A stretch of DNA of 63,459 nucleotides, the filler included, from Dimargaris cristalligena (lineage: Eukaryota): NCBI GenBank assembly GCA_003614675.1. It is 25 parts of 25 records of this genome, joined end to end, with 100 filler letters (N's around TTAATTAATTAA, not from the genome) between each part and the next. Parts side by side here need not be neighbours in the genome. Positions count along the whole stretch, not along the records: positions 40,884 to 43,316 come from ML004213.1; 24 more parts are not named here. One strand, written 5' to 3'. The position numbers and the translations under genes are program-made. The notes under the pieces were generated by a model. The model worked only from the letters and a program-made list of their open reading frames with translations, ran no database searches and had not been told where the DNA came from. Positions 1 to 63,459 of the stretch are shown here, piece after piece. Numbering within the stretch: the stretch's first letter is position 1; each line of letters starts with the position of its first letter.

Positions 1-2
1 TC

Positions 3-1106
3 TGGTTTGGTGATCTTAACTACCGAATCACCCTTCCCTACGACCAAACCAAGGCCATGGTGAGCCAAAATCGCATTGCGGAGCTCCGGGGTTATGACCA
101 GCTCTCCGGCCAAAAGGCCATTGGCAACATTTTCCACCAGTACTACGAAGCCCCCATTACCTTCAGTCCCACGTACAAATTCGACCCCGGTACCAATCGG
201 TACGACACCAGTGAGAAGCGCCGAACGCCGTCTTGGACGGACCGTATTTTGATTCGCGCGGATGGATATTACCCCGACGAGGAAAGCGAGAGTCACTCGG
301 ACGAAGATGACCACCCCAGGAAAACAATTTATCTACGGGAATCGCAGCGGAATACTGCCCGGGAGAAGATCATGGGCGGCAGTCGGCGTCGCCAGTCCCA
401 TAGTTCATTACACTACCGGGTTCTGACCTACACCAGCTCGCCCCTCACTACGTCGGATCACCGGCCTGTTTTGGCCCTAGTCCAGATCAACGCCGTGGAA
501 ATTAACCGGCCCCTTCGTCATCTGATTATCAAGGCCATTCAAAAGCAAAAGGCGATTGAAACCGGAACCAGCGGAGGGGGAGGTGGCCTTTTACGTCCCA
601 CGACGGGCCAGTTGATTAATGTCGACGATGCCAATGGCTCGCCCAGCCCCTCGACCGATTCCCTATCCACAGCGGCCACTGCGAAGGTGAAGTTATACCA
701 CAAGAAACCACCGCCGCCACCCCCACCTTCCAACAAACTCCGGAAGCCCTCGTCCTCCTCGTCGTCCCCCGCGCCATCTACCCCGCCCGTCTCGACCTCG
801 GTCAGTACTCAGGTTGCTGGTAAAGTTACCCTACCCCCGCCCAGCTCAGATACGGCCCTGTGGTGGAATAACTCCTCTTCCGCTGCCTCTATTAGTGCCG
901 CCGAAGTTACTTTTGACCCATTATCGTATAATCCTTTCCGAGACTCGGCCCTTGCTTTCGAAAAGGCCAAACGGGAAGCCAGCCTGGCTCTACCAAAGGC
1001 TGCGGCTGCCCCGGAAAAACTCCCAGACTACCTTGATGATATCTTTGAAAACCACTCCGACGATTTGGACACCTGGGAACCCATGTCCCCCCATACCCCT
1101 CTTTAA
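3..1106 (+). CDS. Inositol polyphosphate 5-phosphatase (synaptojanin/Inp51-53-like), 5'-truncated: end of catalytic domain plus Pro/Ser-rich tail
   Basis: Frame from base 3 reads WFGDLNYRI, then DQL, PTYKFD and RTPSWTDRIL and SDHRPV, the IPPc signature motifs; tail has KKPPPPPPP and an NPF motif. Confidence 0.92.
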   Translation, partial: WFGDLNYRITLPYDQTKAMVSQNRIAELRGYDQLSGQKAIGNIFHQYYEAPITFSPTYKFDPGTNRYDTSEKRRTPSWTDRILIRADGYYPDEESESHSDEDDHPRKTIYLRESQRNTAREKIMGGSRRRQSHSSLHYRVLTYTSSPLTTSDHRPVLALVQINAVEINRPLRHLIIKAIQKQKAIETGTSGGGGGLLRPTTGQLINVDDANGSPSPSTDSLSTAATAKVKLYHKKPPPPPPPSNKLRKPSSSSSSPAPSTPPVSTSVSTQVAGKVTLPPPSSDTALWWNNSSSAASISAAEVTFDPLSYNPFRDSALAFEKAKREASLALPKAAAAPEKLPDYLDDIFENHSDDLDTWEPMSPHTPL

Positions 1107-1964
1107 TGCGGCGGGATTGTAGGTTTTTCTTTTACTTGCTTTGTCTAATAATGCACCACCATGCCCAATTAAAACGGGTTGGTAATATAATACAAGTTTG
1201 TTTCAGTTAGGTTAAACACTACATGTGGCGATTTCGTAATATTCTATACTATTGATATTGCTGAGGCCACCGTTAAGTGATTTGCTATTCGTGAACGGAG
1301 GCATGGGTCATACTTTGGGTGCAATGTGGGCAAATACAAACAGATTGGGTGTAAGCAGAAAAAGAAATTTCCGCGAATGCGCCAGTGGAGTGCATTTCAA
1401 TGTCACCCAATGTACTACCATAAGGAGCTTTGCTTAGGTACATGCGCCAAAGAATATTACGTTTTTGACGATCACCGGAATGCCTCAACGTCAGTACACT
1501 ACAGTTAGATCCCACAGTGAAACTCAGCACTCATGTGACGGATAAAAACATTGTCTCTTTTAAGAAGTACTGGCAACATATTAATGGTAGTTTATTAGGG
1601 GGCTGTATCAAAATGGGTGGGGGATGGGGTCTGTGGTCTAGTAAAAAGCTCTAAGTAATAGCTGGCGGCCTTTTAGAGGAAGAGGGGGTCATATGAGTAA
1701 ATGGATAAAGAAAGGGGGGGGGGGGCAAATGAAACACGAAGTGTTTGAAGCGGCAAGCGCCCGTTGTAATATACCCAATAACGGATGACAGATTCATACT
1801 ACAGATGAAGATCCTTACAAATGCGGCTCGGGGGGTACAGGCGCGGGTAGTCAATCCAGTTTATAACTCCTTGGACATGTGTATTAGGAAAGAGTTGCTG
1901 GGGCGGTAATTTGCAGGCGTGTTCACACGACAGCTCTGGCAGCTAGAGGAAGGAGCCGCACTTT

Positions 1965-2141
1965 TCAGAACCGAATCACCAACATTCTACTGTTGGCCAT
2001 GACTACGGGGGACTTCTTCCGGGCGAATAGCTGAGGCGTGAACCAGGTGGCCATTGAGGACTGGGGTGGCATAGGGTAGGCTGACGATGCGACAAATAAA
2101 GTGAAAATGCAGACCAATGTGGCTAAACACGACAAATTCAT
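1965..2141 (-). CDS. Possible small secreted protein (about 58 aa)
   Basis: MNLSCLATLVCIFTLFVASSA-YP looks like a signal peptide; no recognisable domain. Confidence 0.3.
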   Translation of the reverse strand: MNLSCLATLVCIFTLFVASSAYPMPPQSSMATWFTPQLFARKKSPVVMANSRMLVIRF

Positions 2142-2483
2142 GGCGATATTATATTCGGAGTGTCCAAAATAGGAAACTAGGGAATGGTAATGGTAATGCG
2201 ACAAATAGGAACTAAAAAAACTAGAGGAACGAGGGGGTGGGATAGAGGGGTATATATTAACCAACCATTGCTTATGATTAGTGCCAACTTCACTAATTTG
2301 GCCCAAGGAAAACGAGGCAGCCGGTGGAAGACGTGCTCTAAACACCAGGTTTGTGAATAATACTATTCAACTGAGTGGGAGTAAGTTGATCCTGGTATTG
2401 CTCAGTAAAAGTCCATATACGCTTACTTCCCCCCCCCAACGAGTATGACGATGATTACCATATCCTCCTTTCATAAAACCGTA

Positions 2484-2583
2484 NNNNNNNNNNNNNNNNN
2501 NNNNNNNNNNNNNNNNNNNNNNNNNNNTTAATTAATTAANNNNNNNNNNNNNNNNNNNNNNNNNNNNNNNNNNNNNNNNNNNN
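2484..2583. other. Artificial contig linker (N-run + TTAATTAATTAA + N-run), recurring about every 2.5 kb through the window
   Basis: Identical six-frame-stop linker between N runs; contigs fall steadily in length. Confidence 0.98.
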
Positions 2584-2660
2584 ATCATCACCTTTCCCTT
2601 TTATTATCTATCTTTTCAAATAAAGTTCAGTTTTCAAGGATTTGATTTCAGTTCTTTACA
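2584..2660 (-). repeat. LTR-like terminus, family E (TGTAAAGAACTGAAATC...); other copies at 7576-7630, 35643-35712, 45733-45848 and about 58546-58730
   Basis: Near-identical sequence starting TGT at five contig ends. Confidence 0.7.
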
Positions 2661-3763
2661 GCAAGGAAATCTGGTTTTAATGACACCTCCAAATTGGGAG
2701 ATGAAGAGGGGAATACAGTTGAGGCATGGGTTCTAGTCAATCTCCACCCCTCATGTTGAAACTTCTCAGTTATATCGTCACTCAATATCCACTACCCAAC
2801 TTCTTCCTTTGCAGCATCCCCTTCTGCAACACTAAATGATGGCCATAGGAATTGTCATATGTGGTCATAAATCATTAACCATGTCACTTAGGTTGTATCT
2901 AGATCTATAAACTTATTAGTTTTGGATCAGTTTGGCTAATCACAGGACCATTACTAATGCATTTTCTATAGACAGCTAGATACACCAATATTATATAAAT
3001 GTCAAGAGAAATCAATGCACATGCATGTGGTGTTAAAAAAAAATGACCAGAAATATTAAGTACCTCATGCAATAACTAGTACCAATATTAAATGCATAAT
3101 TTATGGCTATTGAGATACAGGATAATCCACATAATCACAACTAGACTCATTGCCCCAGTTGTTACCTGAGCTAAGCCTTAGCATGTCATAAAACTGTAGC
3201 AGTTGGCAGTGTGGGGAGGGTGTGTTAAGCATTGATGAGTGTGGTCAAGGGTGATTTCCAAGCTAACTTGATAGGGTAAATATATGTTTTTAGAAAGGTA
3301 TTATATTAAAGCATGGGTAGCCGGGGTGATGTATGTGTTAGTCTATTTTATTATCCTTGTTTGTAAGGTAGTTCAGGCAGGTTGGCTACTGTTTGCTGAT
3401 CTTCATTGGGTATTGGTTCCCTGAGGATTCAGGTGACTTGTTGGCTTCCTGAGGGAGTCTCTCCATCCATGGTGACACTATAAGTTGACTGTATTGTTTT
3501 TGCCCATTAGTCCAAAAGCAGTTGTCAGCAGTTTCCTGCCATTCATAGTCCCTCAAATTAATGTCCTAAGTCATATTAATTCACACATACTCTCACTTTC
3601 TACTGACTTAACAAGTTTGACTGATAAAAATTGGAATTGACCAGCACTAAAATTAAGCCATACACCCTTTTCTATACCTGTCTCAGTGAACAAAAGCATG
3701 GCAGACAGTTAGGTTGGTAATGAAGAATGAATCTAATCCCCATCACAGATCCCATGTGCAGGA

Positions 3764-4190
3764 TGTCACCTGGGTTTACCATTCTTAGTCTATCAAGAGT
3801 CCTAAGGATAGGCTTCTAATGGTAGGTGGGGCTTAGGCTTGGCTAAGTGGGCTATAAGTGTTAGGTATAGGCATGGTACTAGCTAATAAAGGCTAAGTAC
3901 AGGTATAGGTAAGGGACCTACAGTGGCATACTTACTGGTTAGTACAATAGGAGTGAGCATATATAGGGTTTATTAGGGGTAAACCAGGGGGTAAGAATAA
4001 GCTAAGGAATCTAACTGGTCCCAATGGGGCCTAGTTATATATATATAGGGATGACTCCAGAGGGAGGTCCTGGGGGGGGGGATTACTAAGACTAAGGTAT
4101 AAGTAAATAGGCTGACTAGATAGCCATAGGTGTCCAGAAGCCTTTGATGTTAACTGGAAGAGTCTTTGGATCTGCACTTGAGCAATTAGT
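3764..4190 (-). repeat. Family A LTR copy, degenerate
   Basis: Shares CAAGAGTC..GATAGGCTTCTAA..GTAGGTGGGGCTTAGG and CCCAATGGGGCC blocks with 59760-60323. Confidence 0.8.
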
Positions 4191-5158
4191 ATACCATTGG
4201 TGGCCAATGCTGTGGTAGTTGTGTATTATATGAAATTCATTTCCTTTATCCCACAGATTCTATAACACAGAGGCTGGCAAATTCCTGCAATAGCCACCTT
4301 CAATATCTGCTATCTGTGAGAAAATACTATCATAGTAAGCCATACATACCAGCTTGCAATCACTGTCACTACCACTGGTTAAATTACAAGATCAATCACT
4401 CTTGAGAAAACAGATACTATACTAATCTGCTCCAGTCAGGCATTATATGGCCAATGGCTCTACTGCTTTTGAAGTTCGCGAAATAAAACCCCCCATCGTG
4501 ATACCAAAGTAGCCTGCCCCGTTGTATCAACTGGGGTCAGGTTGAGGTCTTGAAACTCAGTTATGTGCTGGAAATCAGTTTGCGTTGTTTTTGGAATTGG
4601 TTAAGGGGCTCAAGTGCGTGCACTGGCACTACAACAACCCCTTAAACTGGCCATCCGAGGCCGCTGTTTGGCCATATTCTTTATTGAAACTGCTCACCTT
4701 AAAGTCGTTGGCTTAATTTGACTTGATAGTGATATTATACTAATTTGCTGCAAATGGCCAGTTGTCAACAGGGATACCATTCGCTGATGAATAAGAGCCA
4801 CATATGATTTTTTGAAACTAAAATCTATTGGTAATATTGTTATATACCCCTGGTTGCAGAACAATCTACCCTATAAAAACCAGCCCAATTACCTTTATTG
4901 CCACCCAATTGGGTATACGCTTATTATGGGAGTCAGATACCAGTCTTTGCAGTTAACACTTGAAGGTTTACTCTACCCACCTTCACTACTGGTCAGAGAT
5001 TCCCTTAGATCACACAGGGGTATTCTGAACTCATTTAAATGATGTTAATGAATGAGTCNNNNNNNNNNNNNNNNNNNNNNNNNNNNNNNNNNNNNNNNNN
5101 NNTTAATTAATTAANNNNNNNNNNNNNNNNNNNNNNNNNNNNNNNNNNNNNNNNNNNN

Positions 5159-5209
5159 GATATATTTTTGTTGTTCATTTTAGTGGCCTGACACCACCAC
5201 ACTGTGACA
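5159..5209 (+). repeat. 3' end of LTR family B (...ACCACACTGTGACA), abutting a family A LTR; second copy at 7731-7814 abutting gag
   Basis: Same roughly 50 bp ending in TGTGACA in both contigs, followed by different element interiors. Confidence 0.7.
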
Positions 5210-5466
5210 CCGGTTAGTACCTTAGCTTATTCTTACCCCCGTAGTTTACCTCAATAAACTCTATATACGCTCACCCCCTAGTACTGACCAGTAAGTGTGC
5301 ATCTAGTGCACGGACCTCACCTACATCCTACGCTTACTTTATTCGGTTAGTCTTGTCACTGCCCCTAACACTAGTAGCCCGCTTGGCCGTGTCCAACGCC
5401 CCGCCTACCGTTAGAAGCCTATCCCCGAGACTCTTGACGGACTAAGAGTGGTGAACTCGGGCGACA
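5210..5466 (+). repeat. 3' half of family A LTR, CpG-rich (little eroded) copy
   Basis: Ends GGGCGACA, the inverse of the TGTCGCCC start seen at 63283. Confidence 0.85.
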
Positions 5467-7814
5467 ATAATACTTTAGATGGACGATCAATGTGGAAGGG
5501 TTGAGACGCATGATCACCGGAAAATTCAGACCCTTATAGAAAGGCAGGGGCGAATCGGTAAAATAGGGCTACTGAAAAGCGTATGCGCGTGTGTGTGTTT
5601 GGAGGAGGAGAAAGAGGACGTTTAGATGGACGACCTAGAAGAATCCATGTGAAAATAGGATTGGGAGGATCCACGAGAATTTAAGGAATGTCCAAGCAGG
5701 ATGGTGTGAGTTGGGCCAGCCGGCATATTAATAGTGAACCTTGATAAAGCAATGGTCTCCTTTAGGACAGTGTAATTGCTGCTCCCGAGAGGTGGGAGGC
5801 TGGTCATGGATTTCACTGGTGAAAATGTATTAGCCAAATGCGATTCTTCGACTTCGGTTTTGGCCCCCAGCGGTCGATCATTTGGGAAGCAAAAAAGGCC
5901 AGTGCCGAAAGTCAATTTGTCATAGCGGTAAAAGAAAAATCCAAACTTCTGACTTGAATAGATATGAAATCTGACTAAATTGGATGGGTCCGGCTCCCCT
6001 CCGAACTACAAGCATTAATTAATTCTCGGGCAAATAGAAACCACTCACGCTCCAATACCATCCTAGGCTCCTTGGCTTGGCCAATGCCAACGGTGAAGAG
6101 GAAATGCATCCCACTTCAATGGAACTACTGCGGGAACTAATGGTAATAATGGCTGATAATCCTCCCGATAAATGGATAAGGGCTATGTGAGAAATATCCC
6201 GAATAAAAGCCATGCTAAATGGGATAGTCCAACTTATAGCCTAACCCAGTTGGGTGGCCGAACAAGCCAATGACTCCCATAGTATAATGCTTAATACCCC
6301 AATGGTCTGGTAAGGCAATCATATATTTTTATAAAATGTAACAGTCCAAGAGTATTTGGCATATTGGGATTCATTTTTTATTCACGCTTCATTCAGTCCC
6401 CAAGGCCATTGAATTGTCAATGCTGGTTTTTATGAGAATCGGTTGATATCCCAGATGTACTCCGAGAATCTGGTAGAGCCTCGGGATCTTCTAGTGAACG
6501 TCAATAGTTAATAAAATGCGCTCTTTCCAATATTGCCAGCACAGAGTATGCCTGTAATACTATATTTACTGCCAGAATATTACACTGTAGATGAGGATAC
6601 GACCGAGCGTAGGATGGTACTTGAAAGTAGACAGGGACAGCCATAGCCTGCATTCGAATGCCATGGGACGCTATGATCCGAATAGGCTGATCCCACCACG
6701 TAGCTAAGAATAGATACAGCCAGAAGCTATGCACGATAGATGCGTATGTATCGTTAACTAATGGACGTCCTCTATTGACGGAAACTCGCTGCCACCATCA
6801 GCCCACCCGGCGCTGAATTGCGGGGCCGTTGAGGAGTTACACATGGTGCATGTCCCCGGGGAGTAAGCTCGGTTTTAGCCAAACAAAAAAATACGGACTA
6901 GGACTAATTGCCGACTCAGTCAATGACGCGCAAACCCAAGGGCGTAAGGCCAGGAGGCTGGCAGCTGCTAATACTGACGATGCTAGGTCCCTGTATTCTA
7001 CCGAGACGGGACTGGACATTGGTGTGCATCCCATGTCCTATTTAAAATAGGCTGATATATAGCCCCTTGGGGGGACGGCGCTTTAACTGCCCCATAAACA
7101 CAAGACTACCGACAATTTAAATTGGTTTCCTCACCAAACTTAATAAGTTTTCTAATGCATGACTCTAAAGAAGCTGCTTATGGGGGATATATATCATCAA
7201 CATTTTGGAGATATAAAATGTGACACTTTAGTCTGGGCTGGATATTAATAGTTGCTTCCAGCAAGGCCGCTTCATATTTAACCTGGCTATAAGCTTGCTT
7301 TTCCCCCCTATGGACTACCAACATATAGGTTTTTAATATTGATAAACTGGACTCATTTTTATACTTTCAACAATCATTCACTCCCCATAAACATAATCAA
7401 CTTCTTTACCATTTCCACTGTGCAATTGTAGTGCCATCCGGAGGTCAGCACTTATCCCCGGACTATGGGCAGCTAGCCCTCATTGTCAGAGGGCGGAATA
7501 TGCTGTGACATGCAATGGCAGTATCAGTCCCGCCATTTACCCACAAATATATATATATATATATATACCGCCTACTGTAAAGAACTGAAATCAAATCCTT
7601 GAAAACTGAACTTTATTTGAAAAGATAGATNNNNNNNNNNNNNNNNNNNNNNNNNNNNNNNNNNNNNNNNNNNNTTAATTAATTAANNNNNNNNNNNNNN
7701 NNNNNNNNNNNNNNNNNNNNNNNNNNNNNNCCAGTTCACCTGGAGAAGCCACCCTGCCCTTTTTGATATATTTTGTTGTTCATTTTAGTGGCTTGACACC
7801 ACCACACTGTGACA

Positions 7815-8731
7815 CCGCCAGTGCCGCTCAACATGCTGAATCTACTGCCCAGCATGCCGAAGTTACTGCCCAACAAGCACAGGCTACTGTAGGATAGGCA
7901 TCCTATCCACCTAATCCTTCAGCTGTTTTACCTGCTCCGAGCTCCATGGTTTATAAACGTAAGCCCCGTGATATTGTCCCTTACTCTGGGCGACAACAGG
8001 AAAGTTTCCAGGCTTGGAAAACGATGGCTGAGATCGTAACTGATGGCCGTTGTGCATCTGAGTTTGAGCAAGTACAACACTGTGCTCTTTTTCTTTGAGG
8101 AAATGCCATGAAGTGGTATACCCAGACTATTCAGACCCATCAGCACTTTCAGTCATGGGATTCCTTTTGTTCTGCCTTATCGAAGGCCTTTCATGATCCT
8201 GATGCTGCTGCACATCTTTGTCAGCAGCTCAACAACATGTCTTTTAATCGAAATATTGTTCAGTTTACCGATAGATTCATGGAAATTGCTACCCAAATCG
8301 ATGACTTGGCTCCTGCCGAGGGCATCTTTTGTTATCTGAGTAAATTGCCAACCACTGTGGCTACCATTGTTCAATGTGAGGGTCCCACGACCCTCCAGGA
8401 GGCTGCCCATAGTACTCAGAGTGTGTATGCCAGTATGCATCCTAATACCTCCACCATTCGTCAGTATACTGCACCAGTAGACCCCCAAAATGGTCTGACA
8501 CCCATGGAATTGGATTCCTTTGCACTGTTGACACCTCAAGAACGTAATCGTCTGAGATGAGAGAAAGGATGTTTCTATTGTCGTAAGACCAGCCATATGT
8601 GCTCTAACTGTCCCCAGTTGGGAGGCCAGGCAAATCGTCAGGTCAGACCTAATTCCCAGTCAACCAGACTGACGGAAAATACCAGTACCTTGGAGGTCAC
8701 CCCAGGCCCCTCCGAGGTCATTCCTCTCTAA
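7815..8731 (+). pseudogene. Ty3/gypsy gag, disrupted (LTR insertion at 5' side, stop at 8558-8560)
   Basis: Homologous to gag at 20608; PMELD motif and CFYCRKTSHMCSNC zinc knuckle after the TGA. Confidence 0.88.
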
Positions 8732-10196
8732 TTTCTTCTATAGCCATTCCCAATACTAGTAGCCCTTTTACTTCTACATTGCACCCTTTACGTCTACAAT
8801 ATACTAAAGCTGATCCTTTGCTTTCTGACTTAAAATGTGCTTATGAATATGCTGCTGGTTTTGATATTCCTTGTATAAGAAACCAAGACTTACTGCCTGA
8901 AACAACTTATGTTATATCATTGGGGATTCACATTGAACCTCCAGATGGATATTTTATTCAGCTTCATTTACGATCCAGTTCTGCTAAACGGGGTCTCATA
9001 TTACAGGCAGGAATTATAGACTCTAACTATCGGGGTATCATTCAATTTGTTATTTTTAATTCCAGTCCTAGTGTATTTTCCATTTGTAAAGGGGATTATA
9101 TTGTACAAGGTATTCTTAATAAGCATTATCCTGTTTCCCCCATCATTTCTGACAACCTATCTACAACTTTATGCCAAAATCAAGGATTTGGCTCTAGTAC
9201 TATGGCTGTACATGTAGGAAATTCTCATCCCCTTTTACTTTTAACTGGTAACATCAATACTACTGTAGTAACAACCCTATTCAATCCTGGTGCCACTAAC
9301 AATTTTATTTCTTATCAAGTAGCACATCAAGCCAAATTATCAGCAATTCCTTTAAGTCAGCCTCAAGAAGTGCGCTTAGGAAATTCTACTACCTCATTGA
9401 TTACCCATACTACTACTTTCAATCTTACACTAGGAACATTCTCTCAATCGTTCACAGCTTGTATACTAGAAAAAGCTCCATATGATATTCTTTTAGGCCA
9501 ACCATGGATTCTAGAAAATATTCCCCAGCCACAATGGCATAAGTATTCCTTATTTCTTCCTAAATCCAATACTTATTTAAAAGGATATCCTAGTTTTACA
9601 TCAAGATCCTTACCTAACAGAACTGCTTTATCTACTGTTGAAGCCTCTGAAATTTTAAATGACTTAAAAACTCAAGAAGGTTTTCTTATATTAGTACAGC
9701 CATCAACCAAAGAACCCCCTCCTATTCCTAGTATATACCAATCTATTCTTACACCCTTTCGGTCCACCATTTTAGGCCCATTACCTAGTGGACTTCCACC
9801 AGCTAGAGCCATTGATCATTGCGTGGATACTGGAGACACCACTCCCATTTATCGTCATCCATACAAACTTCCTCATTCCGATCTTCAAGAACTCCATACC
9901 CAGCTAGACGATTACTTAACTAAAGGATGGATTCAACCAGGAGCCTCCCCTTGGGGTGCTCCCATTATCTTTGTCCCTAAAAAATATGGATCTCATCGAA
10001 TGTGTATTGATTATCGGGCCCTAAACTTGAAAATGGTAAAAAATCGATATCCTCTACCTCATATTAATGAAACCTTTGCTTGTCTGACTGGTGCTCACAT
10101 ATTTTCTAAAATTGATTTAAAATCAGGATATCATCAAATTCGTATTCATCCACCTGATATTCCTAAAACTGCTTTTAATACTAGGTATGGCCAGTC
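8674..10196 (+). CDS. Ty3/gypsy pol in -1 frame: dUTPase - aspartic protease (catalytic D->N) - RT N-terminus; cut by contig end
   Basis: dUTPase motifs [38 protein letters not shown]...[47 protein letters not shown]. Confidence 0.93.
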
Positions 10197-10295
10197 NNNN
10201 NNNNNNNNNNNNNNNNNNNNNNNNNNNNNNNNNNNNNNNNTTAATTAATTAANNNNNNNNNNNNNNNNNNNNNNNNNNNNNNNNNNNNNNNNNNN

Positions 10296-10354
10296 NGTAT
10301 TTGCCTCATCAAATGGATTTTTCGTTATACAGCCTTGTTGAACTACTCCCATAT
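10296..10354 (+). mobile_element. Partial copy of 144-bp MITE-like family
   Basis: Matches the 3' end of 30418-30561. Confidence 0.75.
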
Positions 10355-11096
10355 GACAATCGATGACAGGCTACAAGGCCTGGCGGTCTTCTTCATATAT
10401 CTAATGCATAGATACCTCGCATGGTTATGACTTAACATTCCAATTTAATTGGGTAGCATGAGGTTCTAGCGGACCGCGGTACCCGAGTTGGAGGTATGGT
10501 GAAATTAGAAATCGCCCACAGAGACCTGGCCTTGGCATTGCTTAATATATAGGTGAAGATATCCCCCCCCTCCACTTCCCCCTCCTCCTCCGTGAATTCG
10601 GAAAATCCGAAACTAGAGCTGGGGAGTTTTACCCGGGTATACTAAAATAATATATTTTTAGAAGGGTTGTGGGCGGATGTGTGTCACCTTATACTAGACT
10701 AGCTAACCTTCTAGACCCATACCAACTCAAACCCGATGGGGCGGGTTATGGTTTCCGAATGAGTCAAATTGTGCATCCGGTTGGTTTTTTTACCTTATAC
10801 ACTCTAGTCGCGGCCCCCTTTCAGAGCGTGGCACACGCCCTTTTGCCATTAGTTTCGGCAGCTGTTCTGGATATTTCCATATTTGTTTTTTGTGGAATAT
10901 AGGTTCCAGGTCAGTGGTAGTAATATTGGTGGAAATTGGGTGGTCATCATAGAAGTGAATAAGGTGGGGTTCAATTTTGGTGTCCATTTGACCGCCTAAG
11001 TAGGAGGGATTTTACCCTCATTTGGATGGTGATGTAGTGAAAGCCACGAACTATCCGTGGAGTATATGAGAATTGGTCCTGTACTTTACAACGCAA

Positions 11097-11136
11097 TACT
11101 CTACTCTGCTCTACTCTACTCTACTCTACTCTACTA
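11097..11136 (+). repeat. (CTACT)n microsatellite
   Basis: Directly visible pentamer run. Confidence 0.85.
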
Positions 11137-12859
11137 TAATATTGGTTTCCACCGGATCGGTTCAGCAAGGAGGCAAACCGACCTTCCCCCCCCCCTAGCC
11201 ATAGATTAAATCCCATATTGGTAGATAGGGCAGGATGCCCTTTGACAATGGGTCATCTGATTCCTGTCCTTGACGTATACATGAGGGATACACTGCGCGC
11301 GGCTACATGTAATCAATAGAGAGGAGGATCGACTGGGGCGTTCTTTGTACTATTAATTGGTATTGTGGGGCAGAATAGGCACGCATGCACTGCAAGCAAT
11401 CGGCATTCCATGGTAGCCCCCCCACATTTCAGACAGAGATGAGTAATTTGATACACCTGCCGTCCCTATACCTCCCCCATTCGTTTGACGGCAGGGGGAA
11501 AGTTCACATCGGCAGCAATATGTGTGCCATCCGATTAAGTCAGCGTATATAATAGATAAATGTCTATGGAAGTGGAGATGGGTGTGTGGTATATAGGATA
11601 CAGTGACGGTAGATGTTGATGATGATGGCAATGCGTGATTCGCGTACCTTCTCTCTCACTGTGCTTCTAAATATTAAAATAGTGCAGATATATCATCAAT
11701 TCGCCCTCATAAGACTTATTTTCCTCCACTTCTTGGGCTGCACTGGTATGTGCCATGACAACATACACCGATGTTTCCTCTTCGCTCACCTACGCCAAAC
11801 TTGGCAACGACGGGGCCACATTGCCTAAATCGGCCATTTTCCTATTAGACACCCATGTAGGGGGATGGAAGGTGGCTAAACCCTCCCGGACCACATATCC
11901 CCCTCGTCTTTCCCCCTCACCTTACCACTACACCATATCTCGCATCTTAACAAGCGCGCGGGTCTTATGAATTGGTCCTAAAACCAATTGGCGGGGCGCT
12001 GGTATCACATTTTATGACTCTCCTCTCCCATGTTCCGAAACGAACCCCACCCACCAAGAAACCCGTACCGCTGGTAATGTGAAATGACACTTACTGGGCG
12101 TAGCCAATGTGTCAGATGGCGAATAAATCGTATATAAAGGAATGGATGGGCGGCGCTGCCTCTGCAACTGGTTCCTTCCATCCTCCATTGTTCATTTCAT
12201 AACAGTACATATATATATTTACTTATTCCTTATTTATTCACCGAATCGAGTCTCTAGGTGCACTAATAATATAGTTATTGCACGGCCGATTGTAATACTC
12301 TCCCTTCCCCCACTTTGTATACTCCAACAAAAAAAAATTCACCGTGAGCTTGGTACAAGGTAAGCGTCTGGTTATTTTTTCCCAGTTCTTTAGGACCGGT
12401 TGGTATTCTCTAGCCAGTTACTGTGGGCTGTTCCATTTTGTTTGGGCATGTGTTGGCCTCCGACATATCCCATTTTAGGGGCATTGTAGTTGTCGTATCC
12501 CGTGTTACCTGTAGCTCGGAACTGCTCTCCCCGCCCTTATCAGCGACTAGGCTGGTATTATGACCGTTTCTCGTTGGTGAACTATATAGCTCCTGGATCC
12601 TCATCGGGCTTCAGGGTTTGGCTAAACCAGTGAGCGATTGGCCAGGGTACCCGGTCTACTGGTAGCGCAGGTGGTAGTGGAGTAGTGAATATCGGGGTGG
12701 CCGAGAAGGCATGGGGGGCTTTTACCAGCAACTTACTCTTCAGGCCAATCCATGATGTGNNNNNNNNNNNNNNNNNNNNNNNNNNNNNNNNNNNNNNNNN
12801 NNNTTAATTAATTAANNNNNNNNNNNNNNNNNNNNNNNNNNNNNNNNNNNNNNNNNNNN

Positions 12860-12924
12860 CATGCTGTGATGGCATGGCGGATCAGTTCGTTTTTGTCGGA
12901 CTTGGCTGCGGTGGTCTTGGTCAT
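12860..12924 (-). CDS. Start of bacterial hypothetical protein (MTKTTAAKSDKNELIRHAITA...), cut by contig end
   Basis: ATG downstream of the ParB-like gene with GC3-rich bacterial codons. Confidence 0.5.
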
Positions 12925-13021
12925 GATTGGTCTTCAATAGATTGTGGCTTGCGTGGTCCGAGCACTCGGCTCGGACCACCTTTGTCGGGTTGCCCGCGCG
13001 AGCGGGCGGGGCCGTTTTTTT

Positions 13022-13831
13022 CTAAGGCGTAGCGCTGGCTTGCAGGACGGAGGGCAGCCAGCGCTTGCCTGCGAGCGCGCGCGCGGCGGCCTCCACCATT
13101 GGCCCCTTCTTCATCGCGGCGAGCGGTGCCGCCTCGGCGGCACCGACGCCTTCCGTGACTGCGGCCAGCACTTGTGCCTTGGGCACGTGCGACAAGTAGC
13201 TCTCAGTGGCGGCCTCCCACCAGTCGGCCATGTCGAGCGCGACGGATTGCGCGATCGCATCGGTTTCGTGCTCGCCCGCGCGCGGCTGGATGCCGTTCAC
13301 CGTCACAGCAGTGCAGAAGGCCAGCAGCGACAGCAGTTCGTCGCGCGGCATCGCCAGCAGCACCGGCCACAGCGCATCGAGTTCTTCCGGCAGGCGGGCC
13401 TTCCAAGCTTCGCTTGCGGCCTCGATCTGCTGCCACGCGCGCGAGGTTTCGATGCTGGCATCGGCCTGTGTGACGGTGTGGCGCATGTCGGTGGTGCGCA
13501 CGCCGACCGCGTTGGCACGCCAATAGCGTTCCGACCACAGCGACGAAACCAGCCCATAAGCGAGCGTGGCGAGCGCAACATCGGTGCGCTCGATCAGCAC
13601 CGCCTGCAGTGCCGTGGTGCGTTGCGCGGTCAGGGCACGGGTGAGCTTTTCTGAAAGGGTGGGTGCGGGTGCAGCATCGGTGCCGTCACCGGCACCGAAT
13701 GCGGCGCGCGTGGCGGCCCGCTCGATCTTGGCGGCGGCTTTGCGGTCGTCGGGCTTGATCGCGCCGCGCAGAATCTTGACGGTGTTGTGCTGGAAGAGAA
13801 CCACAACGCCCGCGAGGCTCTTGTCGGCCAC
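13022..13831 (-). pseudogene. C-terminal half of a plasmid/ICE ParB-like protein, 5' part replaced at 13832
   Basis: LSEKLTRALTAQRTTALQAVL, LDMADWWEAT..SYLSHVPKAQVLAAV, MKKGPM..AAARALAGKRWLPSVL typical of the C-termini of long conjugative-element ParB proteins; no ParB N-domain present. Confidence 0.8.
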
Positions 13832-13891
13832 TGTCGACGTAGCGAAGGAAATTTCAAAATAGCGAAGTAGCCTGCAAAATATCGAAGCTGG
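13832..13891 (+). mobile_element. Putative transposon end: TGTCGACG followed by three TA(G/T)CGAAG repeats at 20-bp spacing
   Basis: Repeats at 13840, 13860, 13880; position coincides with loss of ParB-like coding character and a GC drop. Confidence 0.55.
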
Positions 13892-14305
13892 AGATTGCGT
13901 GTTTCCCATGAAATCCCCTTAGTAAGGCCATTCCTCGCGTTCATTCCAGACCCACAAATAATGCGTCGCACAATTCTCCATACGGCACACGTGCACGCCG
14001 AAGCCGCTTAGCCATCACTTTCGCCACGCCTCGTTACTTCACCGGATAGCCCTAACCGAGCCGGTGTTGTATGGTCGAACAACGTAGCAATACGAACCCA
14101 TCACACCTCCCAAATCTCCATGGCTGCCGCAGACATTCAGCGTCACCAATCGACCCATGCGGTCGGTTCGGGCAGCCTCGCGTTCGTTCCTCTCGAACGA
14201 ACCCGTACGCGAATAGTCGGCTGATCCCCAGCCCTTTTCGGTCCCGGCACTACCCGGTTCGACAACTGCGGCTTCACGCAGCCAGTTCGCGTATGGAGAA
14301 ACATC

Positions 14306-15321
14306 ATGTCCGCTCCCGAGCACCCCTCAGAGCATCCGCCCGGGTTTTTGCCCTTAGGCGATCTCGCAGCACTACGCAGCGCCGCAACATGGCGGTTGCT
14401 CATCCCCTCGGACATGCGTTCAGCTCTAGCCGCCGCCCGGCAAGACAAGGAACCCAAAGAGGAGATCCCCGGATTCACTGTTGAGGAACCATCCTCAGTT
14501 GCGTCGGCAGCGCAAGCACCGGCGACTCGTCGAGCAAGGCTCAAGCATATTCAAGTGTTTGGGCCCGCAGCGCTAGCGCTGGCCAGCGAGAACTTGCAAG
14601 GTGTCGACCGCAACCAACAGCGGTACGCACAGTTGTTATTGGAGCAAGCCCGGACCAATGACGGCTATAGAGCGTTACCGCGTGCCCGCTCGGCATTGAA
14701 GAAGCTCGAAACAGCGCTGACGTTGTTTGGCAACCTGCGCGAGCCAATTCAAAAGTTGAGAATTGACCTCACGCTTATGAGCGCTATGCGGGCGAAGGAC
14801 TTTCGCGTTCGGCCGATCCTGCTGACAGGGCAACCTGGCGTCGGCAAAACACACTTCGCGCTGAAGTTGGCGGAGATTTTGAATGTGCCGATGCGAAAGT
14901 GGTCTGCTGGAAGTGCCCAAGCAAGCTTCCAACTGACGGGCAGCGATAGCGCCTGGCACCATGCTCGGCCAGGGATGATTGTTGAGATGCTTGCCGGCGG
15001 TAAGTCGGCGACACCTGTCCTTATGCTGGACGAAGTGGACAAAATTGGCAGCGATGGCCGCTACCCGGTTACGCCAGTACTGCTGGATCTACTTGAGTCG
15101 GGAACAGCGAGCGCGTTCCAAGACGCGTTTTTCCGCATGACATTTGACGCCAGCCGAATCATCTATGTCCTGACAGCGAACGATCCCGACGCTGTGCCTG
15201 CGCCTCTACTGAGTCGCGTAGAGGTATTCGACATCCCGGCACCCGAGCCCGAGCAACGGCTGCAGCTCATCTTGGCGGAAGTTCGTCGGCTGCAGCGGGC
15301 TACCGGCAAACGCATTGAACT
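14306..15321 (+). CDS. Bacterial Lon-like AAA+ ATPase, cut by contig end
   Basis: GGAG RBS before ATG; Walker A GQPGVGKT, PGMIV, Walker B PVLMLDEVDK, LLDLLE, FQDAF, LTAN, PAPLLSRVE as in the Lon ATPase module. Confidence 0.88.
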
Positions 15322-15421
15322 NNNNNNNNNNNNNNNNNNNNNNNNNNNNNNNNNNNNNNNNNNNNTTAATTAATTAANNNNNNNNNNNNNNNNNNNNNNN
15401 NNNNNNNNNNNNNNNNNNNNN

Positions 15422-15546
15422 AAAAATGACCATACTCGTCAGGGGCAGGGGCAGGGGCTCATTCACTCATCAGGGGCGTACTTCCAATAAGTGCAAAAAA
15501 TAGATAAAAAATAAAAGTAGGTAAATAATGTGGTAAGTTCACCACA
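15422..15546 (-). repeat. LTR-like terminus (TGTGGTGAACTTACCACA...); second copy at 33094-33175 abutting a family A LTR
   Basis: About 80 bp shared between the two contig ends. Confidence 0.65.
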
Positions 15547-16288
15547 CATTCCCAACTATATCACTTTACATTCAACTCATTATGGATACCTGGTAGTACT
15601 ATTTAGATGCCCCCCACTATTTATTATTAGCTGTAAATATTAATCTATGACATCCTTCATTAAACTGGCAATTAGAACATCAGCCTAATATTTCTACTGC
15701 TAGCATTGAACTGCGCTAAACAAGGGTAAATAAGAAGGCTGTAATTCAGTTCCCCAGACTAGTAGCAGCAGGGCACCTTTGTGAATCGTATTTAGATATC
15801 ATGTGAATGTTAGCAAGGTGTATTTTGGGGAGGTCCAACCAGGCTTTATAGAAAAAAACATTAGGTGACATAAATATTACTTGTTAAAAATGAATCTCCA
15901 GTGTAGTTTCCCTTACATATAACACTTTTAATGTATACCCAGTCCGAATTTCATCCACATAATTATAGTTTATAAATGAAATATGGTTCACTGATATTGA
16001 ATAAAATTATTATGCTAAGAGCATGCTACTACAGTGGTTATATAAAAAAATGATATTATTCATTATAATGCAATAGCAACCAGTAAAAGTGATTTGAAGA
16101 AATCCAAAAAAAGAGAAGAGAAGGCTTAGCTATAGGAGTTTATAGACCAAAGTCAAGGGTAGTGATCCATCAACACCTGCGGCTTACTTTTGAAACCATT
16201 TTTTAAGAGATTTACGAGCTAGAATTGGTATAATATGACCACTTGTCTATATTGCACAATGTAAATAATTAGACGAGTATATTGGTAT

Positions 16289-16783
16289 TGTTACGGTCAT
16301 ATTGTTACGGTCATACTGACCACATATAGGAAGTACTATGTTATCTGGCAACAGATCCTTCCGAATATAGGGTATACTGTATCAGCCAATAGGAAAAGCC
16401 GTCAGAATAACTATGGGACCTGGCCTGGGACTGGTAAGGGACTTATACCAGTGCCCCCGCCCCCTCCATGGATCTAGGAGGTTCCCTTTTTATGTTCTAC
16501 TTTATTTCTGTTATTCGATATACCAATAAATCAATTATAATCGTTACAATATTGACCATCCTCAGTAGGCGCTGGGTTATCTGGTGGTAGATCCTTCAAT
16601 ATATGGGACACACTGTATCAGCCAATAAGAATAGCATTGGGGTAACTATAATACCCGGCCTAGGACCGGCAATGGACCTATACAGCACCCCCCGCTCCCC
16701 TCCATGGATCTGAGAGGTTCCCTTCTTACTTGCAATTATCTCTATTATCTCTATTACTTACTAAAGTCATAATCATAGTAACA
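16289..16783 (+). mobile_element. Two nested solo LTRs of one family: outer 16289-16783 (TSD GTAT), inner 16303-16548 (TSD ATAT)
   Basis: TGTTAC..ACA termini on both; GTAT at 16285-88 and 16784-87; ATAT at 16299-302 and 16549-52. Confidence 0.85.
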
Positions 16784-18484
16784 GTATAAAGGCTGTCCAA
16801 GTGGAAGGATGACAGCCTATTTGACTTGAAAATCAAAATCGAGTTTGACAGAATAAGTGACTGTAAGGCAATTTCAGTTTAAATAATTAGTACTCAAAAT
16901 CAAGAATAATAAAGGTGGTACGTTGAAATGGCTAAGTAAATAAATGCCAAAACATCACAGGAGCCTACAATAGTAGCATTGCCGTGGCTAAAAATAATAC
17001 ATTGCTATAACAACAGCCCAAGAAAGACGTGCCAGTATTGTATAGCCAAATAACTATGGGGATAATAAGCTGATAAGAATAGTTGTATAATCGAGAATGC
17101 AGTAAATAAGAAAATTTGGGACCACTGATAATTTCTTGGACAAACGGAACAGTCATTGTCTAAAAACACGTGGATCCCCCTGGTACAATACTATGGAAAG
17201 GGTGTAAGAGGCCTTCTGGTTTTAGATTCAATGTCACCAATTATTGGTGAGGATTTCAAATGGTATTCATCACTGCCATGGCCATGGCCGAAATTGTCAA
17301 GACCATGTGATTGACTAATCCATAGACAAGGCATACAAAACATGTATAGTATCCCATAAAGGACATGCCGCAGTCTTCAAAAAAAAAGTAGACTAGCCAA
17401 GAATCATCTTCCTTTTTGAAAACTTCACAATTTCAAATCTAATAATTAACAAAGGGCACGGTGAAGGTGCAAGGCACTTTCAGGCTTGTTCAGTATCGAT
17501 TATGGATCCACTTATTGTTCTCCTGCCCTTTCTTTTGTTAAGCGAAGCAACCCTAACCCACTTGGGTCATAAAGTTACCATTTCCAATAATATACTACTA
17601 GTAATCTTTCATAATAATAGCGTGTATAAAAGGCACTGGTTCTCCCCACATTTTTCAATCAGTTTTTTTCATTCAAGCATGTTGGTGCAATGTCTATGAT
17701 AAAAACTATATTCTATAATATTATTCCTTGTGGCCCCATAGGCAACCGGGGGCCGCACTCTGCAAGCTTGCAGACCATAGACAACACTATTACCACTTGC
17801 AAGAAAAATGGGCATAAGCCCAGCAAGAGATTGTGGAGGGATTTTCCCTTCTTCACACGATCGGCCCCCCGACTCCCCCAANNNNNNNNNNNNNNNNNNN
17901 NNNNNNNNNNNNNNNNNNNNNNNNNTTAATTAATTAANNNNNNNNNNNNNNNNNNNNNNNNNNNNNNNNNNNNNNNNNNNNCAGTTTGGAGTCAACGGAG
18001 CTATATTTGATTTCGGCTGGTGTGGTTCCACAAAGAGAATAATTCCTGACGAAGTTGAGGCCACGGGAAATAATCATTAAACCAACGTAATGGTCGTGGA
18101 AGTGGAGCAGGAGTACCATTGATGGCAATGAAGTCACCAGGGACATATTTCGATTCGATTTTTAGCAGTGTTTGGAGGGACAGTGTCGGCCCCATTGTCC
18201 AAAATTGATGATTATGAAGATTTTTATCGTCTAGGATGGTAGAAATTGTGTGTAATTGTAAAATTTAGGGATGAATGAAGTTTGGCAGTAAATGGTTAAC
18301 TGACACCTTGGCAGCGACCAAAATGTTTAGCACAGTTGAGTTTACCATTGCTAGTGCCGAGATGTATACCACACTTCTCCATACTATTCCAGTATTATTA
18401 TAATGAATATTTTTCTAAACAGCCAGTTGATGGCCCCAAGTGGATGTACTACTTTCCCTTTGTCTATAACAACAGTACAGTTTG

Positions 18485-18628
18485 ATATGGGTGAACTTCA
18501 ACCCAACTGTATAAGATTTTACACAATATATGTACGGGATAATATGTAGGAGAATAACTTTTGACCAGTAATATTTACCTCATCAAATGGTTTATTCGTT
18601 ATACAGCCTGGATGAACTTCTGCCATAT
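18485..18628 (+). mobile_element. 144-bp MITE-like element
   Basis: ATATGG...CCATAT ends, same length as other copies. Confidence 0.75.
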
Positions 18629-18660
18629 TGATTCAAGCACCCATTTACTTATCACCTTTC

Positions 18661-18877
18661 TGTTAAAAAATATGTCCCGATGGGTCTTTTATCCAGTCAT
18701 GTTTCCACCAATTCCGTTAGTTCATTTAGTTATCATGAGACCACACATTTTAACCACTTATATTTCACCCCACCCATTATACTGTTCAATAAAACTAACC
18801 ACCTAGAGGCACCTACCGTCCTCTAGCTGCTTTCTTCCTTTACTTCCAGTTTTGTTACCACATTTTATATTCCAACA
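18661..18877 (+). repeat. Family D solo LTR (diverged)
   Basis: TGTT...CCAACA termini; shares AATAAAACTAACCACCTAGAGG with 48537-48759. Confidence 0.75.
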
Positions 18878-20538
18878 CTCGCCCCTGGCTAAATTCTGCA
18901 TCGTTTAACTCCGCCAACTCGTCATCCCCCGAGTATCCACACACCCCAACCCTAGACCAGTCACCAATAAGTATAGACGGAATAGCTGTTAAGCATATAG
19001 GTCTTGCAGCGGCACCCTGCACTGACCTCGCCTATTAAATGGGCCCGGTCCTCCCTGTCCCTAGAGAAACAACCGCCAATAAAGCAGGTAATCATGCTAG
19101 TAACACTAGGTAAATAGGCGACGAGTAGCTTGGAGCAGCATATTGTTCCACGTCTGGTGCAGCTATTGTCGCGGATATTTTTGGGGGTAGGTGATGCCTC
19201 AACCTCTATTGTGGGTGGTGGTGCTGGGGGGGGATGGTTTGGAAGGAAAGCTATTGTATACCAACGAGCCAGCTTATCCAATTTCAGGCTACCTCCAATG
19301 ATCATTTACGGATGCTACAATCCCTCCGCTTCATGTTCACAGTGTGCTTTTTTAGCCGGGCATACTTTCATGGCTAGGTCGATAGGTACCAGCTTGCCAC
19401 ATTCATATACCCATATTCATGTTCTCTTTCATGAAACCGCGGACAACTATGCCAGTTGGAATTGCTTAGCAGATAGCATCATCCATTGTATATGATCGAG
19501 TGCAATCACCGTTGAAAAAAGTAGATATGGACTGGTGTATGTAAGGGACATGTTCCATTTAGTTGGATTGTGGAGAGCGGCAGCAACTTCGCCCATTCCT
19601 ATTTTTGGACAGTTATGACACTTATGGCTGCGCTCTTTATTGGGTTTCCTGGCTATGGGGGGAATTATGTGATTGCATATTGGCCTCTAGGAGGTAGGTC
19701 ACACAACCATCCAAGTCGTCTTCCCTTTGGGCGATGCTCGCATCTAGATGGTGGGCCGACGAAAACCATATGGGAAGATATAGTCCGACTGCCAAGGTAA
19801 AGATTTCAATAGGGTACCGGCTGGTCAATATCATTGGCTATTAACCGTGAATTCGCAGTACCACATAGCTTCGTACACCCCGTTTATTATCCAGGGGGGG
19901 ATGACTGGGTAAAAGAGCGCGAGAACGGAGGGTGGGACGGGTGCCGCCCCTACTCTTCCTTTCCCTATCTCCATGGAACGAGATGGATAGATAACTACAT
20001 TTCTATGTTTTGGCTAATATTCACCAGGAATACCATTTATTGATGAAAACTCACATCGAAGTATATAAAAAATGAAAAACGATAGGGAAAAAAGTGGATT
20101 TAGAATCTCCCATATTTCTATATAGGAATCGTCGGAGTTAATATGTGCTTTATATCTTATCCGTTATTAAGTCCACCCCTCCAATCAGCCAAGTGTTGGG
20201 AGCAGTCTGCCCCCGAATACCCCTATCCAAAACGAAACTAACTAGATTACCCATTCTCCCTATCCTTCAGTAATTTAACCAGCTGGCCAGCTAGAGATTC
20301 ATTTTGCATTCATCTATCGAGAGACCACACCCCTTTTTATTTTTTTAAATCCCCGTTATGAGGGGGCGATAATATAGATAAAACCACCGACATGATTATA
20401 TTTACTGCCCAATATTTAATTGGGCCGGGTATTTTTTCNNNNNNNNNNNNNNNNNNNNNNNNNNNNNNNNNNNNNNNNNNNNTTAATTAATTAANNNNNN
20501 NNNNNNNNNNNNNNNNNNNNNNNNNNNNNNNNNNNNNN

Positions 20539-20586
20539 ATTCCGCTTTATTAAGTTTTTCCCATCGCTGCACAACATTGTGGTAGC
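20539..20586 (+). promoter_or_regulatory. 3' end of 5' LTR (to 20576) and PBS TGGTAGCG (20579-20586), initiator tRNA-Met type
   Basis: LTR end ...CATCGCTGCACAACA also at 51295; TGGTAGCG is the Ty1/Ty3 iMet PBS core. Confidence 0.75.
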
Positions 20587-20607
20587 GATGCTACGTTTCG
20601 ATCGGCA

Positions 20608-21717
20608 ATGAGTACCAACATAACATTAGATAGTGTTGCCGAGGCCATTGTGGCCATTAACCAGCGCCTGGATCAGTTAGCCGAGACCCAACAGACTGGG
20701 TTAGGTCAAGCAGCCCAGGCTTTTCAGTCGACGACCGTGGAGGCACACACAGCTCAGACTGCTGCCGAGCAGGCTACGACCATCGCCCAGCAAGCTAGGG
20801 AAGCAGCCGCCAGTACCCAGACCGCCGTTGGACATTTACAACAAGCGCTAGCTCAGGAAGAGGCTGCTATTGCGGGGATTCAAGCTACCCAGGCATCTGC
20901 CCCCTCTTATCCTTCTGTGGTTTCGAATGTAACCAAACCTAAACCAGACAAGATCGCTTGTTATCATGGTAACCCTGAGGAGGATCTAGATGCCTGGATT
21001 ACTATGGCGGAGATTGCCACTGACGGGCTTTGTGCATCAGAGGCAGACCAAGTGCGCCATTGTGCTCGATTTCTACGGGATAATGCTATGGTATGGTATT
21101 CCAGGCTCTACTGTGCGCACCAGGGGTTTACCACTTGGCAGGATTTCTGTACCAGTCTGAAGAAGGCGTTTCTAGACCCTGAGGCTACGAGTCGCCTGCG
21201 TATCCAATTAGAGGGTGTGAAATATCGCAATAATATTGGCGAATATACTGACGCTTTTTTGAAAATTGCCAATCGTATTACTACCATGACTGAAGAGGAA
21301 GCAATTCACCGTTACACCATTCAGCTCCCGCGTAATATGGCTGTTTGGGTTGGCCAGCAATACCCATCGTCCCTTCAGCAGGCCACCCACATTGCCCAGC
21401 GTATTTATGCCACTCTCTATCCTAATTACATTCCTCGACGCCAAGTAGTAGACTCTGCTGTTCCGACTGGGAGTACTGCACCCATGGAGATTGACGCCAT
21501 CACCAGATTATCACCATCTGAGAGAGACCGCCTTCGTAAGGAACGTGGTTGTTTTTACTGTCGCAGAACTGGACATATTATGCGTAATTGCCCTAACTTA
21601 CAGGGTAGTTCCCGCCGCCCTGGAATTCCTCAGAATAATACCTCAGGAGCTTCTCAGCCGGCAAAAAACGCCAACACCCTGGAGACCAACCCGGGTCCCT
21701 CCAGGGAGGATCTTTAA
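20608..21717 (+). CDS. Ty3/gypsy gag (intact)
   Basis: Coiled-coil N-terminus, capsid-like region, PMEIDA, CFYCRRTGHIMRNC zinc knuckle. Confidence 0.92.
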   Translation: MSTNITLDSVAEAIVAINQRLDQLAETQQTGLGQAAQAFQSTTVEAHTAQTAAEQATTIAQQAREAAASTQTAVGHLQQALAQEEAAIAGIQATQASAPSYPSVVSNVTKPKPDKIACYHGNPEEDLDAWITMAEIATDGLCASEADQVRHCARFLRDNAMVWYSRLYCAHQGFTTWQDFCTSLKKAFLDPEATSRLRIQLEGVKYRNNIGEYTDAFLKIANRITTMTEEEAIHRYTIQLPRNMAVWVGQQYPSSLQQATHIAQRIYATLYPNYIPRRQVVDSAVPTGSTAPMEIDAITRLSPSERDRLRKERGCFYCRRTGHIMRNCPNLQGSSRRPGIPQNNTSGASQPAKNANTLETNPGPSREDL

Positions 21718-22993
21718 CTTCCTCACCTTTACTTGCTCAAAATTGCAGCCTTGCTTCCCCTTTACCCATGAAATATACTAAATCCAATTGCTTATTACCT
21801 GATTTAAAGTGCACCTATGAGCAAGCTGCTGGTTTTGATTTACCCTGTGCTGAAGCCCAAGATTTATTACCCGGGATTATTACCAAAATATCAACTGGTA
21901 TTTCTATTGAACCTCCTCCAGGTTATTACATTCAATTATACTTACGGTCTAGTGCTGCCCAAAAAGGACTATTATTACAAGGAGGTGTTATTGACCCTGA
22001 TTATCGGGGTATTATCCATTTTATTATTTATAACTTGAATTCTTATTCTATCCCTATTTCTGCGGGAGATTATTTAGTCCAAGGTATTTTGATACCTCAT
22101 ACATTGATGCAACCTATTTGTATTGAACAATTACCTACCACTTTACGTCAAGATCAAGGATTTGGGTCTAGTTCTATTTCCCTTTATGAAGACCAAACCC
22201 AACCCTTATTACTTTTAAAAGGAACTATTAATTCATCAGAGATTACTGCTTTATTTGATCCTGGTGCCACTAACAATTTCATCTCTGAGAATATGGCTGC
22301 TCGTTTACAACTTTCCCTTAAGATATTATCTTACCCTCAAATAGTTCGGTTAGGAGATTCCACCCAATTATCTATTACCTCCTCTACAACTTTTAATATT
22401 TCATTTGGTGGATGGAATCATATTATTTCAGCCTGTGTACTACCCAAGGCACCTTATGATATACTATTAGGACAGCCTTGGATGTTAGAACATGAACCTC
22501 AACCATTGTGGCGAGAATATCGACTATTTTTACCTGGCCCTAAATTGTTCCTTCAGGGTTATACTAGTTTCAACCAACCTTCCCCTTCTATTCATTCTCA
22601 TATTACATTGGTGGAAGCTGATATTATTACCGCAGATTTAAAAGAGGAAGGTGGATTCTTATTATTTGTTCAAACCCAAAATGATGAGGTCCCCTCTGTT
22701 CCCGAGGTGTATCAATCTGTATTGGCAGATTTCCAAAACTCCATTCTGGGCCCACTACCACCAGGGTTGCCGATGCCACGAGCTATTGACCATCGAATTG
22801 CCACTGGCAGTGCCGCCCCCATCTACCGACACCCATATAAGTTACCCCACTCGGACCTACAGGAGTTACGTAAACAGTTGGATGAGTACCTATCCAAGGG
22901 CTGGATCCAACCAGGAGCTTCACCATGGGGCGCCCCCGTCATCTTTGTCCCAAAAAAAGATGGTACCCGGCGCATGTGCATAGATTATCGGGC
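21663..22993 (+). CDS. Ty3/gypsy pol in -1 frame: dUTPase - protease - RT start; cut by contig end
   Basis: Open from slippery site [73 protein letters not shown]. Confidence 0.94.
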
Positions 22994-23093
22994 NNNNNNN
23001 NNNNNNNNNNNNNNNNNNNNNNNNNNNNNNNNNNNNNTTAATTAATTAANNNNNNNNNNNNNNNNNNNNNNNNNNNNNNNNNNNNNNNNNNNN

Positions 23094-23461
23094 TGTTATG
23101 ACCAGTAAATTTGAACTATATAAATAACCCACCATATAAGTAAAAAAACCCATATCAACAAATGGGTAAAATTAATATCCAACATTACCAAGATATATAC
23201 CCATCACCCTACTATGTTTTATTTCCCAGTGTTTATTCCTCATATTATCTAGTTACTGATTTGTATCTATTAGTTATTATCATTCTTCCCCTGCCCCTTG
23301 GGTTGGGATATAACCCCAACCATTTTCCCTTAGCTTGCTCTTCAGCTTGCAACTCCTCTTTGTTTTCCTTTTCTGATATCTAGTTTAATAAATCCTAATT
23401 CCATCCTTCAAAGTCCCGCCTGTCTTATGGTACCTGGCCTCATCTTTAGCTTGTCATAACA
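23094..23461 (+). repeat. 5' LTR (368 bp) of a second gypsy family
   Basis: Terminal inverted repeat TGTTATGAC...GTCATAACA; internal TATAA and AATAAA; directly precedes gag. Confidence 0.88.
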
Positions 23462-23496
23462 GTTTGCAAGCTGATTCCTATAGGCCACCTACCAAT

Positions 23497-24462
23497 ATGT
23501 CCCCTCCTGACCCTCCTCCCACTGAAGAAATCATTACTCTCACCAAGAGGGAATACCAAGAACTCTGCAAGATGGCAACAGTTGTCCAAGCCCTTGAGGA
23601 AAAGGTCCATACCCTCTCTCAACCCAACCTCCAGGCCATCCTCCCAGCTTACCCCCATGAACCTAGTATTGCCAACCCTGAATTCTTCGATGGTAATCAC
23701 TCAAAACTACTGACATTTATAGCTCAGGTCAATCTTATTTTTCATATTCAACTAAGCAGATTTGTCTCAGAAACATCCAAAACCTCATATGACGCCTCCT
23801 TCCTTTGTGGCTCTGCTTTTTCCTGGATCCAGCCTTACTTATCAATGGTTGAAACCCCCGAAGTTCTCTTAAACTATGAGTCTTTTGTCCGTGAGTTATC
23901 AATTATATTTGGTGAGCCCAACCAAGTAGCTAGTGCAGAACGGCTCCTTGATAAACTACATCAAACCCATTCTGTATCTGCCTATGCCTCTGAATTCCGA
24001 CGCCTTACTAGTCTTGTCAACTGGAATGATGATGCACTTCGCTTCCAGTTCTATAAAGGACTTAAGAATGATGTCAAGGATGAACTCTCAAGAACCACAT
24101 GTCAATCCTCTCTATCTGATATGATTTGTCTAGCTACCAAGATTGATGAACGTCTTTATGACCATCTTTTGGAAAAACAAAATTCAACTGTCCGTACAAA
24201 CTACCTACCTCAAGCCCCCGCTCCTCCCAGACCACCCCCTCCCCAAGCCATGGAGGTTGATGCTCTCTCCATAGCCCCCCGTGGTCCCCTTTCCTCTGAA
24301 GAAAAACTTAGACACAGAAATTTAAACCTCTGCCTGTATTGTGGAAATTCAGGCCATATTGTGGCTAACTGTCCTGCTCACCCCACCCAATGTCCTGCTA
24401 ATATCTCTGCAATTATCCCTGCTGAGGATGAAGCAAAAAACATCAATACCCAGCACCAATAG
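23497..24462 (+). CDS. Ty3/gypsy (Tf1/sushi/PEG10-like) gag
   Basis: PEFFDG, SAFSW, SVSAYASEFRRL..WNDDAL..FYKGL..VKDEL, AMEVD, LCLYCGNSGHIVANCP. Confidence 0.92.
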   Translation: MSPPDPPPTEEIITLTKREYQELCKMATVVQALEEKVHTLSQPNLQAILPAYPHEPSIANPEFFDGNHSKLLTFIAQVNLIFHIQLSRFVSETSKTSYDASFLCGSAFSWIQPYLSMVETPEVLLNYESFVRELSIIFGEPNQVASAERLLDKLHQTHSVSAYASEFRRLTSLVNWNDDALRFQFYKGLKNDVKDELSRTTCQSSLSDMICLATKIDERLYDHLLEKQNSTVRTNYLPQAPAPPRPPPPQAMEVDALSIAPRGPLSSEEKLRHRNLNLCLYCGNSGHIVANCPAHPTQCPANISAIIPAEDEAKNINTQHQ

Positions 24463-25547
24463 AGAACAGCTGTCTGGTTAGCCGTCAGGATACTCCATCA
24501 CTGGGCAATACTAATGCCATTCCTTTTGGCCACCCCAGTTTCTTTTCAATTCTTGACAAAGGTAGTCCTTCCAATAAATATCCAACACCACAAGAAACTG
24601 AAGAAATTTACAAGTTATCCCCATTGTCCTCACGTCAACAATCCCCCATCCCCTCCCAATAGTCTGCCACCTACCCCACTATAGTCCAAAAGCCCGACCT
24701 TAGCCCTATCCAAGTTCAAAGTTTTAACCCATACCCAGTCCTAGTCCCTAGCCCCGCCTGTTACCCTGCCCTGGTCCCTAGCCCTTACTCTTGTTTGATC
24801 CTACCTTCCCCCCCCCTTACAAACCCCAGTACTTCCCCAGTTATGGATTCTAGTTCTAATTTACCTGACCTAATTTTATCTGCTGTAGGAACAAAACAGC
24901 ATATTGTTTTCTCTGTTTGTATAACCCTGGGTAATACCCCTATTTATGCTGATGCCATGCTGGACTCTGGTGCCAGTGATTCATTTATTGATTCACAATT
25001 TATCTCTACCCATCAAATCCCCCTTGAAGAACTTGCCTCCCCAATTACCCTTACAGTTATTGATGGCTGCTCAATCTCCTCAGGTGCTGTTACTCACCGT
25101 ACTAGCCCCCTCTCCTTAACTATTCTTGATCACCATGAAACCCTCTCCCTATTTGTTACCAATTTGGGTCACTATGATATTGTAATTGGCCTTTCCTGGC
25201 TTCAAAAACACAATCCTAAAGTTAATTGGGAATATGATTCTTTAGTATTTCGGTCCTCATACTGTTTAAACAACTGCCTCAATAATAAGCCTAGTACTAT
25301 AGAATTTGTAGACCAATATAAACTAGCTGATTATATTGATTCTGGCAAAGCTATCTACGCTGGTCACCTTAATACCCTCAATATCTCATCCACAGCCAAA
25401 ATTACTATCCCACCCGAGTACGCCAACTTCAATGACATTTTTAGTAAAGAAAAATCAGAACAACTCCCTGCCCACTGTGCTTATTACCACCATATCCCAC
25501 TTCTCCCTGACACCCAACCTTCCTTTGGCCCAATATACTCCCTGTCC
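24435..25547 (+). pseudogene. pol in -1 frame (protease, start of RT) with in-frame TAG near 24660; cut by contig end
   Basis: AMLDSGASDSFID, YDIVIGLSWLQKHNPKVNW, FSKEKSEQLP, FGPIYSLS. Confidence 0.88.
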
Positions 25548-25647
25548 NNNNNNNNNNNNNNNNNNNNNNNNNNNNNNNNNNNNNNNNNNNNTTAATTAAT
25601 TAANNNNNNNNNNNNNNNNNNNNNNNNNNNNNNNNNNNNNNNNNNNN

Positions 25648-28097
25648 GGACAGGGCGTATATTGGGCCAAAGGAGGGTTGGGTGTCAGGGAGAAGTGGGA
25701 TACGGTGGTCATAAGCACAGTGGGCAGGGAGTTGTTCTGATTTTTCTTTACTAAAAACGTCATTGAAGTTGGCATACTCGGGTGGGATAGTAATTTTGGC
25801 TGTGGATGAGATATTGAGGGTATTAAGGTGACCAGCGTAGATAGCTTTGCCAGAATCAATATAATCAGCTAGTTTATATTGGTCTACAAATTCTATAGTA
25901 CTAGGCTTATTATTGAGGCAGTTGTTTAAACAGTATGAGGACCGAAATACTAAAGAATCATATTCCCAATTAACTTTAGGATTGTGTTTTTGAAGCCAGG
26001 AAAGGCCAATTACAATATCATAGTGACCCAAATTGGTAACAAATAGGGAGAGGGTTTCATGGTGATCAAGAATAGTTAAGGAGAGGGGGCTAGTACGGTG
26101 AGTAACAGCACCTGAGGAGATTGAGCAGCCATCAATAACTGTAAGGGTGATTGGGGAGGTAAGTTCTTCAAGGGGGATTTCGTGGGTAGAGATAAATTAT
26201 GAATCAATAAATGAACCACTGGCACCAGAGTCCAGCATGGTATTAGCATATATAGGGGTATTACCCAGGATTATACAAACAGAGAAAACAATATGTTGTT
26301 TTTTTCCTACAGCAGATAAAATTAGGTCAGGTAAATTAGAACTAGAATCCAAAACTGGGAAAGTACTTGGGTTTACAAGTGGGGGGGAGGGCAGGATAGG
26401 ACAAGAGTCAGGGCTAGGGGTCAGGGTGGGGTAACAGGCGGGGCTAGGGACTAGGGCTGGGTATGGGTTGAAACTTTGAACTTGGATAGGGCTAAGGTCG
26501 GGCCTTTGGACTATAGTGGGGTAGGTGTCAGAGTATTGGGAGAGGATGGGGGATTGGTGATGTGAGGACAATGGGGATAACTTGTAAATTTCTTCAGTTT
26601 CTTGTGGTGTTGGATATTTATTGGAAGGACTACCTTTGTCAAGAATTGAAAAGAAACTGGGGTGGCCAAAAGGAATGGCATTAGTATTACCCAGTGATGG
26701 AGTATCCTGACGGCTACCCAGACAGCTGTCCTCTATTGGCGCTGGGTATTGATGTTTTTTGCTTCATCCTCAGCAGGGATAATTGCAGAGATATTAGCAG
26801 GACATTGGGTAGGGCGAGCAGGACAATTGGCCACAATATGGCCTGAATTTCCACAATACAGGCAGAGGTTTAAATTTCTGCGTCTAAGTTTTTCTTCAGA
26901 GGATAGGGGACCACGGGGGGCTACAGAGAGAGCATCAACCTCCATGGCTTGGGAAGGAGGCGGTCTGGGAGGAGCAAGGGCATGGGGTAGGTAGTTTGGA
27001 CGGACAATTGAATTTCGTTTTTCAAAAAGACAGTCATAAAGACGTTCATCAATCTTGGTAGTCAAACAAATCATATCAGATAGAGAGGATTGACGTGTGG
27101 TTCTTGAGAGTTCATCCTTAACATCATTTTTAAGTCCTTTATAGAATTGGAAGCAAAGTGCATCATCATTCCAGTTGACAAGACTAGTAAGGCGTCGGAA
27201 TTCAGAGGCATAGGCAGATACAGAATGGGTTTGACATAGTTTATCAAGGAGCCATTCTGCACTAGCTACTTGGTCAGGCTCACCAAATACAATTGATAAT
27301 TCATGGACAAAATACCCATAGTTTGAGAGAACTTTGGGGGTTTCAACTATTGATAACTAAGGCTGGATCTAGGAAAAGGCAGAGCCATGAAGGAAGGAGG
27401 CAGCATATGAGGTTTTGGATGTTTCTGAGCTGAATCTGCTTAGTTGAATACAAAAAATGAGATTAACCTGAGCTATAAATGTCAGTAGTTTTGAGTGATT
27501 ACCATCAAAAAATTCAAGGTTGGTAATACTAGGTTCATGGGGGTAAGCTGGGAGGGTGGCCTGGGGGTTGGGTTGGGAGATGGTATGGACCTTTTCCTCA
27601 AGGGCTTGGACAACTGTTGCCATCTTATAGAGTTCTTGGTATTCTCTCTTAGTGAGAGTAATGATTTCTTCAGTGGGGGGAGGGTCAGGAGGGGACATAT
27701 TGGTAGGTGGTCTATAGGAATCAGCTTGCAAACTGTTATGATGGGCTATAAGTAAGACCAGGTACCACAAGATGGACAGGACTTCAAAGGATGGAAAATA
27801 GGTTTATTAGACTAGATATCAAAAAGGGAAAACAAAAGAGGAGTTACAAGCTAAAGAGTAAGCTGTAGGGGAATAGTTAGGGTTATATCCAAACTCAAGG
27901 GGCAGGAGAAGAATGACGACAACTAATAAATACAAATCAATAACTAGGTAATATGGGGAATAAAATAATAGGAATAAAACACAGTAGGATAATGGGTATA
28001 TATTCTGATAATATTAAATATTAATTTTACCCATTTGTTAGTATGGGTTTTTTTACTTATATGGCTGGTTATTCTTGTAGCTCAAATTAACCAGTCA
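25648..28097 (-). mobile_element. Second, more damaged copy of the same gypsy element (LTR 27734-28097, gag 26733-27698 with stops, pol with frameshift)
   Basis: Colinear reverse-complement match to 23099-25547. Confidence 0.92.
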
Positions 28098-28551
28098 NNN
28101 NNNNNNNNNNNNNNNNNNNNNNNNNNNNNNNNNNNNNNNNNTTAATTAATTAANNNNNNNNNNNNNNNNNNNNNNNNNNNNNNNNNNNNNNNNNNNNTAT
28201 TGATTTGTCATGGCATGCAATATTCCTTATGGCCCATGGAATCTGACCATCTGACCATGTGTATCAAGAATGTGCTAGTGGTCTATACCATCATACACAT
28301 GAAAACCAGGGCAGTCCTCCAATACTGAGAATCCTGTGCTAACCTCCTAGGGAATATATAAACTTGTCCCCATTTCCTCTCGATTGTTACAGTATCTGGA
28401 TTGACATCATAGCCATTCCACCCCCCACCTGATTATTTTACCCCCCCTACCATTACTCTTACTATTTGACTGTGCCCATCTTCTACACTTGTGTTAACCC
28501 TACTCGACCACTAACACTTGGTTTAGTTACCGTGGCGCCGCATACTCAACC

Positions 28552-28965
28552 ATGAAGTGTCTTATCTCCCTTTCTCTCGCCATAACTGTTGCTGCCACCG
28601 TGGGGATGGCGGCCGCGATGATATCTGAAACTCCCCGTGCTTTCACACCAATGGCCAAGGGCACGCCCAGCCTGCTTCAAACTAAACCCTCAGCTGGATC
28701 GCACGATTTGTTCAATCGCCGGGAATATCCCAACTACATCCCTGAGCACCGTCGTCGCTCGGCCCGCTCCGACAAACCTAGCGAGACCCTGGTTAAGCGG
28801 GCACCCATGCCAATGCCTATCCCCAAACCATCCGATAGCAGCCCAGCTGATGTAACCTTCGGTGAAGTGCGAATTATCCGACGTAGTAAAATCAATTTCA
28901 AAACTCCTATACAGAATGGGAACTTATCTACCAAGGGTTTTCTATTTACCATTACGACTTTTTAA
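28552..28965 (+). CDS. Secreted peptide precursor-like protein; 3' end possibly spliced
   Basis: Signal peptide MKCLISLSLAITVAATVGMAAA, dibasic sites RR and KR, upstream TATATAAA near 28356. Confidence 0.6.
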   Translation: MKCLISLSLAITVAATVGMAAAMISETPRAFTPMAKGTPSLLQTKPSAGSHDLFNRREYPNYIPEHRRRSARSDKPSETLVKRAPMPMPIPKPSDSSPADVTFGEVRIIRRSKINFKTPIQNGNLSTKGFLFTITTF

Positions 28966-29944
28966 GCAGATGTACTGGTCCACCAATTTATCAAAACACA
29001 CACCTACATGTCCCTAATTAAGTTATTCTATTCTGTTAGTCACTTTCAAAGAGCGCCCGTGTTTCCTTGGTTATTTAATATATATATCAAGTTTCTGTCT
29101 TTGCTGAATCTTACTCCAGGTATACATCGACAATAAATACTGTTTATATCATATTTACTGCACAATGTGTATAGTATACCAGTTCAATACAAGTGAAGCA
29201 TCTTGATTGTTGGGTGAAACACCCCCGCCCCTCCTCTGACTGCACTGGTAGTCTTGGCTGTCTAAACATTGCTGGAATACTTGAATAGTCGGTAAAAGTC
29301 TTGCCCTAATGGGTGTAATAGAATATTATTTGCAACTGTTTAAACTATGAATTGCTGTTTCTTATATACTAGAGCATGTCGAAGTGCTGTTGGTTTCGCT
29401 GTGGTGCCTGATTAGTGGCGATATCGTACTGAGATTAACGCAGACATTGGCCTCTACATTATATATATAAAATACATGTTGACGTATACAAATGGTTGGC
29501 TAATAGGACATTCGACTCAGTCCAGTCCCATTAAACATCTTAAGTGGTGCGGTTTTACTAAAAAGACGGTGTAAAACCTCACCCGAAATTGTCGAATGTA
29601 GAGCTCTAGAAGCCTCGAGAATCTGACTAAGCTGCTCACTAGGCGGACTCGGGTATGGAATCTGCTCTAGGCCCAGTGTATTGGTAAGAAAAATGGTACC
29701 CCGCTTACTAGTCCAGTTCACTTAAATCATTAAATACGGGCATCCCCATTTGGACTGGTGGTGGGCATTTTTGCTTCATGATTTGAAGAAATAGAAAATG
29801 TATAGGGGAGACTGAACCGGGCTATATAATGTAGAATCCGTTTGATGAGGCAAATACTACTAGATAAAAATGAATACCCAGCCTATTTCCAATACATACG
29901 GCTGAACCGAACATCATCCATATTAGCCATAATAACAAGGGTTG

Positions 29945-30088
29945 ATATGGGTGGAATTCAGTGCAGCTGTATAAGGTATTGAATGATGCACGTATGGGGA
30001 AATATGTAGGAGAATCGTTTTTAACCAGTGATTTTTGCCTCATCCAACAGATTTATCGTTATGCAGCCTGGTTGAACTTTTCCCATAT
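29945..30088 (+). mobile_element. 144-bp MITE-like element
   Basis: ATATGGG...CCCATAT ends. Confidence 0.78.
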
Positions 30089-30144
30089 TCTTTAGCACAT
30101 TCCTGTATGCCTTTGGATTAGGATAAAATCCAAAACGAAAGAAA

Positions 30145-30263
30145 AAGTTATGGCACCAACTATTCCCAAGTGGTCACCCACCTCAGTACTAAATTGGCTG
30201 ATACCCACTTAACTTCGCAGATCTAACGGGATACGGTGCTAACGAGCACATATGGCCATAACT
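30145..30263 (-). rRNA. Eukaryotic 5S rRNA gene (dispersed copy)
   Basis: About 119 nt; helix I AGTTATGGC/GCCATAACT; GATCTGCGAAGTTAAG and TTAGTACT..GGTGGGTGACCAC..GGGAA internal boxes; oligo-T after the 3' end. Confidence 0.9.
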
Positions 30264-30417
30264 AAAAAAGTCTAATAGCTGTAGTTTATATGGTTTAGTA
30301 ATGGGAAAAATGGTTCGACTAGTTCATTTGTGTGCTGGGTTGCACTCTATTTCTGGGATTTAGCTGCATTACTCAGTCATGTCGACCTATCAACTGGTTA
30401 CTCACAGTGCTCGCTAC

Positions 30418-30561
30418 ATATGGGTGAAATTCAGCTCGGCTGTATAAGGTTTTAACTGATATGTGTATGGGAAAATCAATGGGATGTTAATTTTCAACCA
30501 GTAGTATTTGCCTTATCAAATGGATTTTTTGTTATACAGCCGTGTTCAACTACTCCCATAT
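30418..30561 (+). mobile_element. 144-bp MITE-like element
   Basis: ATATGGG...CCCATAT ends, subterminal GGCTGTATAA/TTATACAGCC inverted pair. Confidence 0.8.
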
Positions 30562-30738
30562 CATATGTGTACCGCATATTTACTATTCTCAGTGAGAACT
30601 ATGAATGGTGATTACATTGAGTATATAATCCTTCCAAGNNNNNNNNNNNNNNNNNNNNNNNNNNNNNNNNNNNNNNNNNNNNTTAATTAATTAANNNNNN
30701 NNNNNNNNNNNNNNNNNNNNNNNNNNNNNNNNNNNNNN

Positions 30739-30823
30739 GCTTCATACCTTATATATAAATGTAATAATCAAATAGTAATAATTCATACCTGTGGCAATTA
30801 AGGGGACACTCCACCTTACCACA
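30739..30823 (+). repeat. LTR-like 3' terminus (...GGGGACACT.CACCTT.CCACA); second copy at 45949-46060
   Basis: Shared sequence at two contig starts, ending CA. Confidence 0.6.
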
Positions 30824-32270
30824 CCGGCCACTGCAACTTCAGGCCATGTCGACAAGGAGGCCGCTGCTTCCTCGCAAATCCCAAAGGCTGTCAATAATTG
30901 GCCAGATGTCCCGGGTAGTACACAATAGCCCTCCTATTCATGATGAATATTCAGAATAGCGTAGGAGACTTCTACCAGCTTCACTGATTTCTTTTGTCTG
31001 GCATTAAGCCTGAAGTTTTAAAGTTCTTCAATAAAGGAGCCATTACTTGGGGTTTCTTTTACACCTGACAATGCTGTAATCAATACATACAAAGATATTA
31101 TGAATATATCAAATGTTTTATTACAGGGTGCCTGGATTATCACTGCTGATGAGCCTGGCTATGGTATTTGGGGATGGTCATTGTCTGTTAAATGAGACAC
31201 CAACCATCAGACCTTTATCTACCACTTGGTAAAATCTTAGTATTGCATCTTAAATAGTGAATACAGGATTAAACACCATTGGTGAACTACCTGTGATACA
31301 ATCTAAACAGAAACCAACTAATGGACCCCAAACTATAATAAATGGCAACTGTAGTGCCGTGAGAATGTTGGCCAACAGCCTTTACCATCTGGCTATCAAC
31401 TTATCTGCCGATTCTTATGCTGATTTAATGATTATCAAAGAATTACAATACTTATGACTGTTTTTTTTATCAAATACTAGTGATTATAACTGATATGATG
31501 AATTTCATGAGAAATATTCCATGCCTTTTGGGAAGTCAACTCCCGTTTTGTTATTTTATGTTCATGATAACATCCATATGCTATGATGATATTATGATGA
31601 TATTCGAACCCATTAATGATATTTTGAACTATTTATAATGACCAATTTGCGACCTCTGTTCAGGGAGCCCTCTTCCTGCAACAGGAAAACAATACTTTGT
31701 TCATAATTCCTATTCTCTTTATGATTACTATAAAAATAAAATAAAATACTAATAATTACTAAATTTCTTCCCTCGAAATACATCAACACTTAACACTCTC
31801 TCTTCAATGCCGCGCCTCCCCATTTGTTCCTCTGGACCTAGCATTCCACCTTCGTCCAGCCCGGGTACACCACCACCTATGCCCCAGTGTTCTGCACTCG
31901 AGCAAGGTATGCCAGTCCGTAATCCGAATCCTAGCAGTGGATTTGATGATCCCAACGCCAACACACAACTATGTATGGATTCTAATACCAGCTGTATTAC
32001 TATAGTGCTAATGGTAAAGGCAATGGGTACTCTGGTATATTAAGTGAAATGCATTCAGAAGGTTGGAAAGCAGCTTACACTATTTACTTTCTAATGATTA
32101 CTATCTTTAATACCTAAAGAATAGGTATAGTTTACATGCTTATAGATTTATCCAAACCTACACTGGCTATACTAGTTTTGGCACTGGCTCTGGATGAGCT
32201 ATCTAATTGGTGTAATTTTACTCCCTCATCCATAACAGTAAGGTGAAAATTAATATTGCTAGGGGTGGAT

Positions 32271-32855
32271 TGTTACCTGGGTTAACCACTCTTAGCCTGT
32301 TAAGAGTCCTGAGGATAGGCTTCTAATAGTAGGTGGGGCTTAGGCTTAGCCAAGCAGGCCACTAGTATTAGGTACAGGGCACAGCACTAACTAATAAAGG
32401 TGAAGTATAATAATATATAAGGGATGTGCAGTAGGTACCCTTACTAGTTAGTATAAGGGGGAGTGAGTATATATAGAGTTTATTAGGAGTAAACTAAGGG
32501 GGAGAATAAGCTAAGGAATCTAACTGATCCCAATGGGGCTTAGTTATATATATATGGGGACAATTCTAGAGGGAGGTCCTAAGGGAAGGATACTACTAAG
32601 ACTGAGGTATAGGTAAATAGGCCAACCAGATGGCTGCTAGTATCTGGAAGACTCTGATAGTAACTAGAAGAGATTATAGACCAGTACTTGAGTAATTAGT
32701 GCAAAGAGGTGGAGTCCTGAAGAGGAAGGGTTATATAATAAGGGATAATCTTATAGTACTGGGGGTGACTATGGGAAGGTTAATATGGTACTATTAAGCC
32801 TAATATGATCAGATATCTAAGCCAGCCTGATTAAGGTGGATTAGATGGTCTAATA
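32271..32855 (-). repeat. Family A solo LTR, TA-enriched; partial opposite-strand copy at about 32950-33093
   Basis: Colinear with 33982-34567 and largely with 59760-60323. Confidence 0.82.
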
Positions 32856-33981
32856 TTATATATTCTGATTATGTATTTTAATAAACTCATTATTATTCCT
32901 TTGATTTCTATCTGTCATATGGTACCCAGCCTTACTACTAACCTATCATAATACTCTTACAGTTACTATCAGAGTCTTCCTGATACTAGTGACTATCTAG
33001 CTGGCCTATTTACCTATCTATTAGCCTTAATAGTATCCCCCCTTAGGACCTCCCTCTGGAGTCATTCCCATATATATATAATAGGGTGCCATTTGTGGTG
33101 AACTTACCACATTTTTTACCTACTTTTATTTTTTATCTATTTTTCGCACTTATCGGAAGTATGCCCCTGACGAGTNNNNNNNNNNNNNNNNNNNNNNNNN
33201 NNNNNNNNNNNNNNNNNNNTTAATTAATTAANNNNNNNNNNNNNNNNNNNNNNNNNNNNNNNNNNNNNNNNNNNNGGTTTTGGATAATTCAATGGATCAG
33301 TAAGGTTTTTCTTTATCATATGCAGATACCCCATCACTCAGTTATTCCAATATTCTTGAATTAATACCACTGCTTTTAATCCAGGTGTAGACCATGTCTC
33401 CATCAATTGGCCACATTGTAAATGATTTTTGGTTTCTACTCAAACTGGCTAAGCTGAGTTCCCATACTGGCCCTTTTCAGTAATGCATAAGCTTCCAAAT
33501 ATATGGAAGTATAGATATGAATAAGGAACAATAGATGATGGATGATGGTAGTTGCAACTAGATATCCATCAACTATTAAAAGCAGAGAGGTATCAGATGG
33601 TATTGGCTGATAAAGGCACAGGTTGTCCATGTAAGCTCCAATAACATATACATATTGGGGAGCTGCTATGCAAAATGGCCAGTTGGATAATGCTGTAGAT
33701 ACTATATTATTTAGAATGGGGCTAATGTTATGTTGGACCATTTAATTTACCATAATCTGGGTGGCTTAGCATTCAACTATATTAGGTCTTATAGTAACAT
33801 AATAGCTTTCCCATAATTACACATAGTACCATGGGATCATCACTTATTATACAACTACTCTACCACCCAGACTCTATTAGTTTATACTAATCACTCAAGT
33901 GCTGATCTATTCGACTCATCTAGTTACTAATATTACTTCTACTACCACAGCCAGCTCTACATTTAGAATTAGTAAGGAGTT

Positions 33982-34567
33982 TATCACCCAAGTTAATCAC
34001 TCTTAGTCCATCAAGAGTCTCAGGGATAGGCTTTTAATGGTAGGTGGGGCTTCGGCTTAGCCAGGCAGGCTACTAGCATCGGGTATAGGGCACAGTACTA
34101 ACTAGTAAGGGCTTAGGTGATCAGGTATGCAAGGGACATGCAGTGGGCTCACTTACTGGTCAGTATAAGGGGGGCAAGTATATATAAAGTTTATTGAGGT
34201 AAACTAGGGGGTTAGAATAAGCTAAAGCACTAACTGGTCCCAATGGGGCCTGGTTATATATACACAGGGGGGGCAACTCCAGAGGGAGGCCCTGGGGGAA
34301 GGGTATTACTAAGACTAAGGTATAGACAAATGGGCCAACTGGATGGTCATTAGGGCCTGGAAGACTCTGATGGTAACTGAAAGAGTCTTTGGATCAACAC
34401 TTGAGTAATTAGTGTAAAGAGGCAGGGTCCAAAAGGGGAAGGGTTATATAATATAGGATGATCCTATAGTACCAGGGGTGACAATGGGAAGGTTAATATG
34501 GTGCTATAAGGCCCAATAGGGATGGACACTAAGGTGTCTTAATTAAGGAGGATTAGATGGTCCAATA
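33982..34567 (-). repeat. Family A solo LTR; partial copy just upstream at about 33730-33950
   Basis: Colinear with other family A copies. Confidence 0.82.
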
Positions 34568-34729
34568 GCCAACCTCAGTCTTTTTTTTTTCAATGTGGCA
34601 GACATTACCCTCTATACCAACTAAGAGAACCTCTCTTTGGTGAAAGGTCCCCAAAGCCCCCAATTGCAACCCCAAACTAGACATTATAAGTCCAGATCCT
34701 AGTAGTAACACATAATGACCATTAAAATC

Positions 34730-34872
34730 ATATGGGAGATATTAAATCACACCATAAAATAAAATATCTCACAGATAAGGAAAAACCATTGGTTGAAAAT
34801 GAACATCCCGCCTGCTTTACCATATGCATATCATTTAATACCCTATAGAGCAGATCCGAGTTTCATCCATAT
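34730..34872 (-). mobile_element. Diverged MITE-like copy
   Basis: ATATGGG...CCATAT ends, GGTTGAAAAT..ACATCCC core. Confidence 0.6.
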
Positions 34873-36118
34873 CAATTTCGGTCTGCTGATTAGTATTTGA
34901 TGGACTTATGATTTTATCTATACTGCACAAGCTAGTCCAACCTAATAGGGCTGAGGTCCTTCTGTATAGCTTAGCTATATTTTGACTTCTTTTGCCATGG
35001 TGTTCTGCCTGTGGCCAGAGCAGGGGCCAACCCCAGTCACCATCTCAGTCTAGCCTCCCAGGATAATGCCTGTATACCTGGTGCTTTAGCCCTGGACATA
35101 CTAACTCTAGACTGGGGTGGGTTTTAACCACTCACAACCTGATCATTGGCTGCTTATTAACCACCACCACTCCATAGAGGCCTAATGGTCCATCATCAGA
35201 AGTATCATCCCCTAAAGTTCTGTGGCTATGTATCTGCTCCCTTATATATGTCAGAAATACTAAGGGAATGTCAATTAAATTGGGAGAATGGTAAAAAAGC
35301 CACCAAAGGACAGCAGGTTCCTCTAAGTGGTTTGTTTTAATAAAAAGTATAATTGGTTGGGGGCATTAAGTGTTTAAAATAAATGGTCACAGGATAACTA
35401 AAGAAACTAATGTAATTGGTGAGAAACAGGAGGTAATAATAAATTTGTCAGGACATATTCTTAACAAAACTTGCTGAAAAACAAATAACCACAATATCTA
35501 GGGGAGTCAAACTGTACTGAGTGTAGATAGAAATATTGGTGTATCCTTTCAGCTATATAAAGAGAGACAGGAATAGATAAATAGAATACCTCCAATTGCC
35601 TTGAATATTGGTAAAGAAAGGATATATGCAGTGCATATGTTTTGTAAAGAACTGAACTCAAATCCTTGAAAACTGAACTTTATTTGAAAAGATAGGTGAT
35701 AAAAAGGGAAAGNNNNNNNNNNNNNNNNNNNNNNNNNNNNNNNNNNNNNNNNNNNNTTAATTAATTAANNNNNNNNNNNNNNNNNNNNNNNNNNNNNNNN
35801 NNNNNNNNNNNNCCCTGGCATCCTATTGACTACCTTGAGTGGCTTAGAAACCCACAATTCTCAATTTGTGCTATTATGTAACTCTCTATAGCTAGTTCCC
35901 AACTGGTTCATAGCTATGGCTGTTTTACCCTATGGCCTTTTTGCTGTAGGACTCTGTTGCATATTACATGGTGGCTGTCTCCGTAGCACTTTGGCTCTGC
36001 CTTTTGTTTTCATAATCTTTCCCCATTATGGCCCCAATTCAGGAAAGTCAAGTACTGCAGAAATGTAGTGCTTGATCCCATCTAATAAACAACATTAATC
36101 CCCTCTAACCCTCTAACT

Positions 36119-36472
36119 ATCTTTCTTCTCTTTCTTTTGATTTATATCTATCACACACTAACCCTCTTCTCCGCACTCGTCACGTGATATAGGTTCGTAT
36201 ATAAGTCTCGTCGTTAGTTGATTTATTATTTTCTCATCTTTCTTCTCTTTCTTTTGATTTATATCTATCACACACTAACCCTCTTCTCCGCACTCGTCAC
36301 GTGATATAGGTTCGTATATAAGTCTCGTCGTTAGTTGATTTATTATTTTCTCATCTTTCTTCTCTTTCTTTTGATTTATATCTATCACACACTAACCCTC
36401 TTCTCCGCACTCGTCACGTGATATAGGTTCGTATATAAGTCTCGTCGTTAGTTGATTTATTATTTTCTCATC
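36119..36472 (+). repeat. Three exact tandem copies of a 117-bp unit
   Basis: CTTTCTTCTC at 36121, 36238, 36355; each unit holds GTCACGTGAT and GTATATAAG. Confidence 0.95.
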
Positions 36473-36938
36473 GGCGCTGCTTCGTCCGTCCGTTCTGGCT
36501 GTGTTGGTTTTTGACCGACCCATCCATCCTCCAAGTCGTCAACCGCTGGCCGTACCGTCATTTCGATACCACCAGTGTGTTCCCCTCGTCGAGGCCGTCC
36601 TAACGGTGTCTTGAACACTGTTGTCCGTCTTCGTTTCGTCCAACATTCCCTTCGAAATCGTCAACATCTTTGGATCTCACAACATTTCAGATCTGAATTC
36701 CCATTCGAATTTCGAATCTGGAAAACAGTCTGAGATTGAGTATCCCGCTAGACCTTCTCGACTCCCCGATCGCAACTGTCTTGTCCGTTTGGCCATTCGA
36801 GCTGCCATCCGTGAGTTATAGTTGTTTTCCGTCCCCGTGTCCCCGTGCGCGCGCGTACCTTGTCGCCGTTGTTGTTTCCTGCACCGAGTGTGCCGACCGA
36901 CCGTGACCCCCCGGGTGACCAACCGAGCTTTGGCCACC

Positions 36939-38248
36939 ATGAACTCCCCGCTCCCCCCCTCCTCCCAGATGTCTGTCAGAGACATTACTGAAGCTCGCAA
37001 TGAGCTTATCGAGCAATGGCGCACCATGTACCTTGCTGAGCTGCCCTGTCCGAACGCCGAGTGCCGCAAGATTGGGCACATCACCAACCATGACCGCCTC
37101 CGCTTCAACTGCACCCGATGCTTGAAGCACTTCCCCAAGATGGACTATGTCCGCGACAATGATGAGGGTGCCTTCCTGGACATTGTGTCCCAGCTCCCCA
37201 GCCCGCTCCGCCGCAAGACCGCCACCCCGCTCATGCAACTCGACTCTGAGGACAGCCAGTCTGACTCCTCCCCCACCACTACTGCTGCCCCCGCCCCCCG
37301 CTTCCCCCTCCGTGCCATGCCCCCATCTACCAAGAGCACCGGCCTGCTCCTCACCACCAGCTCCAAGCGTCGCCTTGACCAGGTCACCAGCCCCAGCCCC
37401 CGTCCTGCCCAGCCCACCCAACTGCGCATCCTGACCAAGTCCCCTGTCCAGCCGCAAAACGAGTTCCTGCTTCGCCTCATTGAGGACATGAAGCTCGAGA
37501 AGACCGCCCTCCTCGAACAGATCTCCAGCCTCACCAAACAGGTTGAGGCCCTTACTGCTGCCGTTACCGGTCGCACCCATGCTGCCGCCCCCACTGCTGC
37601 CCCCGCCGAGCCCACCGAGGCTGCCCCTGCTGACCAGGCCACCACCACCACCACCATGTCCGCAACCCCCGCTCCCGAGCCTACCAAGAAGACTGACCAG
37701 GCTCCCCGTAAGCCCACCGCCCCCCACCGCCAGTCCTACGCTGAAGCTGTTGCCAAGCGCGGCCTCACCGGTGAAGACCTCGACAAGGGTATCAAAGCCC
37801 TCAAGGCCCTCCGCTCCCGCCCCAAGCCCCGCAACCCCCTCAAGCCCGTCCTGGTGTATGTCCAGGGCATTGGCCGCATGCGTATCTCTGAGCTACGCAA
37901 GCACCTTGGCGACCTCCGGTTCCGAAAGTCCGCCATCCTCAACATCTCCTTCCTGGGAGCCCGCACCGCAGAGTTCCTCATCACTGCCGAGTACCAGTAC
38001 GCCTTCGAGAAGTCCATCAACAACTTCGCTGACTCCGCCGGGTGGAGGATCCTGTCTGGATTCTCTGCTGCCAAAGCTGCCGACCCTAAGGCCTCTGCCG
38101 AGATGGTCCAGGGTGTGAAAGAGGCCTTTGTCCGACGTGCCCACCGCATCATGGAAACGGCCAAGAACTCCTTGGTTACCGACACCTTCCGCGACCTGCT
38201 TGTTGAGAGTGGCCTGCCACTGCCCGAGCCGAAGCCTGCCACCCCCAA
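36939..38248 (+). CDS. Probable non-LTR (LINE) retrotransposon ORF1, cut by contig end
   Basis: CxxxxC..CxxC, coiled coil, SYAEAV, then VYVQG..RMRISELRKHL..AILNISF..AEFLI, homologous in pattern to 51611-52696 and to ORF1s I recall from Mucorales LINEs. Confidence 0.62.
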
Positions 38249-38348
38249 NNNNNNNNNNNNNNNNNNNNNNNNNNNNNNNNNNNNNNNNNNNNTTAATTAA
38301 TTAANNNNNNNNNNNNNNNNNNNNNNNNNNNNNNNNNNNNNNNNNNNN

Positions 38349-38434
38349 TCGGTGGGATGTTTATTTTCAACCAGTAGTATTTGCCTCATCAAATGGATTT
38401 TTCGTTATACAGCCTTGCTGAACTACTCCCATAT
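38349..38434 (+). mobile_element. Partial MITE-like copy, probably within a kinase intron
   Basis: Matches 3' part of 59503-59646. Confidence 0.72.
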
Positions 38435-38581
38435 GTATATATTGCCTCTCACTTTGCAGTACCTGCTGGGAAATCCCGAATAGCATCTAACTATATTCGT
38501 TACTCATGCCCTTTGGTTACATCCTTTATTCCTAACTACCGGCACCGCTTGGCTCCCTCCTCAATCCAAATCGTACGCTAG

Positions 38582-40337
38582 GCCATGTTGCTTTGACCGA
38601 TTTTAATATTGCCACCAAACTCAAAAGTGGCCTATTGAAGTCACGCTCGGGAACCTATTGTTATATGGGTAAGTAGATCACCATGGGTCCTTTCGTCAAT
38701 CTTCACAACGACTTATTCATACTGATTTAGAGCATTAATCTAGAATGCCCGGCTAGATGTAATGGTAATAACAATTATTAACCTGGCTATTGCATTGTTT
38801 TTTCCGCCATGTCCTCCACTTCTTGTCTTGGTGAACGTTACGCAGCCCCCGAGATCTTAGGCGACCGGGGGTATTCAAGTAGTGTAGATTGGTGGTCGTT
38901 GGGTGTGTTATTTTACGAACTCGTTTACGGAAAAGTAAGTTTTGATTTACGTACAATCATTTATACACTAGCGAGTGATCGACCGGTTACACGGCCCAAT
39001 TTACACATGACCTTTTCCCCAGGATACCAACTAATCCTTCTATAAGCCTTATGTTTATTTTTTGTTGGCTATATCCACCCTTTGGTTGGACTCCACAGCG
39101 CCCATTTCCCCAAGAAGATGCCCGAAAACTAAAGAATGCGATCCTAGGCGAGACCATTCGGTTCCCCACTCAAACCACCGTGAATTACTCGCCTGATTGT
39201 ATATCCGCTGTTCAAGGGGTAAGTACCTTGAATCACCCAGCTTCACGCTTCTTCCCAGGAGGGGGTGTGTGGCACCAACCCCCCCTGAGCCCTGTCAGTC
39301 ACTTTGGCCAGAAAATGAATGAAGCTATACACACACCAGAATTTATTTATTTATTAGTCCGTCTATTCAAAAGACCCTTCTATTCCATTGCAAATACTAA
39401 TATCCGGCACATTGCGCGTTACATGACCATTTGTTATCACCGTACTTTTTAGTTCCTAGAGCGGGATGTTACAAAGCGGCTAGGTTGCGGGCCGGACGGA
39501 TTTGCGCGGATCAAGGAACATCCATTTTTCCGCAACATAGATTGGGATCGCTTGGAGCGGAGAGAAATCAGCCCCCCGTTTGTGCCCGATGTAAGTTTGG
39601 CAGGTTTGGTCTTGGGGACTATTGGAATTGATAAATGGCCACGGGATGTCGTATCCAACTCCTACTTTTGATATTCATTTTTCCCGTTACATTTCTCATT
39701 TCCCAACGCGCCCTGATGAAATCCATCCTAATAGGCTGACCGGTCCAACTTCGATATCACATACGATCTAGAGGAACTCCTTTTGGAGCAGAATCCCCTG
39801 GAAGGCCGTCCCCGTAAGCGGAAACATGACCCTAAACAGAAGCAAACCCAAGAAATGGAATTGATTGAGCGAAAGTTCCGCCATTTCGACTATTTACAAT
39901 ACGAGCGGTACCAGGGGTATGTCGATCCGGTCAATAAATGCGTGGGCCAGCCCCCGGCATGGGTGAAGCCGCTCGACGGCCATGAGGGAGGTCCACCCAC
40001 GAGCCCGACGGCGAACGGACTAGGCCTCGGGGCCCGCAGAGGTCCCATTAATAAGGCCAGTGGGCCGTACCGACATTCGCGGCAGCGGGCGCCTTCCCAC
40101 GGGGCCGAAGATATGGCCAGCGTCCCTTACATGGAGGTGCAGCCCAAGTCCAGTGTCATTGGCCATTTTGGGCTGATGTTCCGGAGCAAACACAAGAAGA
40201 GCGGGGCGCGCGGGGCCCAGGGGGTCCAGAGTAGTCCCAGCCCCAAGAGTCCCTTCTTCGTGGGCCATTCTACCAAAAACCGGGCGGTTCATCCGAATCT
40301 ATCTACGCCAGGTCGTCAGCCGCGACGGCACCCATGA
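38582..40337 (+). CDS. AGC kinase, STK32/YANK-like, 5'-truncated; exons 38582-38668, 38846-38934, 39099-39218, 39453-39590, 39735-40337
   Basis: GT-AG splicing gives [80 protein letters not shown] for DFG and the LEELLL tail fit YANK. Confidence 0.9.
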
Positions 40338-40883
40338 CCCCCCTGCGAGTGGTTGGCTGTCCTTTACCATGTCTTGATATATATATATATATATATATAT
40401 TGGTTTATTTTAATTTTTAATTTTAATTATTTCTGTTCCGTTCCTTTTTTGCTTTTTGCGTATTTTGAATTGCTATGATGGGTGCCCTCAAGTAATGCTA
40501 GTCCAGTGGGCCTGTTTTCATGCCGTTTGCAAATGAGAAATCGTTTATGTTTGTGTGTATGTATATAAAGTGGGGTGAGAGTTCACATGGGTCAGAGTGC
40601 CAATCGCCCGGGGATTGGGTGTGTGAGCTCCTCACTCAGAAGTTGGCATTTTAATGTTGTAAAGATGGGATATGATTGAAGGGCCTGTTGCATGGAGGGG
40701 TGGTATTATTTAGAGTAAGAAAGGGGGTATGGGTGGAAGTAATCAGAACTGTCAAACGGGCATAAAGGGTATATATATTATAANNNNNNNNNNNNNNNNN
40801 NNNNNNNNNNNNNNNNNNNNNNNNNNNTTAATTAATTAANNNNNNNNNNNNNNNNNNNNNNNNNNNNNNNNNNNNNNNNNNNN

Positions 40884-41290
40884 TCGAGATGTCAGTGTGG
40901 ATTCTGGTGCATCTTTCCGTGCTGGTTCGAATGAGCTATTGCTCGTCTCGATTGGACAAGTAGCCGAGCAGCTATGAGCACACACCTGATTTGGCAGGCA
41001 CATGCAGTGAAAAATGAGATTCCTAGGAGGCCATGCTACTCGAGATGTCAGTGTGGATTCTGGTGCATCTTTCCGTGCTGGTTCGAATGAGCTATTGCTC
41101 GTCTCGATTGGACAAGTAGCCGAGCAGCTATGAGCACACACCTGATTTGGCAGGCACATGCAGTGAAAAATGAGATTCCTAGGAGGCCATGCTGCTCGAG
41201 ATGTCAGTGTGGATTCTGGTGCATCTTTCCGTGCTGGTTCGAATGAGCTACTGCTCGTCGCGATCGGACAAGTAGCCGAGCAGCTAGGAG
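40884..41290 (+). repeat. 156-bp tandem array (about 2.6 units visible)
   Basis: TCGAGATGTCAGTGTGG at 40884, 41040, 41196. Confidence 0.95.
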
Positions 41291-41565
41291 CAAATTACTG
41301 TGTACTTTAATGCAGCGCAATGGTCATCACTAGTAGCTTTTATTTCAACCATTACATTTCATTGCTAATACATAGAACTAGATACATATAGCTTCACGAG
41401 CATAGAAGCTACACTTCCAATACATACATTATAGAGATTGTAATGATTACATTTATTACATATGTGTTGTATGATGTTAAAGTAACAACTACCAGGCGAA
41501 ACCTGAATTAGCATGCACTAACCAGTGCACTATGGCTACTATCAATTGACATGTACATGTATCAT
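41196..41565 (+). repeat. Left arm of 370-bp inverted repeat flanking GAR1
   Basis: Reverse complement of 42947-43316 with scattered mismatches. Confidence 0.95.
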
Positions 41566-41863
41566 AATGCCATCTAATACTTCCTGTTGCCTTTATGATC
41601 AATGTGTGTGCTATACAGCGAACAAGTATAGTGGCATGCTTGCTGCTACTTGTTGATGACTCCGCACACATTCCAGTTGGCGCAAATGGTGAAGGATCTT
41701 TTTTTGCTTTTTTTTGCTAGTTGATTGCCCTCGCTTTTTCTCTTACCGTTGGCAGTCCAGCACGATCGGCGCTTTCTTTACTCTTTTGCTCTTCTTCCAC
41801 GACATCGACACCGATCTCACTCTGTAACGACGCCCGTTATTGTTTGATCAACACGCACATAAT

Positions 41864-42812
41864 ATGGCTTTTGGTAATCGTGGCGGATTTCGTGGCGGTC
41901 GTGGAGGCGGTGGCGGGTTCCGCGGCGGTAAGCAGCCCAGTGGGCGGCGGTGCTACACTGATCAGCAGCAAGCTAACCACGCGCACGCTGTATGCCTGTA
42001 TGGACTGTCTAGGCCGTGGCGGTGGTGCAGGCGGCTTTTCGGCTGGCCCGCCCGACACAGTGACGGGTAAGTTGCGCGCGCGCTAGCTAGCATTGAACAT
42101 GAAGCATTGATATGGCTCCTATGCGGCGTATGCTGCCATATCTCCGCCTGTAGAGATGGGCGCGTTCATGCATCCTTGCGAAGGCGAGATGGTGTGCAAG
42201 TCGACCAACGCCAAGATCCCCTACTTCAATGCGCCCATCTACCTCGAGAACAAGACGCAGATCGGCAAGGTCGACGAGATCCTCGGCCCGATGAACGAGG
42301 TCTACTTCACCGTCAAGCTGCAGGATGGCGTCGTGGCCGGCTCGTTCAAGACCGACGACAAAGTGTTCATCGCGCCCGACAAGCTACTGCCCCTGGAGCG
42401 CTTCCTGCCCAAGCCGAAGCTCACGAAAGGTAAGCGATTGTCCTGAACATGGGCACTGGATGGCTTACTCTACTGCGTGTTCTATGTAGTTGAGAAATCG
42501 GCACGCGGTGGCGGTCGTGGCGGCGCTGGTCGTGGCGGCAGCCGTGGCGGTAAGTATGCTAGTGGCGGCCCTATGTGCACTGCCATGATGGGCGTGGTTC
42601 CTTCCCCGCTAATGATCGTGCCATGATGCTGCACACTAGGTCGTGGCGGCGGTGGCTTCCGTGGTGGACGTGGCGGTGGCTTCGGCGGCGGCGGTCGTGG
42701 TGGTGGCCGTGGTGGATTCGGCGGTGGCTTCCGCGGTGGTCGCGGTGGTGGTGCTCCTCGCGGCCGAGGTGGCTTCCGTGGCGGCCGTGGCGGTGGTCGC
42801 GGCGGCTACTAG
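41864..42812 (+). CDS. GAR1: H/ACA snoRNP subunit Gar1; exons 41864-41927, 42013-42066, 42154-42429, 42490-42549, 42640-42812
   Basis: RGG-rich ends; core [53 protein letters not shown]...[13 protein letters not shown]; all introns GTAAG..TAG and frame-consistent. Confidence 0.97.
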
Positions 42813-42946
42813 ATTGATTTATTCGCGTTTGCTTTTACTCTATGTCACACTTGCCGAGGACGACAAGCATCTTTGTTGGTTGCTACACTACGTGCTGCAG
42901 AATAAATCGACTAAAAATAGCCCAGTATGGCAGGCAATGCCAGGTA

Positions 42947-43316
42947 ATGATGCATGTACATGTCAATTGATAGTAGCCATAGTGCACTGGTTAGTACATG
43001 CTAATTCAGGTTTCGCCTGGTAGTTGTTACTTTAACATCATACAACACATATGTAATAAATGTAATCATTACAATCTCTATAATGTATGTATTGGAAGTG
43101 TAGCTTCTATGCTCGTGAAGCTATATGTATCTAGTTCTATGTATTAGCAATGAAATGTAATGGCTGAAATAAAAGCTACTGGTGGTGACCATTGCGCTAC
43201 ATACATGTGCACAGTAATACGCTCATAGCTGCTCGTCTACTTGTCCAATCGAGACGAGCAATAGCTCATTCGAACCAGCACGGAAAGATGCACCAGAATC
43301 CACACTGACATCTCGA
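42947..43316 (-). repeat. Right arm of 370-bp inverted repeat, ending inside the 156-bp unit
   Basis: Reverse complement of 41196-41565. Confidence 0.95.
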
Positions 43317-44549
43317 NNNNNNNNNNNNNNNNNNNNNNNNNNNNNNNNNNNNNNNNNNNNTTAATTAATTAANNNNNNNNNNNNNNNNNNNNNNNNNNNN
43401 NNNNNNNNNNNNNNNNACCCTGTGGTAGTAGTAGTCTAGGATCCTCGGCCCCAGCGTCATCACATCAGCGGCCGTGGATACAACAGTATCATTAACCGGA
43501 ACACGGGTGATATTGCTACCTCCCATAACCACGGTTCGACCATCTTGGTCCACGGTCACTACTGGTCCCGACGGAGACAGTAGCGACTTGGCCTCAGTGG
43601 AATTACACAGACTATTTTTAACAATATTGACCTAGTCGGTCTTTATTTGAGGATAATTTTATTGCGTATTCTTAAAGAGTCCCCAATGTCTACTATAATT
43701 ATATAGTTCCTGTCAAATATTACGTAAGTGTAGAATTTCAAGACTTGCACTGCTCGCTTTGCACCCCTTCGCGCATCCTCTATATGTCCATTTCTGCTGT
43801 AATCCAAACATTAGTGGTTTGGTATAAGTATCATTTATATATATACATTGTTTTTCATTTTGGGAGGTTTTCCTCTCATGTTTGCCTTTGTACCAATTTT
43901 TCGATTTTATGTTGCCCACTACTGTAATCTGGGCTATTTTAGTTCCAGTATGAATTTATATACATAGCAGCTGGTGCGCATTTGTTTATTTTCCTCCCAA
44001 ATTATCATTTTTCATCCTATTATACCTGCGCCTGCAATGGCGATTCTTCGCTGATTACTGTTGTATTTATTATTCTATATCTGATTCAACTCTACTGGTG
44101 GGTATGATTTACGTTGATTACATTTCTTTTGTACTTCGCGCCACTCCCCCCTCTCTCCTCTCCCTCGCCCGTGGCCTCGGCAATGTACTATTACTAGTAT
44201 GGTGATTTTTTTAAAAAACTTTGGTTGGATTTGTTACTATACCCTCCTTTTCTTGGTTTTAGGAATATAATGATTTTACTTGATTTTGCATTCGCTGGCT
44301 CAATTTTTGAAGAAGTACGATAACGCAATGCCTCAGTGGAAACATTCAATTAAAGGGTGCCTTTAATTTGGAGATGTTGTTTTTGTAATAGGAAATGAGC
44401 AGGGTATTGGTGGTTTCTGTATATGTGGCGAATTAGCCTTGTCTCACGGACTATACACAGCCGGGTGAGTACATTGCCTATTATTATTAAGTTTGGGATA
44501 CCAGTATATTGATTGACAGTAGCCAGAGAATTTGATGTGGTTAAATCCA

Positions 44550-44796
44550 CGCTTATTAGTACAAATGTCATGCCGAGACCCGGTGGACCAGTTAGGTTGG
44601 GGATTACGTCATTGAGGGAAAAAGCCGGGAAACTCGGTGGGAGGTTCAAATCACTATCAGGGACCTCATTATTGGTGGGTTGTAGTGAGACCAACAGTGG
44701 GGTCGTAGGGGTGCTTTGCGGTGAGAAAGACATTGTGGGTATTTTTACAGATTTATTTACTAAAAAAAAAGTAGAGCAATATGAAAATAATAGACT
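44550..44796 (+). repeat. Interspersed repeat, second copy at about 53170-53415
   Basis: Shared CCGAGACCCGGTGGACC.GTTAGGT...GCGGTGAGAAAGACATTG...GAGCAATATGAAAATAATAGACT. Confidence 0.75.
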
Positions 44797-47700
44797 AGGT
44801 AAGATATAAGAGAATTGAAATAATGTGTGAGGAAAATTGGCTAATTCGGGGTTTATAAGAAATGAGAAATATATATAAAACTATAAACAACTGGCTGGGG
44901 TATAACTTGCTTCATTACACTTCACTTGGACTTGGCTTGCTTTCTCAATTCAGTGGAACTGCGGTGTTTTATAGGCAAAGGAAAACAAGGAATGGTAGAA
45001 TGTTGGGTTAGGTCAGAACTCTGCTATGGCTAACTGTACTCGGTGGAATGATGTTTGGATAAAGTTGATAGATGCAATGAGTATTGGTATTTGATGAATA
45101 ATTGGTTTTACGGGATTAATTGATAGTGTATGATTAAAGGAGCTGTCCTTTACATTGAAAAATGGATTACAATCAGTAAAGGAATCAGACAATTAATTAA
45201 CCTCTCAGCTACATGCACTCTGCAGCACCACACAAACAGCAATAGTATGCCTCAAAGCAAATTGAGAGCTAAATCCCAATAACTTAAGGTACAATGTTTA
45301 ATGTTTAACAATTTGGGCACCCACACATACTATCAAAGATTTTGTCTAAAATCATTTGAGTTGTTCTCTAGCTATACATAATGGAATGGGCCAGTTTGGT
45401 GAATTGAAATCACTCTCTTTTTTTACTTGTATTTCCTTTTTTAAAAATGTTATTACTGCATTTCCTGCTATAGATTGCCTCATTATTGACAGTCAATGTA
45501 TCCTGCTAGAGGGAGTGAACTGCCAGGGTAGGGAATAGAGAAATAGAAGATGAAGGAAAGGAGTGGAAATACAGTGATAGTAGCATAATTAAGAGTATAA
45601 TAGTCATATTATTTAATGGTATTAGGGAAACCAAGTGATGTTTATTGGACCATCTAATCCTCCTTAATCCAGACACCTTAGTATCTATCCCTATTAGGCC
45701 TTATAGTACCATATTAACCTTCCCATAGTCATTGTAAAGAACTGAAATCAAATCCTTGAAAACTAAACTTTATTTGAAAAGATAGATAATAAGAAGGGAA
45801 AGGTGATGATAGACTTGCTGTTCCAAGAGGTGGCAGCAAGGGGGAGTANNNNNNNNNNNNNNNNNNNNNNNNNNNNNNNNNNNNNNNNNNNNTTAATTAA
45901 TTAANNNNNNNNNNNNNNNNNNNNNNNNNNNNNNNNNNNNNNNNNNNNAACTGGATATACCAGACAAAAAAGCCACTTCATACCTTGTATATAAATATAA
46001 TAAGTAAATAATAATTGTGCATACCTGTGGCAATTTAAGGGGACACTTCACCTTGCCACACCGTCGCCGGAGTTTGGACGATCCACGATGGCGGAGTTTT
46101 TAACAGAACGGTCGAAGGTAAAACAATATAAGATGACTAGTAAAAGGTGAAATCTTGACCTCCGGTTGAGGTCTTCGATTACTGCTGGGGTAAAACTGCT
46201 GGGTGAAGTTAAAGGTAGATATTTATTCTGATTAATAAAAACTTATCTCGGTGATAACTTGCCGTTTTAAGGGCCGGCTTGGTGCTATATATATATGTAA
46301 ATGCGTAGATGTGGACATAAACTCATACTAAGACTTTCAGACATCGTCCGCAGATGGACTAACCGCCATAAAACCGCGAAGGGAAAAACTGGCGAGGTCT
46401 TCGAGTTCAACGAATAGCGGAAAAGGAAGGAAGGAAAAATAATGGAAATTGGAGGATAAAAGATGTCTCGGATCTTCCAACGTTCTCATGTGAACAGTAT
46501 ATATATATATACGTACGTGGAAGCCTTAAGTTCCACTCGTAGGCCTCGGAGTGGTCAATCAATGAGGGCGGAGTTATTCACATTTACTGACAAGGAAGCG
46601 GAAAAGAACTCGTTTTCGGATGAGGATTAACCAACATAGGTCTTCCGAATACTCATGCAAGGGTGCAACTGTGGGATACGCGGGAATCACACAACGAAGG
46701 TTGCGACTAGTTTGTCCTGTAGAGAGAGGAATCCATTCTGACCCATGTCAGTACACTCATCACCGAATTACTTTCTGAAACTACGAAACACGGAGAAGCC
46801 ATGGTTGCGGGACATGTGAGGGTTGAGTTTACCAATACCATCATCTGCTGACTCAATGATAAACTTTCCGACTATCAAACCACAGCTGAAGAAGCGACCT
46901 CTGTTAATGAGGACCAGTCTAAGACCAACGATCCGAAGGTCATTATGGATCCGTCATAAATGGCGTTGGCATTAAAAATTGTCAACGACGAGTGTCGCCA
47001 TATACAATTTGACCAACTGTCCAAACCACAGCTATCCCGTGCATTCCCGCTGATTGGATTTGCCCTTGATAGCAATACTAAGCATCTCTTTGAGGTCATC
47101 AATATATTATCCGGGCTGGTTATTCCAGAATATAGCTTCCAAAAACCATTGGTGCCATTTGGTAATGCAATTTCTTCCAATGTGAAGCTCCTCGCCAAAC
47201 TCTCTGGCTTGGGTATGGCTAGAACTAGGGATTATACGGTGCTCTATTCCGTCATATCAGAATTCGCCGGTGCCCTGGCCACCAATAAATAGTTCGACAA
47301 ACTCAGCCAATATATTGCCAAAATTATCAAAGCAGAACTCGAGGCAGGTAAGATATATAGGTTTTTGTCCCTGATGGTCCTGGAATTCAACCTAAAGGAC
47401 TATGCAGAATGGGCTTTCAATACCTTGACTTATAATAATTACAATGCAGCCAGATGTGCCCAGCACCTGGGCTTCCACCGGGCTTACACGACGCTCACTG
47501 CCGATTTTGGCCCCCCGGAACCCGCTCCCTCTGACTGATCTCGAGTTTTGCACGGCCGAATATGGTGCTCACGGCATAATCCGCCCAATCCCCAGTCCCA
47601 ATTCAAATACTGGCACACCTCCCTCGGCATCCTTTCGGATATTCCGGCCGGCCCTGCCTAATGATATTGCACTATCCGAGTCGGCTTTCGAGGACAAGTC

Positions 47701-48536
47701 TGCGGTTGAGAATCTCATCCAATAATAAATAATAGTGGCGGGCGGCTCGGATCCTGAAATCGATTTAATTGGTCCTAGTTACCCTCTTTCTTGGCTACTC
47801 TATATCCAGAGTCCATATGTGGATCCATCCGCCTACCCTAAACGCCTCTTCACTGGCAAGTCCATTTATAGTTCGGTAATGTGTACCATCAACCACATTT
47901 TACCTAGGATGTTTTCCAGTACCTGTGCTTTACCAACTGTTCATTAGTTAGTCGTGAGGGCTGGTGTTTAAGAACCATTCGGACTTTACCCAATAGTATC
48001 TTCTTTTTTATTGGTAATTTTTTAGCTTATCTTTAATTGTACCAACGTATTTAACTATAGCTATACAAAAAACATACTCAATAAACCATTTAGGCCTAAT
48101 TGTTTGTCATGTTGCATAGTGCACAATTGGGGGAATATTACGTTTTATCGGTTTTATTAGTCCTGAAATTATTTGATATTATCGATTGGATTGCGATATG
48201 GGCAGTATCATAGGTCCCAACGAAGAACGCAATCGTCGCCGTTGAAACCGTCGGTGAACAGTTAGCCGCCGAAAAGAGATCCAGTTCGATAGCAGGAGCC
48301 ATCAATGGTGAAGGTCGCTTCGTTGATGAACGTGTGGACACCTCCATAATTATTCTCTCGGGTTCCGGCAGTACAAANNNNNNNNNNNNNNNNNNNNNNN
48401 NNNNNNNNNNNNNNNNNNNNNTTAATTAATTAANNNNNNNNNNNNNNNNNNNNNNNNNNNNNNNNNNNNNNNNNNNNAAGGGTCGGACCATTTGGCGTCA
48501 GCGGCTGCCTCTTGCACAATCATGGTATTGCTAATA

Positions 48537-48759
48537 TATTGAAGAATATATTACTATGTGTTCTTTATTCTATCCTATTTTTATCCAAATACGTTAGTTT
48601 ATTCTGTTACCATGAGATCATTCATATTAACCACTTATATTTCACCACACAGAAACTACAGTTCAATAAAACTAACCACCTAGAGGTACCTATCATCATC
48701 TAGCTGCTTTCTTCCCTTACTTCCAGTTTTATTTCCTTTATAACCTTAGTATTCCAACA
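48537..48759 (+). mobile_element. Family D solo LTR with 5-bp TSD TAATA
   Basis: TATTGAAG (eroded TGTTG)...TTCCAACA; TAATA at 48532-36 and 48760-64. Confidence 0.85.
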
Positions 48760-48889
48760 TAATATGCCTATAATAGACTGTAGTATTATTTTTGGGAGAA
48801 ATAGCCATATATAGCTGCTAAATATGAGCTTATTGGATCTGGTGGTCATGCTTGGATGTACATAAGATCTGTTCAATAAAGGTATCAGA

Positions 48890-49464
48890 CCTTCTAATCT
48901 GACTTAATTTGGACATAATGATTATCAGTCCCTATTAGTCCTTATAGTACCATATTAACTTTGCTATAGTCACACCTGGTATTATAGAATCATTCTATAT
49001 CATATAACTATTCCCTTTCCAGACTCCTTAGTTTGCACTAATTACTCCAGTGCTGATCCAAAGACTTATTATGTTACCATCAGAGTCTTCCAAGTCCTCT
49101 CAGCTGTCCAGTTAGCCTATTTATCTTACCCTAATCTTAGTAGTATTCTTCTCTGGGGGCCTCCCTCTAGTGCTACCCCTGTGTATATATAACTGGGCCC
49201 CATTGGGACTGGTTAAATTCCTTATCTTATTATTACCCCCTTAGTTTACCCCAATAAACTCTATATATACTCACCCCCTTGTACTAACTAGTAAGTGTGC
49301 TTACTGCATGTCCCTTACCTATACCTTCATTAATAACCTTTATTAGTTAGTACTATACCCCTGCCTAATATTAGTAACCCACTTAGCCAAGCCTGAGCCC
49401 TATCTACTATTAGAAGTCTATCATCAGGACACTTAATAGACTAAGAGTGATTAACATAGGTAAT
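48890..49464 (+). repeat. Family A LTR, strongly eroded
   Basis: Colinear with 5210-5466; end GGGCGACA has become AGGTAATA. Confidence 0.8.
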
Positions 49465-50997
49465 AAATAGAATTACAAAGAAATGCTGTAAAGGAAATAA
49501 GATAGTATGTGCAGAGCATTTAAATTCTCTTTGAAGAGGGCTCTCTGAACTAGAGAAGTGAAATCGGTTATTTAAATATCAAATGTTATGCTATTTATAT
49601 TGAATAGTCATCATAAATTCTCTATATTGAATAAAAACCAATTGCAAACGTCAAAATAATGAAATAATAATTGAATTGTCATCAAAATCGGTGGGTAAAC
49701 TGATAACCAAATGGTGAAAACCTGATTAGTGTGGTGCTCACGACACTACATATACATGCTTTAGATATGATGGAAGGTTTGTGCTCCACCATTCTGCAGT
49801 TCTAGTAGAATGAAGCATCAAGAAATTTCAAGTCTTCATTCTGCTCAAGTTGTATATCAAGGGCAACACCACCACTGTAAAATTGGGCATATTAATGTAA
49901 TATAGAAAAGAGCCAAAAGTTTTATTGTATCATATTACCATCACAAAGTAGTAAATGAATTTAAAAAAATGATGCATTGATAAAAGTCAGTTAAACAGGT
50001 TTGTAAATTAACACAAACAATAATAATTTGCAAGAAAGATAGAAGGGCTGGTATGTTGTAAGAGGGGATAGTAACATGCTATTCAGGAGCCCATTAATGA
50101 AACACAGCCATGATAAGTTTTCCTAATAATATATTGGCCATATTTAACGTCAAAGACACAGTACAATGGCTGTGGTTTCCCTCTATTTCCTAATTTCTGC
50201 CGCACTACAAGGAGCATTTTGTAATTAGTCCAGGGTTGACTTCCAGTATAAATAGACTAGCGTCACTCAGGATCAGTTGTACCTCACCCAAAATCCCAAA
50301 ATACAGAAAACTCAATAAAGTAGCCAGCCAAAATATATAGCTAGCTACAAAACTGATACTTCAGGATAATTTAGTCCTGATTTGTCGGGTTTGGGCCTGG
50401 TGGCCTGGGAGTGATAGGTGCCTTAGGTTGGCGAGTGTCATAATCCTGATAGATTATTGTATCAGGTTTTAAAATGCCATCCTGAGAGGGATGACTTACA
50501 GTGATTTTGTTCTGCATTGTAGCAAAGTCCTGGTTGTCAGTTTGGTTATAACCAAGGGTGGAGGAGCTGATAGTCCCTTGGCTGTCTTGGGAGCTTTTGG
50601 GGGGATAGTTTGTGGATGGCATTTCAGTGGTTGTTTAAATGATGGTAGTTGTAGATGATGTTTAATCAATGACAAGCGTGGATTATGTTTGAAATTTTTA
50701 TTGTAAGACTAGTTGAAGGCATGCTTGCATCTTTATATTCAAAACCCTGGCCTCGATAATTTTCATTTGACTGATGTCACTATCTATCTGTACCATACCA
50801 ACAATGGGCTGTTCTATAATAGTAATGAACTGTGAGAATATTACCCCCTCCCCTCCTTGTGACCGATCATTTCCAAAAACACAATATTGACTGAAGCNNN
50901 NNNNNNNNNNNNNNNNNNNNNNNNNNNNNNNNNNNNNNNNNTTAATTAATTAANNNNNNNNNNNNNNNNNNNNNNNNNNNNNNNNNNNNNNNNNNNN

Positions 50998-51295
50998 ATT
51001 TTCTTTTATCATAAGTATACAATAGCAGAACCGGCGTAGATATAATATCCATTATTTCTACCGCACAATATTTCTAGGGTATAAATACCCCTTCAAATCG
51101 CAACCTGAATAAAACATCTTGATTTTATACTTGTTTACTTAGTATAGAATTGTATCGACTTATAGTCTACAATTCTCTGCCTATTTTCGACTATTGATTA
51201 TTATTTACTAGTGTCTAAGTATTTTTCGCCACTTTATAGCTATCGGGACTTTTTATTTATTTATTTCGTCAAGTTTTTCCCATCGCTGCACAACA
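50998..51295 (+). repeat. LTR related to the dUTPase-gypsy family, upstream of a LINE-like ORF1
   Basis: Ends AAGTTTTTCCCATCGCTGCACAACA as at 20552-20576; TATAAA and AATAAA inside; no PBS follows. Confidence 0.75.
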
Positions 51296-51610
51296 ATCAT
51301 TTGCTTCATTTTTATGTACCTAAATTTTTGGCTACTCGTTTTTGAACCGTTCCCAACTATCCATCCATCGATTTCGACCCTTCCAGCACCCGCAAGATCA
51401 CCCAAAACCACCGCCCAACTGTCCGATACATCCACCAGAATGACGCTTTTGTGAACATTCTAACAATCCATTCAACATTCCGCTGATTCGACCAACATTG
51501 CAAAATCTGCATTTCAGATCTGAGATCTCATTCGAATTTCGAAATTCGAACTTTAACCCAGTGATTCAACCACAGTGCTACTACATGACCATAATAATGA
51601 CCTACCTACT

Positions 51611-52696
51611 ATGCCACCTGCACGTCCTAAAGCTACATCTATAAAGGAACTTACTAAGAAATTGGAAGTATTGGAGAGAGGTGCAGCTGAACGTCAAGTA
51701 CTCCATGCTGAGCTTATCACCTGTAAAAAGGCTCTGGAGGAGGCTTTAGCTACTATTGCTGTCCTCCAAGCTGAATATACAGCCAGACTAGCCCTATCCA
51801 CTACCCCCTCTACCCAGCCTGCCACTACCAAGCCTGCCCACCAGTCTGTTCCCGAGCCTGCTCCCCAGGCCATGCCCACTCCTGCCCCCAAGCCTGCCCC
51901 TCAGCCCACCCTCCAGACCGCTCCCAAGCCCGCCCCTCAGACCGCCCCTCAGACCGCTCCCAAGCCCGCCCCTCAGACTGCTCCCAAGTCCACCCCCCAG
52001 ACCACTCCCAAGCCCATTCCCCAGACTGCCCCCATACTCATTCCCAATACCCCCACCGAGGGCTCATATGCCTGGACTGCCAAACGAGGGCACTAGGCTA
52101 ACCCTAGTAACCTTGTTCCCTCTCCCCCAGCCCAGTCCCAGTGCCGTTATGAGGCTACTGCTAGGATCTTCACCCCCAATTTAGGCCCTCAGGGATTTGA
52201 GTATGTAGTGATCCCTAGGAACTGCTGATTGACCTGAGCTGAGGTTCAAAAGAGCCTATGGACCCTTGGTATTGATATCTCCAGACTACTAGATATAGCC
52301 TTCCCTTCTGTTGGTCATGTGGCCCTACTGGTCTACTGCCAATATGCTCCCAAGCTCACAGAGCTATTTTCTACTGCTAAGGTCCCTATCTGTGCTGGGT
52401 TTGATCTCCTTCACCCTTCCCACCTAGCTGACCCTGCCTTAACTGCCTTGCCCCCCTCTGATTGTGCTCAGAAGGTGGCTGAAATTCAGTGTGCCCACTG
52501 TCTATGGGCTGTCCACTATCTGGCTTTCTAGAGACCCACTGTTGCCAGAGCTATTGCTCATTACTTTGTCCAGGAAGGCTGGATTGCAGAGGAGGATATC
52601 CCTGCCTCTACTAACTCTACCTGCCCAACCTGGGTAAGTACCCTCCCTTCCCCCCTTTCCCCTCCTAGCCCCCAAGATACTGAGATGGTCTTATAA
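51611..52696 (+). pseudogene. LINE-type ORF1 pseudogene with (T/P)APK/Q-P repeats and several in-frame stops
   Basis: Single frame reads GPQGFEYVVIPRNC*LT*AEVQKSLWTLGIDISRLLDIAFP..ALLVY..HLADP..AIAHYFVQEGWI, matching the Mucorales-type LINE ORF1 pattern as I recall it. Confidence 0.72.
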
Positions 52697-55007
52697 GTCC
52701 ATTTCACTTCCCTGACCACTACCTTATGCATTCCTTCCCTGCCATTTAGGCTAGCTACTTAGTTTTAGTACTACTTTTTTTCTGCCTTGGTAGAGACCTT
52801 TTCCTGTGGCCCCCCACCTTACTGATAATACCAATAACCCCTGTCCAGCTAAGTTGGGTAGGTTGTCATAAGGACCTGGTTTCTTCCCAGGGTCTGTTTA
52901 TTATTCTACCTTCTGTCTTTTCCCTCTACATCTGTAGCTTTTGAGGGTTTTTGACCAAATTACCCATTATCATGTTCCCTGTAGATAGCAATTATGACCA
53001 AAAGGTTGCCTGCCTTAGATTCACTTTAAATAAAACTCTACTTCATCTGAGCTAATAAGGCTTCTCCTTGTTGTGACGGGTTCTGAACACCCTTAAGCTT
53101 TGGTGATGTCACCAACGATGTACCTTATGATCATTAATCAAATTATCACCTTTTTACTATAGTTAGTTTAGTTTATCAGTATTAATACTGTAGCACCGAG
53201 ACCCGGTGGACCGGTTAGGTCGGGGATTACATCATGGGGGGAAAAAGCCGGGAAAATTGGCAGGAGGTTTGAACTACTATCAGGGATCTCGTTATTGGTA
53301 GATTGTAGTGGAGCCAACAGTGGGGTGTAGAAGTACTTTGCGGTGAGAAAGACATTGCGGTTTTTTACAAATTTATTTACTAAATAGAAATAGAGCAATA
53401 TGAAAATAATAGACTNNNNNNNNNNNNNNNNNNNNNNNNNNNNNNNNNNNNNNNNNNNNTTAATTAATTAANNNNNNNNNNNNNNNNNNNNNNNNNNNNN
53501 NNNNNNNNNNNNNNNGAAATCTCAGTAAGGAGATGGAAGCACAATCAGCCTGTATTTGTTTTCCCCCTCCCTCCTCCCCTTCAGCTACACCCAATTGTCT
53601 TGTTACATCCTTACCAATGACTAACCACAGTCCTAATGATACCAATGCAATACCACCCTTATCTGACAATGACATGCCTCAAAACCAGAATGACCAGGGT
53701 GTTAGACAAATAGAAGCCCTGGTCATTGATGAAGAATGCCTCCAGTCCACCATATCAATAACCCAACTTCTGAGGCACTCATCACCTGAAGCAGATAGGA
53801 TAGGATGCTATCACGGCCCCCTCTTGTCCACTGGCTCTCTCCCAAAAACTCTACTATTGATGGGAGTGACCCCATATCTAGTGAGTACTGGCAGTCATAC
53901 TTCATAAGAATTAGGACTAGCTATATAATAGGTGTTATGGCTGCTCCGTAGATGCTCTTCAGTTTACTAGAATTCCTACCACTAATATATTTCTTTATTA
54001 CATCTCCTTTGCTATATTTCCCTAATAAAATGTGTATCTTACTTACTTAATTCAACAGTCTCATCACTTGAATTTGTAACCTATTTCTTTTTTGCTATGC
54101 CACACTGTCCAATTCATTGGGCCACATGAGGGCCTACAATAATCTCATTGGGGGTTCCCTTAAGTTGAAAGGAAAAGGTGGGAGAGTTACTAAGTAAGTT
54201 CTACCTCCATCCCAGGGTGATTTGTTTACATATATTCCAATGAAATACCAGGGTGGTTTCTACCTCCTGCCTCAGTATTGCATTAGGCAAACCCATTTTA
54301 CATTGAAACTGGAACTACACTAATCCCTCAGACTTGACATACCCCATTGAAGTAACTCACCTAACTCTTGCATATACTAATTGTGTCCCATCTATACATC
54401 TTTATAGCCCCTTACTCCACCACTTATAGAAAAAGTAAAAAATCCAGGAAGTTGAAAAAAGCTGACCATAGTAGTAGTTGTAGTAGTGGTAAATTGATTG
54501 CTAAGTAATATGACAAGAGCCAAGACAACAATTCCAGTCAGATACTCACTCCCACTGAAGTATTAGTAGCCAAAACTAAGGCCAAGATTGAATCTGGGAA
54601 GGCACAGGAAAGATGGGTAAATTTGTGGATTGATTATTTGTCAGTTTGGTGGCAACTGGGGACTAGTTAGTTAGCTGGGCTCTCTCATTCTGTAGCTCTA
54701 AGAGTGTTTTTACATTTCAATATATGCTCATTCTATTTGATTTGAAAATAGCTAAGGTTATACCCCCCTTCCCTGCTCTTTCTCTCCTTGGTATATATTA
54801 CTATCTAAAACTAGTTTGATGGAAACTGTGGATACTGACATATATGGCCTTCTTTATTTGTCACCCTAGTTAACTACCCTTAGTCCATCAAGAGTCCTGA
54901 AGATAGGCTTCTAAAAGTAGGTGGGGCTTTAGACTCAGCTAAGTAGGCTACTAGCATTAGATACAGGTGTAATGACATGACCCAGAGATCTGGGAGGGGT
55001 TAAAGAT

Positions 55008-55230
55008 TGTTGAAATACTAAGGTCATAAAGGAAATAAAACTGGAAGTAAGGGAAGAAAGAAGCAAGAGGACAATAGGTACCTCTAGGTGGTTAGTTTTA
55101 TTGAACTGTAATTTCTGTGGGGTGAAATATAAGTGGCTACCATGAATGATCTCATGATAGCAGAATAAACTAATGTAATTGGGTAAAAATAGGATAGAAT
55201 AAAGAATATGTAGGAATATATTCTTCAACA
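55008..55230 (-). mobile_element. Family D solo LTR, TSD AAGAT/GAGAT
   Basis: TGTTGAA...TTCAACA termini; reverse match to 48537-48759. Confidence 0.82.
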
Positions 55231-55376
55231 GAGATAGCCTACCAGGTTGAGATAACTATGGTCAAGAAACAGAAGTTAGCCTAAATGCCTATTAGTTTAG
55301 GGATGTAGACTGGGAGGGCAAAGGTAATACTACTGTCTCTTGTGGAGAGATTGATTGGGGATGGCTTGAGCAAAAC

Positions 55377-55520
55377 ATATGGAAAAAGTTTAACCAGGCT
55401 GTATAATGATAAATCTATTAAATGAGGTAAAAGTCTCTATTTAAAAATGAATCTCCCACATATTTCCCCATACATCCATTATTCAAAACTTTATACAGCT
55501 GCACTGAATTCCACCTATAT
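55377..55520 (-). mobile_element. 144-bp MITE-like element
   Basis: Reverse match to 29945-30088. Confidence 0.75.
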
Positions 55521-55576
55521 TATAAACTGAAGATAGAGTGACTAGAGTATCAATATTGAAAGATATTAAATGGGTT

Positions 55577-55931
55577 TGTTACCCAGGTTAACCACTCTTA
55601 GTCTATTAAGAGCCCCAAGGATAGGCTTCTAATAGTAGGTGGGGCTTAGGCTTGGCTAAGCAGGCTGCTAGCATTAAGTACAGGCACCATACTAACTAAT
55701 AAAGGCTATAAGTACAGGTATAGGTAAGGGATATGCAGTAGGCACACTTACTAGTTAGTAAAAAGGGAGTAAGTGTATATAAAGTTTATTGGGGGTAAAC
55801 TAGGGGTTAGGATAAGCTAAGGAATCTAACTGGTCCCAATGGGGCCTAGTTATATATGTATAGGGACAACTCCAGAGGGAGGTCCCGGGGGAAGGATATT
55901 ACTAAGACTAGGGTAAGATAAATAAGCCAAC
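55577..55931 (-). repeat. Family A LTR, cut by contig end
   Basis: TGTTACCCAGG start, colinear with other copies. Confidence 0.82.
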
Positions 55932-56031
55932 NNNNNNNNNNNNNNNNNNNNNNNNNNNNNNNNNNNNNNNNNNNNTTAATTAATTAANNNNNNNNNNNNN
56001 NNNNNNNNNNNNNNNNNNNNNNNNNNNNNNN

Positions 56032-57243
56032 ATACCAATACAGTCAGGCAGATTTACTCAATATGCTGTTAGCAACAGAAGAACGCCGAGTTGGGTAAGG
56101 GCTGGCTTTGGCGTATTTGGGAGTCATTCTAGGTGCATTCCAGCTCCTCTTTGCTTGGACCATTGACATTAACAAGGCCGAAGGTCTTGGGTGTTGACTG
56201 CGTAGCTGATGGTCTTGTGGATGTCGGGAGACAATCCAAGCCATGTCGTAGTTGTCTGGTTCTACACAATGGATTGAACTCTTGTCTGCCCCAGGAGAAG
56301 GATGATTCATGATTCCAGCCTTATAGTAGTTTATCATGTCCAGGTCCATGATTGGTGGCTCTATTTTGTTCAGGACAGTAAGGTGGGCTTGGTTGAGTAG
56401 TCATTGGAATCGGCAGATGTATTTCAAGAGGCTGGCTCTGAAAGATAGGTTAGCTAGTTCCAGTTTGACGCAGTTCATCATGTTCTTTAGAGCTTAGTGG
56501 TTTGTAAAAGCTGGAATGTGAAGGAAGGGGCAAGGACAAGAGGCCGGTGTCCAACACGTGCCAGGGTGCGAGGTGGGGCGATGGGTCTGTTGAAGTTCTC
56601 CTGTTAGTTGGTAACCCACATCTTGCAAAAACCAATAAGGAATGCATCAAGAACATGGCAGAGGTCTGGGTTGATGAGAGGGCACCGTAGGAGGAGGTGG
56701 TTGGTTAGCTGCTTGAGCCATGTACCGGACTGTGTTGTAAGCAGCAACCTGCTTGGAGTTCTCCTTATGGTATTGTTTGCAGTAGTCGCTTGCCAAGGAG
56801 ATGAAGTTCCCAACAACTTCTAGTCTCATGTCAGTCCTGTTGTACCTGTCTACCTGTTTTGCTTTGTCACAGCTGATCTCCTTCCAGAGTTTCTTGAGGA
56901 ATGTGTTGTAGTTTGTCAGGGGAGCTGGTTGAGCAAGGTTGTTTTTGACGTCGCCAAGATTGCAAGCGAAGGCTGTGTTGATGCTGGGTAGTTCAATGGG
57001 GGTAAGTGTGGACTGGGCCAATGGTGCAGGACTTGGGGCGGCGGTCAAGTTGCCAGATCCTAAAGCAACTCCACTGTCGCTGCCAGCAGCTCCAAGTCCT
57101 GCTCCTGCTACCAATCCAACCCCAGCCATGTTAGGAACCAAGTAGCCCCTTGATGTCAAGGTTCTGGGCAGATCCTTGATGTCCTCTGATGGTCCTGATG
57201 CTATGGGCTAAACCGGAGCATCTGGTCTTGATAAGTTGTTCAT
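56032..57243 (-). pseudogene. Degenerate ORF, possibly retroelement gag-like
   Basis: Chain of frameshifted coding-like ORFs (56647-57159, 56450-56656, 56044-56349) including DMINYYKAGI; no decisive motif. Confidence 0.35.
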
Positions 57244-57935
57244 CAAGGGAGGTGAGAAAAGAATGGAGTGCTGCCACCATGTAATGAACTGACGCTTCTT
57301 GGCACTCAACAACTACTGAGGCTATTTGGAGGATAAGCGCTAACTTATATAGCTGGCAAGATAGTCCACTTAAGGAACATATGGAGCACTCTTAGAATCA
57401 ACGCAGGAACGCAGGGCCAAAGTAAGAAGAGAAGTAAGTGAAGATAGGATTTTGGGGGAAGAACTCAGACTGAGTACCACAGGTCTGTTCTCGTTCGCGG
57501 TGTACAATATAGATGGGGGATTCGCGGAAAGACACAGGAATCTCCCACTCAGAAGAACGTCACTTGGGGTGGGAGATTAGTGGTGAAGCATCAAGTCAGA
57601 AAGATGAAAAGGGAGACAAAGAAGTCTTGCTAGTTAGACATAGATCATCGAGCATCTTGGCGTTCCCATAACCATGTGTTTTAATACTCTAAGTTGAATC
57701 CCACTTCTCAAATCCCACAATAATCTGAATAGAAAAAAGCATACTAAAAAGTTACTGAAGGCCGCGATTTCACACACTGTACGTTCACAATTGGTCGTAA
57801 TTGCTGGTTCCATGAAAACGAAGTCCAGTCGGTTTTTCAAGGCGTGGCACTTTGAGAAGTTCAACTATGTTATCTAGTGCATCCCAGTTGACCATCTCAA
57901 CAGCCCAGATGTTGTAGCAATCCATTCAGCAGAAC

Positions 57936-58445
57936 TTGCCACCCCATAAGGTACTCCTCAATTACATCAACATGAAGCCTTCAATCCACTCTGCCACAAA
58001 TGGCCAGGACGGCTTCCTCAAGGAGTTGATCAATAAGTGTGATAAGACCACCCTGTTCCAGCCAAAAGTGGGTCTTCACCCTGATCAAAGCAAGAAGAAC
58101 TTCTCCATCTATCTCCTAGAAGACGCCCAGCCGCCGTTCTTCTGACTTCGACATCTCACTCAAGACGAACTTGATGAGCTCAAAACTCAGATCAAGGGCT
58201 ACCTTGGGAAGGGATGGATACACCACTCCCAATCAGCTGGGGAGCACCTGTTGTCCTCACAAACAAAAAACACGCCAGCTGATGGCTTCGTATTGACTAC
58301 CGATGTCTCAACTCGATCACCAAAGGAATTTAAACGCTGCTACCTAGTCTACTTGAGATATGCAATCAACTAGCTACGCCAAGTACTTCCCCATCTTCAA
58401 CAGAAAATATCCCTACCTTGGACACCATACACAGCAGACATCATC
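57936..58445 (+). pseudogene. Gypsy pol (RT N-terminus) relic
   Basis: LTQDELDELKTQIKGYLGKGWI / SWGAPVV..KK..*WLRIDYRCLNSITK across a frameshift and stops. Confidence 0.8.
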
Positions 58446-59502
58446 NNNNNNNNNNNNNNNNNNNNNNNNNNNNNNNNNNNNNNNNNNNNTTAATTAATTA
58501 ANNNNNNNNNNNNNNNNNNNNNNNNNNNNNNNNNNNNNNNNNNNNTGGGACCTTCTCTCCATTTCTCTATTATCTATCTATCTTTCTATTTAGGCTTCCC
58601 CTTTTAAGTATAAATACTCCCCCTTGCTGCCACCTCTTGGAGCAGCAAGTCTATCATCACCCTTCCCCTTTTTATCATCTTTCTTTTTAATAAAGTTCAG
58701 TTTTCAAGGATTGAGTTTGGTTCTTTATACTCAACAACCTGTACTATTAAACTTACAATTACTATACTTGTTTACTGGCTTTTATCTATATTCCTTACAC
58801 ACCTCAAATAAACCTTTATCTCAACAACAACATTAGTGTTGAATGATGTGGGGTTTCTTATTACCTCCTATATTGTTATAATATAGGCTATCCAGTGCAG
58901 CAGCATCAACAGTATCCCACCTACAGGGGTAACACCACCAATACCCAAAATATTTCCCACTATAGGTTTACCCTACTGGCATGTATCAATTATGTCCCAC
59001 TTGCCTTTATTTATTGCCAACTTCATATTTAACTTATTTAGCCATTTAGTATAACTATTATACTTAACAACCTAAGCAAGCTTTCCAAGTACACAAAGAT
59101 AACTGGTGGCATTCCCACCTCTCTTTGAAAGGAGTCAACTGCTGCCTTCTCACATTCTACTGCTTAGTCTTCTGTTCCCCATTTGACTACCCTCTTCTGC
59201 AGCTTTGGATTTGCCCTCTAGGGTTGTGGATTATGGCAGGTTTGCAGAGTTGGAGGAGACCAAGGTGTGGGCAGATGTGGCCATGGAGGCAGATGGGAGT
59301 ATGTAGATAACAAGGCAACAGCAATTATTATATTATAATTATTTTATACAGGATAAATAATCCCAGAGGCAATAATAACTAGAAAAAGGAAATAGTTGGG
59401 GGAAAAACAGGGAATGGAGGGTGCAAATTTTTTGATGGAAGCCAGTTGGATAATCACTTGTAATGGCCACCTCCTTAGAGCAAGCAGCTGATAGAAGAGA
59501 AG

Positions 59503-59646
59503 ATATAGGTGAAGTTCAACTTGGCTGTATGAGGGTTTAACTGATATGTATATGGGAAAATTGGTGGTATGTTTATTGTCAACCAGTAGTATATGTCTTA
59601 TCAAAAGGATTTTTCATTATAAAGCCTGGTTGAACTACTCCCATAT
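59503..59646 (+). mobile_element. 144-bp MITE-like element
   Basis: ATATAGG...CCCATAT ends. Confidence 0.75.
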
Positions 59647-59759
59647 TGTTACTTCCACTGCAGCAACTGAACACAGCTGCACAATTATGAATGAGGTATC
59701 TCCTTTAACTGAGACTAGTGTGGCCGAGTATGCAGATAACCAGGGTCCCACCTATGCAC

Positions 59760-60323
59760 TATCACCCCTCCTAATCCGTCCTAATCCAACCACTATAATT
59801 ACTGTCATAGCAGGCCATATAGTACCATATTGTACCCCCAGCCCTAATAAGGCCAGACATTACTGATATCTCCTTACCAGCTGGACCTCCCGGAGTTTGC
59901 ACTAATCACTCCTAGGTGATCTTAGTGCCTTCCAATTCCCATGGAAGCCCTGCTAATCCAAGGACCAGCCAGTCCATCTTATTATTATCCTATTATTTAG
60001 TTCCCCCTGGGACCTCCCCTTTGGAGTAGTCCCTTGCGTATATATAACTGGACCCCCTTTGGGACCGGTTAGTAGCTTAGCTTATTTTCTTACCCCTCAG
60101 TTTACCCCAATAAACTCTATATACACTTACCCCTTTGTTACTAACCAGTAAGTGTGCATCAGTGCACGTCCCTTGCCTACATAGTACACTTGCTTTATTT
60201 AGTTTGTACCAGCCACAATACCTAATGCTAGTAGCCCACTTGGCCGTATCCAATGCCCCGCCTACTGTTAGAAGCCTATCCCTGAGACTCTTGATGGACC
60301 AAGAGTGGTTAACTTGGGGGACA
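59760..60323 (+). mobile_element. Complete family A solo LTR (564 bp) with 5-bp TSD TGCAC
   Basis: TATCACCC (eroded TGTCGCCC)...GGGGACA; TGCAC at 59755-59 and 60324-28; TATATA then AATAAA inside. Confidence 0.9.
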
Positions 60324-61057
60324 TGCACTAACCCTAGTCATTAAAGACAGATAAAACCCACCCATTGCCAACGGTTACCACAGCCCCGGATACCTTGCCA
60401 TTGTATTCAAAATACTTTGGTATTAATCCCAGCTCGGCCCTTCTAGGTCTTTCTGGGGGTCTCTATCCGACGTAATAGGGCAAGTCGCATGGCTAACAGG
60501 AATCAACAGCCACTTGTAGTATATTCTGACCCTACTGCAAATAAAGGTTACAATGCATCTCGCGTTGGAAGTTCCTCGGTTTAGTTGTGCACCTGTCGCT
60601 TTTACTTTTCTTCACATTTACATATCTCCTTTAAAACCACTCCTAGTTAATAAAGGGTTGCTCATTAAACAATATATACTTATCTGCCTTCCTACTACAC
60701 CAAACATACTCTTTCATTTTGCGTCTTACTATAAACACCTACTCACCACCACACGTAACTTCCTACCGCCCCTCTGCTAATTGTTTAGTTGTGATAACCT
60801 GGTGTCTTTACTCTCATAAATCGACCCACTATTTTTCTGAAGCAATTTCCGGCTTGCTTGAGTCACCATCTCTTGGTTCACCGGACTATTCCTCTCATCG
60901 GGATTCCCCCAGCCGCTTTTCGACTCTAACCCGATAGCCGACTAAGTACCACAACCNNNNNNNNNNNNNNNNNNNNNNNNNNNNNNNNNNNNNNNNNNNN
61001 TTAATTAATTAANNNNNNNNNNNNNNNNNNNNNNNNNNNNNNNNNNNNNNNNNNNNC

Positions 61058-61234
61058 GAGGAAGGGGAGGGCGCCCTCAGTACTGAAGATGCGTTGACTG
61101 CCGACTCCCTTATTAAGGTCAAGCCCGTCAAAGCGGCCAAGTCCAAACGAACGGCCGCCCCATCGGGCTCGACGGGTAGTACCACCCGGGGGCGTGGTCG
61201 GGGACGTGGTCGAGGTCGGGGTGCGAATGCCTAG
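61058..61234 (+). CDS. 3' end of an unidentified gene with acidic, then Lys-rich, then RG-repeat tail
   Basis: EEGEGALSTEDALTADSPIKVKPVKAAKSKR...RGRGRGRGRGRGANA*. Confidence 0.6.
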   Translation, partial: EEGEGALSTEDALTADSLIKVKPVKAAKSKRTAAPSGSTGSTTRGRGRGRGRGRGANA

Positions 61235-62062
61235 CTCTTATAATTTGGGTTATCGACGGCATCCGACAATCCATCCTTGAACCACCCCAATTCGGGACTG
61301 GTCGCGTTTTTTCTTGAAAATTTACAATTATGGCGTATATTATCTCTCTCTCTCTCTCTCTCCCCTCCCCCCCTGATTATTATTTCTGGTTTGGGTCGTA
61401 TCTTTTTTCAATTGAGATGTTTCATACAGCTTAATTGATTAGCCTATGCATGTCTTGCTTTTGCTTATATATATACCCCTATAATCCATAATGAAATGTC
61501 TTGTTGGTAATATTCAACCTTCGGAAGCATAGACCACTCCTTCCCCTAAATAGCCAGGTGAATCAAGTAATATAGCCAAATTTGTAAGATAATCTTTAGA
61601 TCCGATTCTGATTGACCTTTTCAATAGCGACTATACATGGCATTACACGATGTACTATGGATGATTAGAGGCCTACTGCGCCATGGCAGCTACTATTCAA
61701 TAAAATCTAAAAACAAGTTATTTATCAATAGAGAGTCATGGTCAGGACAATGAGTCTCTTAACACGTGTTTGGCTTCCCTAACATTCTAGATATTGAAAG
61801 CGTGGCCATGTGATGGCAATGGTATAGTATCAGAGAAACCATTATGGGATACTTAACTATTAGGGGAACAGTAATAATTTATTAATAGTTTGTAGCCGTC
61901 GCCATGGGTAACGCATGTAAAGGTATGAGTCCAGGGCCGTTGAACAATCGAGAGAAAAGTACATAAAAGTCAAGTAGCTGCAGCACTTGCAACCACCCTA
62001 ATAGGGTTTGTATTCGCCATCTAAAATCGCCAGAAACAGATCAAGGGGAGGGGGAACTTGAA

Positions 62063-62305
62063 TCAGGAGAGCCAGGCACCCGAAAATAGGCCTTTGCCAA
62101 AGTAGAACAGGGTGTAACTTTGGTCAACGACAGGGTTGATATTGATGGGGGGTGCGGGGGTTGATGGAGATACGGGTACGGTGGAATTGTTCGAGGCTAT
62201 GGGAAGGGGCTGGGCTTCGGATGGTAATAGTTGGGCACTGAGCGCGAGAATACCGCACAGCAGGGTGGAAGTACGCAGGGCCAATATAGTGTGGGAGGGT
62301 GACAA
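62063..62305 (-). CDS. Possible small secreted protein lacking an ATG start
   Basis: Signal-like LLCGILALSAQLLPSEA-QPLP; only a TTG start; TATATAAA upstream near 62480. Confidence 0.25.
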   Translation of the reverse strand: MSPSHTILALRTSTLLCGILALSAQLLPSEAQPLPIASNNSTVPVSPSTPAPPININPVVDQSYTLFYFGKGLFSGAWLS

Positions 62306-63282
62306 GGTGGGTGATGCTCGGAGTGGGTGGAGTGGAGGGGGGAATAAGCCGGCCGGGCGAGATGAACGAAGATATGGTCAAAAGGGGTTGGGATTGAAAG
62401 TAGCCGAGGGCTGGTGAGATATGGCGGATGGAATGCTGCTGAGCTAATGAACCAAAGGTTGACACACAAGTCGCTCTTTATATAAGTTTTTAATAGAGCG
62501 GTATAAACCGGGTGGTTCGCGTAGAAGGGGGGATGTTTGGGTCGCCTAATAGCAAATGTGATTATACAAGGAAAACATGTTAGGAAGGGGGGGGGGATCA
62601 ATCGACTCCGCCAGCGCGCATTATTCATCGCCCCAAACGGATGATGCTTAGCCAGGTCCAGGGACACCTTCGGAAATAAAAAGACAGCCGAAAAATAGCG
62701 CAGGGGAATACTATTGCTTCCGAGCTCAAAATTTGAGATATATTTGGTTTCTGGCCAATAAACATAATTCACACCGTGCACGGTAATCTGGCCTTTTGGG
62801 AACGTATCGCTCCGTGGGCTCGTCAATTGCCAAACCGGGATGATTGACTCCATTCGGACAAAGCCTCCTTCACGCTTGAAGTGGCTGGATCTACCAGGGA
62901 CTTTTAGTGGATAAACTTGCTACATATATTTTAGTTATGGTGGTGTAGTTTAGATTCTGCGTGTTTGGTTATTAAAAGGCGCTGTCCTTGGCTGCGTGTA
63001 ATCACCGGGAATAGAAGCCCCCAGGAGTGTCTCTACATACACAAATATTACTTGGCAAAATTTTGTTTACAGTCCACTGGACGTATTGGTATTTCTTACA
63101 TAGTAAATCCAGTTTGTATTCCAGCCACCAGCCATACCCCTCAAACCTGCTTTACCGTGCCAAGATGGGTATTTGAACCTTTATAATTACCCATAGTTTT
63201 TGAAGCCAGAGCTTCAGACAAATTCCGAAAACCGAGTTTGGGAAAATTATGGGAGCAGTATGAATAAAACAGGATAGATAAT

Positions 63283-63459
63283 TGTCGCCCCTCCTAATCC
63301 GTCCTAATCCAACCGATATGACCGCCATCATATCAGGCCGTATAGCGCCATATTGTACCCCCCGGCCCTAATAAGGCCGAGCATCATTGATATCCCCTTA
63401 CCGGCCGGGCCTCCCGGAGTTCGCACTAATCACTCGTAGGTGATCTTAGTGCCTTACAC
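63283..63459 (+). repeat. 5' part of a family A LTR, CpG-rich copy
   Basis: Starts TGTCGCCC; colinear with 59760-59935. Confidence 0.85.

Follow-up and report, generated by a model that had tools for sequence, protein, structure and literature searches.

Positions 40884–43316 of the window (the whole stretch of DNA analyzed, 63,459 nucleotides with linkers) represent one complete 2,433-nt contig of a fragmented assembly, the window being made up of 25 contigs of 2,403–2,483 nt each, joined via N44-TTAATTAATTAA-N44 linkers. The contig starts with two full units of a 156-bp satellite (40884–41195, plus strand), followed by a left inverted arm (41196–41565, plus strand), a core of 1,381 nt (41566–42946) with GAR1 as its sole gene, and a right inverted arm (42947–43316, minus strand). 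Every feature which an earlier sequence-only reading had stated for this contig was found in the sequence.

The GAR1 gene (41864–42812, plus strand) codes for a product of 208 amino acids. The protein is one of the subunits of the H/ACA snoRNP, the particle responsible for pseudouridylation. The splice model consists of five exons at 41864–41927, 42013–42066, 42154–42429, 42490–42549, and 42640–42812, which are separated by four GT...AG introns of 85, 87, 60, and 90 nt. Exon 3 matches the Pfam family Gar1 (PF04410) with an E-value of 8.2e-31 and 106 bits (cut-off 29.3) over the profile positions 4–92 of 92, and the spliced product has RGG-rich N- and C-terminal parts and is colinear with its orthologues. 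Splice model, translation, and PF04410 match confirm the previous assignment of an intact, intron-containing GAR1, and the gene looks like a normal, orthologue-like housekeeping gene.

Apart from the gene itself, whose ATG is at 41864, the core contains 298 nt of upstream sequence and, after the stop codon, a further 134 nt, as had been described before. The upstream part is divided into an arm-adjoining stretch of 118 nt (41566–41683, plus strand), which is repeat-like in run X2 by depth and by a fork (see below), and a short GAR1 5′ region with T-runs (41684–41863, plus strand). In run X3, one T fewer was observed at 41708 in this 5′ region. The GAR1 3′ region (42813–42946, plus strand) includes an AATAAA signal at 42901–42906.

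The GAR1 product is identical to a 206-aa protein of Syncephalis fuscata in 179 of 199 aligned residues, and to the public partial model P0121, which carries the label Syncephalis pseudoplumigaleata, in 124 of 124 residues. Only one protein with the latter label was present in two lists of the best 120 matches each. The entries for this GAR1 in the protein collection come solely from contigs of at most 2,443 nt, and the GAR1 genes of relatives lie on contigs of 345,596 nt (Syncephalis fuscata) and 45,735 nt. An exact look-up of seven contig ORFs in the protein collection gave no match (0 of 7), and the sequencing runs listed as holding the contig include no RNA runs.

Inverted arms and the 156-bp satellite

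The two arms have a length of 370 nt each and are complementary at 353 of 370 positions (BLAST E-value 3e-170). The difference at several bases which had been noted between them amounts to 17 mismatches, with 15 located in columns 56–153 and one each in columns 321 and 365. A tandem repeat with a period of 156, 2.6 copies, and 98% matches was identified at 40884–41292 using TRF. Each of the two full units comprises a part A of 96 nt, which is common to the arms, and a part B of 60 nt, and the units differ from each other at 1 of 156 positions. Part A, the first 96 nt of the unit, forms the outer 96 nt of each arm (41196–41291 on the left and 43221–43316 on the right) and is followed in the left arm by an AT-rich unique part of 274 nt (41292–41565) with 33% GC. 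The right arm is indeed nearer to the left units than the left arm is, since part A differs from unit 1 at one position in the right arm and at four positions in the left.

The repeat boundary is sharp at column 370 on both sides. No inverted repeat was detected past this column (local alignment score 14, shuffle mean 15.0, sd 2.3), and the right flank showed no inverted counterpart of the stretch 41566–41683 (local alignment score 14, shuffle mean 15). A direct repeat AATGCCA, spotted post hoc, is located near both inner borders (41566–41572 and 42936–42942) and is not flush with the right arm.

The contig gave no match in Rfam at E-values up to 1. Six ORFs of the satellite, the arm, and the junction were compared with Pfam, five of them without a match; the sixth matched Yeast-kill-tox with 16.6 bits (cut-off 23), which is sub-threshold and was read as chance. 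In Rfam and Pfam, no similarity of the repeat to any described element was found. Exact matches of arm stretches were absent from two scans of metagenome contigs (0 and 0), and no description of satellites or foldback elements was found in the literature on Zoopagales mycoparasites. Inside the window, neither the arm or the 156-bp unit (0 of 24) nor terminal inverted repeats (0 of 24) were found in the other contigs.

Both contig ends fall on the first base of the unit, TCGAGATGTCAG, which confirms that they share the same position of the 156-bp repeat. Shared terminal repeats of 53–90 nt also close other contigs of the window, as is the case in graph assemblies. The common phase results from both ends stopping at one graph node, and the shortness of the contig is due to the satellite, which a short-read graph assembler is unable to cross. 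The contig ends are to be regarded as assembly breaks and not as ends of a molecule. Because of the XhoI half-sites at the two contig ends (TCGAG at the start and CTCGA at the finish), an origin as a restriction fragment was considered as well; it was rejected, since an uncut CTCGAG is located at 42243 inside GAR1 and none of the other 24 contigs ends in this way.

Junctions, depth, and arm variants in public runs

The runs X1, X2, and X3 of three public studies were compared as Logan contigs. X1 and X3 have the same organism label and the same year and may belong to one campaign; X2 alone differs in both. Both arm–core junctions are crossed with 0 mismatches in each run, namely by record 7 (41530–42982) in X1, by records 15 (41530–41683) and 16 (41654–42982) in X2, and by records 22 (41530–41596) and 23 (41584–42982) in X3. 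At the right junction (42946/42947) no fork or loose end was found in any of the three runs, and all of them carry the mismatch at arm column 365, which is 6 nt away from the junction. Whether the junctions are spanned had been proposed as a check for a chimera, and the contigs of X1, X2, and X3 bridge both. As this holds for three studies and as there is no alternative continuation on the right, the inverted repeat is real and not a fold-back of amplification or assembly. The odd contig represents a genome structure rather than an amplification chimera.

The depth of the arms is 2.6–4.4 times that of the GAR1 core, with 396.5 vs. 129.5 in X1, 101.6 vs. 23.3 in X2, and 416.5 vs. 160.5 in X3. 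In X1, where the arm has 3.06 times the depth of the core, the records shown nevertheless contain no third entry path to the arm. In X2 and X3 the left junction continues into other DNA. X2 has a fork at 41683/41684 with an unlike continuation of 24 nt and a depth of 77.7 to its left vs. 23.3 in GAR1, and in X3 the left-junction contig has a depth of 254.6 vs. 160.5. Furthermore, the satellite contigs of X2 reach 10–19 times the depth of the GAR1 core, and at the loose ends 40983, 40994, and 43312 other sequences are joined to satellite and arm. The alternative continuations are represented by loose ends of 24–30 nt only; three loose-end strings gave no hits in the window with up to three mismatches (0, 0, and 0), the other 24 contigs included. 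The depth of the arms together with the continuation of the left junction elsewhere indicates a low-copy repeat family, with about 3–4 arms per GAR1.

The arms occur in two variants. In X1 and X2 only the left-arm variant was found (330-nt contigs, 41230–41559, 0 differences), and the right-specific bins at 43016–43261 were zero. In X3 only the right-arm variant was found (314-nt contig, 42953–43266, 0 differences), and the left-specific bins at 41294–41457 were zero. As Logan contigs drop minority variants, the absence of a variant from a run is not proof. A further run, X5, contains both variants; its depth ranges from ∼15,600 to 450,500 across the 2.4-kb contig. A depth-flow test (k = 31), which uses one mean depth per contig, gave an observed value of 416.5 for X3, where 415.1 would be expected if both sides had one variant and 295 under the layout of the window. 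For X2 the observed value was 101.6, with expected values of 101.0 and 89.4, respectively.

The window contig probably owes its 5% arm divergence to pooled data, in which two variants were joined into a mosaic path, and the phasing of the two arms in the contig is not to be trusted. It had been argued that the arms differ and that a simple fold-back is thereby unlikely; this argument is not supported, because only one variant was found in each of X1, X2, and X3 and the depth flow of X2 and X3 fits a single variant on both sides. Within one library the arms appear almost identical, with column 365 alone differing, as read from contig depths. Arms which are identical within a genome, combined with 16 differences between the variants, would point to arm homogenization by gene conversion, and recombination between the arms could invert the GAR1 segment.

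Interpretation of the repeat borders around GAR1

On balance, we consider it fairly probable that the GAR1 of the contig is an ordinary chromosomal gene of a Zoopagales fungus, apparently present only once and located between two inverted repeat/satellite borders, and that the gene is host DNA and not cargo. GAR1 would then occupy a unique island of ∼1.3 kb with a low-copy repeat module on either side, the two modules being inverted relative to each other. From the gene outward, each module would comprise a unique segment of at least 274 nt, the 96 nt common to the 156-bp unit, and the unit array. Most likely, GAR1 would have come to lie in the interval between two foldback-type or satellite-bearing elements, framed by their outward-facing ends, or else would be framed by one satellite border present in two inverted copies. 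The facing ends of two such elements are necessarily inverted to each other. The word element denotes here a putative entity recognized by its architecture alone, since the contig, which ends inside the arrays, showed neither an outer end nor a target-site duplication nor a transposase.

A similar architecture is found in Tetris, a foldback element of Drosophila virilis, in which, according to the sections cited here, the flanking domain takes the outermost position and satellite DNA arises by expansion of the arrays (PMC4079207). As in Tetris, FB, and Galileo, each of the long inverted arms has a unique flanking domain and next to it tandem repeats of ∼150–220 bp. Part of the flanking domain recurs in the repeat unit (37 bp in Tetris and 96 nt here), the repeats are also found as satellite-like arrays, the copies are without open reading frames, and a partial Tetris copy is located beside the short gene RpL15 according to the legend of figure 1 (same sections of PMC4079207). 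In contrast to Tetris, for which the same sections give a target-site duplication of 8–10 bp (PMC4079207), the contig ends inside the arrays here, and no terminus, target-site duplication, or complete copy was seen. Moreover, the host is a fungus and the family is low-copy (∼3–4 arms per GAR1).

Long inverted repeats with tandem sub-repeats, a trait of foldback elements, are present on both sides of GAR1, where the 370-nt arms run into the 156-bp unit. The foldback order, with the unique domain outermost and the tandem repeats central, is obtained only if GAR1 is placed outside, and is not obtained for one element with GAR1 in its middle. The unique part of the arm adjoins GAR1 and the tandem units are distal to it, so that GAR1, by analogy with known foldback elements, would be located outside and between two ends. 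For now, the arrangement is best taken as what ordinarily results when a gene has repeats on both sides. The new feature is a low-copy, previously undescribed repeat with a 156-bp satellite and a foldback-like architecture in a Zoopagales mycoparasite, and an essential gene squeezed by repeats is a natural place to seek inversion, gene conversion, and position effects.

A local inverted duplication appears rather unlikely. It would form a small palindrome with a unique spacer, in which a satellite border was copied across GAR1 without transposition and the arms were kept alike by gene conversion. The near-identity of the arms within a run, with 16 positions differing between runs, and the sharp stop of the repeat at column 370 on both sides are consistent with this. 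Conversion between arms and rare inversions are documented for large palindromes in the part of PMC3723533 which is cited here. However, the arms have 2.6–4.4 times the depth of the core and not twice its depth, and the other continuations of the left junction require more copies than one palindrome gives. In common with the large palindromes of sex chromosomes, as far as they are described in that part of the source, the inverted arms surround a unique spacer which could be inverted, and the arms appear near-identical within a genome and different between genomes, as gene conversion predicts; for our contig this is read from contig depths (PMC3723533). Unlike in these palindromes, the arms have a length of at least 370 nt here and not of kilobases to megabases, and the gene is in the spacer and not in the arms (same part of PMC3723533).

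The sequence-only reading had proposed that GAR1 is the cargo of a non-autonomous foldback-type or composite element, with the arms and the 156-bp arrays as long terminal inverted repeats and the whole unit being movable. The foldback-like architecture, i.e., a unique arm segment plus tandem units with 96 nt in common, has stood up, whereas a cargo is improbable in view of the arm depth, the left continuations, and the order of the domains. Pack-MULEs and other gene-capturing DNA transposons usually carry gene fragments and have short, defined terminal repeats and target-site duplications of 9–10 bp. Host sequence between inverted repeats is found in Pack-MULEs as well as here, but our gene is whole (promoter, four introns, and poly(A) signal), seemingly the only copy, and located outside the element-like orientation of the repeats. 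An element with GAR1 as cargo would agree with the inverted repeat being real, long, and continued into tandem units on both sides, with the packed interior (298 nt upstream and 134 nt downstream of GAR1), and with the presence of more than two copies of the repeat family. Against it, the GAR1 core and the right junction are in a single context in X1, X2, and X3, and other contexts were found only for the arm plus the left 31–118 nt. Neither ends nor target-site duplications nor another copy of the unit came to light, the contig itself ending inside the arrays. The gene comes with introns, a promoter, and a 3′ signal, and no other GAR1 was found under its species label among the best matches listed. 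In addition, such an element would have its tandem units on the outside and its unique domain on the inside, which is the reverse of Tetris as described in the sections cited (PMC4079207). A dispersed repeat on each side of GAR1 had itself been named as the case speaking against such a unit, and the 2.6–4.4-fold arm depth and the left-junction continuations in X2 and X3 correspond to this case.

A broader proposal combines several of these features, and we regard it as distinctly improbable. In this proposal, an essential single-copy gene of an early-diverging fungus would form a functional unit in the spacer of a small palindrome inside nucleosome-sized (156-bp) satellite arrays, with the arms homogenized by gene conversion and the segment able to flip or to move as a composite unit via the flanking foldback-type elements. 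If true, it would correspond, in a eukaryote, to a composite transposon with a housekeeping gene, or to a gene island in a satellite-based, possibly centromeric, region.

An artifact, either an inverted chimera of whole-genome amplification or an assembler walking one arm twice through a hairpin-shaped graph, is very unlikely. The depth is very uneven in some runs, as in X5, and the arm variants of the window contig are probably mis-phased. A genome project on the labeled species pooled amplified libraries of 1–100 cells and used a SPAdes assembly, as given in an excerpt of PMC6784888, and a link to the window is not claimed. Inverted joins make up more than 85% of amplification chimeras in the portion cited of PMC1855051, and the inverted join within ∼1.4 kb and the amplified-looking data resemble such MDA chimeras (portions of PMC1855051 and PMC5372508). 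However, MDA chimeras arise independently per reaction, and the new strand copies the template (same portions of PMC1855051 and PMC5372508), whereas here the join recurs in three studies with both junctions identical base for base and with a fixed mismatch 6 nt away. The junction is not private to one reaction, and the right arm is not a faithful copy of the left, since column 365 differs in X1, X2, and X3. This join is also the only continuation of the GAR1 3′ flank in X1, X2, and X3.

An extrachromosomal molecule or amplicon of the size of a gene, linear or hairpin-ended and with repeat arrays as caps, which had been suggested as a second reading, is hardly credible: the contig is symmetric with both ends at the same unit phase and this GAR1 is recorded only on short contigs (≤2,443 nt), but there are no TTAGGG-type telomere matches in the contig, the arrays join other DNA at the loose ends 40983, 40994, and 43312, the core is shallower than the arms, ends in the same phase are a normal product of a graph assembler, and a restriction fragment as the source of the TCGAG ends is contradicted by the uncut CTCGAG at 42243.

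Finally, contigs 10 and 11 of the window, which are 92.7% identical end to end, were considered as two haplotypes, but they encode a Ty3/gypsy-type gag and protease and are therefore probably two copies of a retroelement.

The GAR1 contig and its inverted arms

The GAR1 gene is located on one entire contig of 2,433 nt (40884-43316) and consists of five exons and four GT...AG introns, which encode a product of 208 amino acids. Exon 3 matches the Pfam family Gar1 with an E-value of 8.2e-31, and its top matches are from Zoopagales (S. fuscata 95%, Thamnocephalis 93%), where GAR1 lies on contigs of 345,596 and 45,735 nt, respectively. A partial model in the public record, labelled Syncephalis pseudoplumigaleata, is identical to the spliced product at 124/124 residues; for the full-length S. 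fuscata protein, the identity is 179/199 aligned residues. Two contigs, the longest having 2,443 nt, are on record for the cluster of the identical protein.

The gene is flanked by a left arm (41196-41565) and an inverted right arm (42947-43316), each 370 nt long, which are separated by 1,381 nt and in which 353 of 370 positions are complementary. The 17 mismatches are unevenly placed, with 15 in columns 56-153 (column numbering starts at the outer end) and one each at columns 321 and 365. On the left side, 2.6 copies of a 156-bp tandem unit were found, which is composed of part A (96 nt) and part B (60 nt). Part A also forms the outermost 96 nt of both arms, where a 274-nt AT-rich unique part (33% GC) stands in place of part B. 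The order outward from GAR1 is unique arm part, part A and tandem units. The arrangement of inverted arms and 156-bp unit described from the sequence alone is confirmed, and the structure is real. The inverted repeat ends abruptly at column 370, and no likeness was detected in the next 134 nt per side (local score 14 vs. a shuffle mean of 15.0, sd 2.3). A 7-nt direct repeat, AATGCCA, spotted post hoc, lies just inside the left arm (41566-41572) and 4 nt inside the right arm (42936-42942).

Junctions in public sequencing runs

The GAR1 contig, whole or partial, is present in eight public runs from three studies, the best-matching of which may itself be the source of the window. Four runs (X1, X2, X3, and X5) were compared in detail as Logan contigs (k=31), with X1 and X3 sharing organism label and year and possibly belonging to one campaign. 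The left junction 41565/41566 is spanned without mismatches by X1 record 7 (41530-42982), X2 record 15 (41530-41683), and X3 record 22 (41530-41596), the right junction 42946/42947 by X1 record 7, X2 record 16 (41654-42982), and X3 record 23 (41584-42982). All these contigs extend 36 nt into the arm, which is the limit of a k=31 graph past a mismatch at column 365, so that this mismatch is present in X1, X2, and X3. Neither a fork nor a loose end was found at the right junction in their contigs, and the arm is the sole continuation of the GAR1 3′ flank.

Amplification chimeras arise separately in each reaction and are copied from their template. A join which is identical base for base in three studies, with a fixed mismatch 6 nt away, does not fit this, and since the 3′ flank also has no other continuation, a chimera was excluded. 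Such chimeras are described as chiefly inverted joins (PMC1855051).

Over 1,398 nt of the core, i.e., the GAR1-bearing segment between the arms, X3 shows a single difference to the window, one T fewer at 41708 in a T-run upstream of GAR1; nonetheless it carries the other arm variant (16 differences).

Arm variants and repeat family

X1 and X2 each contain a single arm contig, which matches the left variant (41230-41559, 330 nt, 0 differences), with a depth of 0 in the right-specific bins 43016-43261. The single arm contig of X3 matches the right variant (42953-43266, 314 nt, 0 differences), with a depth of 0 in the left-specific bins 41294-41457. Both variants are present in X5, which stems from the sample of X1. 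Because Logan contigs can lose minority variants, the depth flow was analyzed against the window layout, in which each side keeps its own variant. The X3 arm contig has a depth of 416.5, its junction paths sum to 415.1 (254.6 + 160.5), and the layout predicts ~295; in X2 the values are 101.6, 101.0, and 89.4, respectively. One variant therefore appears to serve both sides in X2 and X3, column 365 being the only difference between the arms. Within one genome, an arm divergence of 5% is improbable, and the window contig is most likely a path through two variants from pooled data. For the labelled species, a published project, which is not asserted as the window source, describes amplified libraries of 1-100 cells that were pooled and co-assembled using SPAdes with k = 21, 33, and 55 (PMC6784888). 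The distribution of variants among X1, X2, X3, and X5 would be compatible with two genotypes or two haplotypes whose arms are homogenised; in the same project, three of four Zoopagomycota are reported as heterozygous (PMC6784888).

The arms are members of a repeat family. Their depth relative to the GAR1 core is 3.06 (X1), 4.4 (X2), and 2.6 (X3), and the X2 satellite contigs reach 10-19 times the core depth. In X2 the left junction and the following 118 nt (to 41683) have a depth of 77.7 vs. 23.3 for GAR1, and a second path departs at 41684; the X3 left-junction contig is likewise deeper (254.6 vs. 160.5). Loose ends at 40983 (X1, X2), 40994, and 43312 (both X3) join the satellite or the outer arm end to other sequences. 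The loose-end strings of 41683, 43312, and 40983 have no match among the other 24 window contigs, which also lack the 370-nt arm, the 156-bp unit and any terminal inverted repeats. Rfam on the GAR1 contig and two metagenome contig scans with arm stretches gave 0 matches, Pfam on satellite and arm ORFs none over threshold, and the literature searched, on transposable elements in Syncephalis, foldback elements in fungi, and satellite DNA in Zoopagomycota, yielded no account of a comparable repeat from this group. A single chromosomal GAR1 with a dispersed repeat to its left and right, which the sequence-only reading had named as the case against itself, is close to what these depths and additional left-junction paths indicate.

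Placement of GAR1 and other window repeats

We consider it somewhat probable that an ordinary, probably sole GAR1 lies stranded where a low-copy, foldback-like border of repeat and satellite is present twice in inverted orientation, once on each side of the gene, with the contig stopping in the satellite. In the foldback element Tetris, the published description gives, from outside inward, a unique flanking domain, tandem repeats, and inner and middle domains; the flanking domain has 37 bp in common with the repeat unit, and the repeats grow into satellite arrays (PMC4079207). Mapped on the contig, this order would place GAR1 not within an element but in the gap where two such units face each other with their termini. 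Where two elements have inverted termini, their facing ends are always mutually inverted, which would explain the arms without GAR1 as cargo. Neither a transposase nor an element terminus, a target-site duplication, or a complete copy was observed.

The alternatives are less likely than such a stranded gene, and the sequence-only interpretation finds only partial support. The sequence-only reading had held that differing arms speak against a simple fold-back; this argument fails, since the X2 and X3 depth flow fits one variant on both sides. A local palindrome is unlikely. GAR1 as cargo of a mobile element, one of the two earlier interpretations, keeps the real inverted repeat in its favor and is quite unlikely. 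An artefact is improbable given the recurring junctions, inverted as the join is. A linear amplicon, the other earlier interpretation, is very improbable. No telomere-type motif was found within the contig, and the equal unit phase at its ends, literally both contig ends because 40884-43316 is one complete contig, is the outcome of a graph assembler when both arms enter one node.

CTCGAG (XhoI) occurs at every satellite unit boundary (41039, 41195) and at 42243 inside GAR1, and the contig, uniquely among the 25, begins and ends exactly at an XhoI half-site (40884-40888, 43312-43316). These are not restriction fragment ends, because the site at 42243 is uncut and 0/24 other contigs end in this way; the half-site probably coincides with a graph node by chance.

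The window consists of 25 contigs of 2,403-2,483 nt, sorted by falling length, with a GC content between 36% and 61% and N44-TTAATTAATTAA-N44 linkers (e.g., 40784-40883, 43317-43416), and the sequence on either side of the GAR1 contig is unrelated to it. Many contigs share their terminal 53-90 nt with others at 93-100% identity (e.g., 7575-7630 vs. 2606-2661), a mark of graph-assembly breaks at repeats; the shared ends of 53-59 nt fit a k-mer size of ~55.

A dispersed repeat of ~250-580 nt (75-85% identity) is common to seven contigs (2584-5058, 5159-7630, 30739-33175, 33276-35712, 48478-50897, 53516-55931, and 58546-60956), with no ORF of at least 70 aa in the copies examined. The contigs 23094-25547 and 25648-28097 are 92.7% identical along their full length in opposite orientation, encode a Ty3/gypsy-type gag (PF19259, PF03732) and aspartyl protease (PF08284), and probably represent two copies of a retroelement rather than alleles. 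A 117-bp unit forms a perfect threefold tandem (100% matches) at 36119-36472 in a contig with 55% GC, and nested, CCA/CCC-rich tandem repeats of 12/24/36 nt at 51810-52034 probably represent a proline/threonine-rich coding repeat.
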